64,000 nucleotides of DNA from Uliginosibacterium gangwonense DSM 18521 (GCF_000373965.1 NZ_KB892864.1:200170-264169), one strand, 5' to 3'; shown: positions 1-64,000, counted from the first letter of the stretch. Made by a program: numbers and translations. The notes: generated from the letters alone by a model not told the origin.

Positions 1-2611
1 CAACCATCGGTGCACGCATATCGATACGGGTATCCGCTCCCTGCCCACTCAGCGCCAGTGTGGCCACTGCGTTGAAAGCACCGATCCGACTCCCGTTGGC
101 CAATGCCGACAAAGCCAGACGTTGATCTTCAATCGCCGCGTTCAGGTCAAGGTTTTCCAACCCCAGCGCAACAGGGGAGTCGCCCTGCAAGATAAAGTCC
201 CCGCCCTCACGGAAAACATGCACTAACCCTTTGGCATGCTGGCGCGCCAAGTCCACGTCCCATTCTGCCCCCAGTTGAAGGCTGCGTCCACGGAACACGG
301 TGCGTTGATATTCGTCGAGCGAGAAGCCCAGTTGCACGCCAGAGAGTTTACCTTTGGCCAACAGGCGTTCTGGCGTCCATTCCGTCTGCATCAATTCGAT
401 GCGCCCTTGCTCGCCCCCCTGGCTGATCAGGCGTGCCGAGCCCAAGGCAACACGCTGGGATGACACAGCAAGAGTGGCCGGTTTTTCCAACGCAAACCGC
501 AGTGGCCCGGTAAGGCTCAATCCCTGGAGCCAGCCATTCCAGTTCCCATCGCGCAGCCCCCCGCTGGCGCTGGCACTCAGGCTGGCCTCATGAGGCAGAC
601 TCGCTTCCACGCTCAACTGGTGATTGCTGCGATTACCGCTCAAATCCACACTCGCCTTGGCAAGCAGGGTTTGCGCACCGGCAGCACTACTCTGCACCAG
701 ATCGCGTAATTGGGCATGCGCGTCGGTTCGCCCTCCCGCACCGCCTTGCAAATCAGCCTTGAACTTGAGTTCTGCAAGTTGCCATCCTCCTGGAGCACGC
801 AGCTGGTAGGCTTCTGCACTGAGTGAGCCTACCGGATCATCTGGAATGCCACCAACATAGCCTTGGGCATGCACGCGACCGCCAAATTGCCCACCCAGGC
901 GCTCCAGATAAGCCGCATCCACGAGAAACTGGAGTTGATCGGTGCGTGCACCAACGGCCCCGGTCAGATGCACACGGTTGCCCATGACATCCACATCAAC
1001 ATCCGCTTCATGCAAGCGTCCTGGCGAGAAACGAGCTTTCGCGTGCCCCTGCAATGGGTAATTTGCAAGTTTGCTGGGGGCGAGCGTCAAATCGAATTGC
1101 CCGCTTGGCGCGGGCGACAATGTACCGCTGCTTGTCAGGCTGGCACTAATCTGCCCGGCGGGCGCATCCTTGAGGAAGGCATGCGGGTCAAGGCGCTCCA
1201 CTTCCCCCTGCACTGCGTAGGCGCGGCTTCCGTTCAAGGCCAGTCGGCCAGAGAAGCGAGCACTGGCCTCGCGTGCCTGCAGCTCTGCCCGACTGATTTT
1301 CAGCACATTGCCTTCTTGCCTGCCTTCGGCCACCAGACGCATGCCCTGCGCGGCAAGATCAACACCAAACTGCTGCGCCTGCGCGTTGCCACGCGCATGG
1401 GCCTCCCCATCCACCAACATGCCCTGGGCATGGCTGGTGAATTGAGCCGGGTTCACTGCCTTGAGCTTCAAGGCTGCTTCAGCAGTTCCCCCCGCCTTGC
1501 CGGGCATCCAGGCCAATTCCCCCATTATCATGCCTTTATTCGGCAGATGCGCTTGCAACTGACTCAAGCGTAGCCGCCCATCTGCCCACTCAAGCTGGGT
1601 TTGCAACGCTGCAACAGGCAAGGCATTTTCATCGATCTTGCCAGGAGCATGATTGGTGATAGCAATCGGGCCACTGACCTGCCAATCCGCAGGGCCATTC
1701 TTTCCCGTCGCACTCAGGCGTGGCTGCAACTGTGCGCTGACATCCAGCATGGCCTTGGGCGCCTGCGGAGAAAATGCCGCCGGATTCAGTCCCTGTATGG
1801 CAAGCCGGGCACTATACAAAGGCATCGGCTCAAAGGGTTTGATTACCACATCCGCTTCGCCCTGGAGCGCACCACTGGCCTCACCCGCAACTTCTTTTGC
1901 GGCAAGATGCGCCTGGATATGCGCCAAGGAACCTTGCAGACGGGTGTCAATACGGGCGGGCCGTGCCTGCAGCATTGCCAGCAACCCGATCTGGCCAGAC
2001 AGGGCAAAGGGGGGCGAATCTGCCAAACTCAGGCGTCCATCCAGCTTGCCCAAAGGGGTTCGCATCTGCAGCCCATCGAGTGCGAGCATGCCACGATGAC
2101 TTTGGAATTGGGCGTGAATATCCTGTAAGGCAAGGCTTTCCTGCGTACTTTGCCCGTCAGCCGCCAGACTACCTTGGCGGAAAGTGGATACCTGCACATC
2201 CGCCAGCCGCACATCCAGAGGCAATTTCAGGCTGACAGGCAGACGTGCGGGCGCGGATGAATTTGATGGCGTGCGCCAGAGTGCTACTTGCTGGATATGC
2301 AGCGTGTCGACATCCAGCAAGTGCTGGCCCAAACGAAACGGATGCCAGGCAGCCTTGATCCCCTGGATATCCAGCTGCAAACCGGGCTGGGCAAAGCGGA
2401 GGCTATCCAGTTGCCAACGATCCAGCAGGCGCCCATGCCACCCCTCAAGGCGCAGCACGCCGCCAGAGACTGCGCTCACCCGTGCCGCAGCGAAACGCCC
2501 TCCGGATTCACTCCCGACAATCCAGGCCACCGTCGCCCATATGATGGACAAGCCAATCGCCAATACGGTGATTGCCGCACCTTGAAGCGTTCGCAAGAAA
2601 GGCTGGCGCAT
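1..2611 (-). CDS. TamB/AsmA-family outer-membrane biogenesis protein (translocation and assembly module TamB-like), 5' part only; gene runs off the window start
   Basis: The ORF track omits it because no stop codon falls inside the window. Reading the minus strand from ATG at 2611 gives a continuous frame with no stop through position 1. It begins MRQPFLRTLQGAAITVLAIGLSIIWATVAWIVG, which looks like a signal anchor. A long Ala/Gly/Leu/Gln-rich periplasmic region follows, typical of TamB/AsmA. The start sits 23 bp downstream of the trpC stop on the same strand. My translation was done by eye, so the family call is tentative. Confidence 0.5.
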   Translation of the reverse strand, partial: MRQPFLRTLQGAAITVLAIGLSIIWATVAWIVGSESGGRFAAARVSAVSGGVLRLEGWHGRLLDRWQLDSLRFAQPGLQLDIQGIKAAWHPFRLGQHLLDVDTLHIQQVALWRTPSNSSAPARLPVSLKLPLDVRLADVQVSTFRQGSLAADGQSTQESLALQDIHAQFQSHRGMLALDGLQMRTPLGKLDGRLSLADSPPFALSGQIGLLAMLQARPARIDTRLQGSLAHIQAHLAAKEVAGEASGALQGEADVVIKPFEPMPLYSARLAIQGLNPAAFSPQAPKAMLDVSAQLQPRLSATGKNGPADWQVSGPIAITNHAPGKIDENALPVAALQTQLEWADGRLRLSQLQAHLPNKGMIMGELAWMPGKAGGTAEAALKLKAVNPAQFTSHAQGMLVDGEAHARGNAQAQQFGVDLAAQGMRLVAEGRQEGNVLKISRAELQAREASARFSGRLALNGSRAYAVQGEVERLDPHAFLKDAPAGQISASLTSSGTLSPAPSGQFDLTLAPSKLANYPLQGHAKARFSPGRLHEADVDVDVMGNRVHLTGAVGARTDQLQFLVDAAYLERLGGQFGGRVHAQGYVGGIPDDPVGSLSAEAYQLRAPGGWQLAELKFKADLQGGAGGRTDAHAQLRDLVQSSAAGAQTLLAKASVDLSGNRSNHQLSVEASLPHEASLSASASGGLRDGNWNGWLQGLSLTGPLRFALEKPATLAVSSQRVALGSARLISQGGEQGRIELMQTEWTPERLLAKGKLSGVQLGFSLDEYQRTVFRGRSLQLGAEWDVDLARQHAKGLVHVFREGGDFILQGDSPVALGLENLDLNAAIEDQRLALSALANGSRIGAFNAVATLALSGQGADTRIDMRAPMV

Positions 2612-2633
2612 GCTGAGCCTGCCAGCAGAGACG

Positions 2634-3467
2634 TCAGGCAAAGAGCCGGGCCAGTTCTGCGCCGGGATCAGCCGCACGCATAAAGGCTTCGCCCACCAGG
2701 AAGGCATTGACGGCATGCGAGCGCATCAGCGCCACATCCTCCGGCCCCCGGATGCCGCTTTCAGTCACCACGATGCGCTCGGCTCCGATCCGCCCCAGTT
2801 GGCCAAGCGTCGTGTCCAACGACACCTCGAAGGTACGCAGGTTGCGGTTGTTGATCCCAAGCAGCGGGGTGCGCAGATGCAGGGCAATATCGAGTTCGGC
2901 AGCGTCATGCACCTCCACCAGAACCGCCAGCCCCAACTGATGGGCCAGGGTCTCCAGCTCCAGCAGGCGGCGCTGCGCGGCCTCTGCCGCTGCGGCACCG
3001 GTCACGCCTTCCGGTGGCAGGAAAGCAGCGACGATCAGCAGGATGCAATCGGCCCCCATCGCACGGGCTTCATACACCTGGTATTCATCAATGATGAAAT
3101 CCTTGCGCAAGACTGGCAATGCGCAGGCTGCACGCGCGGCTTGCAGAAATTCCGGGCAGCCCTGGAAATACTGCCGGTCGGTGAGTACCGACAGGCAGGC
3201 CGCACCACCGCGTTCGTAGGATGCAGCAATCTCAGCAGGCTGGAAATCCGCCCGGATTACCCCCTTGGAGGGGCTGGCACGCTTGACCTCGGCAATCACC
3301 CCAGCCTTACCTGCGGCGATCTTGCTGCGGATGGCGCCAACAAAATCGCGCACGGGTAGCGCTTTGCCCGCAGCCTCCACAATTGCGGTGCATGACACGC
3401 TTTGCACCGCCAGTTCGATTTCTTCGCGCTTGGTCGCCAGAATTTTTTGCAGGATATCAGCCATCAA
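2634..3467 (-). CDS. trpC: indole-3-glycerol phosphate synthase
   Basis: 277 aa. Contains [10 protein letters not shown] and the LTDRQYFQG / [10 protein letters not shown] motifs that align to E. coli TrpC IGPS-domain motifs. Confidence 0.9.
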
Positions 3468-3562
3468 ATCAGCATCCGAAAATTGGTCTATTAATGCCTC
3501 ATCATGCCATACAGGCCACGATAATCAGGAAATTGCAGTCGCTTGCGCCCAAACCGACAGGT

Positions 3563-5764
3563 TCAGGCCCGCACAGCGGAGATCACCCCATCAATCTCGC
3601 CAATCTGTTGCAGCACACGCTGGGCCACGGTTCCGCCAGAGACTTCGATGGTAAAGCGCATATGCGCCCGCCCAGCCTTGGAGATGGTATTCACGCCCGT
3701 TACGTTGAGCTTGTCCTTGGTGAAGACATCGGAGATATCCCTCAGCAGGCCAGGGCGATCCATGGCTTCGACCATGATGTCGAGCGAGAACGCCTCAGGC
3801 CGCGCATCCTTGGCGGTGGCCAGATGCCCCCATTCGGCAGGCACGATCCGCTCCGGGTGGCGGTGAGCCAAATTCAGGAAACTCTTGCAATCTTCACGGT
3901 GGATCGATACGCCTCGGCCACGCGTCACAAACCCCTGGATAGTATCGGGCGGCACGGGCTTGCAGCAGCGGGCCAACTGGGTGAGCAAACGGCCCACGCC
4001 CACGACCAGCACCCGATCATCCTGATCAACGGCCTTGCGCCGCTCGCTGATCACCAGTTCTGGCGCAGGCGGAATCGGCACCACCGGCTGCAAGGCGTTG
4101 TGGATCTGGCGGCCACTCACATCTCCACGCCCCACGGCTAGGTAGAAGGTAGTGGTGTCCTTGAAGCCCAGCTGCGCGGCGAGATCTTCCTGGTTGGTCT
4201 GGGTCAGGCCGCTGCGTTGCAGCTCGCGGATCACAATGGCGCGACCCTGCGCGGCAGTCTCATCCTCTTCCTGTTGCACAAACCAGCGTCGCACCTTGGC
4301 GCGGGCGTTGGAAGTCACCAGATAACCCAGCTGCGGGTTGAGCCAGTCACGCGAAGGGCCGCCCTGCTTGGCAGAGATGATCTCGACTACCTGACCACTG
4401 ACCAGGGGGCGATCCAGCGGCAGCATCTGCCCATCCACCTTGGCGCCCCGGCACCGGTGGCCCAGATCGGTATGCAGGCGATAGGCAAAGTCGATGGCCG
4501 TCGCCCCGGTAGGCAGGTCGATCACCCGGCCCTGCGGCGTGGCGACATACACGGTGTCATCCAGTGCAGCCTGACGGGTGTGTTCTTCCCAGACGGAAGC
4601 ATCGGTGACTTCATCACGCCAGGACAGCAGTTGGCGCAGCAGCGAAATCTTTTCGTCGTAGGCGCCACCGCCCTGCTTGGCACCTTCCTTGTAGCGCCAG
4701 TGGGCGGCCACACCCAGCTCGGCGTGGCGGTGCATCTCGTAGGTGCGGATCTGCACCTCCATCGCCCGCCCGTCCGCCGCACGTACGGCGGTATGCAGGG
4801 ATTGGTAGTTGTTGCCCTTGGGTTTGAGGATGTAGTCGTCAAATTCCTTGGGAATCGGCTCCCACAGCTCATGCACAAGGCTCAGCACTGCATAGCAGTC
4901 GCGCACCTCATCAACCAGCACGCGCAAGGCCCGCACGTCATAGACCTGATCGAAGTCGACGTGTTTGTTGCGCATCTTGTTCCAGATGCTGTAGATGTGC
5001 TTGGGGCGGCCATAGACTTCGGCCTTTACGCCAATGGCAGCCACATCAAGCTTGAGGCGGGCGATGGAATCGGTAATAAAGGCTTCACGTTCCACCCGGC
5101 GCTCATCAAGCTGCTTGGCGATGCGCTTGTAGGTATCCGGCTCAAGGAAGCGGAAAGAGAGATCTTCCAGCTCCCACTTGAGTTGCCACACCCCCAGCCG
5201 GTTGGCCAGCGGGGCATACAGATCCATACTCTCGCGGGCGATATCGAGCGATACGCTCTCACGATTGGCCGTAAAGAAGCGCAGGGTCTGCACCCGCGAA
5301 GCCAGCCGCAGCAGAACCACGCGGATATCTTCAGCCAGCGCCAGCACCATCTTGCGCAGCACTTCGTTTTGCGAATGCAGGTCTGCCGCCGTTCCGTTGG
5401 AATGAGACACCATATGCAGGCGATTGAGCCGCCGCAAGCCTTCCACCAGCTTGGCCGCAAGCGGGCTGAAGCGCTCGGCAATACGTTCGCTGGCGTTCTC
5501 TTCGTATTCCGGCACCGCAAACAGCAAAGCGGCAATCCGGGCATCCAGATCAAGCTTGAGCGAGACGGCAATCAGCGAAATACCCAGGGCATGCTGCCAG
5601 GCCTCTTCCCCGCTGCCGAGCTGACGCCCAGCGTAAAGGGCCTGAGCCCATTCCACTGCCTGCTGCAAGGCAGGCAGCGCATCGGGGCCAAGACCGGCTG
5701 CAAGCAGCTCGGGAACCGGGGTGGCGCCATCTGTATTGGCGACAGAGTGTTGTACGGAAACCAT
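3563..5764 (-). CDS. relA: GTP pyrophosphokinase, (p)ppGpp synthetase RelA (RelA/SpoT family)
   Basis: 733 aa with a RelA/SpoT synthetase core (YQSLHT, RxKHxYSIWNKM-type motifs) and C-terminal TGS/ACT regions. The N-terminal domain lacks the HD dyad (LFAVPEY in place of HD), as in monofunctional RelA. Confidence 0.8.
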   Translation of the reverse strand: MVSVQHSVANTDGATPVPELLAAGLGPDALPALQQAVEWAQALYAGRQLGSGEEAWQHALGISLIAVSLKLDLDARIAALLFAVPEYEENASERIAERFSPLAAKLVEGLRRLNRLHMVSHSNGTAADLHSQNEVLRKMVLALAEDIRVVLLRLASRVQTLRFFTANRESVSLDIARESMDLYAPLANRLGVWQLKWELEDLSFRFLEPDTYKRIAKQLDERRVEREAFITDSIARLKLDVAAIGVKAEVYGRPKHIYSIWNKMRNKHVDFDQVYDVRALRVLVDEVRDCYAVLSLVHELWEPIPKEFDDYILKPKGNNYQSLHTAVRAADGRAMEVQIRTYEMHRHAELGVAAHWRYKEGAKQGGGAYDEKISLLRQLLSWRDEVTDASVWEEHTRQAALDDTVYVATPQGRVIDLPTGATAIDFAYRLHTDLGHRCRGAKVDGQMLPLDRPLVSGQVVEIISAKQGGPSRDWLNPQLGYLVTSNARAKVRRWFVQQEEDETAAQGRAIVIRELQRSGLTQTNQEDLAAQLGFKDTTTFYLAVGRGDVSGRQIHNALQPVVPIPPAPELVISERRKAVDQDDRVLVVGVGRLLTQLARCCKPVPPDTIQGFVTRGRGVSIHREDCKSFLNLAHRHPERIVPAEWGHLATAKDARPEAFSLDIMVEAMDRPGLLRDISDVFTKDKLNVTGVNTISKAGRAHMRFTIEVSGGTVAQRVLQQIGEIDGVISAVRA

Positions 5765-5891
5765 GCGTGCATTATCCCATACCGGGCGTTACGAAAATAT
5801 CTTGATTTGAATGCCCACAATCCAAAAAGGTTCAAAGTCTCTACCGCAGCCTGTGCAACTGCTTCGCCACAACCCAACACACATCGGTACA

Positions 5892-6824
5892 ATGGATTCT
5901 TTATCAATCAGGATTCCTCCTTCCATGCTGCGTTGGCTTCCGGCAACCGCCCGGGGCGTTGCTGCCTCGATCATCATCGGCTTGAACACCCTTCTGGTAT
6001 GCATATTCTTCATCCCGTTTGCGCTGGTGAAGCTGCTGATCCCAGTCCCGGCAATCCGCAAGCTGACAGACCATTGCCTGATCTGGCTCGCCAATGCCTG
6101 GGTCAGCGTCAACCACGGCTGGATGACTGCGGTGCAAAAACTGGATTGGCATGTCAGCGGCCTTGAGGACCTGAATCCGCGTGGCTGGTATCTGGTGAGT
6201 TGCAACCACCAGAGCTGGGCGGACATCGTGATCCTGCAGCGCGTCCTGCAAGGGCATATCCCCTTTCTCAAATTCTTCCTCAAGCGCGAGCTGATCTATG
6301 TTCCCGTCATCGGCTTCGCGTGGTGGGCGCTGGATTTCCCCTTCATGCGCCGAGGCGGCAAAACCCTGGCCACGGCTGCGGCAGACCTTGCCACAGCACG
6401 CAAATCCTGCGAAAAATTCCGCCATATCCCCACTTCGGTCATCAACTTTCTGGAAGGCACACGCTTTACGGCGGCCAAACATGCCACCCAGCATTCTCCC
6501 TACCAGCATTTGCTTAAGCCCAAGAGCGGGGGTGCCGCCATTGCGCTGGCTACGATGGGTGACCTGTTCAATGCCATGTTGGATGTGACCATTGTGTACC
6601 CCGGTGGCACCCCGACTTTCTGGCAGGTGATGTGTGGCCAAATGGGCAAGGTGGTAATCGAGGTCAAATCCATCCAGATTCCAGCCGAACACATCCAAGG
6701 TGCGGCCTCTGGTGACCCACGGGCACGGGCACTCATCCAGCGTTGGCTCAATGATTTGTGGAAAGAGAAGGATTCCCGTATCGGTGAGCTGCTTGGCAAG
6801 CCCGCCCAGAACCCAGAAGCCTGA
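5892..6824 (+). CDS. PlsC-family lysophospholipid/1-acyl-glycerol-3-phosphate acyltransferase (HX4D motif)
   Basis: The ORF track starts at 5811. The in-frame ATG at 5892 (MDSLSIRIPPSMLRW...) is the more plausible start because it precedes the TM segment. The acyltransferase motif CNHQSWADI and FLEGTR are present. Confidence 0.7.
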   Translation: MDSLSIRIPPSMLRWLPATARGVAASIIIGLNTLLVCIFFIPFALVKLLIPVPAIRKLTDHCLIWLANAWVSVNHGWMTAVQKLDWHVSGLEDLNPRGWYLVSCNHQSWADIVILQRVLQGHIPFLKFFLKRELIYVPVIGFAWWALDFPFMRRGGKTLATAAADLATARKSCEKFRHIPTSVINFLEGTRFTAAKHATQHSPYQHLLKPKSGGAAIALATMGDLFNAMLDVTIVYPGGTPTFWQVMCGQMGKVVIEVKSIQIPAEHIQGAASGDPRARALIQRWLNDLWKEKDSRIGELLGKPAQNPEA

Positions 6825-6876
6825 CCCTTTGGGCGCAGGGCTGCGCCTGCTGGCCCGGCCGAACGTTCTGGCCGGG

Positions 6877-7698
6877 TTGTCTTCAGCCCTGCTTGCTGTC
6901 CTATTTTCCGTCCTGTTTTCCGTCAACTCCCAGGCGCAAACGTCCCAGACACCCCCACTGCCGCGCACGCAGATCACCCGCCTGGAGCAGGCCTGCAATT
7001 TCCTGGCGGCGGAAAAGCCCACGGATTTCGTGCTTGAAAATGCCTGCGCTCGGCATCTGGAAACAATCGGCCAGATGCTCCGGCACAGTACATGGCGGGA
7101 TGAATGCGAGCGTAATATTCTGCCGGGCCTGGAGAATCTGGGCTCCTATTATGAGCAAACCCCTGGCAGCAGTGAAATCGGCGTAGACAAGCTGCTCTTC
7201 CTCCCTTTGGGGAGAGGGCATTTTCTGATCGCGCTGGCATGCAGCCAGGGCGCCTACAACACCGACTACCTGGTTTTCACTTACGAGGATAGGCCCCACC
7301 CCGCCCAGCCGAAATTATTGTGGTTCCCTGAAATCCAATACTCAGGAAATCACGTGCGGCTGCATTACACGGCAAGGCTCACGCTACGTGATTTCGACGC
7401 CAGAACGCACTCCCTATACCACTATGCCAAATATCTGGGTAATGGCTCAGGAGGTAACTACGCCGAATATGTGATTGATGCCAAAACTTTCATGCCCCGG
7501 CTCAAGGTCTGGATCAGCAAAGCAGATACAGACCACCAGGGCAATTATCAGTTCAAGCGCGGACAACGCCCACACGCCAAGGGCTGGCAAGCCTACCCAC
7601 ATCCGGCGCAAGGCAAGCTCGGCGCGATTGATCAACGCAGCAAGCAGCCCTTTTCAACTCACCCCAAAATCGAAAGCTTGCCAGACGTACCAGAATAG
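6877..7698 (+). CDS. hypothetical exported protein (Cys-containing, signal peptide ...LLAVLFSVLFSVNSQAQT)
   Basis: The ORF track's GTG start at 6700 lies inside the upstream acyltransferase gene. The first start after that gene's stop (6824) is TTG at 6877. A signal-peptide-like N-terminus follows. The start is uncertain and I did not recognise a family. Confidence 0.4.
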   Translation: MSSALLAVLFSVLFSVNSQAQTSQTPPLPRTQITRLEQACNFLAAEKPTDFVLENACARHLETIGQMLRHSTWRDECERNILPGLENLGSYYEQTPGSSEIGVDKLLFLPLGRGHFLIALACSQGAYNTDYLVFTYEDRPHPAQPKLLWFPEIQYSGNHVRLHYTARLTLRDFDARTHSLYHYAKYLGNGSGGNYAEYVIDAKTFMPRLKVWISKADTDHQGNYQFKRGQRPHAKGWQAYPHPAQGKLGAIDQRSKQPFSTHPKIESLPDVPE

Positions 7699-8138
7699 CT
7701 GCTGTACAGATCGGCAAGCGACGAGGAGGATGAGTCTGTGCCCGCATTCGCATTGAGCGCAGAAAACACGCTGTCATTGAGCGCATTGCTCTGACCCAAG
7801 GCAGAAAGGCTGCTGGAATCGGCCTGACTCTCTGGCCCATACAGCTGCATGGAGCTTTGTACCTTCAGCAAAAGCCCCTTGGCATTGTAGAGTGCATTAT
7901 CTGATTCGGTTTTGCCCAGGGCCGCATTGCCCAGCGACACCAGATCCTGATACACCGGGTCGGATGACGAGGAAGCCGTTGCGCCCTGTTCCACCAGCGA
8001 TTTTGCCAAAGCCAGCAACTGGTCATCGCCAAGCTTCGCAGTGCCATCCTTGCCATTCGATTTGCCCCCGTTGACCTCATTGGAAACCTTGTTGAGCAAG
8101 GTGGTGTAGGAAGCGGGGTTTACGGATGAAATTGTCAT
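7659..8138 (-). CDS. hypothetical Ser/Ala/Gln-rich low-complexity protein; paralogue of the upstream gene
   Basis: 159 aa with no signal peptide. It shares the N-terminal pattern M-x-[IV]-S-[AS]-V-[DN] and the D..L..L..SL.Q/G motif with the 321-aa protein 28 bp upstream, so the two are probably co-transcribed. Confidence 0.5.
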   Translation of the reverse strand: MTISSVNPASYTTLLNKVSNEVNGGKSNGKDGTAKLGDDQLLALAKSLVEQGATASSSSDPVYQDLVSLGNAALGKTESDNALYNAKGLLLKVQSSMQLYGPESQADSSSLSALGQSNALNDSVFSALNANAGTDSSSSSLADLYSSYSGTSGKLSILG

Positions 8139-8166
8139 TTTTCAATCCTCTCTGCGCAGCGCAGCA

Positions 8167-9132
8167 TCAGGCGATATGCTTATCTGGTTTGTGCGCATGT
8201 GCCTTGTGCGACGCGTGCGTGTCAGTGCTCCCGCTGGTGGCGTTGCCGGAGTTCGCTGTTGCGGCAGATGCTGTCGTAACCGGTGAAGATGATGAGGGCG
8301 GTGTAGGTGGTGCAGGCGGCGTAATCCCGATTGGCCGGGCGCTCTGTACACCGGCTGCACTCAGGGCGCTAGCCACCTTGGCAATATTGTTCGGATGCGG
8401 GCCGTCCAGCGCGGTGATGGTATTGGCAACAGACGGAGTGCTGGCGGTAGGCGTGGCGCTGGCTGCGACCGCTCCTGTGCTATCGGCAGGAGTGGCAGAA
8501 AAATTCCGTAGATGGCCCGTAGCGGGCCCGGATGCCAACGACATGGACTTGATATCCTGCTCAAGCTGGCTCAACAACCGTTGTGCAGCGCCATTATCCC
8601 CGGACTGTATCGATTGCCCCAGCGAAGCCAGATCGGTCTGCACACTGGTACTCAAGCCCCCATTCGCAGTCCCTGCCTGTGTCGGCAAAGCCATCGCCTC
8701 CTGGCTGGCCCCTTGCATCAAGGCATACACGGATTGGGCATTCTGAATCTGTTGTTGCAGATGGCTCTGCCAGACTGTCTGCGCGTCCCCTTCCAGCCGA
8801 TCCAGCGCATTTTGCGCCTGGCCCAGACTGCCCGTTTGCAACGCCTGCCCCAAGGCAGCCCAATCGGTCGCCACAGGGCTTTGGCTGGCACGCAATGAGG
8901 TGCTGGCCGCTGCCGTTACACCGGGAGCTGCCGTCGTAGCATCTGGCGCCGCAGTCTGGCGGGGTGCAAAGCTCGCCTGGACGCGTTGAAAATCAGCATA
9001 GGCTTGCTGGGCTGCACCCAAATTGCCGTTCTGCAAAGACTGCACCAGCTGGTCGAAATCCGACCTTGCCTGCTGCACATTCGGACGAGAACGCAGCGGG
9101 CCCAATGATTGATCTACAGCGGAGACGTTCAT
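8167..9132 (-). CDS. hypothetical protein with three tandem ~45-aa repeats (D-x-x-x-L-x-Q-[SA]-[LI]-Q-x-G-x-x-G-x-A-Q...)
   Basis: 321 aa. The repeats are DFDQLVQSLQNGNLGAAQQAYADFQ, DWAALGQALQTGSLGQAQNALDRLEGD and DLASLGQSIQSGDNGAAQRLLSQLEQD. The C-terminus is Pro/Ser/Thr/Ala-rich with an HASHKAHAHKPDKH tail. No signal peptide. Confidence 0.5.
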   Translation of the reverse strand: MNVSAVDQSLGPLRSRPNVQQARSDFDQLVQSLQNGNLGAAQQAYADFQRVQASFAPRQTAAPDATTAAPGVTAAASTSLRASQSPVATDWAALGQALQTGSLGQAQNALDRLEGDAQTVWQSHLQQQIQNAQSVYALMQGASQEAMALPTQAGTANGGLSTSVQTDLASLGQSIQSGDNGAAQRLLSQLEQDIKSMSLASGPATGHLRNFSATPADSTGAVAASATPTASTPSVANTITALDGPHPNNIAKVASALSAAGVQSARPIGITPPAPPTPPSSSSPVTTASAATANSGNATSGSTDTHASHKAHAHKPDKHIA

Positions 9133-9435
9133 GATGACTCCCTATTCCATTTCCAATTCAACTCATTTGACATACACATCAAATGAACCGCTTCGGAAGC
9201 GAACAACACATAACAGTCAAACCTGCCGCCAGACGGCAAAAACTGCCGCGCCATGTGCCGATAGCGGCAAATCCTGCATCGGCACAAAGACAAAAGTGGC
9301 ACACACAGCGGATCAACGCATGGAGCGTGCCATCCTTGTACAGACACAATGACAGCCCCTTGGCAAAGGCGGTGCTTTCTGTTGCAATGGGAAACATCAG
9401 ATTGAACAATACAGGGCGCAGAGGCCCCAGCCATC

Positions 9436-9801
9436 ATGGAACTTTCAGTGCTTGCAAAATCCAGCATCGGCTTTTTTCTGGTTTTGCTGATCCAGTTGGC
9501 AGCGCGCAGCAAATGGTATTACCTGTCTGCCCTGCTGCCGCTCTTCCCCTCCATGGCGCTGTTCTCGTATTACTTCGTCGGGCAGAACCATTCTGTGGAA
9601 ACCTTGCAGGAGACAATTGTCTTTGGCATGTTCTCGCTCCTGCCTTATTTCTGCTTCCTGCTCGCCCTCTATTTCAGTGTGCGTGGCTTCCGCATTGTTC
9701 CAGCGCTCTGGCTGGCTTCGGGCGCATGGCTGGTCGTAGCCGCCGTGCAGATCCAGGCTTGGCCCTGGGTGAGAGCAGCCCTGGGTTTCAGGGCGTCGTG
9801 A
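9436..9801 (+). CDS. small inner-membrane protein, GlpM-like family
   Basis: 121 aa with 4 TM segments. The YYLSALLPLFPSMALFSYYFVG...LLPYF pattern resembles GlpM-family proteins. The comparison is from memory. Confidence 0.45.
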   Translation: MELSVLAKSSIGFFLVLLIQLAARSKWYYLSALLPLFPSMALFSYYFVGQNHSVETLQETIVFGMFSLLPYFCFLLALYFSVRGFRIVPALWLASGAWLVVAAVQIQAWPWVRAALGFRAS

Positions 9802-10315
9802 CGCTTGCAAAGCAATTTTGCCTGCTCACGCTCTTGCGCCACAAATGGAACGCCCACAACACGATCAGCAACTCCACCGCCAAGCCCCAGTGGAAAAGGT
9901 AATTGAGCCACCAGTGATCGTAGAATTTGCGCACGGAAAACATGTTGAAAGAGTAATCGGACCAGGGCGCCAGCCACCAGATGTGACCAAACACAGAGTC
10001 CAGCACCATGTGGATCAAGCCATTGAGCGAGAACATGAAGGCCAGCAAAGGAGTGAACTTGCGCTTGGCATACCACAAGGCAAATCCGGCTCCAAGCAGC
10101 AAGGATAACCACACCACAGGAAAATGGGTGAAATAGGTATGATGATTGTGCCAGCGATGATCGAAGAGATAAAAGTAGAAAAGATCAAAGTCCGGCGCAA
10201 CCGACCCCAGGAGCGCAGCCCATACATAAGCGGAATAGTCCTTTGGCGTTACGCGCAGACGATCACGCAACATATGGCTGGCGATATAGCCAGCCGGAAG
10301 ATGGGCAATAAACAT
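9788..10315 (-). CDS. membrane-bound metal-dependent hydrolase, DUF457 (YbcI-like)
   Basis: 175 aa. Has His-rich TM segments and LDSVFGHIWWLAPWSD, which matches the E. coli YbcI motif LDSVTTGGKGVGWLWPWSD. Confidence 0.55.
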   Translation of the reverse strand: MFIAHLPAGYIASHMLRDRLRVTPKDYSAYVWAALLGSVAPDFDLFYFYLFDHRWHNHHTYFTHFPVVWLSLLLGAGFALWYAKRKFTPLLAFMFSLNGLIHMVLDSVFGHIWWLAPWSDYSFNMFSVRKFYDHWWLNYLFHWGLAVELLIVLWAFHLWRKSVSRQNCFASVTTP

Positions 10316-10432
10316 GGCAGAACCGAAGCCTATCGATATGCAATATCAACAGGCTAAGGCTGCACCATGAGCAGATGAGGGGCGGAAGGTGAAGTCGTGT
10401 GAAAGCACGGTGAAGCCACCGTGCCACCACGG

Positions 10433-10921
10433 TTATGCGGGGCGCCCAAGCAGCACAACTGCCTGGGTGGCAATCCCTTCGCCACGCCCCAGGTGCCCGA
10501 GGCGTTCGTTGGTCTTACCCTTGATGTTGATGCAATCGGGCGCCAGTGCCAGATCCGAGGCCAGATTAGCCACCATCGCTGGCGCATGGGGCGCAATCTT
10601 GGGGGCCTGGGCAATGATGGTGGCATCCACATTCACCACTTCCCACCCTGCAGCGCGTACACGCGCATAGGCTTCGCGCAGCAATACCCGGGAATCTGCC
10701 CCTTTGAAGCGTTCATCCGTATCCGGAAACAAGCGGCCGATATCGCCCAGCCCTGCCGCCCCCAAAAGTGCGTCGGTAATGGCATGCAGCAGCGCATCTG
10801 CGTCAGAATGACCAAGCAAGCCTTTGTCATAAGGAATCTCAACCCCGCCGAGAATGAGCTTGCGCCCTTCTACCAGACGATGTACATCCAAGCCCTGGCC
10901 GATGCGAAACGGTACGCCCAT
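10433..10921 (-). CDS. ispF: 2-C-methyl-D-erythritol 2,4-cyclodiphosphate synthase
   Basis: [19 protein letters not shown]...[26 protein letters not shown] is the IspF signature. The true start is the internal ATG at 10921 (the ORF track extends upstream to 11053). The ATGA overlap with the ispD stop indicates translational coupling. Confidence 0.9.
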
Positions 10922-10922
10922 G

Positions 10923-11615
10923 TCATACACTCCGTGCGCGCAACAGCATTTCTGCCAGCGCGATATCTTGAGGATAGGTAACCTTGAAATTGGTGATGTC
11001 GCCCGCCACCAGCCTGGGGGGCATGCCCAGCGCCTCCACTGCGCCTGCTTCATCAGTGACGCCGCCTGTGGCAGTCAGAGCACGCAGAAGCAGGCCATAG
11101 CGGAACATCTGCGGGGTTTGCGCCTGCCACATTGCTTCACGGGAAATCGTATCCGCCACACGCCCTACGGAATCGGCACGTTTGAGCGTGTCGGCAACGG
11201 GCACTGCAAGCAGCCCGCCTACCGGATCATCCTTGAGCGTGGCAATCAGCGCCTCAACCTGCTCGGGCAGGAGACAGGCCCGGGCAGCGTCATGGACCAG
11301 AACCCACTCCTCGTCACCAATACTGTCTTTAAGCGCTTCGAGCGCCTGGGTCACACTGGCTGCACGCGTGGCACCGCCAACACGCAACACCTGCAGACGC
11401 GGCCCGAAACCCGACCAGTCAAAATCCTGCCAGCATGTATCGTCTGGCGCCAAGACCACGGTGACCGTTTCAATTGCAGGCACCGCCAGTAGCGCAGACA
11501 GCGCATACCACAGCATGGGTTTGCCCGCCAGACTCAAATATTGCTTGGGCATCTGGGAGCCCATGCGGCTGCCACTGCCTGCAGCAGGAACAATTGCAAA
11601 GAACTTGCTCATCAA
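10923..11615 (-). CDS. ispD: 2-C-methyl-D-erythritol 4-phosphate cytidylyltransferase
   Basis: 230 aa with an IspD-type N-terminus ([13 protein letters not shown]...PKQY). It is adjacent to ispF, the usual ispDF pair. Confidence 0.9.
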
Positions 11616-11640
11616 ACGCTCACTTTCGCAGTCTGCACAA

Positions 11641-11678
11641 AGAAAAAGGCCGGGTAACGAGGCCCGGCCTTCTTTATT
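11641..11678 (-). terminator. rho-independent terminator downstream of ftsZ (hairpin plus T-run; bidirectional-looking)
   Basis: The plus strand reads agaaaaaGGCCGGGtaacgagGCCCGGCCttctttatt. On the minus strand this gives a GC-rich hairpin followed by TTTTTCTTT. Confidence 0.5.
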
Positions 11679-11839
11679 GAGCTTGCGCCATCAAACCGAC
11701 TGGCTGGACATGCCGTAGAGGTCGCAACAAAATGGAGTGCAGCGTAGCGCAACGGTTCTGGCTAGGCGCGCCGCCGCAGACAGTACAGCTAGTACGGCAA
11801 GGCGGCGCAACACCGCCAGAACCATTTGGTTACGGCCTC

Positions 11840-12982
11840 TTAGTCTGCCTGCTTGCGCAGGAAAGCAGGAATGTCATAAGTGCCAAAGCCGTTTGCGCTC
11901 ATCGCCTCCACCGTGTTACGGGTATTACGACGAATCACAGCGGGCATGTCCAGATCACCGTAGTTGACTTCCACACCAACGTTATCCGTCCCGGTCTTCA
12001 CCATCTGGATCACCGGTTGGCGGGCCATGGTGCGCGCAGCGCCCAAGCCAGTTGCCAACACGGTAACGCGGATGCGGTCTTCCATGGCATCGTCAAACAC
12101 GGTGCCGTAGAACACGGTGGCATCTTCGGTGGCAAAGGCGCGCACGGTCTGCACGGCTTCACGCACTTCAGACATCTTGAGCGAGCGGGAGGCGGTAATG
12201 TTGATCAGCACACCACGGGCACCCGAGAGTTCAACGCCTTCCAGCAAGGGGCTGGCAGCGGCCTGCTCGGCAGCAATGCGGGCACGATCCAGGCCAGAAG
12301 CTTCGGCAGAGCCCATCATCGCACGGCCCATCTCAGCCATCAGTGTGCGCACGTCCTGGAAGTCAACGTTAACCAGACCGGGCACATTGATGATTTCGGC
12401 AATGCCGCCTACAGCTTTACGCAGCACGTCGTCAGCATTGTGGAAGCATTCTTCCATGCTGGCATCATCACCATAGACTTCCATGAGCTTGTCGTTGAGC
12501 ACCACGATGAGCGAATCAACATGCTTGGAAAGCTCTTCGATCCCGCTATCGGCAATCCGGTAACGGTTTTCAAAATCAAAGGGCTTGGTCACCACCGCCA
12601 CGGTCAGGATATCAAGCTCCTTGGCGACTTCGGCCACCACCGGTGCTGCACCCGTGCCCGTACCACCGCCCATACCGGCGGTGATGAAGACCATGTGTGC
12701 GCCACGCAGGGCATTGGCGATTGCGTCGTGTTCTTCCAGCGCAGCCGCACGGCCCGCTTCAGGTTTCGCACCTGCGCCCAACCCGCTTCTGCCAAGCTGG
12801 ATTTTGCAGGCCGCCAGGGAGCGCTTGAGTGCCTGGGCATCGGTATTGGCGCAGACGAATTCAACCCCCTGCACACCTTCCCGAATCATGTGGTCAACCG
12901 CGTTGCCACCAGCACCGCCGACGCCTACCACCTTGATGACGGTCCCTTTAGTTTCCTTCTCAACGATCTCGACCAGATCCAT
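11840..12982 (-). CDS. ftsZ: cell division protein FtsZ
   Basis: 380 aa with GVGGAGGNAV and the tubulin signature GGGTGTG. Confidence 0.95.
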   Translation of the reverse strand: MDLVEIVEKETKGTVIKVVGVGGAGGNAVDHMIREGVQGVEFVCANTDAQALKRSLAACKIQLGRSGLGAGAKPEAGRAAALEEHDAIANALRGAHMVFITAGMGGGTGTGAAPVVAEVAKELDILTVAVVTKPFDFENRYRIADSGIEELSKHVDSLIVVLNDKLMEVYGDDASMEECFHNADDVLRKAVGGIAEIINVPGLVNVDFQDVRTLMAEMGRAMMGSAEASGLDRARIAAEQAAASPLLEGVELSGARGVLINITASRSLKMSEVREAVQTVRAFATEDATVFYGTVFDDAMEDRIRVTVLATGLGAARTMARQPVIQMVKTGTDNVGVEVNYGDLDMPAVIRRNTRNTVEAMSANGFGTYDIPAFLRKQAD

Positions 12983-13175
12983 GTATTTCCCCTTGGCTAC
13001 CTTAGAAACATTCTTCTATCGCGGAAGATCCCCTACATATAGGAGCTGTGACACATGTCACTACTAATAGGCGTTGCAGAATGCTTCTAAATATAGTATT
13101 CGTTGCGGAGTTTACTACTAAATAAATGATTGGAGTACAACTATTCCCGTTCGTCCGGAAAAAATTGACCGGCGG

Positions 13176-14405
13176 TTAAAAGTTCTTCTCCAACCACGCC
13201 TTCACGCGCTCAAATGTATGACGCACGCTACGCGTTTCGCGTGCCATCAGACCACGTCGGCGCTGTGCCGCACCCTCCATGATCAGGCCCATCACATTGG
13301 CGTATTGTGGCTGACACACCACATCGGCCAATGGGCCGTGATAAACCGGTAAACCAATACGAACGGGCACATGGAAAACATCCTCGCCCAATTCGCAAAT
13401 TCCTTCCAGTTGCGCAGACCCGCCAGAGAGCACAAGCCCAGAAGAAAGCAGTTCTTCGTAACCACTGCGGCGCAATTCGGCCTGCACCAGTTCAAACAAT
13501 TCCTGCACGCGGGGCTGCACCACTGCAGCCAGACTCTCGCGCGAGAGCCGACGCGGCGCACGGTCCCCAATGCTGGGAACATCGATTGTCTCAGCCGGGT
13601 CAACCAGGCTTTGCATGGCCACCCCTTGGTGCAGCTTGATCTCTTCGGCCTCAATGGTCGGGGTGCGTAGCGCCATGGCAATGTCATTAGTAATCTGATC
13701 CCCGGCAATAGGAATCACCGCCGTGTGCCGGATCGCGCCCTGGGTAAATACAGCCAAGTCGGTCGTGCCGCCGCCGACGTCAACCAGGCACACACCCAGT
13801 TCCTTTTCATCGTCCGACAACGTAGCAAAACTGGATGCCAGGGGCTGCAACACAAGGTCCATCACTTCGAGCCCGCAGCGACGCACGCACTTGATGAGGT
13901 TCTGCGCAGCAGAAACGGCACCCGTAATGATGTGCACCTTCACTTCGAGTTTGACGCCACTCATCCCAATTGGTTCGCGCACCCCATCCTGCCCGTCGAT
14001 GATGAATTCCTGGGTCAGGATGTGCAGAATCTGCTGATCTGCCGGGATCGGCATAGCACGCGCCACCTCGATCACCCGCTCCACATCCAGCGGGGTGACC
14101 TCCTTGTCTTTGATCGCCACCATGCCATTGGAATTAAAGCTGCGGATGTGACTGCCGGCAATTCCGGTATACACGTCACGCACCTTGCAGTCGGCCAGGA
14201 GTTCCACTTCCTGGATCACGCGCGAGATCGCGTCCACCGTGGCCTCGATGTTGACCACAACCCCTTTTTTGAGCCCTGCTGAAGGCTGGGTGGCAACCCC
14301 GATCACATCGATGCGGCCATCAGGTCGCAACTCGGCCACCATGGCGGTCACCTTGGAGGTGCCCACATCGAGGCCGACGATCAAATCCTTGTTGTCCTTG
14401 CTCAT
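13176..14405 (-). CDS. ftsA: cell division protein FtsA
   Basis: 409 aa with an actin-like ATPase fold and an FtsA-type N-terminus (LIVGLDVGTSKV). Confidence 0.95.
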   Translation of the reverse strand: MSKDNKDLIVGLDVGTSKVTAMVAELRPDGRIDVIGVATQPSAGLKKGVVVNIEATVDAISRVIQEVELLADCKVRDVYTGIAGSHIRSFNSNGMVAIKDKEVTPLDVERVIEVARAMPIPADQQILHILTQEFIIDGQDGVREPIGMSGVKLEVKVHIITGAVSAAQNLIKCVRRCGLEVMDLVLQPLASSFATLSDDEKELGVCLVDVGGGTTDLAVFTQGAIRHTAVIPIAGDQITNDIAMALRTPTIEAEEIKLHQGVAMQSLVDPAETIDVPSIGDRAPRRLSRESLAAVVQPRVQELFELVQAELRRSGYEELLSSGLVLSGGSAQLEGICELGEDVFHVPVRIGLPVYHGPLADVVCQPQYANVMGLIMEGAAQRRRGLMARETRSVRHTFERVKAWLEKNF

Positions 14406-15283
14406 TGCACACCCTTGCGCTGATCATTATCGGTGGTTCGAACCGCAAATCCGCTTGGATAGCGCAGATCTGCGACCACTATTTTCCTGTCAAAACGGCC
14501 CTGTAACTGCGGCCATGCTGCAATAAATCGTGTCAGACGCGCGTCCAGCGGCGCCTTGTCGTCGTCCCGCCCCAATTCCATGAGCATACCGTTGTCAAGC
14601 TTGATCTGCCAGGCGTGCCGCCCGGACAGCGTCAGCGCTACAACGTGCAGCCCCGTGGATTTGAGCAGATCATCGAAGTGATGCCTTTGCTCGATCATCA
14701 ATACGCCCGCATCGGTCGGCCCGCTGAATACGGGCATATCAGCATTGCTGGCCGCGTCAAACATCTCACCATAATTGTTGATCAACCGCGTGTCGCCCGA
14801 GTCCACACTGTGCCAATAGGCCACTGCCTCGTGCTCTTCGAGCGAGACTTCAATCACACCGGGCCAGCGCCTGCGCAATTGGGCATGGCGCACCCAGGGC
14901 AGGTTCTCAAACGCCTTGCGCGCGCTTTCCAGATCCACGGTAAAAAAATTGCCCTGCATCGAAGAAGTCGCGGCGTACTCCAACTGCGCCCGCGTCACCC
15001 GATTCAGTGGGGAAGTCACCACCAACTCTTGCAGATGGAACACGGGCAACCGGGTCACCGCCTTGACGACAGCATAGGTCAGCCCCACTGTGGCGACCAC
15101 CACCAGAGCATCCGCCACCAGATTCATCCATTCCGGCCGGTGCCAGAACCCGCTCTCAGGGCGCGCACGTCCCCCTGGCGCGCCATGCGCAGCCACGGGC
15201 GTCTTGCCGAAAGCGGGTTGATGATCAGTCAAGGCTTGCCATCTCCAGAATGCGTCGGCACAAAGCCGGGAAATCAATGCCAA
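14402..15283 (-). CDS. ftsQ: cell division protein FtsQ
   Basis: Has a single TM segment followed by POTRA and FtsQ beta domains. Its position in the cluster is ddl-ftsQ-ftsA. The start is uncertain: the long ORF overlaps ddl by 58 nt, and the internal ATG at 15127 (MNLVADALVV...) is an alternative. Confidence 0.8.
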   Translation of the reverse strand: MALISRLCADAFWRWQALTDHQPAFGKTPVAAHGAPGGRARPESGFWHRPEWMNLVADALVVVATVGLTYAVVKAVTRLPVFHLQELVVTSPLNRVTRAQLEYAATSSMQGNFFTVDLESARKAFENLPWVRHAQLRRRWPGVIEVSLEEHEAVAYWHSVDSGDTRLINNYGEMFDAASNADMPVFSGPTDAGVLMIEQRHHFDDLLKSTGLHVVALTLSGRHAWQIKLDNGMLMELGRDDDKAPLDARLTRFIAAWPQLQGRFDRKIVVADLRYPSGFAVRTTDNDQRKGVQ

Positions 15284-16184
15284 TTGAATTGGCTGCCATG
15301 GGGACGAGCGAATGGCTTGTCATGCCCGGCGCCGTATTCATTTCGAGGAAGGTGTAGCTGCCATCCTCGCGCACGATGAAATCGGCCCGCCCCCAACCAC
15401 GACACCCTAGCGCACGGAAGGCTTTGACCGCATCGGCCTGGATCGCTTCAGTCACTTCAGGCGCAAAACCTGCCGGGCAGTGGTAGCGCACCTTGTCGGT
15501 AAAATATTTGTTCTGGTAATCGTAGGCGACAGCCAAAGGCTCGATGTACACCAAGGGCAGGGCCTGATCTCCCAACACTGCAGCCGTGCCTTCACGCCCG
15601 GCCACAAACTCCTCGGCAATCACCAGGGGGTCGAGCTTGTAGGCCGCGTCAAAGGCAGTACGAAACTGTGCGGCGTTTTCCACCTTGCTGACGCCAATTG
15701 ATGAGCCTTCACGGGCAGGCTTCACAATCAGCGGCAGCCCAAGTTCATCGATGACAGCGGCAAAGTCCATTCCCGGCGTCAGCATACGAAACTTTGGGGT
15801 AGGCACACCCGCAGCCTGCCACACCATCTTGGTACGCCATTTGTCCATGGCCAGAGCAGAGGCCATCACACCACTGCCGGTATAGGGAATGCCCAGCACC
15901 TGCAAAGCCCCCTGCACCGTTCCGTCTTCACCAAAGCGGCCATGCAGGGCAATAAATGCCCGCTGAAAACCTTCTTCCTTGAGCCGCCATACAGGCGTCT
16001 CAGCTGGGTCGAATGCATGCGCGTCGACACCTGCCGAACGCAAGGCCTCCAACACCGCTTTGCCTGAAATCAGCGAGATTTCCCGCTCGGCGGAATGCCC
16101 ACCCATCAACACCGCAACTTTACCCAATTGCATATTCTTGGCCTGCTCCTGCGCAATTCCAGTTGTTTCAGGCATGGTTTGCAA
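15225..16184 (-). CDS. ddl: D-alanine--D-alanine ligase
   Basis: ATP-grasp fold. [18 protein letters not shown] matches the Ddl N-terminus. The true start may be the internal ATG at 16133 (MQLGKVAVL...). Confidence 0.9.
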
Positions 16185-17562
16185 CCACCTTGCCCGGTAC
16201 TACCCCAATCGATCCGGCGCCCATGGTAATCACCACATCACCCGCCTGCGCGCAGGCATCAATCTGCCGGGGCATATCCGCAATATCTTCCACAAATACA
16301 GGCTCAATCTTGCCCGCCACACGCAAGGCCCGCGCCAGACTCCGTCCATCAGCGGCCACCAGTGACGGCTCGCCTGCAGCATAGACTTCCGCAAGCAGCA
16401 AGGCATCTACCGTGCCCAGCACCTTTACAAAATCTTCAAAGCAATCCCGCGTGCGCGTATAGCGATGCGGCTGGAATGCCAATACAAGGCGCCGCCCCGG
16501 AAACGCACCGCGTACCGCAGCCAGGGTAGCAGCCATTTCCACCGGGTGATGCCCATAGTCATCGATCAGTGTGTAGTTGCCGCCACCTGCCACAGGAATT
16601 TCGCCATAGCGCTGGAAGCGTCGCCCCACACCATTGAATTCGGCAAGCGCCTTGAGGATTGCCGCATCGGCCACCCCCAGCTCGGTTGCCACAGCAATAG
16701 CAGCAAGCGCATTGAGCACGTTGTGCATGCCCGGCAGATTGAGTTCCACGGCGAGCTTGGGCTCAACGCCATTGTGGCGGATGCAGTCAAAGTGCATCTG
16801 GCTGCCCACAGCGCGAATGTTCTCGGCACGGAAATGCGCAGAGGCATCGGTGCCATAGCGCAAGACCTGCTTGGAAACAAAGGGGATGATCTCACGCACA
16901 TGCGGATCATCCACGCACAACACCGCCACGCCATAAAACGGCAGGCGATGGAGGAAATCGACAAAGGCCTGACGCAACTTGGCAAAGTCATGACCGTAGG
17001 TTTCCATGTGATCGGCATCGATGTTGGTGATGACCGAGATCACGGGGCTCAGGAACAGGAAGGAGGCATCGGACTCATCCGCCTCGGCCACCAGAAAATC
17101 CCCGCTGCCCAGCTTGGCATTCGCCCCGGCAGAATTGAGCCGCCCACCAATCACAAAGGTCGGGTCCAGCCCGCCTTCGGCGAGAATGCTGGCCACCAGG
17201 CTGGTGGTGGTGGTTTTGCCGTGGGTTCCGGCAATCGCTACCCCCTGCTTCAGGCGCATCAATTCCGCCAGCATTTGTGCGCGGGGCACCACGGGGATCT
17301 GATGGGCGCGTGCCGCCATCACCTCGGGGTTATCCCCCTTGACTGCGGTGGATACGACAATAGCATCGGCATCGAGCACATTCTCGGCCGCATGCCCGAT
17401 GGTCACCTTCACGCCCTGCTCTTCCAGCCTGCGCGTCACTGCGCCTGCAGCGATATCCGAACCGCTGACGGCATAGCCCAGATTGCGCAGCACTTCGGCA
17501 ATGCCGCTCATGCCTGCGCCACCGATCCCGACGAAGTGAATCCGTTTGACCTTGTGTTTCAT
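16168..17562 (-). CDS. murC: UDP-N-acetylmuramate--L-alanine ligase
   Basis: 464 aa. N-terminus is [19 protein letters not shown] and the Mur ligase P-loop GTHGKTTTT is present. Confidence 0.95.
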
Positions 17563-17783
17563 GCTTGGGCTACGCTCCGGCTACAAGGGCTCAGCATTCC
17601 CTGCCCTACAATGTTCATTGCTTCAACTTTCTCTGCCACCCGATAAAATGGCTTAGTGTTACAAATTCTGCGCTGCAATACACGTCTTGACGAAGGAGCG
17701 CGGATGCTCTCTTCCGCAGCCCTCCTGCCTGAGCGCCACACGCTCACGGCAACATGCGCCCCGCGCCCTAAAAACATCTGCCA

Positions 17784-18851
17784 TCACTTGCTGCACAAGG
17801 ATTGGCACAAATCCGCTACAGCCTTGGCGGCCTCTGGTCGAGCCAAATTCCGAGCCTTTTGGGCACGTTCAAGCAAACTGGCACGATCCAGCTGACGCAA
17901 GCGCTCCGCCAACCCGGCAGGAGATAGCTCAGGTTGCGGGATCAACTCCGCAGCCCCACCGTCGACCAAAAATTTCGCATTGCCTGTCTGGTGATCATCC
18001 ACCGCATGCGGGAAAGGCACCAGAATACTGGGCACCCCCGCTGCTGCAAGCTCTGCCACCGTCAGCGCGCCAGCGCGGCAGATCACCAGATCCGCCTCTG
18101 CATAGCGGCCCGCCATGTCTTCGATGAAATCCAGCAAAGTCCCTTCTACCCCCGCGTCCGCATAGGCCTGACGCAAGGCATCAATCTGCTTGGCCCCGGC
18201 CTGATGCACGACTCGTGGGCGCTTTTCCTGCGGCAGCAGGGCCAAAGCCTGGGGCACCACGCTATTCAGGGCTTGCGCGCCCAGAGAGCCGCCCACCACC
18301 AGGATATTCAAGGGCTGATCCCCTCGGGCAGCGTAGCGCTCTTCTGGCGATGCAATGGCCGCAATCTCCTGCCGCACCGGGTTACCCAACCATTCCCCTT
18401 TGGGAAACACGCCTGGGAAGCCGGTCACGATGCGGCGTGCGAGCTTGGCCAGCACACGGTTCGCCAACCCGGCAACCGAGTTCTGCTCATGCAGTACCAA
18501 CGGGCGACCGCTCAAAACCGCCATCACCCCACCAGGGAATGAGACATAGCCGCCCATGCCCAAGACCACATCCGGCTTGACACGCCGCATGGCACAACCC
18601 GCCTGCCAGAATCCACGCAAAAGGTTGAAGGGCAGCGCCAGCATCCGCAGCAGCCCCTTGCCACGCAGGGCGCCGAAGCGAATCCATACGCACTCATACC
18701 CCAAGGGTGGAACGAGGCGGCCTTCCATGCCCGTTGCATTACCCATCCAGGCCACCTTCCAGCCCCGTGCGCGCAAAGCTTCCGCCACGGCTACGCCAGG
18801 ATAGATGTGTCCGCCTGTGCCCCCTGCCATCACCAGCAATGTCGGCATCAT
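17784..18851 (-). CDS. murG: UDP-N-acetylglucosamine--N-acetylmuramyl-(pentapeptide) pyrophosphoryl-undecaprenol N-acetylglucosamine transferase
   Basis: 355 aa. The N-terminus is [17 protein letters not shown], typical of MurG. Confidence 0.95.
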
Positions 18852-20116
18852 TGATCTCCTTGTCTGGGGAGGCGGCTCTGGCTGTAACGCGGCGGAACCC
18901 CGGCGTCACCCCCCAAAGGCGCCCCACGCCTCATCTGGCGATTTTCCCAATCAATCCGCAGGAGGATGCCCAGGGCCAGACAGTTGGCGACGATGCCCGA
19001 ACCACCATAGCTCATCAGCGGCAATGTCAATCCCTTGGTGGGCAGTAAGCCCATGTTCACACCCATATTGATGAATGATTGCACCCCAAACCACAAACCA
19101 ATGCCTTGGGCTACCATGCCCGCGTAATAATTCCCGACGAAGTGGGCGCGCTTGGCGATTGCAAAGGTCCGATGCACCATCACGGCAAACAGCACAACCA
19201 CGGTCAGCACCCCGACAAATCCAAGCTCTTCTGCAATCACGGCAAGCAAAAAGTCGGTATGTGCTTCAGGCAGGTAGAAGAGTTTTTCCACACTCGCCCC
19301 CAGCCCCACACCAAACCACTCACCCCGCCCAAATGCGATCAAGGCGTGAGAGAGTTGGTAGCCGCTCCCCAAGGAATCCTTCCAGGGATCGACAAAATTG
19401 AAGAGCCGCTCACGACGATAAGGGGAGAGCCAGATCAGCAACAAAAAACCAACCACTGCAACGATCATCAGCAGGGCAAAAATACGTGCGTTCAGCCCAC
19501 CGAGGAAGAGAATGCCAAAGGCAATGCAGCAGATCACAACGAAGGCGCCAAAGTCTGGCTCGCGCAACAGCAGGAAGCCGACAAACAGAATCATCGAAGC
19601 CATCGGCAGGAACGCATGGCGAAAGCTCTTCATCACGGCAAGCTTGCGGATGGTGTAGTCCGCTGCGTAAAGCCCCACAAACAGCTTGGCCAATTCGGAG
19701 GGTTGCAGATTGCCGAAACCGAGGGGAATCCAGCGCCGGGAACCGTTGACCTCACGGCCGATATGCGGAACCAATACAACAATCAGCAATACGAGCACCG
19801 CCATGAACAGGTAGGGCGACAGGCTTTGCCAGGTACGGATCGGTACGCGAAAGGCAAAAGCCCCTGCCGCCAATGCAATCAATACAAAAATGGTATGCCG
19901 TACCAGAAAATAGTAAGGCTGGTGGGCAAACATGCGGCTGCCCTCTGCCACTGCAATGGAAGACGAATACACCATCACCAGGCCGAACAGAATCAGGCTG
20001 GCGGCTGACCAGAACAGCAGGCCATCCAGTTCAGACACTTGCGGCGTCCCATTCAAGCGGGCATTGCCACCAAAACGGAATCCAGGCAACCAGGAAGCCA
20101 TGGCAGAAGCCCTCAT
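18848..20116 (-). CDS. ftsW: peptidoglycan glycosyltransferase FtsW (SEDS family)
   Basis: Polytopic membrane protein at the FtsW position in the cluster. The start is taken at ATG 20116 ([11 protein letters not shown]...), which forms an ATGA overlap with the murD stop. The ORF track's longer 20203 start would overlap murD by 90 nt. Confidence 0.9.
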
Positions 20117-21507
20117 GATTTCACCCCAGCAATACGCCGCACAGCCGCCACAAACACCTCGGCACGGTGCGCATAATTGCGGAACATGTCCCAACTGGCA
20201 CATGCGGGTGACAGCAATACGGCATCCCCCGCCTGGGCCAGCTCATTGGCGCGGGTAACTGCCTCATCCATGTCTTTAGCATGAACAAACACAGTCTGTG
20301 CATTGGTCGTCTGGGCTTCGATCAAGCCAGCATCGCGGCCAATCAGCACCACCGCACGAGCATGCTTGGCCAATGCGTCACGCAGGGGGGAGAAATCCTG
20401 CCCCTTGCCGTCGCCCCCGGCAATCAGCACAACCGGGCGCCCCAAACCTTGCAGTGCCGCCAGGGTGGCACCGACGTTGGTACCCTTGGAGTCGTCATAA
20501 TAATCGACACCTTCTTCACGCGTGCCAACCCATTCCACCCGGTGGGGAAGCCCCTTGAAATGCTTGAGCGTTTCCAGCATGGCAGCCATCGGCACACCAA
20601 CCGCTTCGCACAGTGCCAATGCAGCCAGGGTATTGGCTACGTTGTGGTCTCCTGCCAGCCGCAATCCCTTGCGTGCCATCAGCGATTTGCTGCCACACAC
20701 CAGCCAGCTCTCGCCCGCGATGTTGCGCACACCGTAGTGCCCGGCTTCGGGCAGATTCAGGCCGAAAGACAAGACCTGCACGCCGGGTTTGGCGGATTTC
20801 GCCATCTCCATGACAGCCAGATCATCCCGATTGAGGACGCGTACCGGCGCACCGTTGAAAACCGCCTCCTTGGCCTTGCCATAGCAAGCCATATCGCCAT
20901 GCCGATCCAGGTGATCGTCAGTCAGGTTCAGCACCGCCGCCGCGTCGGCACGCAGCGCGGCGGTTGTTTCCAACTGGAAACTGGAGAGTTCCAGCACCCA
21001 TACATCTGGCATATGGCCGCTATCGATTCGCGCCATCAATTCCGTAAGTGCGGCGGGTGATATGTTGCCTGCCACGGCGGCATCCAGTCCGGCGCCACGA
21101 ACCAACTCACCTGCCAGCGTGGTGGTGGTGGTCTTGCCGTTGGTGCCGGTGATTGCAATCAGCTTGCATCGACTGCGCAAATCCAGCGCATTGAGTGCAT
21201 CAACAAACAATTCGATCTCGCCAGTCACCCGCAGGCCACGCTGGCGGGCTTGCGCCACAACTGATTCGTTGATCGACACACCTGGGCTGAGGGCCACGGT
21301 TGCCACGCCTTCAAGCAAGGCATCAGCAAATGGCCCGCAGATGACTTCGGCATTCGGGCAATCCTGCCGCAATTGATCCAGCCCTGGCGGCGTGGCACGC
21401 GTATCGGCCACGCGCACGCGTGCGCCCTGGCGGGTGAGCCAGCGCACCATGGCAAGCCCCGATTCACCGAGGCCCAGAACCAGAAATTGTTGATCGGCGT
21501 ACAGCAT
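20113..21507 (-). CDS. murD: UDP-N-acetylmuramoylalanine--D-glutamate ligase
   Basis: 464 aa. Has a MurD-type N-terminus (LVLGLGESG) and the Mur ligase P-loop GTNGKTTTT. Confidence 0.95.
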   Translation of the reverse strand: MLYADQQFLVLGLGESGLAMVRWLTRQGARVRVADTRATPPGLDQLRQDCPNAEVICGPFADALLEGVATVALSPGVSINESVVAQARQRGLRVTGEIELFVDALNALDLRSRCKLIAITGTNGKTTTTTLAGELVRGAGLDAAVAGNISPAALTELMARIDSGHMPDVWVLELSSFQLETTAALRADAAAVLNLTDDHLDRHGDMACYGKAKEAVFNGAPVRVLNRDDLAVMEMAKSAKPGVQVLSFGLNLPEAGHYGVRNIAGESWLVCGSKSLMARKGLRLAGDHNVANTLAALALCEAVGVPMAAMLETLKHFKGLPHRVEWVGTREEGVDYYDDSKGTNVGATLAALQGLGRPVVLIAGGDGKGQDFSPLRDALAKHARAVVLIGRDAGLIEAQTTNAQTVFVHAKDMDEAVTRANELAQAGDAVLLSPACASWDMFRNYAHRAEVFVAAVRRIAGVKS

Positions 21508-21520
21508 TTTTGAATCCTGA

Positions 21521-22609
21521 TCAGCGCAGCTTCAGAGTCGACAACCCAAACAGCACCAACATGATGGTAATGATCCAGAACCGCACCACGACCTGGGTTT
21601 CCTTCCAGCCCCCCAGTTCATAGTGATGGTGCAAAGGCGCCATACGGAAGATGCGCTTGCCCCCAGTCCACTTGAAATATGCCACCTGCAACATCACGGA
21701 CATGGTTTCGGCCACAAATAGCCCACCCATGATGAAGAGCACAATCTCTTGACGCACAATCACCGCAATGGTTCCCAGGGCAGAGCCCAGCGCCAGCGCA
21801 CCCACATCCCCCATGAATACCTCGGCGGGATAGACGTTGAACCATAAGAAGCCCAAACCAGCTCCCGCAATCGCGCCGCAGAATACGGCAAGCTCACCTG
21901 CGCCCGGCACAAACGGCAAGGACAGATAGCGCGAGAAGCCAAAGTGCCCGGCCACGTAGGCAAAGATTGCCAGGGCCGCAGCCACCATCACGGTCGGCAT
22001 GATCGCCAGCCCGTCCAGACCATCCGTGAGGTTCACCGCATGGCTGGTGCCGTTGATCACCAGATAGCTCAGAATCATGAAACCCACTACGCCCAGCGGG
22101 TAGGACACTGTCTTAAAGAATGGCACAATCAGGATGGTCTGCGCCGGGTTGCTTGCGGTGGTGCCCAGGTAAATTGCCGCAGCTGCGGCAATGGCCGAAG
22201 TCCAGAAATACTTCCAGCGACTCGCCAGCCCCTTGGGATCGCGGTACACCACCTTGCGCCAGTCATCCACCCAGCCTACCGCACCAAAACCCAGAGTCAC
22301 CGCCAGCACAACCCACAGGTAACGGTTGGACAGATCTCCCCACAACAAGGTGGTGATGGTGATGGAGATCAGGATCAGCGCGCCGCCCATGGTCGGCGTA
22401 CCCGCCTTGGTCAGATGCGACTTGGGGCCATCGTCACGCACGGCCTGACCGATCTTCTTGGCGGCGAGCCAACGAATCAGCCCAGGGCCGAACACAAAGG
22501 AGATCACCAGCGCAGTCAATGCCGCCAGCATGGTACGCAGAGTAATATAGCCAAAAACATTGAAGGTACGAATGTCCTGACCGAGCCAGAGAGCCAGTTT
22601 GAGCAGCAT
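21521..22609 (-). CDS. mraY: phospho-N-acetylmuramoyl-pentapeptide transferase
   Basis: 362 aa polytopic membrane protein carrying MraY motifs ([15 protein letters not shown]). Confidence 0.95.
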
Positions 22610-24012
22610 TATTTATGCCTTGAATAATTGTCGGACGGCAGCGGCAGCGCCAACGCGTCGGCCACCCGTTCCATGCGCATGAAGCGCGAACCTTTTACGA
22701 GCACCACCCGGTCTGGCCCCAGCGCAGGCTCCAACGCCGCCACCAGAGCCTCAACCGAGTCGAAATGCTCCCCCCCCGCTCCAAAATTGTGTGCCGCCAA
22801 GGCGCTGTGCTCACCCAAGGCATACAGCCGGTCGATCCCCTGGCTTTTGGCGTAACCGCCAATTTCGTCGTGATACTGGGCGCTCATCTCACCGATTTCA
22901 CCCATATCCCCCAAAACCAGGATTTTCTGACCGGTCGATGCGGCCAACACATCAATGGCAGCCCGAACGGAATCGGGATTGGCATTATAAGTATCGTCCA
23001 GCACGGTGGCACCCGATTTCGCCTGCCGCACCTGCAAACGCCCCTTGGCGCCAGAGAAATTGTTCAGCCCCTTGGCGATCGCCTCCAGCGAAACGCCCGC
23101 CCCCAATGTGGCCGCAGCGGCCGCAGCGGCATTACGCACATTGTGCTGCCCTGGCACATCCAGCTGAAACTCCGCCTTGCCTTGCTGCGTGTGCAACACC
23201 ACGCGGCTGCCGAAAGGCAGCGCCTGATAGCTGGCCCGCACCTGGGCCGCCGCGTCGAAGCCAAAGCTGATCACCCGCTTGTTCTTGCACAGAGTCTGCC
23301 AATAGCTGCAGTGGGCATCGTCGGCGTTGATGGCCGCAATGCCGTCCGGCCCCAGGGCGGCAAACAACTCGCCCTTTTCCTTGGCCACAGCATCCAGCGC
23401 CCCCATGCCTTCAAGGTGGGCGCGCTGGGCATTGGTCACCACCGCCACGGTTGGCGCGGCCAGCTTGGCCAGATAGGCAATCTCGCCGGGGTGGTTCATC
23501 CCCATTTCAATCACCGCAGCACGGTGATCCGGGCGCAGACGCAGCAGCATCTGCGGCATGCCGATATCATTGTTCAGATTGCCCTGTGTGGCCAGCACCT
23601 GCTCTGGGGCATCCCCCACCCAGGCGCGCAGGATGGCGGCACACATTTCCTTGACTGTGGTCTTGCCGTTGCTACCCGTTACCCCAATCAAGGGCAGCGC
23701 GAAGCGCTTGCGCCAAGCGGAAGCGAGAGTTCCCAGGGCAAGACGCGGGTCTTCCACAGCAATCACCGGCCAAGCTGCTGGCAACGCAAACTCGTTGTGC
23801 TTGCTGACGATGCCGCCAACCGCACCCCGCGCAGCCGCATCGGCCAAAAAGCGGTGGGCATCAAAATTGTCCCCGCGCAAGGCAACGAACAGTTTGCCTG
23901 TCAGATCCTCACGGGTATCCAGCCCGATAGCGGTGTATTCGGTATCCGCTCCGCTGAGTTCAACACCAAGCACCTGGGCTGCTTCACTCAATTTCATCAT
24001 TGTTCGCCCCAT
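22609..24012 (-). CDS. murF: UDP-N-acetylmuramoyl-tripeptide--D-alanyl-D-alanine ligase
   Basis: 467 aa Mur ligase ([10 protein letters not shown]) at the murF position in the cluster. Confidence 0.9.
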
Positions 24013-25501
24013 GTTTGGCGCGCCAGGCGTTCAAAGCCGCGCTGGCATGTTCTGCATCACTGAAGTGGTGGCGTTTGCCAGCAATTTCCTGATACGTCTC
24101 GTGCCCCTTGCCTGCGATCAGAATCACATCATTGGTATGAGCTTCCATAACCGCACGCTGGATCGCCTCGGCGCGGTCAACCATCCTCTCGGCCTGGGCC
24201 GCGCCCTCTGCCACCTGGGCAATGATGGTCTCGGGATCTTCGCTGCGTGGGTTGTCGCTGGTGATGATCGCCTTGTGTGCCAACCGCACTGCCACCTCGC
24301 CCATCAGCGCACGCTTGCCGGGATCACGATCACCACCACAGCCAAACACGCATGCCAGTTGGCCGTGGCGCGACACCACGGTACTTCGGAGCGCTTTCAG
24401 GGCTTGTTCCAGCGCATCCGGGGTATGAGCATAATCGACCACGATCATGGGCTCACCCACCCCACCCAGGGTCTGCATGCGCCCTTCCGGTGGCGTCAGT
24501 GTCCGGGTTGCTTCGATAGCCTGCTCAAAGCTGACACCGGATTCGAGCAACACGGCAATCACGGCCAACAGGTTGGAAGCATTGAATTGCCCAACCAACC
24601 CCACCGACATTTCGGCCTGTTTTTCACCACACCGCACCACAAAGCGCATGCCATGGGCGGTGGAGCGCAACTGCTCGGCGACAACCACGTATTTGGCTGG
24701 CGCCGCCGAAGCGTTGTCTGGCACCACGGTATAGCCGACCACGTTCAGATCCTTGCCAGCCAGACGACGTGCCTGCACCACCCCCATAAGATCATCAAAA
24801 TTGAGCACGGCAGACTTCAGACCGGGATGATCAAAGAGTTTGGCCTTGGAGGCGGCATAAGCCTCCATGGTATGGTGGTAGTCCAGATGATCCCGTGTCA
24901 GGTTGGTAAACACTGCCACATCCATACGAACCCCGGCCACGCGGCCTTGGTCAAGTCCGATGGAAGAGACTTCCATCGCCACCGCCTGAGCGCCTTCTGC
25001 CAGAAAACGAGCCAGATCCTGCTGTAAGACAATGGCATCCGGGGTTGTATTGGCGGTATCGGCAAGGCGCCCGGGAAAACCGGAGCCAATCGTGCCAATC
25101 ACAGCACAGCCGCGCCCCAGGTTGATGAACGCCCGTGCCACCCATTGGGAAATGGAGGTCTTGCCGTTTGTGCCGGTCACCCCCACCATCCACAGTTGAT
25201 CGGACGGACGACCACAGACCTCGTCGGCGATATCACTCACCAACCAGCGCAGACGATCAACCGGCAGGTTGCTCACCTTGATGCGGGTATCCCACTCAAA
25301 ACCTTCGCGTTCCCACAAAACGGCAGCCGCGCCGCGCTTGACCGCATCCTGAATATACTGGCGCCCATCGCTGGCATGCCCCGGATAGGCCAGAAACACG
25401 TCTCCCGGTTCTACCTTGCGGGAATCAGCACAAACGCGCTGAGGGGTCCCCCCCTCAGCGCGGATCAAGGCCATGATTGCGTTGGCGAGATCGGATGTCA
25501 C
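23984..25501 (-). CDS. murE: UDP-N-acetylmuramoyl-L-alanyl-D-glutamate--2,6-diaminopimelate ligase
   Basis: 505 aa Mur ligase (GVTGTNGKTS) at the murE position. Confidence 0.9.
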   Translation of the reverse strand: MTSDLANAIMALIRAEGGTPQRVCADSRKVEPGDVFLAYPGHASDGRQYIQDAVKRGAAAVLWEREGFEWDTRIKVSNLPVDRLRWLVSDIADEVCGRPSDQLWMVGVTGTNGKTSISQWVARAFINLGRGCAVIGTIGSGFPGRLADTANTTPDAIVLQQDLARFLAEGAQAVAMEVSSIGLDQGRVAGVRMDVAVFTNLTRDHLDYHHTMEAYAASKAKLFDHPGLKSAVLNFDDLMGVVQARRLAGKDLNVVGYTVVPDNASAAPAKYVVVAEQLRSTAHGMRFVVRCGEKQAEMSVGLVGQFNASNLLAVIAVLLESGVSFEQAIEATRTLTPPEGRMQTLGGVGEPMIVVDYAHTPDALEQALKALRSTVVSRHGQLACVFGCGGDRDPGKRALMGEVAVRLAHKAIITSDNPRSEDPETIIAQVAEGAAQAERMVDRAEAIQRAVMEAHTNDVILIAGKGHETYQEIAGKRHHFSDAEHASAALNAWRAKHGANNDEIE

Positions 25502-27234
25502 ATGTTCTCCTTGCTCTTGCCCACACGCGCAACCTGCGTGGGCGCAATCGGGGCATCTGGCGACACACCCATCCAGCGCAATGTAGAACCCATGATCTGC
25601 GAGAACGCAGGCCCTGCCACATCGCCCCCAAAGTGCTGCCCGCCTAGGGGATCATCCAACATGACTGCGACAACCACACGCGGATTTGACATCGGCGCCA
25701 CCCCTACAAAAGAGGCTACGTAGCGGCGCACATAGTGTCCGTTTTCCAGCTTGTAGGCTGTCCCCGTCTTGCCACCCACGCGGTAACCCGGCACGGCCGC
25801 CTTCTGCGCAGTCCCGCCCTCGCCCACCACGGATTCGAGCATGAGGCGCATCTGCTTGACGACCTCGGGGCTGAACACCTGCTTGCCATGCATGGGGGGA
25901 GAATCCACCCGGGTCAGCGACAAGGGGATCAAATCGCCATCCCGTGCAAAAGCCAGATAGGCGTGGGCCAGTTGCACCAGGGTCACCGAAATGCCATGAC
26001 CATAAGACATGGTTGCCTGCTCAATCGGACGCCAGGTTTTGTAGGGCCGCATGCGCCCGCCTACTTCACCGGGGAAGCCCATCTTGAGTGGCTGCCCGAA
26101 GCCCAGGTCGTTATAAAGCTGCCACATCTGCTCTGGCGGGAAAGTCAGAGCAATCTTGGCCGTACCAATGTTGGATGACTTCTGGATCACCTGGGATACC
26201 GTCAGTGCCCCGTGTGCGTGCGAATCCCCGATCGTGGCGCCGTTGATGGTCAGGTGCCCACCGTTGGTGTCGATGATCGTATCCGGGCGATAGCGGTGCG
26301 ACTCCAGCGCCATGCTGATCACAAAGGGCTTCATGATCGAGCCCGGCTCATACGAATCGGTAAACGCCCGGTTACGCACCTGCTCACCCGTGAGCTTCAC
26401 ACGGTTGTTCGGGTTGTAAGTAGGTTCGTTGACCAGGGCCAGGATCTCACCGGTCTTCGCGTCCAGCACCACCGCAGCACCTGCCTTGGCCTTGTTGGCA
26501 TCCACCGCCTGCTTGAGTGCGCTATAGGCCAGATACTGGATTTTGGCATCAAGTGCGAGCGGAACATCCTTGCCGTCCTGGGGCTGGCGGATGGACTCCA
26601 CGTCCTCCACGATCTCGCCACGGCGGTTACGAATCACCCGACGGGAGCCCGGCTGGCCGACCAGTTCGGACTGCAGTGCCAGCTCGATCCCTTCCTGCCC
26701 CTTGTCATCCACATCGGTAAAGCCGATCAGGTGGGATGCCACTTCGCCCACCGGGTAGAAACGGCGGGACTCTTCCTGCTCCTGGATACCGGGCAGTTTC
26801 AGGTTCGCCACACGGGCGGCTTCATCGGGCGGCACTTCGCGCTTCAGGTAGACGAAATCACGCTTGGAAGCCAGACGCTTGCTGATTTCCGCAGGGTTCA
26901 TCCCCAAGGTCTTGGCCAACGCAGCAATCTGGCTGGCATCAAGCTGGGCCATGTCGGTAATGGCGGCAATCGACTTAACCGGCGTGCTGACAGCCAGCAA
27001 CTCACCATGCCGATCTGTCACCTTGCCACGGTTGGCAGGCATCACCAGGGTACGGGCATAGCGGGATTCACCTTTTTGCTGCAGAAAATCCTTGTTGACG
27101 CCTTGCAGGTACATGGCACGGGCACTCAAGACCACCGAGCCCGTCAGCAGGGCAACCAGAACGACGCGTGCCCGCCACTCAGGCAGGCGATCTGAAAGCA
27201 GAGGATTATGGTTGAAGGTATATGCTTTTTTCAT
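25498..27234 (-). CDS. ftsI: peptidoglycan D,D-transpeptidase FtsI (PBP3)
   Basis: 578 aa with an N-terminal TM anchor, a PBP dimerisation domain, and transpeptidase motifs (STIK-like SxxK, SSN, KTGT). Confidence 0.9.
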   Translation of the reverse strand: MKKAYTFNHNPLLSDRLPEWRARVVLVALLTGSVVLSARAMYLQGVNKDFLQQKGESRYARTLVMPANRGKVTDRHGELLAVSTPVKSIAAITDMAQLDASQIAALAKTLGMNPAEISKRLASKRDFVYLKREVPPDEAARVANLKLPGIQEQEESRRFYPVGEVASHLIGFTDVDDKGQEGIELALQSELVGQPGSRRVIRNRRGEIVEDVESIRQPQDGKDVPLALDAKIQYLAYSALKQAVDANKAKAGAAVVLDAKTGEILALVNEPTYNPNNRVKLTGEQVRNRAFTDSYEPGSIMKPFVISMALESHRYRPDTIIDTNGGHLTINGATIGDSHAHGALTVSQVIQKSSNIGTAKIALTFPPEQMWQLYNDLGFGQPLKMGFPGEVGGRMRPYKTWRPIEQATMSYGHGISVTLVQLAHAYLAFARDGDLIPLSLTRVDSPPMHGKQVFSPEVVKQMRLMLESVVGEGGTAQKAAVPGYRVGGKTGTAYKLENGHYVRRYVASFVGVAPMSNPRVVVAVMLDDPLGGQHFGGDVAGPAFSQIMGSTLRWMGVSPDAPIAPTQVARVGKSKENM

Positions 27235-27509
27235 TGCAAGTGCCCCCCAAGAGGCTCAAGCGAAATCTGGTTGTTATGCTCCGGGGGAACCATCTTGAGG
27301 TTCTCCCTTGCAATCTTGTCTACACGTTGCCGGGCGCCAAAGGCCCCGCTCTCCAATTGCAACTGATCCCATTCGACTTTCAGCGCCTGGGTTCTTGCCT
27401 GTTCCTTTTCAATGGCCGTTACCAGTTTGCGCGACTGGTGCTGGGAGGCCACCACTCCCAGGGCACTGGCCAGACATGCCAGAATCAGCACGGCCGTCAG
27501 GCGGGCCAT
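27231..27509 (-). CDS. ftsL: cell division protein FtsL
   Basis: 92 aa with a single TM helix then a coiled coil, sitting between rsmH and ftsI. Confidence 0.85.
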   Translation of the reverse strand: MARLTAVLILACLASALGVVASQHQSRKLVTAIEKEQARTQALKVEWDQLQLESGAFGARQRVDKIARENLKMVPPEHNNQISLEPLGGHLQ

Positions 27510-28468
27510 TACGCATCTCCTGCCAAGGCAGCAAACGGTGCTGCGGTACGTTCGGCCACGCGCATGATGGCGCTGCGTGAACGCGGGTTGGCGGCCACTT
27601 CGGCCGCACTGGGCTTGATTGCATCCCCTACCAGACTCAGCATCGGACGAGGGCGATCCGCCTCACGCACCGGCAAGCCCTTGGGTAGCGCAGGCGGGCG
27701 TGATTGATCGCGCATAAAACGCTTCACGATCCGGTCTTCCAGCGAGTGAAAGGCAATCACCACCAAGCGCCCTCCTGGCACCAATCGCCTTGCTGCCCGT
27801 GGCAGGGTCAGCGAGAGCTCCTCAAGTTCCCGGTTAACGCAAATCCGTAAAGCCTGGAAGGTGCGCGTCGCTGGGTGCAGCCCCGGCTCGCGCGTATAGA
27901 CGACTTTCTCCACGAGCGCGGCAAGTTGTCCAGTGGTTGCGACATCCCCCCCCGCCCGAGCAGCATCAATCGCCTTTGCAATCGCATGAGCAAACCGTTC
28001 TTCACCGTATTCCCTCAGCACAGTTGAAATTTCAGCCACGGTTGCCCGGGCCAGCCATTGCGCGGCGGATTCCCCCCGCGTTGTATCCATGCGCATGTCC
28101 AGCGGCGCATCGAACCTGAAACTCATGCCACGCTCCGGGTCGTCGAGCTGGGGAGAAGACACACCCAGATCCATCAACACCCCGTCGACCGTTTCAATCC
28201 CCAGCGCATCGAGCTGTGCATCAAAGGCCGAAAAAGGCTCGTGCACCAGACTCAGCCGCGAATCCTGCAAGGCACGCCCGGCCTCAATGGCACGCGGATC
28301 ACGGTCAAACGCAATCAGGCGGCCCTGCGGCCCCAGTGCAGCCAAGATGCGGCGGCTATGCCCACCCCGGCCAAAAGTGGCGTCCACATAGACGCCCTCT
28401 GGACGGATCGCCAACGCATCCACGGCTTCATGCAGCAGCACTGTGATGTGATTCAGATTTGCACTCAC
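27509..28468 (-). CDS. rsmH: 16S rRNA (cytosine1402-N4)-methyltransferase RsmH (MraW)
   Basis: 319 aa with an N-terminus of [13 protein letters not shown]...[12 protein letters not shown]. Confidence 0.9.
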
Positions 28469-28929
28469 AGCGCCAGATTCTCAAAACCAGCCGGCAGCTC
28501 ACCGCTGGCAAACAATGCCGCCGCATCTGCCTGTTGCTTGAGCCAGGCCGCGTCAGACCACAATTCGAAATGCTTGCCTTGCCCCACCAAACGCACCTGT
28601 TTATCCAGCTTTGCCCATTCCCGCAGTTCGGGGGCAATCAACACCCGCCCGGCTGCGTCCATTTCCTCATCACGTGCATTCCCAACCAGCAGGCGCTTGA
28701 GCGCGGCAGATTGCGGATTCAGCCCCGGTGCAGCCAGCACCTGGTCACGGATGGGTTCCCAATCGGGCAAGGGGTAGACCAGCAGGCAGCCGTGGGGGTG
28801 AGCCGTCACCACCAGATTGCCGCCGCACTGGCTGACCAGGGCGTCACGATGCCGCGCCGGGATCGCCAAGCGACCCTTCGCATCGAGACTCAACGCCGCA
28901 GCGCCCTGGAACATTCGACCTCCACCCAA
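28465..28929 (-). CDS. mraZ: transcriptional regulator MraZ
   Basis: 154 aa with a duplicated MraZ/SpoVT-AbrB fold (GKGRLAIP ... [11 protein letters not shown]). It is the first gene of the dcw operon. The true start may be the M at codon 6 (MFQGAAAL). Confidence 0.9.
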
Positions 28930-28960
28930 TTATTACGATAGTGCTACACCGCACTCGGTA

Positions 28961-29007
28961 CACCACGCTTACCCACTATTATCCATTTTCCACCACTTTG
29001 CACCACT
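28961..29007 (-). promoter_or_regulatory. MraZ-box direct repeats (Pmra operator region) upstream of mraZ
   Basis: On the minus strand, GTGGT/GTGGG-type pentamers recur about every 10 bp: GTGGTGcaaaGTGGTGgaaaaTGGATaatagTGGGTaagcGTGGTG. E. coli MraZ is known to bind spaced TGGGN repeats. Confidence 0.4.
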
Positions 29008-29269
29008 CTAGATAAGAAGATTCCGTGCGTCAAGCAGGCTTTCGTCTGAAAACCAAATAGCCTCAATCACTTAGCAAATACCCCGACAAACGGAAGCTTT
29101 TTCATCTCGCCGTAACACAGGCAAGGGTGGGGCAGATGTTTTTCGGCCCAGGCCAGCGTACCCTTACTGAGCGGACCGCCCAGACAGTCTGTGGACGACG
29201 CAATCGCCCTTCAGACAGGGCATGCGTTAATCAGAATTTGGGGGCAGGAACAAGGCGTAAGAAAACAGA

Positions 29270-29318
29270 ACGCCCCATGGCTACGAACAGGCGTTCGTAG
29301 CCATGGGGCGGACAAAGG
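29270..29318 (-). terminator. rho-independent terminator 3' of rnpB (perfect 18-bp-stem hairpin)
   Basis: The plus strand reads CGCCCCATGGCTACGAAC agg GTTCGTAGCCATGGGGCG. On the minus strand a T-rich run (ttctgttttctt) follows the hairpin. Confidence 0.55.
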
Positions 29319-29325
29319 GACACAA

Positions 29326-29721
29326 AGAATGAGTTGGGAAGCTCGTCGATAAGCCGGGTTCTGTCGCGCACCCTTGCGGATGCGGGGCAGTCATTCCTCT
29401 CGGCGCCACGTTACCATGGAGCTCTAGCAGCCTACCCGGGGGCTCTGCGGGCCGCATCAACGCCCCCCTATTTGGCCTTGCCCCGGATGGGGTTTGCCGT
29501 GCCTGCCCTGTTACCAGGACAGCGGTGGGCTCTTACCCACACCGTTTCACCCTTGCCTGATCTCCTTGCGGAGCCATCGGCGGTTTGCTTTCTGTTGCAC
29601 TTTCCGTCGCCTTGGGTCTTTCGACTTATAGCGCCCGGCTGTTAGCCGGCATCCTGCCCTGCGGGGCCCGGACTTTCCTCGGTGCGCACAAGGCGCAGCG
29701 CGACTGCCTGACGAACTTCCC
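29326..29721 (-). ncRNA. rnpB: RNase P RNA (bacterial type A, M1 RNA)
   Basis: The minus strand aligns to the E. coli M1 RNA universal regions GGAGGAAAGTCCGGGC, AGGGTGAAAcGGTGcGGTAAGAGCgCACC, GCAAGGCCAAATAGGGG and CGACAGAACCCGGCTTATCG. The P1 helix pairs GGGAAGTTCGTC at the 5' end with GACGAGCTTCCC at the 3' end. Confidence 0.92.
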
Positions 29722-29727
29722 GACGCC

Positions 29728-29733
29728 ATTATA
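29728..29733 (-). promoter_or_regulatory. rnpB -10 hexamer (TATAAT), 6 nt upstream of the predicted +1
   Basis: The minus strand reads cccgTATAATggcgtcGGGAAG. The -35 region falls inside the MITE-like repeat. Confidence 0.4.
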
Positions 29734-29744
29734 CGGGTAGTTCT

Positions 29745-29892
29745 GCGAACCTGTTCATAATCTGTAACGAGAGGCCGTCAGCGGGGTGAAGAGCAGCGCA
29801 GAAACCGGAGTTTATGTTTGATAAATGAGGATTTCGAGCAGCACATGAGCCCCGATCACGGCCTCGCAGTAAGATTATGAACAGGTTCTGTG
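29745..29892. repeat. MITE-like repeat element, copy 1 (~148 bp, imperfect ~35-bp terminal inverted repeats GAACCTGTTCATAATCT...)
   Basis: About 90% identical to 41522-41667. The left end is GAACCTGTTCATAATCTGTAACGAGAGGCCGTCAGCGG. The right end is CCGATCACGGCCTCGCAGTAAGATTATGAACAGGTTC, the inverted complement of the left end. Confidence 0.65.
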
Positions 29893-29987
29893 AAATAAGG
29901 TTCCCGATTGCCAACACTGTATTCAGTTTCCGGGCGATTCCGCCGATAATAGGCAGCAGCAGTCATGCACATGTCGCATCTACACCC

Positions 29988-31226
29988 ATGATCAAGAAAA
30001 TATCTGCCTCAGAACTCAAGGTGGGCATGTTCATCCACGAGCTTGATTGCGACTGGCTGACCCACCCGTTCTTGAAAAACCAATTCAAGCTCAGCACTGA
30101 CAAACAGATCCAGAAGATCCTCGACACGGGCATCCACTATGTCTATATCGACACAGATCGTGGCCTGGACGTGCCAGACGCCCCGACTGAAGAGGAAGTA
30201 CGCGAAACGCTCCAGAAAGAGATCATAGAGATTGCCACGGCGCCTGCGCCTGGGATCATCCGTGTTTCCCACGAAGAAGAGATGCAGCGTGCGCGCGCCA
30301 TCAAGGGCCGTGCCCAGCAACTGGTGCGCAACGTGATGGCCGATGCGCGCCTGGGCCGTGCGGTAGAGATGGAACAAATCGACGGCATGGTGGAGAGCAT
30401 CACCGAATCCATTCTGCGCAACAGCGGCGCCATCGTCGGGCTGCTCACGATCAAGAACAAGGACGATTACACCTTCCTGCACTGTGTGAGCGTTTGCGCC
30501 CTGCTAGTGGCATTCTGCCGCACCCTGAACCTGGATTCGGAAACCACCCGGCTGGCTGGGACCGGCGGGCTGCTGCATGACACCGGCAAAGCGCTGGTGC
30601 CTGATGAGGTGCTCAACAAACCCGGCAAGCTCACCGATGAAGAGTTTGAGATCATCAAGCGCCACCCGCGCGATGGCTACGAGATTCTGCTTAAATCGCC
30701 GGAGATCGGCCCTATCCCGCTGGATATCACGCTGCACCACCATGAACGCATGGATGGCAACGGCTACCCGGACAAACTGAAGCCCGAACAGATTCCGCAA
30801 CTGGTGCGCATGTCTTCCATTGTTGATGTATACGATGCCATCACGGCAGATCGCTGCTACCACCGTGGCATCCCGGCAACGGATGCCTTACGCAAACTGC
30901 ATGAATGGAGTTCCTTCCACTTTGATCCGGTGCTGGTGCAGGCATTCATCCGCTGCGTGGGGATTTACCCGGTCGGCTCGCTGGTACGGCTGGAGTCAGG
31001 GCGGCTGGCGGTGGTGATTGAGCAAAACGACACGAGTCTGTTGCAGCCCCGCGTCAAGATCGTCTTCAACACCAAGACAAAGAACCCCGTGGAGCCCTAC
31101 GATCTAGACCTCTCCCGCCCCATGGGCAGCGGCGGTGCAGACCGGATCATTGCACACGAAGACCCGGCCAAGCATGGCCGAGACACCCAGCGCTTTATCC
31201 AATACATCCAGGCATCCGTGATGTAG
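29988..31226 (+). CDS. HD-GYP domain c-di-GMP phosphodiesterase (DUF3391 N-terminal domain + HD-GYP)
   Basis: The HD motif (LLHDTGK) and HHERMDGNGYP are present. The real start is the ATG at 29988 (MIKKISASELKVGMFIHE). The ORF track's extension back to 29877 runs into the repeat element. Confidence 0.85.
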   Translation: MIKKISASELKVGMFIHELDCDWLTHPFLKNQFKLSTDKQIQKILDTGIHYVYIDTDRGLDVPDAPTEEEVRETLQKEIIEIATAPAPGIIRVSHEEEMQRARAIKGRAQQLVRNVMADARLGRAVEMEQIDGMVESITESILRNSGAIVGLLTIKNKDDYTFLHCVSVCALLVAFCRTLNLDSETTRLAGTGGLLHDTGKALVPDEVLNKPGKLTDEEFEIIKRHPRDGYEILLKSPEIGPIPLDITLHHHERMDGNGYPDKLKPEQIPQLVRMSSIVDVYDAITADRCYHRGIPATDALRKLHEWSSFHFDPVLVQAFIRCVGIYPVGSLVRLESGRLAVVIEQNDTSLLQPRVKIVFNTKTKNPVEPYDLDLSRPMGSGGADRIIAHEDPAKHGRDTQRFIQYIQASVM

Positions 31227-31249
31227 ACACCGGTAGGGCCAGAGACAAA

Positions 31250-31684
31250 CTACTTGGCTGGGGCCGACTGATTCGGCTCAAAAGCCAGCGCATCACCCTT
31301 TTGCTTGAAACGGCCGAGCAAGACCCCAGGCATGGGGTTGGGTGCCTGATCAAATTTTTGCACCTGGCATTGCTCCGTACCCAATGCGTACCAGGTATTC
31401 CCCTGGTGTGCGGCATACAGCATAGGGCGGACTTCGTAGAGTTCCAAATCCGCCATGGGCTTTGTACCCAGATCAAGATCATAACGACGCTGGCATTCCG
31501 GAAAGCGGGCCACGACGATGCGCTGTTCCACCTCCCCACTCCAGAACCAACGCTGCTCGCGCAGGAAGGAGATGGAGTGGTTCTTGTCACCACCGACCAT
31601 GTAGGAAGCGGCCTGATTTTCACACCCGGCAAGGCAGCTCAGGCTCAACGCAGCAAGGATCAGCCAGGATCTGTTTGTCATCAC
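31250..31684 (-). CDS. hypothetical lipoprotein
   Basis: 144 aa with a signal peptide and lipobox (LSCLAGC). No family recognised. Confidence 0.5.
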   Translation of the reverse strand: MMTNRSWLILAALSLSCLAGCENQAASYMVGGDKNHSISFLREQRWFWSGEVEQRIVVARFPECQRRYDLDLGTKPMADLELYEVRPMLYAAHQGNTWYALGTEQCQVQKFDQAPNPMPGVLLGRFKQKGDALAFEPNQSAPAK

Positions 31685-31713
31685 GCCCTACCTTTTCGTT
31701 ATTGTTGATGCCT

Positions 31714-32754
31714 TCAGGATAAGCGCCAATTGATCTTTTCTCCAGCCCGCAATGGCACAAGCGGATCACCGGGGAGGTAATCCTGGGTCGCTGGCACCGT
31801 CCATGCCTCACGACGCAGGGTAATGCGCTCAGCATTGGGGGGTACGCCATACCAGGCGGGGCCATTCAGGCTGGCAAAGGCTTCGAGCTGATCAAGCGCT
31901 CCCGCCTGCTCAAAGGCTTCCGCATACAGCTCAATCGCAGCATGGGCGGTGTAGCACCCGGCGCAGCCACAGGCGGCCTCCTTGGTGCTTTTGGCATGGG
32001 GCGCGGAATCGGTGCCGAGGAAGAAACGGGGATTGCTGGAAACAGCAGCCGCCACCAACGCCTGACGATGGGTTTCCCGCTTGAGCACCGGCAGACAGTA
32101 GTGGTGGGGCCGTATGCCGCCCACAAACAGCGCGTTGCGGTTGAGCAACAGGTGGTGAGCAGTGATCGTAGCCGCGATGCTATGCCCGCCCTGGCTTACG
32201 AATCGCGCCGCCTCCGCCGTTGTAATGTGTTCGAAGACCGCACGTAGATGCGGGAATTGCGTTGCGAGCGGCGCAAGTACGCGGTCAATAAAAGCAGACT
32301 CGCGATCGAACATGTCAACATCAGCATGGGTCACCTCGCCATGAACACAAAGCACCAAACCAAGCGCCTGCATGCGCTCCAAAACCGGATAGACCTTTTC
32401 AATTGCAGTCACCCCGGCATCCGAATTCGTCGTCGCCCCTGCGGGATAGAGTTTGACGGCGTGGACAACCCCACTTTCCTTGGCGCGGTCGATTTCGTCA
32501 ACAGGGGTGTTGTCTGTCAGATACAACGTCATCAGGGGCGCAAACTTGAGACCTTCGGGCAGCGCCGCCAGAATCCGCTCACGGTAGGCCAAAGCCTGTG
32601 AAACCGTTGTGACAGGCGGGCGCAGATTGGGCATGATCAACGCGCGGCCAAATTGGCGCGCCGCATCCGCGACAGTTGTTTGCAAAGCTTGGCCATCGCG
32701 CAGGTGCAGGTGCCAATCGTCAGGGCGGATCAGGCTCAGGGTCTGGATGCTCAT
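31714..32754 (-). CDS. pyrC: dihydroorotase (E. coli-type, class II)
   Basis: 346 aa. The N-terminus is [12 protein letters not shown], and [11 protein letters not shown] and other PyrC motifs are present. Confidence 0.9.
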
Positions 32755-32767
32755 GTCACATAATCTT

Positions 32768-33634
32768 TCAGTTGCGGGTTGCTTTCAGTTCCAATGCGAG
32801 ATCATACAGCGGGTTGCGCGCTGTGCCGCTGATCTCGGCGGCCAGCTTGGCAGCGGACTTCACCGGCAGCCCCTCGGCCAGCAACAGTTCCAGCACATGC
32901 CGAGCTTGGGCGGGAACCCCTTCGGCCACCGGCGCAGGCGCCAGGAGCAGCACGAATTCGCCGCGCTGGCGGTTGGCATCCGCCTTGATCCAATCCAGCG
33001 CTTGCGCAAGAGGCATGCGCTCAATCTGCTCAAAGAGTTTGGTCAGTTCGCGGCAGAACACAATCTCACGTTCCGGCTCCAGCGTTGCAGCCATATCTTC
33101 CACGCACTCCAGCACCCGATGCGGGGCTTCGTAGAAGATCAAGGTGGCCTCATCACTGCGCAAAGCCTCCAGGGCAGCACGTCGCGCCGTCGGCTTGGTC
33201 GGCAAAAAACCCACGAAACGGAACTGCCCGACGCCCAACCCGGATACTGACAAGGCCGCCACGGCAGCGCAAGGCCCCGGCACCGGCACCACGGGGAAAC
33301 CTGCCGCCTGGACACGCGCCACCAACCGGGCGCCGGGGTCAGAGACTGCCGGGGTGCCTGCATCGGTGATCAAGGCGACATGCTGCCCGGCCTCAAGCAG
33401 CGCAATGATGCGGGTAGCACCTTCCTGCTCGTTATGCTCATGCACCGGCAGCATGCGCGGGCTGAGCCCATGCGCCGCCAGCAGGCGCTGGGAGTGGCGC
33501 GTATCTTCGGCAGCGACCACATCGACGACACGCAGGATTTCCAGCGCACGCAAGGTAATGTCATGCAGATTCCCCAATGGGGTGGCAACCACATACAATG
33601 CGGCGGAAGCGTGGAGCGGATTGAGGTCAGACAT
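32768..33634 (-). CDS. rsmI: 16S rRNA (cytidine1402-2'-O)-methyltransferase RsmI
   Basis: Tetrapyrrole-methylase-fold protein. The true start is ATG 33634 ([30 protein letters not shown]), not the long ORF start at 33925. It is divergent from yraN, as in many proteobacteria. Confidence 0.85.
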
Positions 33635-34064
33635 GGATGCGTTCAAACAGTGGCTAGGCAAGACTTGGGATTGTCTGCTGCGTAGGCCCACAGAGCAAGC
33701 GCTACCGGTATCCGATGGCCAGTTGGCCGAACGCCTTGCAGAAAAATTCCTGCGCCAAAAGGGGCTCACGATCCTTGCCCGCAATGTGCGCTGCAAAGGT
33801 GGCGAGATTGATTTGATCGCGCTGGAGGGCACAACGCTTGTGTTCGTAGAAGTCAGACTTCGCCAAAATGCTGATTTTGGCGGCGCTGCCGCCAGCATCA
33901 CCCGGCCCAAGCAGAAACGCATCATACTGGCCGCCCGCCATTGGCTGCATGGTGAGGGCCGCCGCTATGCCCGCCACCCGTGCCGCTTCGATGCCTTGCT
34001 GCTCAACGACCTCACAGGCTCAGGCTGCAAATGGATTCGCGCCGCCTTCATGGAAGCGCACTGA
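33633..34064 (+). CDS. yraN: YraN family (UPF0102) predicted endonuclease
   Basis: 143 aa ([16 protein letters not shown]...GGEIDLIALEGTTLVFVEVRLR). The start lies within the long 33144 ORF at the ATG that diverges from rsmI. Confidence 0.75.
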   Translation: MDAFKQWLGKTWDCLLRRPTEQALPVSDGQLAERLAEKFLRQKGLTILARNVRCKGGEIDLIALEGTTLVFVEVRLRQNADFGGAAASITRPKQKRIILAARHWLHGEGRRYARHPCRFDALLLNDLTGSGCKWIRAAFMEAH

Positions 34065-34459
34065 TGCAACGGCTTCAAATGTATGGGCTGCTGGCTTGGC
34101 TGGCGCTGACCACTCCAGACGTGTGCATCGCGCAAAGCATGGTTGTGCAGCGTACCCCGCTGGCAGGCTTCACCCACCATGCGGCCCAAACGGTATGGGA
34201 TCAGTTGCGTGAAGGAGACGCCTTGCAACTGGTGCTTGAAACAAGCAACCCCTATGATGCGCAAGCCGTGCGCGTAGATTGGCACAAGCAGACACTGGGC
34301 TATCTGCCCCGCACCCGCAATGGTGCCATTGCCCGTGCCCTAGATGCCAAACAGCCTCTGTCTGCGCGGATCGGGCACCTGCGCGACGCCCCCGACCCCA
34401 GGCGCAGGGTGGAGATCGAGATCCTTGCTCCACTGGCTGCAAGCGCCGGAAAAGATTGA
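34064..34459 (+). CDS. HIRAN domain-containing protein (with predicted N-terminal signal-like segment)
   Basis: GDALQLVLETSNPYDAQAVRV...LGYLPRTRNGAIARALDAKQ matches the HIRAN signature (NPYD ... GY-x-PR). The start is taken at ATG 34064, which overlaps the yraN stop. An alternative start at MVVQRTPLAGF would give a cytoplasmic 106-aa protein. Confidence 0.55.
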   Translation: MQRLQMYGLLAWLALTTPDVCIAQSMVVQRTPLAGFTHHAAQTVWDQLREGDALQLVLETSNPYDAQAVRVDWHKQTLGYLPRTRNGAIARALDAKQPLSARIGHLRDAPDPRRRVEIEILAPLAASAGKD

Positions 34460-34690
34460 GAAATTCTATCCAAACGAAGGCTTGGGATGCCTTGTGCAAG
34501 AAGCAGTTTGTTTTTTTTCAGACAGCGGTTAAACTCTAGGAATCAGGTTTGGTGGCCTGACCAATTTTAGCCACTTCCCTGGCGTCGTTATTGCAACAGG
34601 ACAGCCTGCGGGAAAAGCCGAAGAATGAGCACCTGAGCACACTGCCCCAAGCCAGGGCAGGCATTGATATAAAACTGGAGAACAACTGCA

Positions 34691-35452
34691 ATGAGCAATC
34701 CTTTCGATCTGACCGGCAAGGTCGCCCTCATCACCGGCGCTGCCCAAGGCATTGGCGCTGCAATCGCCATCAAGATGGCTGAAGCTGGTGCCACCATCGT
34801 TGTGGCCGACTTCGGTGCCATGCTGCCCGAAACCGTCGCAGGTCTGGAAGCCACAGGCCGCAAGTACTACTACGTTCAAGCCAACCTGACCGAGCCAGGC
34901 GCGCCGCAACGCGTGCTGGATGAAGCCATCGCGGCTGCCGGTCAAGTCGACATCCTGGCCAACGTTGCCGGCACCATCCGCCGCGCTCCGTTCATTGAGC
35001 ACACCGAAGCTGACTTTGATCTCGTGATGAAGATCAACCTGTACGCACCGGTCTACCTGTCCCAAGCCTTCTGCCGCCACGTGCTGGCTCGCAAAGCCAA
35101 GGGCAAGATCATCAACATCTGCTCCATGCTGTCTTACCAAGGCGGCATCCTGGTGCCGGGCTACACCGCTTCCAAGCACGGTATTGCCGGTATCACCAAG
35201 CTGATCGCCAACGAACTGGCTTCCCAAGGCATCAACTGTAACGGTATTGCCCCAGGGTACATCGCCACTGCCAACACCGCACCGATCCGCGCCGACGAAG
35301 CCCGCAACAAGGCCATCGTTGACCGCATCCCCGCCAGCCGTTGGGGCCAGCCGGAAGATCTGGCAGGCACCGCTGTGTTCCTGGCTTCCGCCGCTTCGGA
35401 CTACCTGAACGGCACCATCATCAATGTGGATGGTGGCTGGCAAGCCCGCTAA
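34691..35452 (+). CDS. SDR-family oxidoreductase (KduD / 2-deoxy-D-gluconate 3-dehydrogenase-like)
   Basis: 253 aa with the Rossmann motif TGAAQGIG, NVAG, and the catalytic YTASKHG (YxxxK). Confidence 0.85.
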   Translation: MSNPFDLTGKVALITGAAQGIGAAIAIKMAEAGATIVVADFGAMLPETVAGLEATGRKYYYVQANLTEPGAPQRVLDEAIAAAGQVDILANVAGTIRRAPFIEHTEADFDLVMKINLYAPVYLSQAFCRHVLARKAKGKIINICSMLSYQGGILVPGYTASKHGIAGITKLIANELASQGINCNGIAPGYIATANTAPIRADEARNKAIVDRIPASRWGQPEDLAGTAVFLASAASDYLNGTIINVDGGWQAR

Positions 35453-35504
35453 GAACCTGTTGTGAGGGCATGCCTCGCGCATGTCCTCATCCTGTTCTGA
35501 CCAG

Positions 35505-35540
35505 AAAACCCCCTCCGATCACCCGGAGGGGGTTTTCTTT
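35505..35540 (+). terminator. rho-independent terminator after the SDR gene
   Basis: aaaaCCCCCTCCGatcacCCGGAGGGGGttttcttt: a GC stem followed by a T-run. Confidence 0.6.
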
Positions 35541-35648
35541 TAACGGCCTGGGCAATCCGCCCCACCGCTTTGCAACAAGATCACAGACGGGTTCTCGGCT
35601 ACAATCACGCCCTCAAGCTTGCAGTTTTGCAGTTCTATCGAGGCAGAC

Positions 35649-36605
35649 ATGACTTTCAAGGTATTCATCGATGGCCGGCACGGTACTACCGGTCTGAAGA
35701 TTGACGAGCGGCTGGCTGGCCGCCAGGACATCGAAATCCTCACCATTCCTGAGGATAAGCGTAAGGACACAGCCGTCAAGGCCGAGTTCATCAACGCAGC
35801 CGACGTGGTTTTCCTGTGTCTGCCCGATGCTGCCTCACGCGAGTCAGTAGCCCTGCTGGCGCCTGATAATACCCGCACGCGCTTCCTGGATGCGAGTACG
35901 GCACACCGGACCCACCCGGACTGGGTCTATGGCCTGCCTGAGCTGCATGGTCAGCGCGGGCGTATCCGCAGCTCGCAACGGGTCGCCGTGCCCGGCTGCC
36001 ATGCCTCCGGCTTCATCCTACTGGTGCAACCACTGGTGGCTGCGGGGCTGATTCCGGCTGATTTTCCGTTCAACACCTATTCGGTGACGGGCTATTCGGG
36101 CGGTGGCAAGGAAATGATTGCCAGCTACGAAACCGACCCGTCTCTGCCCGACAGCATGCTCAGCCCGCGTTTCTACGCACTGGGCCTGGCGCACAAGCAC
36201 CTGCCCGAAATGCAGGCCATCTGCGGCTTGCAGTACAAGCCGCTGTTCACGCCCATCGTCGGCAACTTCGCACAGGGCATGCTGGTGTCCGTACCGCTGC
36301 AATCTCGTGTGCTGCCCGGCAAGCCCACTGCCGCAACCCTGCATGCCAAGCTGGCTGAGTATTACGACAACGAGACCTTTGTGCGCGTCATGCCTTTGGG
36401 CGGCGGCGAGACACTGGATGCAGGCTTTCTGCCCGCCACCACCTGCAATGGCACCAACCGCGCCGAATTGTTCGTGTTTGGCAACGCAGAGCATATCCTG
36501 CTCAGCGCCCGCTTCGACAATCTGGGCAAGGGCGCCTCAGGTGCAGCCATCCAGTGCATGAACATCATGCTGGGTCTTGATGAATCGACCTCTCTGTCGG
36601 CCTGA
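35649..36605 (+). CDS. argC: N-acetyl-gamma-glutamyl-phosphate reductase (ArgC, type 2 / short form)
   Basis: The start is at [15 protein letters not shown]. The catalytic motif PGCHASG is present, and the length is about 318 aa. Confidence 0.85.
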
Positions 36606-36607
36606 GC

Positions 36608-37201
36608 ATGGACCTGATTGCACGTATCAACCAGCATTTCGAAGACAACATCCAGGCCACCATCAGCGCGGCCGAAATGCTGGCACACCCAATTGCCGCA
36701 GCGACCGAAGAAATGGTCCGCTGCCTGTTGTCCAACGGCAAGATTCTGACATGCGGTAATGGCGGTTCTGCCGCAGACGCGCAAAATCTCGCCGCCAAGT
36801 TGCAAGGAAGATTCGAGCGTGAACGCCCGGAGCTTGCCGCTATTGCGCTGACCACCGACAGTTCGGTACTCAGTGCCATCGCCAACGATTACGCGTGGGA
36901 ACAAGTGTTCGCCAAACAGGTCAGAGCATTGGGGCAACCAGGCGATATCCTGTTGGCGATCTCGGCCAGCGGCAACTCCTCCAGCGTCCTGACGGCTGTT
37001 GAAGCCGCACAGGAGCGGGATTTGCGCATCATCGCCCTGACTGGCAAGGAGGGCGGGCAACTTGCCGCCATGCTCCGCGACGAGGACATCCAGATCTGCG
37101 TGCCGCACGACAGAACAGCACGCATCCAGGAAGTCCACCTTTTGGTTATCCACGGTTTATGCGATGGCATAGACTGTTTGTTGATGGGGGAAGAACCTTG
37201 A
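36608..37201 (+). CDS. SIS-domain protein of the DiaA/GmhA (phosphoheptose isomerase-like) family
   Basis: 197 aa with [10 protein letters not shown]. The yraN...SIS...BON-lipoprotein context suggests a DiaA-like DnaA-associating protein rather than GmhA. I cannot separate the two from sequence alone. Confidence 0.7.
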
Positions 37202-37839
37202 AACATAGTCGTTTATACACACTGCTTGCCATAATCAGCTTGTGCACCACCCTGCCCGCCTGCGTACCCCTGGTTGCAGCCGGGGTGGGCGCAACCGGCG
37301 TGGCCTCGACGCTGGATCGCCGCTCCTACGGCGTCCAGATCCAGGATTCCGAAATTGAGCGCCGCTTCAATCACAACTTCCCGGTGGCCCTGGAAGAAAA
37401 CACCCAGGTTTCCGCCAACGCGTTCAACCGCTGGATACTGCTGACGGGTCGGGCCAACAATGAAAAAGCCAAGGCCGACGTTGAACAACTGGCCCGTAAC
37501 GTGCCCAACATCCGAGAAGTGTTCAACGAAATCGCCATCGGCTATCCGCTGCCTTTCGGCGTTCGCACCAGCGACAGATGGGTCGTCACCCAGGTCAAGG
37601 CCCGCTTGGTCGACAGCAAGGAAATCTCGGCCAACCACTTTGACGTGATCTGCTCGAATGGCGTGGTCTACCTGATGGGGATCGTCACCGAGAACGAGGC
37701 CAACATCGCCACTGAAATCGCCCGCACCACCAAGAACGTCGTACGCGTGGTACGTGTGATGGAAGTGGTCAGCCCGGCAGAAATCGCACGCCTGACGGGA
37801 GAAACACCCGCCCCGGTATCGAATGCCAACGGCAAGTAA
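37198..37839 (+). CDS. BON-domain lipoprotein (YraP/OsmY-like)
   Basis: Two BON domains. The start is taken at TTG 37198, which overlaps the upstream stop, giving the lipobox LCTTLPAC. The ORF track's upstream extension lies inside the SIS gene. Confidence 0.65.
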
Positions 37840-37898
37840 ACGTAAAAGCCTCCCGGCACCAACGCGTGCGGGGAGGCTTTTTTATTCTTCAATATCTC

Positions 37899-38765
37899 TT
37901 ATGCTGCCTGCAAACTCAGCCGCAACAGGCACCCCTTTTCAGGCATAACAAATACCTCAAGCCGCCCCCCCATCAAGCGCGCCAAGCCTTCGGCATATGC
38001 CAGACCATAGCCCTTGTCGGTGAGCGTATCGCAGTACCCTTCCCCCGGGATAAACACATCCTGCTGCATGGCAAGCTTTGCCTTGCCACCATGACGCAGC
38101 TCGATCCACACCTCATCGCCCCGTCTGCGGCTTCCCAGCAGCACACCGCCCTCGCCCGGAGTCTGTGCCAGAGCATGTTCAAGCATGCTACCCAACGCCA
38201 GCTTCAACAGGCTTGGGTCAGCCTGAACCTGACGACGCGTGGTGGCATGGCGTAAATGCAATTGGCGTTCGTGGGCAAGATCCAGCTTGTCATCCACGGC
38301 TTGCGCCAGGGCGTCTTCCAACACCACTATCTGCGTCTGGCATGCGATGCGGCCAGCTTGCAGTTTGACAATGCCAAAAACAGCCTCCAACATCCCTGAG
38401 AGGGAATGCACCCCAGACTCAATCCCCGCCACCAGCTTGCGATGAGCATCCTGCATCGGATAAGCAGCGAGACTGGCGGCAAAGAGCGAGATGGCTTGCA
38501 CCGGCTGACGCAAATCATGCCCAGCGCCCAAGAGGATATCCCGCTGAGATGTTTGGTCCTCCACCACATCTGAAGCGGGGAGTGCCACATCAGCCTGCTC
38601 GCAGCCGCGACCCTGCCTGCATACGATCCATGCCAAGGCAAGCCCCCCCACCGCGAAGCATGCCCCGCGCATGAGGATATCCTGCAAGATCACCTGCAGG
38701 CCCAAGGCCAGCAGCACCACGCTGAATGCCAGCCGGTAGGGCCGCCTTGCCGTATGCTCCGTCAT
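37899..38765 (-). CDS. sensor histidine kinase (HisKA + HATPase_c)
   Basis: 288 aa with 2 N-terminal TM segments, the H-box LGAGHDLRQP, and ATPase G-boxes (GYGLAYAEG). Confidence 0.8.
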   Translation of the reverse strand: MTEHTARRPYRLAFSVVLLALGLQVILQDILMRGACFAVGGLALAWIVCRQGRGCEQADVALPASDVVEDQTSQRDILLGAGHDLRQPVQAISLFAASLAAYPMQDAHRKLVAGIESGVHSLSGMLEAVFGIVKLQAGRIACQTQIVVLEDALAQAVDDKLDLAHERQLHLRHATTRRQVQADPSLLKLALGSMLEHALAQTPGEGGVLLGSRRRGDEVWIELRHGGKAKLAMQQDVFIPGEGYCDTLTDKGYGLAYAEGLARLMGGRLEVFVMPEKGCLLRLSLQAA

Positions 38766-38770
38766 GACAC

Positions 38771-39424
38771 TTAGCCGTCTTCTGGCGGCATGGTCAGATT
38801 CAGGGTCTGACCAACCAAGATGGCCTGAGACCGGGTGTTTACCCCCAGCACATGGTAGACCGATGTCAGATGCATCTTGACGGTTCGTTCTGAAAGATCA
38901 AGCCGCTGGGCAATCTCCTTGTTGGAGAGCCCTTCCATCAGGCAGCACAGCACGCGCTCCTGCTTCGGGCTGAGTTTGGGGCGTGGCCGGGCCTCGCCAT
39001 GCGGCAAGCCACGGGTGCGCTCCTGCTGATCGTCAAAGAAGCGGCGTCCAGACAAGAGCGTGCGCACACCATCGACCAGGGCCACCGGGTCCATCGACTT
39101 GCCGAGAAAACCGTCGGCATCTGCTTCGCGCGCAAGCTGACGATAGATAGGTGCATCCTGACCAGAAAAGATTGCCACAGGGACATTTGGCGCCTCACGG
39201 CGTAAAAGCGTCATCAGACGCATGCCATCGCTATCCGGCAATTTCAGGTCCAGCAAAACGAGATGAAAAATTCTGCCAGACCGCAGCGCTGATACTGCGT
39301 CTTGCGCCGTTGAGGCGCAATGGATTTCTCCGCCTGCCAGCAGTGGCTCAAGTATGGCCTTCAAAGCATGCTGCAACAAGGAATGATCATCGACCAACAG
39401 GATATTTCGGGCAAACACGTTCAT
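38771..39424 (-). CDS. response regulator, NarL/FixJ family (REC + LuxR-type HTH)
   Basis: 217 aa. Has LLVDDH, the phospho-acceptor region LVLLDLKLPDSDG, and a C-terminal LuxR-type HTH (LSPKQERVLCCLMEGLSNKEIAQRLDLSERTVKMH). Confidence 0.85.
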   Translation of the reverse strand: MNVFARNILLVDDHSLLQHALKAILEPLLAGGEIHCASTAQDAVSALRSGRIFHLVLLDLKLPDSDGMRLMTLLRREAPNVPVAIFSGQDAPIYRQLAREADADGFLGKSMDPVALVDGVRTLLSGRRFFDDQQERTRGLPHGEARPRPKLSPKQERVLCCLMEGLSNKEIAQRLDLSERTVKMHLTSVYHVLGVNTRSQAILVGQTLNLTMPPEDG

Positions 39425-40007
39425 GGTTGCGCGCCTTCCACAGACACCCCTCAGTGGGTGGGACGAGAAGAAGATTAACCCAATTTTTTGCTGTAAGGAT
39501 GCGTCAAATCACCAACTCGTTATTTATGCCAATCCTGACCGCCCCTGCCGCGCCAAAGCACTGGATGCAAATGATCATGTCTGCCCTTCAAACATGCACA
39601 CGCCCGGTGCAACCGGATGGACGAATGAGCTGACATTATGCACTTCGGCAAAATAATCAAAAGGCATAACATGAACTCAATTGACAATGAAAAAGCCGCT
39701 CAAGAAGAGGGCGTGCGCCTTTTAACGCCAATGTGATATATCAGCCCCTACGCCAAGAAACGAATACCATATGCATGAAATTTCATTCAGGAATTGGATG
39801 TTTCTTGCGCCCACCCGCGATCAGGGGCAAGCAACAAGGCAAGACAGGCAGCACGCCCCCGACTAAAGGGCAAGCGGTTTGGCAGGCAGAAGCAGTCTGC
39901 CGCTTCTAGCAAGCGGCAGGGAATCAGGCATTTTGGTAAACCCTGGGGTACCCAAGCAGATCAGCCATGACGGCCCATCATCGGTATGGCCGGGTCACTC
40001 CAGGTTC

Positions 40008-40811
40008 TCAAAGAACGTTCTCACCCTCAATCAGGGCATAGGCAGAGTGGTTATGAATGGATTCAAAGTTCTCGGACTCCACCACATAGCGTGCCACCCG
40101 ACTATCCGCCTTCAAGCGCAGCGCCACATCGCGGACAATATCTTCAACGAACTTGGGGTTGTCATAGGCACGCTCGGTCACCCATTTTTCGTCGGGACGC
40201 TTGAGGAGGCCGAACACCTCGCAAGAAGCCTCTTCCTCCGCATAACGCACCAGTTCCTCAATCAGCACGTCTTCGCGCAGAGTCGCCGTGATGGTGATGT
40301 GGGAGCGCTGGTTATGTGCACCATATAGAGAGATCTTCTTGGAGCACGGGCACAGGCTGGTCACAGGCACCACCACCTTGAGCGTTGCTTCAACCGCTGC
40401 CCCTGCCAGCTTTTCCACCAGCAGTTCCACATCAATATCCAGCAGGCTGGCCACACCCGAGACAGGAGCATGCTTCTTGATGAAATAGGGGAATTTCACC
40501 TCAATCCGCCCAGCCTCGGCTTCCAGCCGAGCCAGCATCTGGGTGAGCATCTGGCGCATTCCGCCCAGATCCAACGCCTCGCGGTCCTGCTCCAGCACCT
40601 CGACAAAACGCGACATATGCGTACCCTTGACCTCGGCAGGCAGGGCAACATACATGGCCAGCGTGGCCACGGAGGCATGAACTTCACCTTCAGCGGTACG
40701 GATATTGAGCGGGTAGCGCAGCCCTTTGACGCCCACACGCTGGATGGCAAGCTGTCGTAGGTCTGCCGAAGACTGGACGTCCGGCAGGTGAAGCTTTTCA
40801 GGAGCATTCAT
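40008..40811 (-). CDS. folE2: GTP cyclohydrolase FolE2 (GTP cyclohydrolase I type 2)
   Basis: 267 aa. Matches the FolE2/MptA family pattern ([21 protein letters not shown]). Confidence 0.85.
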
Positions 40812-41034
40812 TATTTTTTCTCCAGATATATCAAGGGGGGAGGGACAGGCCTTGAAGAGTAGTCAGGTGCTAACATAGCCCCGCATTTGATATAGGTCAA
40901 CAAATCAAGCCAACAGTCTCAGGCTATCACCCCTACTGCACGCATAGGCAGCTCGGCACCATAACCACTGATCGCAAGCACTTCGCCATGCAGGTTAATA
41001 TAGAGACCTGTTTTGAATCTGACTGGTTTCCGGC

Positions 41035-41523
41035 ATGAAATACCCACGCCCGCTTTCTGAAAGCAAGATCTGCCCTCCCGAGCAACTCGCCAGCCGTTTG
41101 GCTGCATTGCCGCGCCCCTTGGTATTTACCAATGGCTGTTTTGACATCCTGCACCGTGGTCACGTCACCTATCTGGGGCAGGCGCGGGCACTGGGGGCTG
41201 CCATGGTGGTGGCCTTGAACACCGATGCCTCGGTGCGCCGTCAAGGCAAAGGGGATGACCGCCCCATCAACACCTTGGAAGACCGCGCTGCGGTGATGGC
41301 AGCCTTGGGTTGTGTCGACTTGGTTACCTGGTTTGATGAAGACACGCCCATCGCCCGCATCCTGGAATGCCAGCCCAATATCCTGGTCAAAGGGGGAGAC
41401 TGGCCCGTGGAGAAGATCGTCGGGTATACAGAGGTACTCGGCTGGGGGGGCAGTGTGCACTCCATCCCCTTTGAAGTGGATCGCTCCACCACGGCGCTTT
41501 TGGGCAAGATCCGCGCGCTCTGA
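41035..41523 (+). CDS. rfaE2: D-glycero-beta-D-manno-heptose 1-phosphate adenylyltransferase (RfaE domain II / HldC-like)
   Basis: 162 aa cytidylyltransferase-like protein (FTNGCFDILHRGHVTYL, LVALNTDASVRR, VKGGDW). Confidence 0.8.
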   Translation: MKYPRPLSESKICPPEQLASRLAALPRPLVFTNGCFDILHRGHVTYLGQARALGAAMVVALNTDASVRRQGKGDDRPINTLEDRAAVMAALGCVDLVTWFDEDTPIARILECQPNILVKGGDWPVEKIVGYTEVLGWGGSVHSIPFEVDRSTTALLGKIRAL

Positions 41524-41667
41524 GAACCTGTTTAGGATCTGTAGCGAGAGGCTGTCAGCGGCGCGAAGAGCAGCGCAGAAACCGGAGTTTATGTTTGATA
41601 AATGAGGATTTCGAGCAGCGCATGAGCCCCGATCACAGCCTCGCAGTAAGATCATGAACAGATTCTG
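41522..41667. repeat. MITE-like repeat element, copy 2 (same family as 29745-29892)
   Basis: The left end is GAACCTGTTTAGGATCTGTAGCGAGAGGCTGTCAGCGG and the right end CCGATCACAGCCTCGCAGTAAGATCATGAACAGATTC, with an internal core identical to copy 1. The element begins at the rfaE2 stop codon (cTCTGAGAACCTG). Confidence 0.65.
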
Positions 41668-41809
41668 AGCCTTGTAGCAAAAAAGCATCACTCCTGGCGG
41701 GGCGCACTCCCCGCCAATCGCCTTTTCTGGCCCCGCCATTCAATCCGCGTAGAATCCTCCCCGCATTCCTGCGTTTTATTGCAACGCAACAATTATAGAA
41801 AGGTATGCC

Positions 41810-43837
41810 GTGGACTTCATTTTTGCGCACTTGAATGCCGTACTCATCGCGCTTGTCGTGGTGATCTTGCTGGTTAGCTACAAATGGGTGTTCTGGTTGT
41901 TTGGCGTCATCATCGTCCCCGATGACAGTCTGGGCGTCGTCACCAAAAAATTCGTGCTGTTCGGTGCCCACAAGAACCTGCCCGATGGCCGCATCATCGC
42001 CTTAAATGGCGAAGCGGGTTTCCAGGCCGATACCCTGCCCCCTGGGCTGCACATGGCATTGTGGCCGTGGCAGTACACTGTGGAACTGGTGAAATTCTTC
42101 ACCGTGCCACCCAACAAGATTGGTGTCGTTGAATCCTGCGATGGTCAGCCCCTGCCCTCCGGTCACATCATCGCCCGCCAGGTCGATTGCGACACCTATC
42201 AGGATGCCCGCGCCTTCCTGCAAAACAGTGGCGAACGCGGCCCGCAGATGGCGGTCATCCCCCCAGGAACCTATCGGATCAACCCCCTGTTGTTCAGCGT
42301 AACGCTGAACGACGCAACCAGTATCCCACAAGGCAAAATTGGCGTGGTCGAGGCGCTGGATGGCAAAGCGCTCCCCTCTGGACGCATCATCGCCCGCCAA
42401 GTTGAATGCAACGCCTATCAGGATGGCAACATCTTCCTCTCTGCCGGTGGCGAACGTGGCCCACAAATGGGCTTAATCACACCGGGGACCTATCGCATCA
42501 ACCCGATGCTCTTCAAGGTACAGCTTGCGGAGGCCGTCGACATCCCCGAAAACAAGGTCGGCATCGTCACCACCAAGGAAGGCAAACCACTCGCCACAGG
42601 CGAGATTGCCGGGGCCGAGATTGATGGTCACAACATGTTCCAGAACCCGCAATCCTTCGTCGACAACGGTGGCTGCAAGGGGCTGCAGGAACAAGTTCTG
42701 TTGGCAGGGCGCTACTTTATCAACCCGCGCTTTGCCACGGTTGAAGTCGTAGATATGGCCGAGGTACCCATTGCCCATGTTGGCGTGGTCATTGCCTACG
42801 TTGGCCGAGAAGGTCATGACGTCACCGGAGAATCGTTCCGCCACGGCAATCTAGTCAGCAAAGGCGAAAAAGGGGTGTGGGTCGATCCGCTCGACCCTGG
42901 CAAATACCCCATCAACCCCTACACCCACAAGGTCAGCAACGTTCCCACTGCCAACGTCGTGCTCAACTGGGCCACCGGCAAGACCGAAGCACACAACCTA
43001 GATGCGAACCTGTCGACCATCACGGTGCGCTCGGCCGACGGCTTCAAGTTCGACCTGGATGTCTCTCAGATCATCCATATTCCACGCAACGACGCCCCCA
43101 AGGTGATCGCCCGCTTCGGCAGCATGTCGGCCCTGGTCACACAGGTGCTAGAGCCAACCATTGGCAACTACTTCCGCAACGCGGCGCAAAGTTCGGATGT
43201 GATCGACTTCCTCAAAAACCGCTCCAAGCGGCAGGATGAGGCACGCGAAGCGATTGCCACCGCGCTCAAGGAATACAACGTAGGTGCGGTCGACACGCTG
43301 ATTGGTGACATCGTGCCGCCGGACGAATTGATGAAGACACTCACGGATCGCAAGATCGCGGAACAGGAGCGCGTGACCTACGATACCCAGCGTCAGGCGC
43401 AAGACATCAAGCAGCAACTCGAACAGGCTACAGCCTTGGCTGCCACCCAGGCCCGCGTGGTGGACGCGGAACGGCAGGTGACCATTGCAGAATTCAACGC
43501 CAAGGCTACAGTGAAATCTGCTGAAGGTCAGGCCCAGGCCAAAAAGATCAACGCCGAAGCCGATGCCAACGTGCTGCGCACCGTGGGTGAGGCGGAAGCT
43601 GCCAAAACTCAGGCAGTGGGTGGCGCGGAAGCACAGGTCATCAAGCTCAAGATTGCTTCGATGGAATCAGGTAACTATGCCATGGTGCAGGTGGCTGAAG
43701 CATTGGCCAAGGCAGGCGTGAAGCTGGTGCCGGATATTGTTGCGGGCGGCGGGAGTGGCAGTGGCGGCACCCTGGTGGATGTATTGCTGGGCAATCTGAT
43801 TCGGGACGGAATGAAAAAACCCGAAAGCGGGGCCTGA
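41810..43837 (+). CDS. flotillin-like (SPFH/band-7 superfamily, YqiK-like) membrane protein with four tandem ~75-aa N-terminal repeats
   Basis: 675 aa. An N-terminal TM segment is followed by four repeats, each ending in a G-x-Y-x-INP motif (GTYRINPLLF, GTYRINPMLF, GRYFINPRFA, GKYPINPYTH). The C-terminus is an Ala/Glu/Gln-rich coiled coil (AEAEAAKTQAVGGAEAQVIKLKIA), typical of the flotillin C-domain. Confidence 0.7.
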   Translation: MDFIFAHLNAVLIALVVVILLVSYKWVFWLFGVIIVPDDSLGVVTKKFVLFGAHKNLPDGRIIALNGEAGFQADTLPPGLHMALWPWQYTVELVKFFTVPPNKIGVVESCDGQPLPSGHIIARQVDCDTYQDARAFLQNSGERGPQMAVIPPGTYRINPLLFSVTLNDATSIPQGKIGVVEALDGKALPSGRIIARQVECNAYQDGNIFLSAGGERGPQMGLITPGTYRINPMLFKVQLAEAVDIPENKVGIVTTKEGKPLATGEIAGAEIDGHNMFQNPQSFVDNGGCKGLQEQVLLAGRYFINPRFATVEVVDMAEVPIAHVGVVIAYVGREGHDVTGESFRHGNLVSKGEKGVWVDPLDPGKYPINPYTHKVSNVPTANVVLNWATGKTEAHNLDANLSTITVRSADGFKFDLDVSQIIHIPRNDAPKVIARFGSMSALVTQVLEPTIGNYFRNAAQSSDVIDFLKNRSKRQDEAREAIATALKEYNVGAVDTLIGDIVPPDELMKTLTDRKIAEQERVTYDTQRQAQDIKQQLEQATALAATQARVVDAERQVTIAEFNAKATVKSAEGQAQAKKINAEADANVLRTVGEAEAAKTQAVGGAEAQVIKLKIASMESGNYAMVQVAEALAKAGVKLVPDIVAGGGSGSGGTLVDVLLGNLIRDGMKKPESGA

Positions 43838-43976
43838 GAATACGCTTCAGCAATGATTCAAACAAAGGGGCTGCGGCCCCTTTTTGCTTATGCTTGTTTC
43901 TGAGTTTTGGTTCTTTCCTTATTTCATTTTTCATAGAATAGAATAGTTCCATCTACCCCATCAGGAGAAATTCGAC

Positions 43977-44909
43977 ATGCGTATCGCCAACAACGTCACC
44001 GAACTGATCGGCAACACCCCTCTCGTTCGCCTCAATCGACTGGCTGCGGGTATCGATGGGCAGGTTCTGGTCAAGCTGGAATACTTCAACCCCGGCCATA
44101 GCGTGAAAGACCGGATTGCAGCCTCCATGATCGAGGCCGCCGAAAAAGCAGGCAAGATCGGCCCCGACACCATCATCCTGGAGCCGACCTCGGGCAACAC
44201 CGGGATTGGCTTGGCCATGGTCTGTGCAGCCAAAGGCTACAAAGCCGCGTTCGTAATGCCGGAAACCATGAGCCGTGAGCGTCGCCTGCTGCTCAAGGCC
44301 TATGGCGCGGAACTGATCCTCACCCCTGGGTCGGAAGGCATGCCCGGCGCCATCCGCCGCGCACAGGAATTGGCCGCCAGCGATTCGCGCTACTTTATCC
44401 CGCAGCAATTCGACAACCCGGCCAACCCGGAAATCCACCGCAAGACAACGGCGGAAGAAATCTGGCGCGATACCGACGGCACCGTTGACCTGTTCGTTGC
44501 CGGGGTTGGCACGGGTGGCACGATTACGGGGGTCGGCGAAGTGCTCAAAGCCTACAAACCAAGCCTGAAAGTGTTCGCCGTAGAGCCGGATGCCAGCGCG
44601 GTGCTCTCCGGCAGCCCACGGGGCCCTCACCCCATCCAGGGCATCGGGGCGGGCTTTATCCCCAGCGTGCTGAACACGGGAATCTATGATGAAATCATAC
44701 GCGTAGGCAATGCAGATACTTTCGACACGGCCCGCCGGGCTGCAACCGAAGAAGGTCTGCTGGTCGGAATCTCTTCGGGCGCCGCAATCTGGGCTGCGCT
44801 GGAAGTTGCCCGTCGCCCTGAAAACAAGGGCAAGACCACCGTGGCGATTGTTCCCAGCTTTGGTGAGCGCTACCTATCAACTGCCCTGTACGAACATCTG
44901 GCCGTTTGA
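43977..44909 (+). CDS. cysK: cysteine synthase A (O-acetylserine sulfhydrylase)
   Basis: 310 aa with the PLP-lysine motif SVKDR and TSGNTG. Confidence 0.9.
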
Positions 44910-44956
44910 TCTGAGAGGCAGAAGATCGCAAAACCATAAAAATCAAATGGCATTCA

Positions 44957-44986
44957 ACAAAAAAGGCGCTTTGGGCGCCTTTTTTA
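44957..44986. terminator. bidirectional rho-independent terminator between convergent cysK and the small membrane-protein gene
   Basis: aaaaaAGGCGCtttgGGCGCCTttttt: an A-run, a GC hairpin, then a T-run. Confidence 0.6.
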
Positions 44987-45042
44987 CTCAATTGGAGTAT
45001 TGTGTCGCTCTCAATCCAGCCGACAAAATACTACTCAAAAAA

Positions 45043-45375
45043 TTACTTGATGATGGTAATCGAGAACGGCAGGCGATACTTTTCACCCTTATTCACTGCA
45101 ACGGCACCCATGATGCAGAAGACCACGCTGGCGCCCCAAACCAAAAGTGAAAGCAGCCCGACAAAAGGAATGATACGGGCAACAACCGACAGCACAACGA
45201 GTGCAATGGCAACCACAATTGTCCAGTTCAGTGCTTCTTTGGACTGATCAAGAACGAATTCATCATCCTTCTTGGTCAGGAACAAAATCAGACTGGGAAT
45301 GAAGCCGAAAATGATAGAACCCACCCAAATCAACAGCGCGAGTTGTTTGCTTTCTGCAGAAATTTCGTTTGCCAC
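45043..45375 (-). CDS. small integral membrane protein (DUF4870-like)
   Basis: 110 aa with 2-3 TM segments. The family assignment is tentative. Confidence 0.45.
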   Translation of the reverse strand: MANEISAESKQLALLIWVGSIIFGFIPSLILFLTKKDDEFVLDQSKEALNWTIVVAIALVVLSVVARIIPFVGLLSLLVWGASVVFCIMGAVAVNKGEKYRLPFSITIIK

Positions 45376-45810
45376 TGTAATATCTCCTAAAAATGCACAT
45401 CAACGAATCGTAATAGGCTCCTGGCAAACATGCGTCCCCCTGCCCAAAACGATTTCGGCATGCTGCCTGTTTGTCATGCCTAAAGCAACAACCAGCAGCC
45501 AACCGGCCATCCGCTTAGTACAGCAGAGCTTTCCCCAAAAGCCAAGCTACGCAGATGAGTGGCACGCCCCCTGCCAACCTGCGTCCCTGAATGGACGGCG
45601 CGAGCGGCATCTCAGGCGCGGGCACCTATTCTTCCGCAGCACAAAGTCGCCATTTTTGGCAAGATAGCGCTATTACGCCGCACGGGCATTGGCACGGGTG
45701 CTAGAACCAAGCACGTCAGGAGCCATTTCACACGCTCACTTTGCCATGGCACCATGACCGGCTTCTTACAAACGCTAGACCCGATTTTTGAACATTGCGC
45801 AGAACACATC

Positions 45811-46953
45811 ATGAACGAACTCTTCGATACTCCCCCGGAACGCCGCCACACGGACAGCATCAAATGGCGCCGCTATCAAGATAGCGATGTACTCCCCCTG
45901 TGGGTGGCCGACATGGACTTCGCCGCCCCGCCTCCCGTGCTGGAAGCCCTTCAGACCCGTCTGCAACACCCGGTATTTGGCTACGCCGACCCTTGGCCGT
46001 CCTTGAATGAAGCCGTGGTCGAAGGCATTGCACGTGATCACAACTGGCAGATTGAGGCGGACTGGATCGTCTGGCTGCCCGGTGTTGTGCCCGGCTTCAA
46101 CCTTGCCTGCCGTCTTGCGGGCGACCCCGGTGCAGGGGTGCTGGCTTTTCCGCCCGTCTACCCGCCAATGCTCCATGCTGCCGCCAACAACGACCGACGT
46201 CTGGTGCGCAGTGATCTGGTTGAAACCGACAACCGCTGGGGCATCGACTGGGATCATCTCGCCGCACTGGATCACAAAGCCATCCGCATGCTGCTGCTTT
46301 GCAACCCACACAACCCGGTTGGCCGCGTGTGGACGCAAGAAGAATTGGTTCGCCTGGCCCGCTATGCTGAACACAATGACTGGTTGATCTGCTCGGACGA
46401 CATCCACTGCGGCCTGGTGCTCAACCCGGCCACCCCCTACCGCCCCATTGCCTCGCTGGATGAATCCTTGGCGCAGCGCACCATCACCCTGATGGCGCCT
46501 TCCAAGACATGGAACATCCCGGCATTGCAAGCCGCGTTCGCAATCATCCCCAATGCACAGTTGCGTCAGCAATATCAACACGCTGCACTAGGCCTGGTTG
46601 CCAGCCCCAATGTACTCGGACTCGTTGCCGCCGAAGCCGCCTATCGCCACGGCGACACATGGCGCCAGGCCATGCTTGAATACCTGCGTGGTAATGCCAG
46701 CCTGCTTGCCCAAAGCGTAAACAACATACCGGGGCTACGCACCACACCGATAGAAGCCACCTATCTGGCCTGGATCAACTGCAAGGAACTGGGCCAAACC
46801 CACCCGCAACGCTTCTTTGAGCAAGCCGGGGTGGGTCTGTCGAATGGTAAAGACTTTGGGCTGGAAGGTTATGTACGCCTGAACTTTGGTTGCAGCCGGG
46901 CACTTCTGAGCGAAGCCCTCCAGCGCATGCATCGGGCCATCACCCAAAGCTGA
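45811..46953 (+). CDS. MalY/PatB-type PLP-dependent C-S lyase (cystathionine beta-lyase-like aminotransferase class I/II)
   Basis: The start is at the internal ATG 45811 (MNELFDTPPERRHTDSIKW). It has the class I aminotransferase fold with a PLP-lysine motif (SKTWNIPALQ) and sits next to cysK. Confidence 0.8.
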   Translation: MNELFDTPPERRHTDSIKWRRYQDSDVLPLWVADMDFAAPPPVLEALQTRLQHPVFGYADPWPSLNEAVVEGIARDHNWQIEADWIVWLPGVVPGFNLACRLAGDPGAGVLAFPPVYPPMLHAAANNDRRLVRSDLVETDNRWGIDWDHLAALDHKAIRMLLLCNPHNPVGRVWTQEELVRLARYAEHNDWLICSDDIHCGLVLNPATPYRPIASLDESLAQRTITLMAPSKTWNIPALQAAFAIIPNAQLRQQYQHAALGLVASPNVLGLVAAEAAYRHGDTWRQAMLEYLRGNASLLAQSVNNIPGLRTTPIEATYLAWINCKELGQTHPQRFFEQAGVGLSNGKDFGLEGYVRLNFGCSRALLSEALQRMHRAITQS

Positions 46954-47302
46954 TTCCCGCCTCCTCCAATGCTCGCCCGAGTGCGCCGTCTATCTATGAA
47001 TAACGGCCCATTCGGGCGATTCCATTTGGTGAAGTGCCCTGCATGTCCTTTAAAAGACAAGGCACGGCCCCCTGGAGAAATCCCCCTTCGCCTCCAAGCC
47101 AAACCGACTTATGTGGTCCAGTATTCAACCACCCGAATTGCTTATGCGGAGAACGCCGATCCGCGTTATAGTAAGTAGAAACCTGTACAAATTCACTTTA
47201 AATCAAACTCTTGCTCTTTTTAACAAGGTTGCAAAGAAAACATTAACAACTCTTCGAATATGTAAGGCAAAATATAAGAAATATGGAAGGGGACATAAGT
47301 AA

Positions 47303-48025
47303 ATGAATGACAAGCAACCTGCTCGCGTACCCGGCACCAATCGGGTTGATGTTGTCTACGCGGGCATCATTGAGGCCATGTCAAACGGCGAATATCCAGA
47401 AAACGGACGCCTGCCGACAGAGACCGAGCTTGCCCAAAAATACGGAGTCTCCCGCCCCACTGTGCGTGAAGCGCTCTCCCGCCTGCGCCTGGATGGCCTG
47501 ATCGCATCCCGGCGTGGCTCTGGCAGTTACATGCTGCGTCGCCCGGATCGCAACATCAAACGTTTTGCGCCGATTGAGAGCATTGCCGACGTGCAACGAT
47601 GCTTTGCCTTCCGTATCGCCATCGAATCCACCTCTGCCGGACTTGCTGCGGAATACCGCACCAGCCGTGACCTTGACGAGATTGCACGCGCTTACGACCT
47701 GATGGAAGAAGCACGCACGCGTGATGAAAATGTTGCTTTCGTCGACCACGATCTACAGTTCCACCTGGCACTTGCCCGTGCCTCACAAAACGTATTTTTC
47801 GTGACCTCGCTGGAAATGATCATTGAACAGATGCGGGTGGGCATGCGTCTAGCCCTGAACCTCTCGCTGGAGCGCGAACGCGTATGGCGTGAGTTGGTAC
47901 AGGTTGAACACCGCGACATCATGGCCGCCATTGAAAAAGGATCTTCTGTTGATGCAGCAGAAGCCATGCGTTTCCATCTTGCCAACGCCCGACGACGTCT
48001 GTTCGAAGGCCCTATTCACGCCTAA
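47303..48025 (+). CDS. GntR-family transcriptional regulator (FadR/FCD C-terminal domain)
   Basis: 240 aa with an N-terminal winged HTH (LPTETELAQKYGVSRPTVREALSRL) and a helical FCD domain. Confidence 0.8.
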   Translation: MNDKQPARVPGTNRVDVVYAGIIEAMSNGEYPENGRLPTETELAQKYGVSRPTVREALSRLRLDGLIASRRGSGSYMLRRPDRNIKRFAPIESIADVQRCFAFRIAIESTSAGLAAEYRTSRDLDEIARAYDLMEEARTRDENVAFVDHDLQFHLALARASQNVFFVTSLEMIIEQMRVGMRLALNLSLERERVWRELVQVEHRDIMAAIEKGSSVDAAEAMRFHLANARRRLFEGPIHA

Positions 48026-48071
48026 TCACGCTTAACCGATTTCGCAGTACAAGGGGGCGAATATGCCCAAA

Positions 48072-49184
<1,113 letters not shown>

Positions 49185-49261
49185 GCTGGGGCCTCGGTCC
49201 ATGTAGCACCCTGGCTCGCGGCGCGTGCATTTCGCAGCGAGCCAACTTTAGGAGTAGATCA

Positions 49262-49756
49262 ATGCAATGGCTTACAGCTATTAATTCCAGGCTATCGCGC
49301 TGGGCCATGTGGGCGGCCAGTGCGTGCGTGCTGGGGCTCGTGGTTGACGTCGACTACGGTGTCGTCATGCGTTATGCATTCCATCAAGCACCACCCTTCA
49401 TGGAAGAAGTCGCTCTCTTGTTGAGCATTTGCGTGGCCATGTTCGGCGCCTCTGCCGGCGTGCGCGATGCTGGCCACATCGGTGTGGATTCCCTGGTGGC
49501 CTTGCTGCCGGAAAAGCTGCGTTTCTGGATTGGCGTCACTGCAGGCAGCCTGACGGGGTTGTTCGCCGTCTGCCTGCTGATTGGTTGCAGTGTCATGGTG
49601 CGTGAAACCTTTGAACACACCATTCCGACACTCGGTATTTCAGAGGCTTTCCGTTATATCCCCCCCATCATCGCCGGCGTGCTCATTACATCTTTCTCGA
49701 TCGAGCACCTGATTGCCATGTTCAAGAATGAAAAGGTGGTTTCGTCATGGCACTGA
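49262..49756 (+). CDS. dctQ: TRAP transporter small permease (DctQ)
   Basis: 164 aa with 4 TM segments. It lies between dctP and dctM and its 3' end overlaps dctM. Confidence 0.8.
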   Translation: MQWLTAINSRLSRWAMWAASACVLGLVVDVDYGVVMRYAFHQAPPFMEEVALLLSICVAMFGASAGVRDAGHIGVDSLVALLPEKLRFWIGVTAGSLTGLFAVCLLIGCSVMVRETFEHTIPTLGISEAFRYIPPIIAGVLITSFSIEHLIAMFKNEKVVSSWH

Positions 49757-51147
49757 CACTTCTTTGTATCAGCTTCATCCTATTCATCCTGCTGGGAGTC
49801 CCGGTCGCCTTCTCCATCGGCATGAGCTGCCTGATTGCCTACGGCATAGAAGGCGCCGAAAAGGCCATCCTGCTGCACCAAACCTTTGGTGACGCAGTCA
49901 TGTCCACCGCAGCAGGTGCATTCCAGACCATGATCTCTGGGATGAACATCTTCTCCTTCCTGGCGATCCCATTCTTCATCTTTTCGGGTGAGCTCATGCT
50001 CCACGGCGGCATCGCCGACAAGATCGTCACCTTCGCCCGTAACCTCGTCGGTCACTGGCGTGGCGGTCTAGGTCTGGCCAACGTGGTGGCATGTACCATG
50101 TTCGGTGGCGTTTCCGGCTCCCCGGTGGCAGATACCTCCGCCATGGGCGGCGTGCTCATCCCAATCATGAAGAGGGAAGGCTATAGCGCAGACTACGCGG
50201 TCAACGTCACGACCCACGCCTCACTGTCTGGCGCACTGATGCCCACCTCCCACAACATGATCATCTATGCCTTTGCAGCCTCCACGGCATCCGGCATGAT
50301 CGGGGACACCGTCATCAAGGGCGTGTCGATTGGCGACCTGATGTTCTCCGGTCTGGTTCCCTGCTTCTGGATCATGACCTGCTGCCTCTGCGCCGCTTAC
50401 TACCAAGCCGTCAAGTACGGTTTCCCCAAGAGTGCCGACGGCAAATCCATGATCACCCCGTTCCCGGGCTGGAATGCCGTGCTGCGCTCAATGGTAGCTG
50501 CCGTGCCAGGACTGCTCATCATCGCCATCATCCTGATCGCGGTGATGAAGGGGGTTGCCACCGCAACGGAATCCGCAGCCGTGGCCGTGACCTACTCACT
50601 GGTCCTGACAGGCATCATCTACCGCACGCTGAACAAGGAAAAGCTGTTCAAAGCACTGGCCCGCGCCTCCAAAACCACGGGCGTCATCCTGCTGCTGATC
50701 GGCGTATCCAACATGCTGCGCTTCCAGATGACCTGGCTGGAAATCCCTGAGGCGATGGAAAGCATGCTGCTGGCTGCTACCCAGACTCCCTGGATCATGC
50801 TGTTGTACATCAACCTCATCCAGATCTTCCTGGGCATCTTCCTGGACATGGCCGCCCACATCCTGATCACGGCACCGCTGTTCCTGCCGCTGGCCATCAA
50901 GATGGGCGTCGGCCCGGTGCAATTCGGCGTCATGCTGCTCCTCAACTGCGCACTCGGCCTGGTCCACCCACCCGTCGGAACCGTGCAGTTCGTTGGCTGC
51001 GCCATCGGCGAAGTACCTATCGGCCAAGTCATGAAAACCGTGTGGCCCTACTACCTCGCCATCTGGACCGCCATCAACCTGGTGACCTACGTCCCCTCGT
51101 TCTCCACCTGGCTGCCCTCAGTGATCAACGGACACCCCGTGTTCTAA
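49747..51147 (+). CDS. dctM: TRAP transporter large permease (DctM)
   Basis: 466 aa polytopic protein of the DctM family. Confidence 0.9.
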   Translation: MALTLLCISFILFILLGVPVAFSIGMSCLIAYGIEGAEKAILLHQTFGDAVMSTAAGAFQTMISGMNIFSFLAIPFFIFSGELMLHGGIADKIVTFARNLVGHWRGGLGLANVVACTMFGGVSGSPVADTSAMGGVLIPIMKREGYSADYAVNVTTHASLSGALMPTSHNMIIYAFAASTASGMIGDTVIKGVSIGDLMFSGLVPCFWIMTCCLCAAYYQAVKYGFPKSADGKSMITPFPGWNAVLRSMVAAVPGLLIIAIILIAVMKGVATATESAAVAVTYSLVLTGIIYRTLNKEKLFKALARASKTTGVILLLIGVSNMLRFQMTWLEIPEAMESMLLAATQTPWIMLLYINLIQIFLGIFLDMAAHILITAPLFLPLAIKMGVGPVQFGVMLLLNCALGLVHPPVGTVQFVGCAIGEVPIGQVMKTVWPYYLAIWTAINLVTYVPSFSTWLPSVINGHPVF

Positions 51148-51166
51148 CAGATCGCAGCGCACAACC

Positions 51167-51200
51167 CAAAAACGCCCGTTGCCAACAACGGGCGTTTTTT
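51167..51200 (+). terminator. rho-independent terminator after dctM
   Basis: aaaAACGCCCGTTGccaacAACGGGCGTTtttt. Confidence 0.65.
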
Positions 51201-51262
51201 ATATCTGCGGTGTTCATAGACGGCACGCCCCAGGCGGGTTACAATCAAAACTCATCAGATGT

Positions 51263-51624
51263 GGGGGCGACCTGGTTTCGACGGGGGTTGCGAAGCAGCT
51301 TGGTGCATACCGAGGCCCAGTCACCTCGTAAATAAGCTGGAAATTTATACTCGCCAACGACGAGCAATTCGCTCTGGCCGCTTAAGGCCTAAGCCGCTGC
51401 ACTGGTAGGTCTCTGGGCCAGGTGGGGCAACCCACAGCAGCGTCATTCACAGAGACTCGTGCCGTAACGGGTTACTTGTTACGGAGCTAAAACCAAGGTG
51501 ACTCGCCCCGCGTCGGCCTGCCGGTCGGCTAAGCGCAGGGTTAAATTAAAATAGAGCGGCTAAGTATGTAGATCCAGTTGTAGAGAACTTTCGGACGCGG
51601 GTTCGATTCCCGCCGCCTCCACCA
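51263..51624 (+). ncRNA. ssrA: tmRNA (SsrA), tag peptide ANDEQFALAA
   Basis: The 5' end is GGGGGCGACCTGGTTTCGACGGGGGTTGCGAAGCAG and the 3' end is GGACGCGGGTTCGATTCCCGCCGCCTCCACCA. The acceptor stem has a G3:U wobble pair. The tag reading frame resumes at 51353 as GCC AAC GAC GAG CAA TTC GCT CTG GCC GCT TAA. A tacaat -10 lies at 51240-51245. Confidence 0.92.
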
Positions 51625-51885
51625 CCAATACGCAGTAAAATCAACAGGTTAGACAAAAACGGCTATCGAAAGATGGCCATTTTTTTGGGTTTTTTGAGGC
51701 TGTTTGGTCAACATTTTGGTCAACATTTTTTGACCCAATTCCGTTTAATTTTCAGGCCAGCCGATAGTGCCCGGGGAATTCAGAACACTATTACATGTCA
51801 TTCATTGGCTTGCGGACTATTCGGCCGTGTCCATATTATTAGCAATCACCCGAACGTTTTTGCGTCTGAATAACTGTTAATCGTC

Positions 51886-52371
51886 ATGAGAGCTATCCCT
51901 GCTTGCGATTTCCATCTTGCCGTTTCCATGGATGATGTCGTCACTTGGCCGGACGATGGAAACGAGACTCCTATTCCAGAACAAAATTTACAGGCTTTGC
52001 TCAGTACTCTTGGTGTTTCGAAAAGTCTTACGGAGTTATACCGAACCTACTTCGAAGAAACCAAAATAGGGGCCGGTGATGTTTTTGTATTTCAGCCAGC
52101 TCCAGGCAGCAAGAATGTCTTTGCGATCGATATGTATCGTGACCTCACTGACCAAATGGACATCGTAACTTTCTCTGTCGGTTGTTCTGTAGAGATTGTA
52201 TCCATCGTCAGAGAGAAGCTACGAGCCTTCTTCGATGGCGCTTCGTGCCAAGTACATTACGAAGAAGCAAACCACTCTACTGGCCTCCACAGAATGCTCG
52301 ATGTAGCGAGCTATCCATTCACCATCGGGGAGTTTGGGTATAAACAAGCCATTCACTACGTGTATGGCTAA
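51886..52371 (+). CDS. hypothetical protein (low-GC orphan, first gene after ssrA)
   Basis: 161 aa ORF in AT-rich DNA. No family recognised. Confidence 0.4.
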   Translation: MRAIPACDFHLAVSMDDVVTWPDDGNETPIPEQNLQALLSTLGVSKSLTELYRTYFEETKIGAGDVFVFQPAPGSKNVFAIDMYRDLTDQMDIVTFSVGCSVEIVSIVREKLRAFFDGASCQVHYEEANHSTGLHRMLDVASYPFTIGEFGYKQAIHYVYG

Positions 52372-52751
52372 GCTCATCGAAACCCCAGCTTGACTGGCAC
52401 CCCATTTTTCAGTGCATAAAAACGCACAAAAACGCGTAAAAGTGCAAGTTTTTTCACATCCTGAAAAATGGCCTTCAGCCCAGCCACCGGGCGGCTTTGG
52501 CCTGGGTGCATGAGTGCATAAAAAGCGCCCCTTTTACCGGGCGGGCGTGGCGGGGGTACGACCGCGCGCGGAGGGCTAAAACGGCAGCCCGGCCCTCCCT
52601 GTCTTTGCCGCAAATCGGGGCGCCAAGGGGTGGCAATGGGCGCTGGAAACGAGAACGTGTAACGGACAGGCGCAAGGTCGCCTGCGGGGTGGCGCTCTCA
52701 AACGCCCATATAGAGACTTACAGGGGCATGGCCGCGCCGTGGCTTGGCACC

Positions 52752-52779
52752 AAGAAAAAGGCCCGCACATGGCGGGCCT
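52752..52779 (-). terminator. rho-independent terminator after the small HTH gene
   Basis: The minus strand reads GGCCCGCcatgtGCGGGCC followed by TTTTTCTT. Confidence 0.45.
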
Positions 52780-52802
52780 GAATGCCGGGCAACAGGGGGC
52801 AA

Positions 52803-53018
52803 TCAGATATCCACCGTGCGCCCCACCACCACCTTACCCAACTTGTGGAGTGCCTTTTCCAAGGCGGGCACCTTGGACTGATACCGTGGGTCAAGCGCAC
52901 GCTCCACCATCGTGTTTGTCCAACCTGTAGCCCGTGCCAGATCCACCTTGCGCCAGCCCTTCTCCACCATGGCATTGTGCAGAAAAACCTTAAGGGCAGC
53001 CATCACCGGCAACACCAC
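52803..53018 (-). CDS. small HTH DNA-binding protein (Cro/C1-XRE-like; possible phage repressor or antitoxin)
   Basis: 66-71 aa. The ORF track's start is a GTG at 53018, and an ATG lies 5 codons in. WRKVDLARATGWTNTMVERALD looks like an HTH. It is divergent from the three-gene operon. Confidence 0.4.
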   Translation of the reverse strand: MVLPVMAALKVFLHNAMVEKGWRKVDLARATGWTNTMVERALDPRYQSKVPALEKALHKLGKVVVGRTVDI

Positions 53019-53356
53019 GTAGTCCTTCCCTTACAGCTGCGACGGACTTATGCCGGCTAAGGAACTAGGGGGCTATTCTTCTAGATACTCCATTTGCAAA
53101 CTTGGCCGCTATGGCTTAGAAGATGGTATGGAGTCCCCTTGTGCAGCCACAATCACCATACTTAAGGTTGTGATCAATAATTTTGGAGCCGCCCGCGTTT
53201 TTCTGTAATCGGTCAGCAACTGACCCGACCACGGAGTAACATATTGCGGCTCAACCGCCTATAACCATGAAAACAACATGGAATCATATGAGTTCATGGC
53301 CCTATTTTTTTGTTGACTTATGATTAATTCGATCCATATGATATCAATAGTACAGG

Positions 53357-53722
53357 ATGGATTCTTTATCTTCGGAGTTGGCAACGGTGAACTCCGAAGC
53401 GCTTAAGCAGTTAATTGCTAGTTGTCGCCGTAAAGATCGGCGCACGCTTGGCTTTCCAAGGGATTGGAATCCAAGTCGCATAAGGCATCCCGAAATCAGA
53501 GATTTCTATTTCACGGAGGCAGGTGCATGGGAATTTATTGCAGACCAGCTTCAAGCCAACCATCCGTTCACGGAAATCGTCTTAGATAACCCCGCTGGAG
53601 CCTTAGCTTTGGTAATGGAGGTTAAAGTCACCCCGGACGACCCGCTTCTATATATCAAGCTCCAAATTGGAAAAGGAAACATGGCGATTGGACGAAGCTT
53701 TCATTACAGCGACCGTTATTAA
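53357..53722 (+). CDS. MqsR-family (RelE/ParE superfamily) toxin-like protein
   Basis: 121 aa, or 111 aa from the GTG at 53387, which has a GGAG RBS. The C-terminal half aligns to the E. coli MqsR fold (compare DFYKSMTTY...VYLKITVIHDVLIVSFKEK with DFYFTEAGAWEF...LLYIKLQIGKGNMAIGRSFHY). The position corresponding to MqsR K56 is Phe in this protein. The gene sits immediately upstream of an MqsA-like gene, the MqsR->MqsA order. Confidence 0.5.
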   Translation: MDSLSSELATVNSEALKQLIASCRRKDRRTLGFPRDWNPSRIRHPEIRDFYFTEAGAWEFIADQLQANHPFTEIVLDNPAGALALVMEVKVTPDDPLLYIKLQIGKGNMAIGRSFHYSDRY

Positions 53723-53737
53723 GGACTATGTTACTTC

Positions 53738-54316
53738 ATGAAAAATCAGATGGATAACATGCCAGGCCAGTCTTGCTTGGAATGCCCTTCATGTGGGGCA
53801 AGCAATATCTCGGCGACGAGCGAAGTTGAAAATTTTCAATATGGTGACAAGTACGATGCACCAACACTCTCTGTTTCGATTCGTGTTCATCACTGTGCAT
53901 CGTGCGGTTTCTCGTTCACTACCGAGGAAGCCAGTGAGTTAAAGCATGATGCAGTGTGCCGACACCTAGGAGTTATGACGCCAAATGAAGTGCGCAGTGT
54001 GCGAGAGCACTATGGGTTGAGCCAAGGTGAATTTTCTGAACTGTCAAAAATTGGCAAAGCATCTTTGGCGCGCTGGGAGAGCGGGGTGCTCATTCAAAAC
54101 CAAGCCAATGATAACCTTTTATTCCTACTGACTTTCTGCGATAACGTCACTCGTTTAAGAGAAAGGCGGCGAATTCAAACTGATCATTCAAATTCTTTGA
54201 CGAAAAATGTAGTGCCATTTCGTCCCAGGTTTAGAGCTCTTCCGCAAACTGACATAGATCGCATGCAGCGTGAAGCCGAGCGGTTTGAGTTGTTCCCTGA
54301 AGCAATGATTGGGTAA
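53738..54316 (+). CDS. MqsA-family antitoxin-like protein (YgiT-type Zn-ribbon + XRE HTH) with ~70-aa C-terminal extension
   Basis: 192 aa with CLECPSCG...HCASCGF, a four-Cys zinc ribbon. The HTH region PNEVRSVREHYGLSQGEFSELSKIGKASLARWESGVLIQNQANDNLLFLL aligns to E. coli MqsA PEFIVKVRKKLSLTQKEASEIFGGGVNAFSRYEKGNAQPHPSTIKLLRVL. A 15-nt gap separates it from the upstream gene, and its stop lies 2 nt before the next ATG. Confidence 0.75.
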   Translation: MKNQMDNMPGQSCLECPSCGASNISATSEVENFQYGDKYDAPTLSVSIRVHHCASCGFSFTTEEASELKHDAVCRHLGVMTPNEVRSVREHYGLSQGEFSELSKIGKASLARWESGVLIQNQANDNLLFLLTFCDNVTRLRERRRIQTDHSNSLTKNVVPFRPRFRALPQTDIDRMQREAERFELFPEAMIG

Positions 54317-54318
54317 AT

Positions 54319-56169
54319 ATGTACGTTGTTACGTTTTATTCCTTTAAGGGCGGCGTAGGCAGGTCCATGTCGCTTGTTAATGTCGGCATTCAACTTGCGC
54401 AAGCAGGTCGTAGGGTTTTATTGGTGGATTTTGATCTTGAAGCGCCTGGTTTGCCCACTTTCAATTTATCCAAACCGGAGGGCGACGCTTCTGGGGTCGT
54501 TGAGTACGTAACACAGTACATAACCACTGGAGAATCTCCTGATGTAGCGAAGTACATATATAAATCAGAACAGTTTGAACGTGGTGGCCTTTGGGTAATG
54601 CCGGCAGGACTTCAAAACAGTACATATTCACAACGGCTCAACTCAATTGATTGGCGAAAGCTTTATGGGGAGCAATCGGGCTATCTTTTTTTCGAAGACT
54701 TGAAGGTTCAATGGAAAAATACGCTTGCTCCTGACTATGTTCTCATTGACTCAAGGACAGGACACAGTGATGTGGAAGGAGTATGTACACGACAACTGCC
54801 AGATGCAGTCTGTCTTCTGTTCTTCCCAAATGAGCAAAACCTCCAAGGGTTAAAACGGATTGTTTCAAATATCCGGTCTTATAGAATAGATTCAACCACA
54901 AAGCCTATAAGCCTTCATTTTGCCGTTTCTAATGTTCCTGATCTCGATGACGAGGATCATATTCTTAGTAGCACATTACAACGTTTTAGCGAAGAATTAG
55001 GATACATAAATCTTTCGTCTGAGATACATCATTACAACAGCTTGTCACTGCTTACCCAAGAAATATTTTCCTTAAACCGCCCCAATAGTCGATTAACAAC
55101 AGAGTATAGAAAACTAACAACCGCCATTCGAAGTCGTAACAATGAGGATAGAGATGCTGTACTAGCATTTTTAAAGGATGCTCACCGTGATATTTCAGAC
55201 ACACTAAACTCAATTGGTCCAAGGGAGTTATTGAAGCGAATAAACCTGATTCAAGATAATTTCGGCCAAGACGGTGAAGTATGCTATTTCCTAGCAAGAC
55301 TTCAGGAGCAAATCGGCAGTAGCAAAGATGCTTTAAGTCTATTGTCGTCCGAGGCCGTACAGAATGGTTATGCCACGGGTTCGATGTTTGCTGCTCGCGC
55401 AGGCATAAATCACAAACTCGGGAACATAGACGACGCAATTGAAGATCTTAGGTCGATGCTTGATTCCACTAATATTGACCTAGAGTCATTTCTTGAAACT
55501 GCTCCTATCATAGATCAGGTAGCCCCTGATCTTTATAGTTCTTTGCCAACGTCAAAGGCATTCTTGTCGCTAACGGCCAAGGATAGATTGTTCTTCGTTA
55601 CTCAGTCTGAGGGAAATAAGAACCAACTTCGAGCCAATGCAGAGATTTTGAAGCACCTTAGAAAGTATCCAGAGGACGCTATAGATACAGAATCTGGAGT
55701 TGCTTCTGACAGCTATCTTGCGCATGAGCTTGCTCTGGCGAGCATTGGTGCGGGTGATTTTGCGGCAGCTGCTGATCTACTAAGATCAGAAGGAGTGCCA
55801 GAAGAGACTCTTGCTATAGCTGATGCATTTAATCTTGCTATGGCGACGTGGGGAATGGATCGCCAACCAAGTATCGAGCATTTTAAGACTGTAGCTCAAA
55901 TTGAGGATCGAGAAGGTACGCTCAGCAATGATCCGAGCATTAACTATCTTCAGTGCATGGCTATAGCATATACAATTCTCGGCAACGTCGAAAAAGCAAA
56001 ATCTTGCATTTTAAGAGCACGAGAGTCTATGAGGAGGATTCCTCAGAGAGTCTTCTCAGCATGGAGTTACTCAAAGGTTGGTCCCAAAGAGTTTTTCTCC
56101 CATCTGGATCAGATTGATGCCATGCTCGAGGGGAAGAATGTTGTTCCAGTGTTCATGGAAGTGAAATAG
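54319..56169 (+). CDS. ParA/MinD-like P-loop ATPase (deviant Walker A KGGVGRS) fused to a C-terminal TPR-like alpha-helical domain; function unknown
   Basis: 616 aa. The N-terminal ~250 aa carry the deviant Walker A SFKGGVGRSMS (Arg replaces the P-loop Lys), a switch-I-like RRVLLVDFDLEAPGL, and the Walker B DYVLIDSRTGHSD. The C-terminal ~350 aa are helical repeats. GC is about 42-45% against a host value of about 62%. Confidence 0.6.
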   Translation: MYVVTFYSFKGGVGRSMSLVNVGIQLAQAGRRVLLVDFDLEAPGLPTFNLSKPEGDASGVVEYVTQYITTGESPDVAKYIYKSEQFERGGLWVMPAGLQNSTYSQRLNSIDWRKLYGEQSGYLFFEDLKVQWKNTLAPDYVLIDSRTGHSDVEGVCTRQLPDAVCLLFFPNEQNLQGLKRIVSNIRSYRIDSTTKPISLHFAVSNVPDLDDEDHILSSTLQRFSEELGYINLSSEIHHYNSLSLLTQEIFSLNRPNSRLTTEYRKLTTAIRSRNNEDRDAVLAFLKDAHRDISDTLNSIGPRELLKRINLIQDNFGQDGEVCYFLARLQEQIGSSKDALSLLSSEAVQNGYATGSMFAARAGINHKLGNIDDAIEDLRSMLDSTNIDLESFLETAPIIDQVAPDLYSSLPTSKAFLSLTAKDRLFFVTQSEGNKNQLRANAEILKHLRKYPEDAIDTESGVASDSYLAHELALASIGAGDFAAAADLLRSEGVPEETLAIADAFNLAMATWGMDRQPSIEHFKTVAQIEDREGTLSNDPSINYLQCMAIAYTILGNVEKAKSCILRARESMRRIPQRVFSAWSYSKVGPKEFFSHLDQIDAMLEGKNVVPVFMEVK

Positions 56170-56454
56170 TTGTTTAGGGGCATACGCTCTTGCTGAGTGA
56201 TTATAAAATTCAAAATATCCTAAAAAGCCTGAACAACCACCAAAGCTGAGAATTGTCCCCCTTTCTTGCAGAGGGCGGAAGGCTAGACAGGCGATTCCAA
56301 TGACCATCATCGCCTGTGGATAATCGTCTCGGTTGATTTAGTTGATTTCCGGTCTAGCCGACCGCTTTCAATTTTGCGTGCCTCCCCGTTATGGCTGTTT
56401 CGGTTGTCTCCACCGACCGAATCGGGTCGATCTCGCCCCTCAACACCCCATCAT

Positions 56455-56485
56455 CAAAAAGCCGCCCTCGGGCGGCTTTGTCATT
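56455..56485. terminator. bidirectional terminator between the ParA-TPR gene and the convergent dam gene
   Basis: aaaaaGCCGCCCtcgGGCGGCtttgtcattt. Confidence 0.55.
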
Positions 56486-56504
56486 TCTTCTCATCCAGCC
56501 AGGG

Positions 56505-57296
56505 CTAGAAGTTGGTAATGATCAGCTCTTTTGCTTTGGTCATGCTGTTCCCTCCCCCACCTACGCTGTAGTTGATCGCCACCTCTCGGAAGGTCAGACC
56601 CTTGAATGCCTTTCGCATGGCGGGAATGTCATTGACCGAGATTACCATCCGGCCCTTCATCGTTCGGGCCCGTTCGGCCATGCGGTCGTATTCAGCCAAG
56701 TCAAAGGGCACCCCGTAACCTTCCGTGCCATAGTAGGGTGGATCACAGTACACCAGCGTGTGGGCGCGGTCGTAGCGTTCAATGCAATCCGCCCAGGGCA
56801 GATTCTCGATATAGGTATGGCTCAAGCGCAGATGGGCGGAGGATAGATCCTCTTCCAGTCGCAGCAGATTAAGCCTGGGGGCCGTTGTCGTGGCCGTCCC
56901 GAAGCTGCGCCCTTCTACCTTGCCACCAAACCCCAATTTCTGGATGTAGAAGAAGCGCGCCGCCCGCTGGATATCGGTCAGGGTTTCTTCGGGGGTCGCC
57001 TGCATCCATTTGTAGATCTGGCGACTGCTCAGTGCCCATTTGAACTGACGGATCAGTTCTTCCAGATGGTGGCGCACCACCCGGTACAGATTGACCAGTT
57101 CGCCATTGATATCGTTGATCACTTCCACCTTGCTGGCATCCTTCATGAAGAACAGGGCCGCAGCCCCGCAGAAGGGTTCCACATAGCAGGTGTGTTCTGG
57201 AAACAGAGGCAGGATGTGTTTGGCCAGCCGTCGTTTGCCGCCGATCCAAGGGATGATCGGGCTGCTGTTCATGTTTGCATTGATTTGTTTTTTCAT
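56505..57296 (-). CDS. dam: DNA adenine (N6) methyltransferase, Dam-like, phage-borne
   Basis: 263 aa with an N-terminal PIIPWIGGKRRL and the catalytic DPPY (VYCDPPYYG). It lies 21 bp downstream of the portal gene on the same strand. Confidence 0.85.
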   Translation of the reverse strand: MKKQINANMNSSPIIPWIGGKRRLAKHILPLFPEHTCYVEPFCGAAALFFMKDASKVEVINDINGELVNLYRVVRHHLEELIRQFKWALSSRQIYKWMQATPEETLTDIQRAARFFYIQKLGFGGKVEGRSFGTATTTAPRLNLLRLEEDLSSAHLRLSHTYIENLPWADCIERYDRAHTLVYCDPPYYGTEGYGVPFDLAEYDRMAERARTMKGRMVISVNDIPAMRKAFKGLTFREVAINYSVGGGGNSMTKAKELIITNF

Positions 57297-57317
57297 AGGC
57301 GTTTCTCTTGTTTAGAC

Positions 57318-58370
57318 TTATGGTGTTGCATTGATGGCCAAGGCATAAGGCGTGAAGCTCACGACCTCCTCCCCCAGCCAATCATTGATTTCAAGCATGC
57401 GGGATTGCAGCGGGGCCACTTCATTGGCGGCAAACACGGCGGCGGCCTGGGCGGCATCGCCAAATCCCCCGGTGTTGTGCGGGATGATGCCTAGCAGTTG
57501 CGGCGGTACGCGGTGGGCGGCCAGTTGGTCATCCCGTGTCACGTTCTTGATGTGCAGGAATTCGTCTTTGGCGGCCACCTCGCTGACTGGCAGTAGTTGC
57601 AGCCCGTCTTTCTTGCCGCCTGGGGCGTACATGAACAGGTTCCTGAAGTTGCCCGGCCCCTTGGAGTTGCGTAGGGCATCTCTCAAGTTGTCGACATCTT
57701 TCTGGTTATGCGCGGGGTCGGTCATGTAGAAGATGAACCCGGCGTGGCTTCCGTTGAGGTAATACTTGCGCCTAAAAAGTGTGGCCGATTCGTTGAGCAA
57801 TACACTACTCATGGCCGCGAGGTATTCCGGCAAACCATAAACCTCCTGGTTGATATCCGGCTCCATGAGGTGAAACACTTCCCCAGGGGCGAACTCATGA
57901 TCCAGTTGGCCCGCGCGCAGGAAGTAGTAGGTCTGCAGATCCAGCCCACGCCGGGTGTATTTGGCCAAGCTCGTCTTGAGTTGCAGCGTGCCACCCAGGC
58001 GATTACTGACTCGCTCCATGTAGGCATTACCAAAGGTCAGGTAATCCAGCACAAAGCGGCTGAACTCTGCCCGGCTCAAGAGTTTGTGCGGTTGAAACGT
58101 GCTGACAAGGATATTGCGCTTCACGTACATGGGGCTGGCGTGATGCACCGTGGCCCGGAAAACCTGGGCCAGTGCATGCATGGAAATGGGCGGCTCATAC
58201 CATTTGCCATTGCCGACGCATTCCAGATAATCAAACAGTTCGCGCCGATCCAGCACGGGGAGCGGATCGCCAAAGCTGAAGGCGCCCCACTCGCCAGAAG
58301 ATAGCGGGCGTGAGTCCGGCAGGCCATTGGTGCTCAGGTGTTCAGTCTTGTTTCGTGTCTTGCGGCTCAT
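57318..58370 (-). CDS. P2-like phage portal protein (gpQ)
   Basis: 350 aa, the gpQ-type portal size. It sits immediately downstream of the terminase ATPase gene and its stop overlaps the dam start region. Confidence 0.8.
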   Translation of the reverse strand: MSRKTRNKTEHLSTNGLPDSRPLSSGEWGAFSFGDPLPVLDRRELFDYLECVGNGKWYEPPISMHALAQVFRATVHHASPMYVKRNILVSTFQPHKLLSRAEFSRFVLDYLTFGNAYMERVSNRLGGTLQLKTSLAKYTRRGLDLQTYYFLRAGQLDHEFAPGEVFHLMEPDINQEVYGLPEYLAAMSSVLLNESATLFRRKYYLNGSHAGFIFYMTDPAHNQKDVDNLRDALRNSKGPGNFRNLFMYAPGGKKDGLQLLPVSEVAAKDEFLHIKNVTRDDQLAAHRVPPQLLGIIPHNTGGFGDAAQAAAVFAANEVAPLQSRMLEINDWLGEEVVSFTPYALAINATP

Positions 58371-60193
58371 CCAAAAATCTCCATAAATCCGGTGTTGGTG
58401 GTCGTGGCCCCTTCAAGGGGTTCGTTCAGTAGTGCATGCAGGCAGGCCCAGGCCAGATCGGCGTGGCTCGTCTCTTCACTGCGCCCGGCTTCAAAGGTGA
58501 TTTGTCGCCCGCTGGCGGTGGTGGTCTTCTTGATGGCCATGAAGGCGGCGGCCAAGTCTGTCCAGCCCGCGTCAAACTCAAGGCGCCCGCGCTCAATGAT
58601 GTTCAAAGCCTTCAACACCATCCTGACTTTCAGGTCTGGCGAGTAGTTGAGACCCACGGCCATGGGGAAGAACTGGCGCACCAACTGATAGACGCCCTGC
58701 CCCAGGCCGGTGGTATCAATGGCGATGTGCTGCACGTTGTAGGTGTGGGTCAGCATCTCGATGCGCTTGGCCTGTTCCTCAAAATCCAGCCCCTGGAACT
58801 GCATCCGGTCGAGCACGCGAAACTTGCCCCCAGGGGCCATCGGGGGCGCGACCACGACCAGCCCGGCAGAATCCCCCGTGTGGCTGGGGTCGTAACCGAT
58901 CCAGACCGGGCGATCGGCAAAGGGCCGGGCATGGAAGGGGCGGAAGTCTTCCCACACCTCCCAGGAATCCACCATGCAGCGTTGCAGCAGCGAGAGCGGA
59001 AAAACGCTTTTGCCATCGTCAATGAACTGGCACATGAAAAGCTGCAGGAACTCTTCCGGCGAGTACTCCAAGCGCAATTGCTGGATATCGAAAAGATCAC
59101 AACCGCTGGCCGCAGCATCCAGAATCGTGACAATCTGGCGCCATTGGCCATCCTCGCAATGCCGCCCACCGGCCAAGGCTTCATGGCGGACATCCAGCTC
59201 GATGTGCTCAGACTTGGGCCGCCCCTTGTTGAAAAGTGTCCCCGCCCAAAACGGGTACGCCTCATGCGTGAGAGTCGACGGTGTAGAAAAGTAGGTCTGG
59301 CGCCAGCGCTTCTGGCTGGCCATGCCGCTGGCCACCTTGCGAAGATCGCGGAATTTCGGAATCCAGAAATACTCATCAAGGTACAAATTGCCGTGGTAGC
59401 TCTGCGCCGTGCGGCTATTCGTGCCCAGGAAGATCAATTCCGCCTCATTGGGCAAGAGGATTTTTTCGCCGCGCAAGTCCACGTCAGCGGTCGTGCGGGC
59501 GAACTCCTGAATGTAGCTTTTGAACTGGTGCGCCTGGGCTTTGCTGGCAGACAGGAAGATTTGATTGCGCCCGGTCTTCAGGGCATCAATCAGCGCCTCA
59601 CGCGCAAAGTAGAAAGTTGCGCCGATCTGGCGAGACTTCAACAGATTGCGGATGCGCTCCTGCTGCCCAGCCCTGTACCAATGCTTTTGGTATCCAAACA
59701 GGCCATCCATGAAGGCGTCTTCCATCCTCCGCTGTTGTTCTTCGCTGATCGCATTGCGCTCGGGCGGCTTGCGTGTGCTGCCCTTATTGCGTTCGGCAAT
59801 CGCCGGGTTCAAGTCGCCTTCTCGACCTGTGCCCTGATAGCGTTTGATGCGGGCTTGGCACTCCAAGAGTCGGCCCAGGGCATCGATCTCCTTGTAATCT
59901 GAATTGGATTTTGCGTCCTTGGCAATCAGGAGATTCAAGCGGGCTTCCGTGACATATTCAATGCGGGTAAGCGCGTCGGTTTCATCCCACTTGCCACGAC
60001 GCTTCCAACTGTGCACAGTAGAAGCGCGCACCTGAAGACGCCGGGCAATCTCTGAAACCCGGTAGCCCTGGTAGTACAGGTCACGCGCCCGTGCCTGGAG
60101 CGTGTCATCAGTCGCTGCGGCCTGGGCCATGTCAGGAGTTGCAGCAGCAGCGGCATGGTGATCACTGAAGGGGGAAGTATTGGTCTTATCCAT
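58367..60193 (-). CDS. P2-like terminase large (ATPase) subunit (gpP)
   Basis: About 608 aa from ATG 60193 (MDKTNTSPF...). It has an N-terminal HTH (YYQGYRVSEIARRLQVRASTVHSWKRRGKWDE) and a terminase ATPase/nuclease body. The ORF track's 60352 start extends into the divergent gpO gene. Confidence 0.8.
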   Translation of the reverse strand: MDKTNTSPFSDHHAAAAATPDMAQAAATDDTLQARARDLYYQGYRVSEIARRLQVRASTVHSWKRRGKWDETDALTRIEYVTEARLNLLIAKDAKSNSDYKEIDALGRLLECQARIKRYQGTGREGDLNPAIAERNKGSTRKPPERNAISEEQQRRMEDAFMDGLFGYQKHWYRAGQQERIRNLLKSRQIGATFYFAREALIDALKTGRNQIFLSASKAQAHQFKSYIQEFARTTADVDLRGEKILLPNEAELIFLGTNSRTAQSYHGNLYLDEYFWIPKFRDLRKVASGMASQKRWRQTYFSTPSTLTHEAYPFWAGTLFNKGRPKSEHIELDVRHEALAGGRHCEDGQWRQIVTILDAAASGCDLFDIQQLRLEYSPEEFLQLFMCQFIDDGKSVFPLSLLQRCMVDSWEVWEDFRPFHARPFADRPVWIGYDPSHTGDSAGLVVVAPPMAPGGKFRVLDRMQFQGLDFEEQAKRIEMLTHTYNVQHIAIDTTGLGQGVYQLVRQFFPMAVGLNYSPDLKVRMVLKALNIIERGRLEFDAGWTDLAAAFMAIKKTTTASGRQITFEAGRSEETSHADLAWACLHALLNEPLEGATTTNTGFMEIFG

Positions 60194-60248
60194 CGCCCCA
60201 ATGTGCCTGTCTCGCCGCCCCTGTACCATCAATGCAAAACGTATAACG

Positions 60249-60264
60249 CCTGTTTTACAACAGG
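60249..60264. promoter_or_regulatory. perfect palindrome CCTGTTttacAACAGG in the P/O divergent late-promoter region (candidate Ogr/Delta-type activator site)
   Basis: A 16-bp dyad centred about 80 bp upstream of the gpO start. P2-family late promoters carry TGT-N-ACA dyads bound by zinc-finger activators. This is inference. Confidence 0.3.
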
Positions 60265-60336
60265 GTTTCATTGAGGCAAAAGCCTTGCTGGCCGACACTG
60301 TGTCCATCGCAAACATCACGCACACAGGACACCGAC

Positions 60337-61158
60337 ATGGCCGGGCAAGCAAAGAAGCAATCCAAGTATTTCCGTATCGCCACCGAAGGGGCCACCACCG
60401 ATGGGCGCACGATTGAGCGCGCCTGGATCGAGCAGATGGCCAAGAACTACAACCCGCAAACGTATGGCGCCCGTGTGAATCTGGAACACATCAAGGGGGT
60501 GATGCCACTGCCCGGCTCCCCCTTTGGTGCCTATGGCGATGTGCTGGCCTTGAGTACGGAAGAAGCGGACGGCAAGTTGCGTCTGCTGGCGCAAATCTCC
60601 CCCACGGATGATCTGGTCACACTGAATAAGGCGCGCCAGAAGGTGTATACCTCCTGCGAGATCAACACGAACTTTGCCGAAACCGGGGAAGCCTATCTGG
60701 TGGGGCTGGCCGTGACCGACAACCCGGCAAGCCTGGGGACTGAAATGCTGCAATTCTCGGCTCAAGCAACAGTCAATCCGCTGGCCGTCCGTAAAACCCA
60801 CCCGCATAACCTCTTTAGCTCTGCCGCTGAAACCGTGATGGAGTTTGAAGACGTCACCACGATTCCCGGTCTGGTGGAGCGCATCAAGACAATGTTTGCC
60901 CGGCGCGAACAAGGGGATGACGCCCGCTTTGCCGATGTGCACGGCGCGGTGGAAACCATTGCCACCCAGGTGGTGGAAGTGGAAACCAGGCTTTCTCAAT
61001 GCGGGGCCGGGGTGGCCAAGGTCGAAGTGCTTGCCGCCGCCCATGAAAAGCTCGCTCAGGAGTTTGCCGCGCTCAAGGTGCAACTCTCAGGCCAGCAAGG
61101 CAGCCCTGAACGTCCGCACGCCACCGGTGGCACGGGTGCAATTCAGACCGATTGCTGA
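60337..61158 (+). CDS. P2-like capsid scaffolding protein (gpO)
   Basis: The start is at ATG 60337 (MAGQAKKQSKYFRIATEGATTDGRTIE). It is about 274 aa and occupies the gpO position between P and N. Confidence 0.8.
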   Translation: MAGQAKKQSKYFRIATEGATTDGRTIERAWIEQMAKNYNPQTYGARVNLEHIKGVMPLPGSPFGAYGDVLALSTEEADGKLRLLAQISPTDDLVTLNKARQKVYTSCEINTNFAETGEAYLVGLAVTDNPASLGTEMLQFSAQATVNPLAVRKTHPHNLFSSAAETVMEFEDVTTIPGLVERIKTMFARREQGDDARFADVHGAVETIATQVVEVETRLSQCGAGVAKVEVLAAAHEKLAQEFAALKVQLSGQQGSPERPHATGGTGAIQTDC

Positions 61159-61221
61159 AACCCCAAGCCGACACCGCCAACCCCGACAGACACCCAAAAA
61201 TGACAATGGAGAAACACCGCC

Positions 61222-62307
61222 ATGCGTAACGAAACCCGCAAAGTCTTTAATGCCTTCACCGCCCAGGTAGCCACCTTGAATGGTGTGCCCAATGCGGCTG
61301 AAAAATTTGCCGTCACGCCCACCGTGCAGCAGAAGCTGGAAACCAAAATGCAGGAGAGCAGCGCCTTCCTGCAAAAGATCAACATCATGGGGGTGACTGA
61401 ACAATCCGGCCAGATCCTGGGCCTGGGAGTGGGCGGGCCGATTGCTTCCCGGACGGACACCACGCAGAAGGAACGCAGCACGCGCGACATCACCACGATG
61501 GATGAACGCGGCTACCAATGCGTGCAGACCAACTATGACACGCACCTGACCTACGCCAAGCTCGATGCCTGGGCCAAGTTCCCGGATTTCCAGACCCGCA
61601 TCCGTGATCTGATCGTCACGCGTCAGGCACTGGACCGCATCATGATCGGCTGGAACGGCGTCCGTGCTGCGGTGGAAACCGATCTGACGAAAAACCCGCT
61701 CCTGCAGGACGTGAACAAGGGCTGGCTGCAGCTCATCCGTGAATACAGCAATGGCGCGCTCTTCATGACAGAGGCGAAGGCCGGTTCCGGTACAGTCAAA
61801 ATCGGCAACAGCGTAGACAAGTATGATGGCTACAAGAATCTGGATGCCCTGGTCATGCACTTGGTCAGCAACAACATCAAACCCTGGCACCGTGAAGACC
61901 CGGGGCTGGTGGTGATCATGGGGCGCGGCCTGCTGGAAGACAAATACTTCCCCCTGGTCAATCGGGATCAACGCGCCACCGATGTGCTCGCCACGGATGT
62001 GATCATGAGCCAGAAGCGTGTGGGCGGCCTGCAGGCGGTGACCGTGCCCTTCTTCCCTGAAAACACCTTGCTGGTCACACGCCTGGATAATCTGTCGATC
62101 TACTATCAGGAAGGTGGGCGTCGCCGTGCCGTGCTCGATGAGCCCAAGCGCGACCGCATCGCCAACTATGAGTCGAGCAATGATGCCTACGTGATCGAGA
62201 ATTACGAATGCATCGCCGCCGCTGAAAACATCCAGATCATCGAAGATCCGGCGTCACAGGGGAATGCTGCGACCGCCCCGGCCAGTACCGCTACAACGGG
62301 TGCCTGA
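61222..62307 (+). CDS. P2-like major capsid protein (gpN)
   Basis: 361 aa (MRNETRKVFNAFTAQVATLNG...), matching gpN in size and position. Confidence 0.85.
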   Translation: MRNETRKVFNAFTAQVATLNGVPNAAEKFAVTPTVQQKLETKMQESSAFLQKINIMGVTEQSGQILGLGVGGPIASRTDTTQKERSTRDITTMDERGYQCVQTNYDTHLTYAKLDAWAKFPDFQTRIRDLIVTRQALDRIMIGWNGVRAAVETDLTKNPLLQDVNKGWLQLIREYSNGALFMTEAKAGSGTVKIGNSVDKYDGYKNLDALVMHLVSNNIKPWHREDPGLVVIMGRGLLEDKYFPLVNRDQRATDVLATDVIMSQKRVGGLQAVTVPFFPENTLLVTRLDNLSIYYQEGGRRRAVLDEPKRDRIANYESSNDAYVIENYECIAAAENIQIIEDPASQGNAATAPASTATTGA

Positions 62308-62987
62308 TGATCAACCACGCCAAAGCCCATATGGAGCGCTGCTTGGCCGCCCTGGCGGCCAAGCAGGGCGTGGCCAACGCCCGCCACCACGCGACCGGTT
62401 ACGAGTTGATGTTGGCCAAGCTGGATGAAGACCGGCGGCGCCTGCATCAGATTCAATCCACCCAACGCAAAATCGCAGTCAAGCGCGAACTCTTGCCCGA
62501 GTATGCCGCGTGGGTGGAAGGGGTGCTCGCCGGAAAATCCGGGGTGCAAGATGATGTGTTCATGATGGTGATGCTCTGGCACATCGATGTGGCCGACTTC
62601 GCTTCTGCCCTGACGCTCGCCCGCTATGCGCTCACCTACAAGCTCGTGATGCCGGATCGCTTCAAGCGCACGGTGGCTTGCCTGATCGCCGAAGAAATGG
62701 CCGAGACCACCTTACGGGCTAACACAGTCGATCAGGCCAACTATGCCGAATGCTTGGCGGACTGCATGGCCTTGACCGCCCATGAAGACATGCCCGATGA
62801 GGTGCGCGCCACGCTGCACAAGGCAGCGGCCTATGCCATGCTGGCGCAGAAGCGAGTCACCCCGGATCGATTGCGGCAGTGTCTCGCGTGGCTACAGCGT
62901 GCCTTGCAACTCTATGAGCGCGTGGGCGTGAAAAAGGACATTGAGCGCATTGAACGCGAATTGAAGAACCTGGAAGGCTCAGGCTGA
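62307..62987 (+). CDS. P2-like terminase small (endonuclease) subunit (gpM)
   Basis: 226 aa. The start overlaps the gpN stop, and the position fits gpM. Confidence 0.7.
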   Translation: MINHAKAHMERCLAALAAKQGVANARHHATGYELMLAKLDEDRRRLHQIQSTQRKIAVKRELLPEYAAWVEGVLAGKSGVQDDVFMMVMLWHIDVADFASALTLARYALTYKLVMPDRFKRTVACLIAEEMAETTLRANTVDQANYAECLADCMALTAHEDMPDEVRATLHKAAAYAMLAQKRVTPDRLRQCLAWLQRALQLYERVGVKKDIERIERELKNLEGSG

Positions 62988-63151
62988 CCGCCTGAGTCTC
63001 CCACACCGGGCGCACCCCGCACCTGGGCGGCTCAGGGCGAAGGTGGAGACATGGCTTGCCATTGTCAAAATCTTCTGCCCTGACCACCGCCCCCCATAGA
63101 CACCCCACTCACACCCCACTGCCAGCACACAACAAGAAAGGCTGAACGGAT

Positions 63152-63670
63152 ATGACAACAGTAAATCCTCTTGGCATGAATACAAATCCCTTCGGCTCAA
63201 GCCCCGTCGTCAGTGTGGGCGCAGACCCTGCGGGGGTATCCGGTGGCGTCATTGATACCGGCCCCTTCTGGCCTGTCGTTGATCCACGCAAGGCACGTCT
63301 GGCCATGCGCCTGGATGGCACGGTACTGGAAGAACGCTTGCGGGCGGCTTTGGTGGAAGCGGCGATATCGGCCATTGAAACGCTTTCCGACTGGAAGTTT
63401 GCCTGCCTTGCTGAAGGCTTCACCGCGCTGGCCCAAGTGCCTGCCCCCCAGGTGGATGGCGAATCCATTCATGTGCATCGCTTCTTGCGCGCTGTGCATT
63501 GCATGGCCGCTGCCAACCTCGCGGAACGTTACCGGGGCTTTGATGCCACCGGGGCCGGTGCCCGGCATGCGGAACTGGTGGAGTCCCCGATTGAGGATCT
63601 GCGCCGCGATGCGGCCTGGGCGCTCGCAGATATCCAAGGCCGTGGGCGTACCACGGTGGAGTTAATTTGA
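63152..63670 (+). CDS. P2-like head completion/stabilisation protein (gpL)
   Basis: 172 aa, matching gpL in position and size. Confidence 0.7.
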   Translation: MTTVNPLGMNTNPFGSSPVVSVGADPAGVSGGVIDTGPFWPVVDPRKARLAMRLDGTVLEERLRAALVEAAISAIETLSDWKFACLAEGFTALAQVPAPQVDGESIHVHRFLRAVHCMAAANLAERYRGFDATGAGARHAELVESPIEDLRRDAAWALADIQGRGRTTVELI

Positions 63671-63692
63671 TGGATCAGATGAGTCTAAAAAC

Positions 63693-63917
63693 ATGATTGC
63701 CACGGCCCGCCAAGGCGAAACACTGGACGCTCTGTGCTGGCGCATGTATGGCGCCACGGCTGGTTATGTCGAACAGATTTTAGTGGATAACCCCGGCATG
63801 GCTGCCTTGGGGCCGTTTCTCCCTCACGGCACCCAGGTGGTGATGCCTGACCCGGCCACCTCTACAACGGGAAGCAATACGACCACGACGGCGGCAACGG
63901 TCAATCTTTGGGATTGA
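63693..63917 (+). CDS. P2-like tail protein X (gpX)
   Basis: 74 aa (MIATARQGETLDALCWRMYG...). It is a gpX-like small LysM-type protein downstream of gpL. Confidence 0.7.
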   Translation: MIATARQGETLDALCWRMYGATAGYVEQILVDNPGMAALGPFLPHGTQVVMPDPATSTTGSNTTTTAATVNLWD

Positions 63918-63922
63918 AAGAC

Positions 63923-64000
63923 TATGACAACATCAAACACCACTTTGGCGAGCTACGGCACCAGTGTATTTCTCACCCTCAAGGGGCTGTATCAATCTGC
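63923..64000 (+). CDS. start of next phage late gene (partial, runs off the window end)
   Basis: An ATG at 63923 follows a GGATTGAAAG RBS. Only 26 codons are visible (MTTSNTTLASYGTSVFLTLKGLYQS). Confidence 0.3.

What the first reader, a model, noticed from the sequence alone, without database searches (positions are those of the whole stretch)
53357..56169. Low-GC three-gene operon (MqsR-like / extended MqsA-like / ParA-MinD-TPR ATPase) in the cargo region of a P2-like prophage - candidate undescribed defence or toxin module
Three tightly coupled genes: the gaps are 15 nt and 2 nt, all on one strand, and a terminator follows immediately. Their GC is about 42-47% in a genome of about 62%. They sit between tmRNA and the portal/terminase genes of a P2-like prophage. 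That interval is the position where P2-family phages carry exchangeable anti-phage cargo such as old, tin or PARIS. Genes 1 and 2 resemble an MqsR/MqsA type II toxin-antitoxin pair. Gene 3 is a 616-aa ParA/MinD-fold ATPase fused to a TPR-like domain. I cannot match this architecture to any described defence family. A TA-like sensor/regulator pair coupled to a large NTPase effector is a recurring logic in abortive-infection systems.
Basis: partly seen in the sequence, partly recalled or inferred. Interest (0 to 1): 0.85.

Follow-up and report, generated by a model that had tools for sequence, protein, structure and literature searches.

The report
Three-gene toxin–antitoxin–ATPase cassette in prophage
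A foreign, low-GC three-gene operon in the cargo slot of a P2-like prophage encodes an MqsR-fold RNase toxin, an MqsA antitoxin with an extra conserved tail, and an unusual MinD/ParA-type ATPase fused to a helical repeat domain. The same trio recurs unchanged in at least 500 bacterial species, and I found no description of it in the searchable literature.

Summary
Three co-directional genes lie at 53357-56169 with gaps of 15 and 2 nt. Their GC is 44.5% against 57.6% for the window. They sit between the tmRNA gene and the Dam/portal/terminase genes of a P2-like prophage.

- **Gene 2** is an MqsA-family antitoxin by sequence, with an extra 60-residue tail.
- **Gene 3** is a "KGGVGR-motif variant" MinD/ParA ATPase (Walker A Lys replaced by Arg) joined to a fast-evolving all-helical C-domain.

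All 81 genomic homologues of gene 3 that I examined carry genes 1 and 2 in the same order, across about ten phyla. No fourth gene recurs. A palindrome, ATCATATGAT, sits in 69 of 75 promoters, about 1000-fold above background.

The family is mostly chromosomal and rare in phages: 3 of 2.9 million viral contigs and 0 of 50,697 sequenced phages.

My best reading is an autoregulated tripartite toxin-antitoxin module. The ATPase-repeat protein would act as sensor or guardian of the antitoxin tail, like a TAC system but with a different third protein. A defence role is plausible but unproven. I rate it a new variant of a known kind.

The parts
53040..56400 (.). Low-GC block (44.6% GC) holding the promoter, the three genes and the 3' untranslated stretch. 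This is horizontally acquired cargo.
53283..53292 (.). Operator-like palindrome ATCATATGAG, one mismatch from the family consensus ATCATATGAT. It is the only such site in the 64-kb window.
   Evidence: the consensus with at most 1 mismatch occurs upstream of gene 1 in 69 of 75 homologous loci. That is 7.3 per kb against 0.007 per kb elsewhere.
53313..53342 (+). Sigma-70-like promoter TTGACT-18-TATGAT (10 of 12 matches). A degenerate second palindrome copy, tCCATATGAT (53333-53342), overlaps the -10 hexamer.
   Evidence: a consensus match; function is inferred
53357..53722 (+). Gene 1: a 121-aa MqsR-fold (RelE/BECR superfamily) putative mRNA endonuclease toxin. An alternative GTG start at 53387 gives 111 aa. 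Family-invariant residues are Y99-x-K101 (53651-53659) and R113-S-F-H116 (53693-53704).
53370..53399 (+). Perfect 10-bp hairpin. It encloses the GGAG Shine-Dalgarno sequence and the alternative GTG start of gene 1, and could damp toxin translation.
   Evidence: dG -20.8 kcal/mol, z = -2.0; weak evidence
53738..54130 (+). Gene 2, residues 1-131: the MqsA-family core. It has a zinc ribbon (C16, C19, C53, C56) and an XRE-type HTH.
54131..54316 (+). Gene 2, residues 132-192: a C-terminal extension absent from the MqsA family models. A variable linker is followed by the conserved motifs F165-R-x-L168 (54230-54241) and F183-x-L185-R/H (54284-54295).
   Evidence: Family models end at residue 131.
54319..55134 (+). 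Gene 3, residues 1-272: a MinD/ParA-fold ATPase of the KGGVGR variant. The P-loop K10-G-G-V-G-R15-S is at 54346-54366. D37, D39 and D144 are invariant.
55150..56127 (+). Gene 3, residues 278-603: an all-alpha repeat (TPR-like) domain. It is twice as variable as the ATPase domain, with conserved patches at residues 504-512, 541-550 and 578-587.
56458..56479 (.). Strong bidirectional hairpin terminator, shared with the convergent Dam gene. A weaker terminator-like hairpin lies at 56350-56364.
51263..51624 (+). Context: the tmRNA gene, the probable attachment site of the prophage.
   Evidence: The layout matches phage RSA1.
56505..60352 (-). Context: Dam methylase, P2-type portal (gpQ) and large terminase (gpP) of the prophage.

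Best explanation
The cassette is a self-contained, horizontally mobile, autoregulated tripartite toxin-antitoxin module. This prophage carries it as cargo.

**Shown**
- Gene 2 is an MqsA-family zinc-ribbon plus HTH protein.
- Gene 1 has the MqsR/RelE fold, with invariant Tyr-x-Lys and Arg-Ser-Phe-His motifs on its last two strands. That is where MqsR carries Y81 and K96.
- Gene 3 is a MinD/ParA-fold nucleotide-binding protein. Its P-loop lysine is always arginine, and its other nucleotide and Mg motifs are invariant. It is fused to a fast-evolving helical repeat domain.
- The three genes are inseparable across phyla.
- A conserved palindrome marks the promoter.

**Inferred**
1. The antitoxin's zinc-ribbon domain neutralises the RNase, as in MqsRA. 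Its HTH binds ATCATATGAT and represses the operon.
2. The antitoxin's extra C-terminal tail carries conserved aromatic and arginine motifs. This tail is the handle through which the ATPase-repeat protein holds or stabilises the antitoxin. A SecB-like chaperone holds the ChAD tail in TAC systems in the same way.
3. A signal then acts on gene 3. The likeliest signal is a phage or other foreign protein captured by the variable repeat domain. A change in nucleotide state is the alternative. Either would switch the ATP-dependent dimer.
4. The tail is released, the antitoxin is lost or displaced, and the RNase shuts down translation. The outcome is abortive infection or growth arrest.
For: **Gene identities**
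- MqsA membership of gene 2.
- Invariant candidate catalytic residues in gene 1.
- KGGVGR ATPase membership and invariant K10, R15, D37, D39 and D144 in gene 3.
- MinD/ParA fold of gene 3.

**Linkage**
- Toxin-antitoxin-third-gene order in 81 of 81 genomic loci. The same order holds on plasmids and viral contigs.
- No recurrent fourth gene.

**Regulation and tail**
- The palindrome is about 1000-fold enriched at the promoters.
- The tail with conserved F-R-x-L and F-x-L-R motifs lies beyond the MqsA model.
- The C-domain entropy is 2.04 bits against 1.07 bits for the ATPase domain.

**Precedents**
- KGGVGR ATPases recur beside other toxic effectors: a HEPN-like protein in PDC-M28 and TIR fusions.
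- In TAC systems a third protein guards an aromatic antitoxin tail, and a phage protein competes for it (bioRxiv 10.1101/2024.02.24.581848; PMC5105189).

**Location**
- The cassette sits in the hypervariable, defence-rich slot next to the portal of P2-like phages (PMC9122126).
Against: - No experiment shows toxicity, neutralisation, an interaction between the tail and gene 3, or phage resistance.
- Gene 1 has no sequence-level link to MqsR: no Pfam hit, and hhalign probability 0.4%. MqsR K96 is a His in gene 1.
- The third protein is unrelated to SecB, so the TAC analogy rests only on architecture.
- The tail could instead bind the toxin or DNA.
- The Lys-to-Arg P-loop may abolish hydrolysis. 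Kaur et al. 2020 call such MinD/ParA domains inactive.
- Immediate neighbours in 81 genomes are mostly housekeeping genes, with only a handful of defence genes.
- The cassette is nearly absent from phages.
- The same slot in phages RSA1 and RSY1 carries T6SS cargo.
Confidence: 0.5

Rival explanations
1. The cassette is a plain addiction or stress TA module with no immune role. Gene 3 is merely an accessory regulator of the MqsA-like repressor. It would act as a co-repressor or anti-repressor, much as the MinD-like FleN tunes FleQ. It would set the toxin:antitoxin balance or respond to the cell's nucleotide state.
For: - The cassette is scattered in chromosomes among housekeeping genes, as classical TA modules are.
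- It is present on plasmids, next to repA on a 23-kb Massilia plasmid.
- It has a conserved operator.
Against: - The fast-evolving repeat domain fits a conflict or sensor role better.
- So does the recurrence of KGGVGR ATPases beside HEPN and TIR effectors and next to restriction genes.
- Here the cassette sits in a phage cargo hotspot.
Confidence: 0.25
2. The cassette is a partition or positioning system with post-segregational killing. Gene 3 would be a ParA-type motor. Gene 2 would be the centromere-binding adaptor, with its Arg-containing tail stimulating the ATPase. The ATCATATGAT sites would be the centromere and gene 1 the killer. The delta-omega-epsilon-zeta genes of pSM19035 give a precedent.
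For: - Gene 3 has the MinD/ParA fold. ParA, Soj and pSM19035 delta are among the best matches.
- The upstream sites are palindromic.
- The tail carries a conserved arginine.
- The cassette occurs on some plasmids.
Against: - The Walker A lysine is invariantly arginine.
- A 340-residue repeat domain is not a ParA feature.
- There are only one or two palindromes, at the promoter, and no centromere-like array.
- At least 500 copies are mostly chromosomal, with no link to replication genes.
- No ParB is present.
Confidence: 0.08
3. Gene 3 is itself the effector. It would be a catalytically dead MinD/ParA mimic that poisons cell division or chromosome segregation. The MqsRA-like pair would act only as its transcriptional controller or as a second warhead.
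For: Kaur et al. 2020 list 'inactive MinD/ParA-like' domains among the effector domains of ternary conflict systems. Gene 3 has a variant P-loop.
Against: - The nucleotide and Mg motifs are under strict purifying selection. That argues for a working nucleotide switch rather than a dead mimic.
- Gene 1 keeps an invariant RNase-like active-site constellation.
- In PDC-M28 and the TIR fusions, the same ATPase accompanies a separate obvious effector.
Confidence: 0.1

Closest known systems
MqsR/MqsA type II toxin-antitoxin system (E. coli ygiUT)
   Same: - The gene order is toxin first.
- The antitoxin has an N-terminal zinc ribbon (2 x CxxC) and a C-terminal XRE HTH. It scores above the TIGR03830 and PF15731 cut-offs.
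- The toxin's best structural match is MqsR.
- There is a palindromic site at the promoter.
   Different: - The toxin is a separate sequence family of 490 clusters at 50% identity. It has no Pfam hit and no profile link to MqsR. A His stands where MqsR has K96.
- The antitoxin has a 60-residue conserved tail.
- The operator sequence differs from the E. coli mqsRA palindrome (that sequence is from my own knowledge).
- An obligatory third gene is present.
Toxin-antitoxin-chaperone (TAC) systems: Mtb HigBA-SecB, E. coli HigBAC, CmdTAC
   Same: - The order is T-A-third gene.
- The antitoxin carries a C-terminal extension with conserved aromatic residues.
- TAC systems include MqsRA-type cores and act as phage sensors (PMC5105189; 10.1101/2024.02.24.581848; PMC11618068).
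   Different: The third protein here is a 616-aa MinD/ParA-fold nucleotide-binding protein with a helical repeat domain. It is not an ATP-independent SecB-like holdase, and I found no homology between them.
PADLOC candidate system PDC-M28 and other KGGVGR-ATPase modules
   Same: - It uses the same variant ATPase domain (PDC-M28B 6e-31; NF047398).
- The ATPase gene is translationally coupled to a small upstream gene encoding a predicted RNase-type protein (HEPN-like PDC-M28A).
- It is found on plasmids next to integrases and restriction genes.
   Different: - PDC-M28A and PDC-M28C do not match genes 1 and 2.
- PDC-M28 uses an ORC/Cdc6-like third protein instead of TPR-like repeats and has no antitoxin.
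- PDC systems are candidates, not validated systems (my own knowledge of PADLOC-DB).
STAND/Avs-type NTPase sensors (effector - NTPase - TPR sensor)
   Same: The logic is the same. A nucleotide switch is joined to a rapidly diverging repeat sensor and controls a toxic effector.
   Different: - The NTPase belongs to a different class (SIMIBI MinD/ParA rather than NACHT or NB-ARC).
- The effector is a separate protein held by an antitoxin.
- This is an analogy only.
Type Ib ParA partition systems and pSM19035 delta-omega-epsilon-zeta
   Same: - The ATPase has a MinD/ParA fold.
- It is paired with a small DNA-binding protein bearing a flexible tail.
- It is genetically linked to a TA pair.
   Different: - The Walker A Lys is replaced by Arg.
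- There is an extra repeat domain.
- There is no centromere array and no association with a replicon.

Membership tests
MqsA antitoxin family (TIGR03830 / PF15731) | Score above the curated cut-off, with a CxxC...CxxC zinc ribbon followed by an XRE-type HTH | tested here: met
   - TIGR03830: 70.8 bits against a cut-off of 61.8.
- PF15731: 36.4 bits against a cut-off of 30.
- Both cover residues 15-131.
- C16, C19, C53 and C56 are conserved in 82 sequences.
MqsR toxin family (PF15723) | Sequence membership in the Pfam family | tested here: not met
   - None of the 42 family members gives a Pfam hit.
- hhalign against E. coli MqsR gives probability 0.4%.
- A profile search of 1.84 billion proteins finds only a closed family of 490 clusters.
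MqsR toxin family (PF15723) | MqsR/RelE (BECR) fold | tested here: met
MqsR toxin family (PF15723) | Catalytic residues equivalent to MqsR K56, Q68, Y81 and K96 (residue list from my own knowledge) | tested here: inconclusive
   Invariant Y99-x-K101 and S114-F115-H116 line up by sequence pattern with MqsR Y81-L-K83 and S94-F95-K96 on the last two strands. No residue-level structural alignment was available, and K96 is a His.
Type II toxin-antitoxin system (general) | The toxin is toxic and its cognate antitoxin neutralises it | not testable with these tools
   This needs expression assays.
Type II toxin-antitoxin system (general) | Autoregulated operon with an operator at the promoter | tested here: inconclusive
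   The conserved palindrome ATCATATGAT lies upstream of gene 1 in 69 of 75 loci, about 1000-fold enriched. In the window it sits beside and over the promoter-like site. Binding was not tested.
TAC (toxin-antitoxin-chaperone) | The third gene encodes a SecB-like chaperone | tested here: not met
   Gene 3 has a MinD/ParA fold plus helical repeats. No SecB family hit appears.
TAC (toxin-antitoxin-chaperone) | The antitoxin has a C-terminal chaperone-addiction extension with conserved aromatic residues | tested here: inconclusive
   An extension (residues 132-192) with conserved F165 and F183 motifs exists in all cassette antitoxins. Its dependence on gene 3 is untested.
KGGVGR-motif variant AAA ATPase (NCBIfam NF047398) | Score above the curated cut-off, with the KGGVGR P-loop | tested here: met
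   177.6 bits against a cut-off of 90, over residues 2-185. K10, G11, G12, G14 and R15 are invariant in 24 homologues.
ParA/MinD partition or division ATPases | Deviant Walker A KGGxxK[ST], a cognate ParB, MinE or centromere partner, and scores above the family cut-offs | tested here: not met
   - The P-loop Lys is Arg.
- The minD, ParA_partition and RepA models score 18-24 bits against cut-offs of 180-350.
- No ParB lies in the flanks.
- The fold itself is shared.
PADLOC PDC-M28 candidate system | Components A, B and C are all present | tested here: not met
   Only the ATPase domain matches PDC-M28B, at 6e-31 over profile positions 131-348 of 438. Genes 1 and 2 match neither A nor C. A true PDC-M28 locus (L166) matches all three at 1e-126 to 1e-173.
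Cargo of the P2-like phage hotspot next to gpQ | Lies between the prophage end or cos region and the portal gene, in a slot that varies among related phages | tested here: met
   - The layout is tmRNA - cargo - Dam - Q - P / O - N - M - L.
- In 67 related viral contigs the slot holds 138 protein clusters, 94 of them singletons, with many PADLOC hits.
- Phage RSA1 has the layout int - attP - cos - cargo - Q.
- The hotspot is defined in PMC9122126.

The most novel reading that the evidence does not exclude
KGGVGR-variant MinD/ParA proteins may be a so-far unrecognised class of nucleotide-switch sensors in prokaryotic immunity, playing the role that STAND NTPases play elsewhere. They would couple interchangeable sensor domains (TPR-like repeats, ORC/Cdc6-like) to interchangeable effectors (MqsR-fold RNase, HEPN, TIR). 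In this cassette the switch would work by a new 'guard the antitoxin tail' mechanism. That would turn an ordinary MqsRA pair into a phage-triggered abortive-infection system.
Probability: 0.3. Interest if true: 0.8.

Novelty: new variant of a known kind. Interest (0 to 1): 0.6.

Why it matters
If the model is right, it adds a second, unrelated solution to the TAC principle, in which a third protein guards an antitoxin tail and doubles as the infection sensor. It would also give a function to a widespread, unstudied branch of MinD/ParA ATPases with an arginine P-loop.

The cassette is compact at 2.8 kb and carries its own promoter and operator. It occurs in at least 500 species across about ten phyla. 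Its predictions are clear: two tail motifs, Y99 and H116 in the toxin, K10, R15 and D39 in the ATPase, and the ATCATATGAT operator. It could therefore be tested directly.

It also shows that gene 1 defines a new MqsR-fold toxin family that current Pfam, NCBIfam, PHROG and PADLOC models miss.

Tried and rejected
- **Gene 1 by sequence.** Pfam, NCBIfam, PHROGs and PADLOC gave nothing. A profile search of PDB sequences gave only noise. hhalign against MqsR was not significant.
- **Structure prediction with locus-derived sequences.** I redid it with database homologues.
- **Literature.** 'KGGVGR', 'PDC-M28' and combinations of MqsA, ParA, TPR and tripartite returned no description of this cassette. 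Two P2-hotspot surveys do not mention MqsA.
- **A fourth conserved gene.** None was found; the commonest flank family is in 5 of 81 loci.
- **Prophage att repeat.** I looked for a direct repeat of the tmRNA 3' end to delimit the prophage. None lies inside the window.
- **BY-kinase reading of gene 3.** Rejected, although some databases use that name. The tyrosine-kinase models score 13-18 bits against cut-offs of 108-314.
- **Co-folding.** Co-folding the antitoxin tail with gene 3 could not be run with the tools allowed.
Full report
**1. What is in the sequence**

Three co-directional ORFs occupy 53357-53722 (gene 1, 121 aa), 53738-54316 (gene 2, 192 aa) and 54319-56169 (gene 3, 616 aa). The gaps are 15 and 2 nt.

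Their GC is 47.3, 46.5 and 43.4%. The cassette averages 44.5% and the window 57.6%. GC3 is 38-47%, against 70-80% in the adjacent phage and host genes. The low-GC block runs from about 53040 to 56400.

A sigma-70-like promoter, TTGACT-18-TATGAT, lies at 53313-53342. The first terminator-like hairpin lies 181 nt after the stop and is weak (56350-56364). The strong one (56458-56479) lies 289 nt downstream and is shared with the convergent Dam gene.

**2. Context**

The tmRNA gene is at 51263-51624. To the right of the cassette lie a Dam-family methylase, a P2-type portal (phrog_68, 2.5e-158) and the large terminase on the minus strand. Scaffold, major capsid, small terminase and head adaptor follow on the plus strand. 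This is the P2 Q-P/O-N-M-L arrangement. The organism is Uliginosibacterium gangwonense, from the source name of the 99%-identical database protein.

The nearest sequenced phages are Ralstonia phages RSA1 and RSY1, with 66-71% portal identity. RSA1 is organised int - attP - ORF51 - cos - cargo - Q - P - O. That explains why the attachment site lies next to the cargo here and why no integrase is seen on this side.

I examined 67 related viral contigs with 63-73% portal identity. The 3.5 kb beyond the portal holds 304 ORFs in 138 clusters, 94 of them singletons. They match many PADLOC families, including PDC-M03, PDC-M11, AriA, PtuA, GajA, AbiL and methylases. This agrees with the published P2 hotspot between gpA and gpQ (PMC9122126). 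However, RSA1 and RSY1 carry T6SS-type cargo in the same slot: PAAR, DUF4123 and immunity 52 in one, VgrG in the other. The position indicates 'exchangeable accessory cargo', not specifically anti-phage function.

**3. The three proteins**

*Gene 2.* It passes the curated thresholds of the MqsA family over residues 15-131 (TIGR03830 70.8 against 61.8 bits; PF15731 36.4 against 30). The four zinc-ribbon cysteines are conserved. Residues 132-192 lie beyond the family models. A variable linker is followed by two conserved short motifs, F165-R-x-L168 and F183-x-L185-R/H.

Public gene calls start gene 3 at M17 and so lose the P-loop. Conservation of residues 1-16 shows that the 616-aa start is correct.

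**4. Is the trio a unit?**

Gene 3 has more than 4,400 database relatives at E ≤ 1e-5. The best 120 are nearly all 590-640 aa.

I examined 81 of those loci. They come from Acidobacteriota, Binatia, Planctomycetota, Spirochaetia, Latescibacterota, Gemmatimonadota, Myxococcota, Omnitrophota and Alpha-, Beta- and Gammaproteobacteria. In 78 of them, genes 1, 2 and 3 are adjacent in that order by single-sequence search. Profile search then finds gene 1 upstream of the ATPase gene in all the apparent exceptions. Two of those copies are disrupted, and one locus has a 1.4-kb insertion between genes 2 and 3.

Plasmid copies (Massilia, Rhizobium) carry all three genes. So do two of the three viral-contig copies; the third shows genes 2 and 3 by single-sequence search and gene 1 by profile search.

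No other gene family recurs in the flanks; the maximum is 5 of 81 loci. The nearest neighbours are mostly metabolic or housekeeping genes. The set also contains two proteins matching type I methylase models, two matching pAgo, three matching mad2, two matching PDC-S03 and two transposases.

The cassette is absent from 50,697 sequenced phages and from 80 related P2-like viral contigs. It is present in only 3 of 2.9 million IMG/VR contigs. It is thus a self-contained, patchily distributed, mostly chromosomal module. Its presence in a prophage slot is the exception.

**5. A conserved cis element**

The palindrome ATCATATGAT, allowing one mismatch, occurs in the 220 nt upstream of gene 1 in 69 of 75 loci. 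That is 120 sites, or 7.3 per kb. The rest of the same loci have 7 sites in 972 kb, or 0.007 per kb.

In the window the only such site is ATCATATGAG at 53283-53292, 21 nt upstream of the -35 hexamer. A degenerate second copy overlaps the -10 hexamer. With the strongly conserved HTH of gene 2, this is best read as the operator of an autoregulated operon. That reading is an inference.

**6. Mechanism**

*Shown:* domain identities, folds, invariant residues, obligate linkage and order, the conserved operator-like site, the conserved antitoxin tail, and the variable repeat domain.

*Inferred:* gene 1 is an mRNA endonuclease toxin. Gene 2's zinc-ribbon domain neutralises it, as in MqsRA, and its HTH represses the promoter. 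NetFlax shows that the zinc-binding domain is the neutralising element even in MqsA-Panacea fusions (PMC10440598). The extra tail is the contact for gene 3.

The closest functional precedent is the TAC class. There a third protein (SecB-like) binds an aromatic C-terminal ChAD element of HigA-, MqsA- or HicB-type antitoxins. A phage protein competes for that site and unleashes the toxin (PMC5105189; 10.1101/2024.02.24.581848; PMC11618068).

Here the third protein is unrelated: a nucleotide-dependent dimerising switch with a diversifying repeat domain. The same variant ATPase sits beside a HEPN-like protein and an ORC/Cdc6-like ATPase in the PADLOC candidate PDC-M28. It is also fused to TIR domains. 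Kaur et al. 2020 noted 'inactive MinD/ParA-like' domains in ternary conflict systems (PMC7159879).

This recurrence next to toxic effectors argues that the ATPase is the regulator or sensor and the RNase is the effector. I put about 0.8 on the TA core, about 0.45 on the coupling between the tail and gene 3, and about 0.4 on an anti-phage role.

**7. Rivals**

- A plain addiction or stress TA module in which gene 3 modulates the repressor in a FleN-like way (0.25).
- A ParA-type partition system with post-segregational killing (0.08). The arginine P-loop, the repeat domain, the lack of a centromere array and the chromosomal scatter all count against it.
- Gene 3 as a dead-mimic effector of cell division (0.1). 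Strict conservation of its nucleotide and Mg motifs, and an intact RNase-like site in gene 1, count against it.

**8. Known or new?**

The parts are known kinds: an MqsA antitoxin, a RelE-superfamily fold and an NCBIfam-modelled ATPase domain. The tripartite logic has a precedent in TAC.

I found no description of this trio, of the gene 1 family, of the antitoxin tail or of the operator in the searchable literature. No defence-system model covers it. I rate it a new variant of a known kind, with interest of about 0.6. It is widespread, compact and directly testable, but no phenotype is known. Candidate systems of this type are common, so the surprise to a specialist would be moderate.

Noticed in passing
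window 51886-52371 (+): A 161-aa ORF lies directly after the tmRNA gene. Its GC is 46.5%, and it has no hit in Pfam, NCBIfam, PHROGs or PADLOC. It is a second foreign-looking cargo gene of unknown function in the same slot.
   Followed up: partly
window 52400-53020; ORF 52803-53018 (-): A GC-rich stretch (60%) lies between the two low-GC blocks. It carries a 71-aa HTH ORF with weak HicB-like and regulator hits (phrog_497, 4.6e-05). It may be a remnant regulator.
   Followed up: partly
window 52483-52499 and 56464-56480: Two nearly identical GC-rich hairpin terminators (GCCaCCGGGCGGCTTTG and GCCcTCGGGCGGCTTTG) bracket the HTH ORF and the cassette, 3981 nt apart. They could be recombination joints or simply similar terminators.
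   Followed up: no
window 53370-53399: A perfect 10-bp hairpin encloses a GGAG Shine-Dalgarno sequence and the alternative GTG start (53387) of the toxin gene (dG -20.8 kcal/mol, z -2.0). It may damp toxin translation.
   Followed up: partly
window 54319-54366 and 53357-53386: Public gene calls start gene 3 at Met17 (600 aa), which deletes the KGGVGR P-loop. They start gene 1 at GTG 53387 (111 aa). Conservation shows the longer gene 3 start is right. Truncated calls may hide this ATPase family from domain searches, since several database homologues show no Pfam domain.
   Followed up: yes
window 56505-57296 (-): A Dam-family N6-adenine methylase lies directly downstream of the portal gene. Only 1 of 80 related viral contigs (L094) has it in this position. 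A further 39 carry a distant Dam 3-8 kb away.
   Followed up: partly
L171/L172 (Ralstonia phages RSA1 1-2917; RSY1 546-7582): The nearest sequenced relatives carry type VI secretion cargo in the same cos-to-portal slot. RSA1 has PAAR, DUF4123 and an immunity 52 protein. RSY1 has VgrG and DUF3274. The slot therefore holds inter-bacterial weapons as well as anti-phage genes.
   Followed up: partly
L165 3989-6193; L166 3072-6402; L167 3183-6295: Other KGGVGR-type ATPase modules occur on plasmids. One is a TIR fusion (Sinorhizobium). One is a complete PDC-M28 locus next to an integrase (Enterobacter). One pairs a HEPN-like PDC-M28A with a fused ATPase and ORC/Cdc6-like protein, next to hsdR (Nostoc).
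   Followed up: partly
L080 4627-6001; L026 about 4096-5352; L044: Some cassette copies are disrupted. L080 has a 1.4-kb insertion between the antitoxin and ATPase genes. L026 and L044 have split or partial toxin genes. These suggest occasional decay or IS insertion.
   Followed up: no
window 58367-60352 (-): The large-terminase ORF as listed starts at a far-upstream TTG (661 aa), but family matches begin near residue 80. The real start is probably downstream.
   Followed up: no
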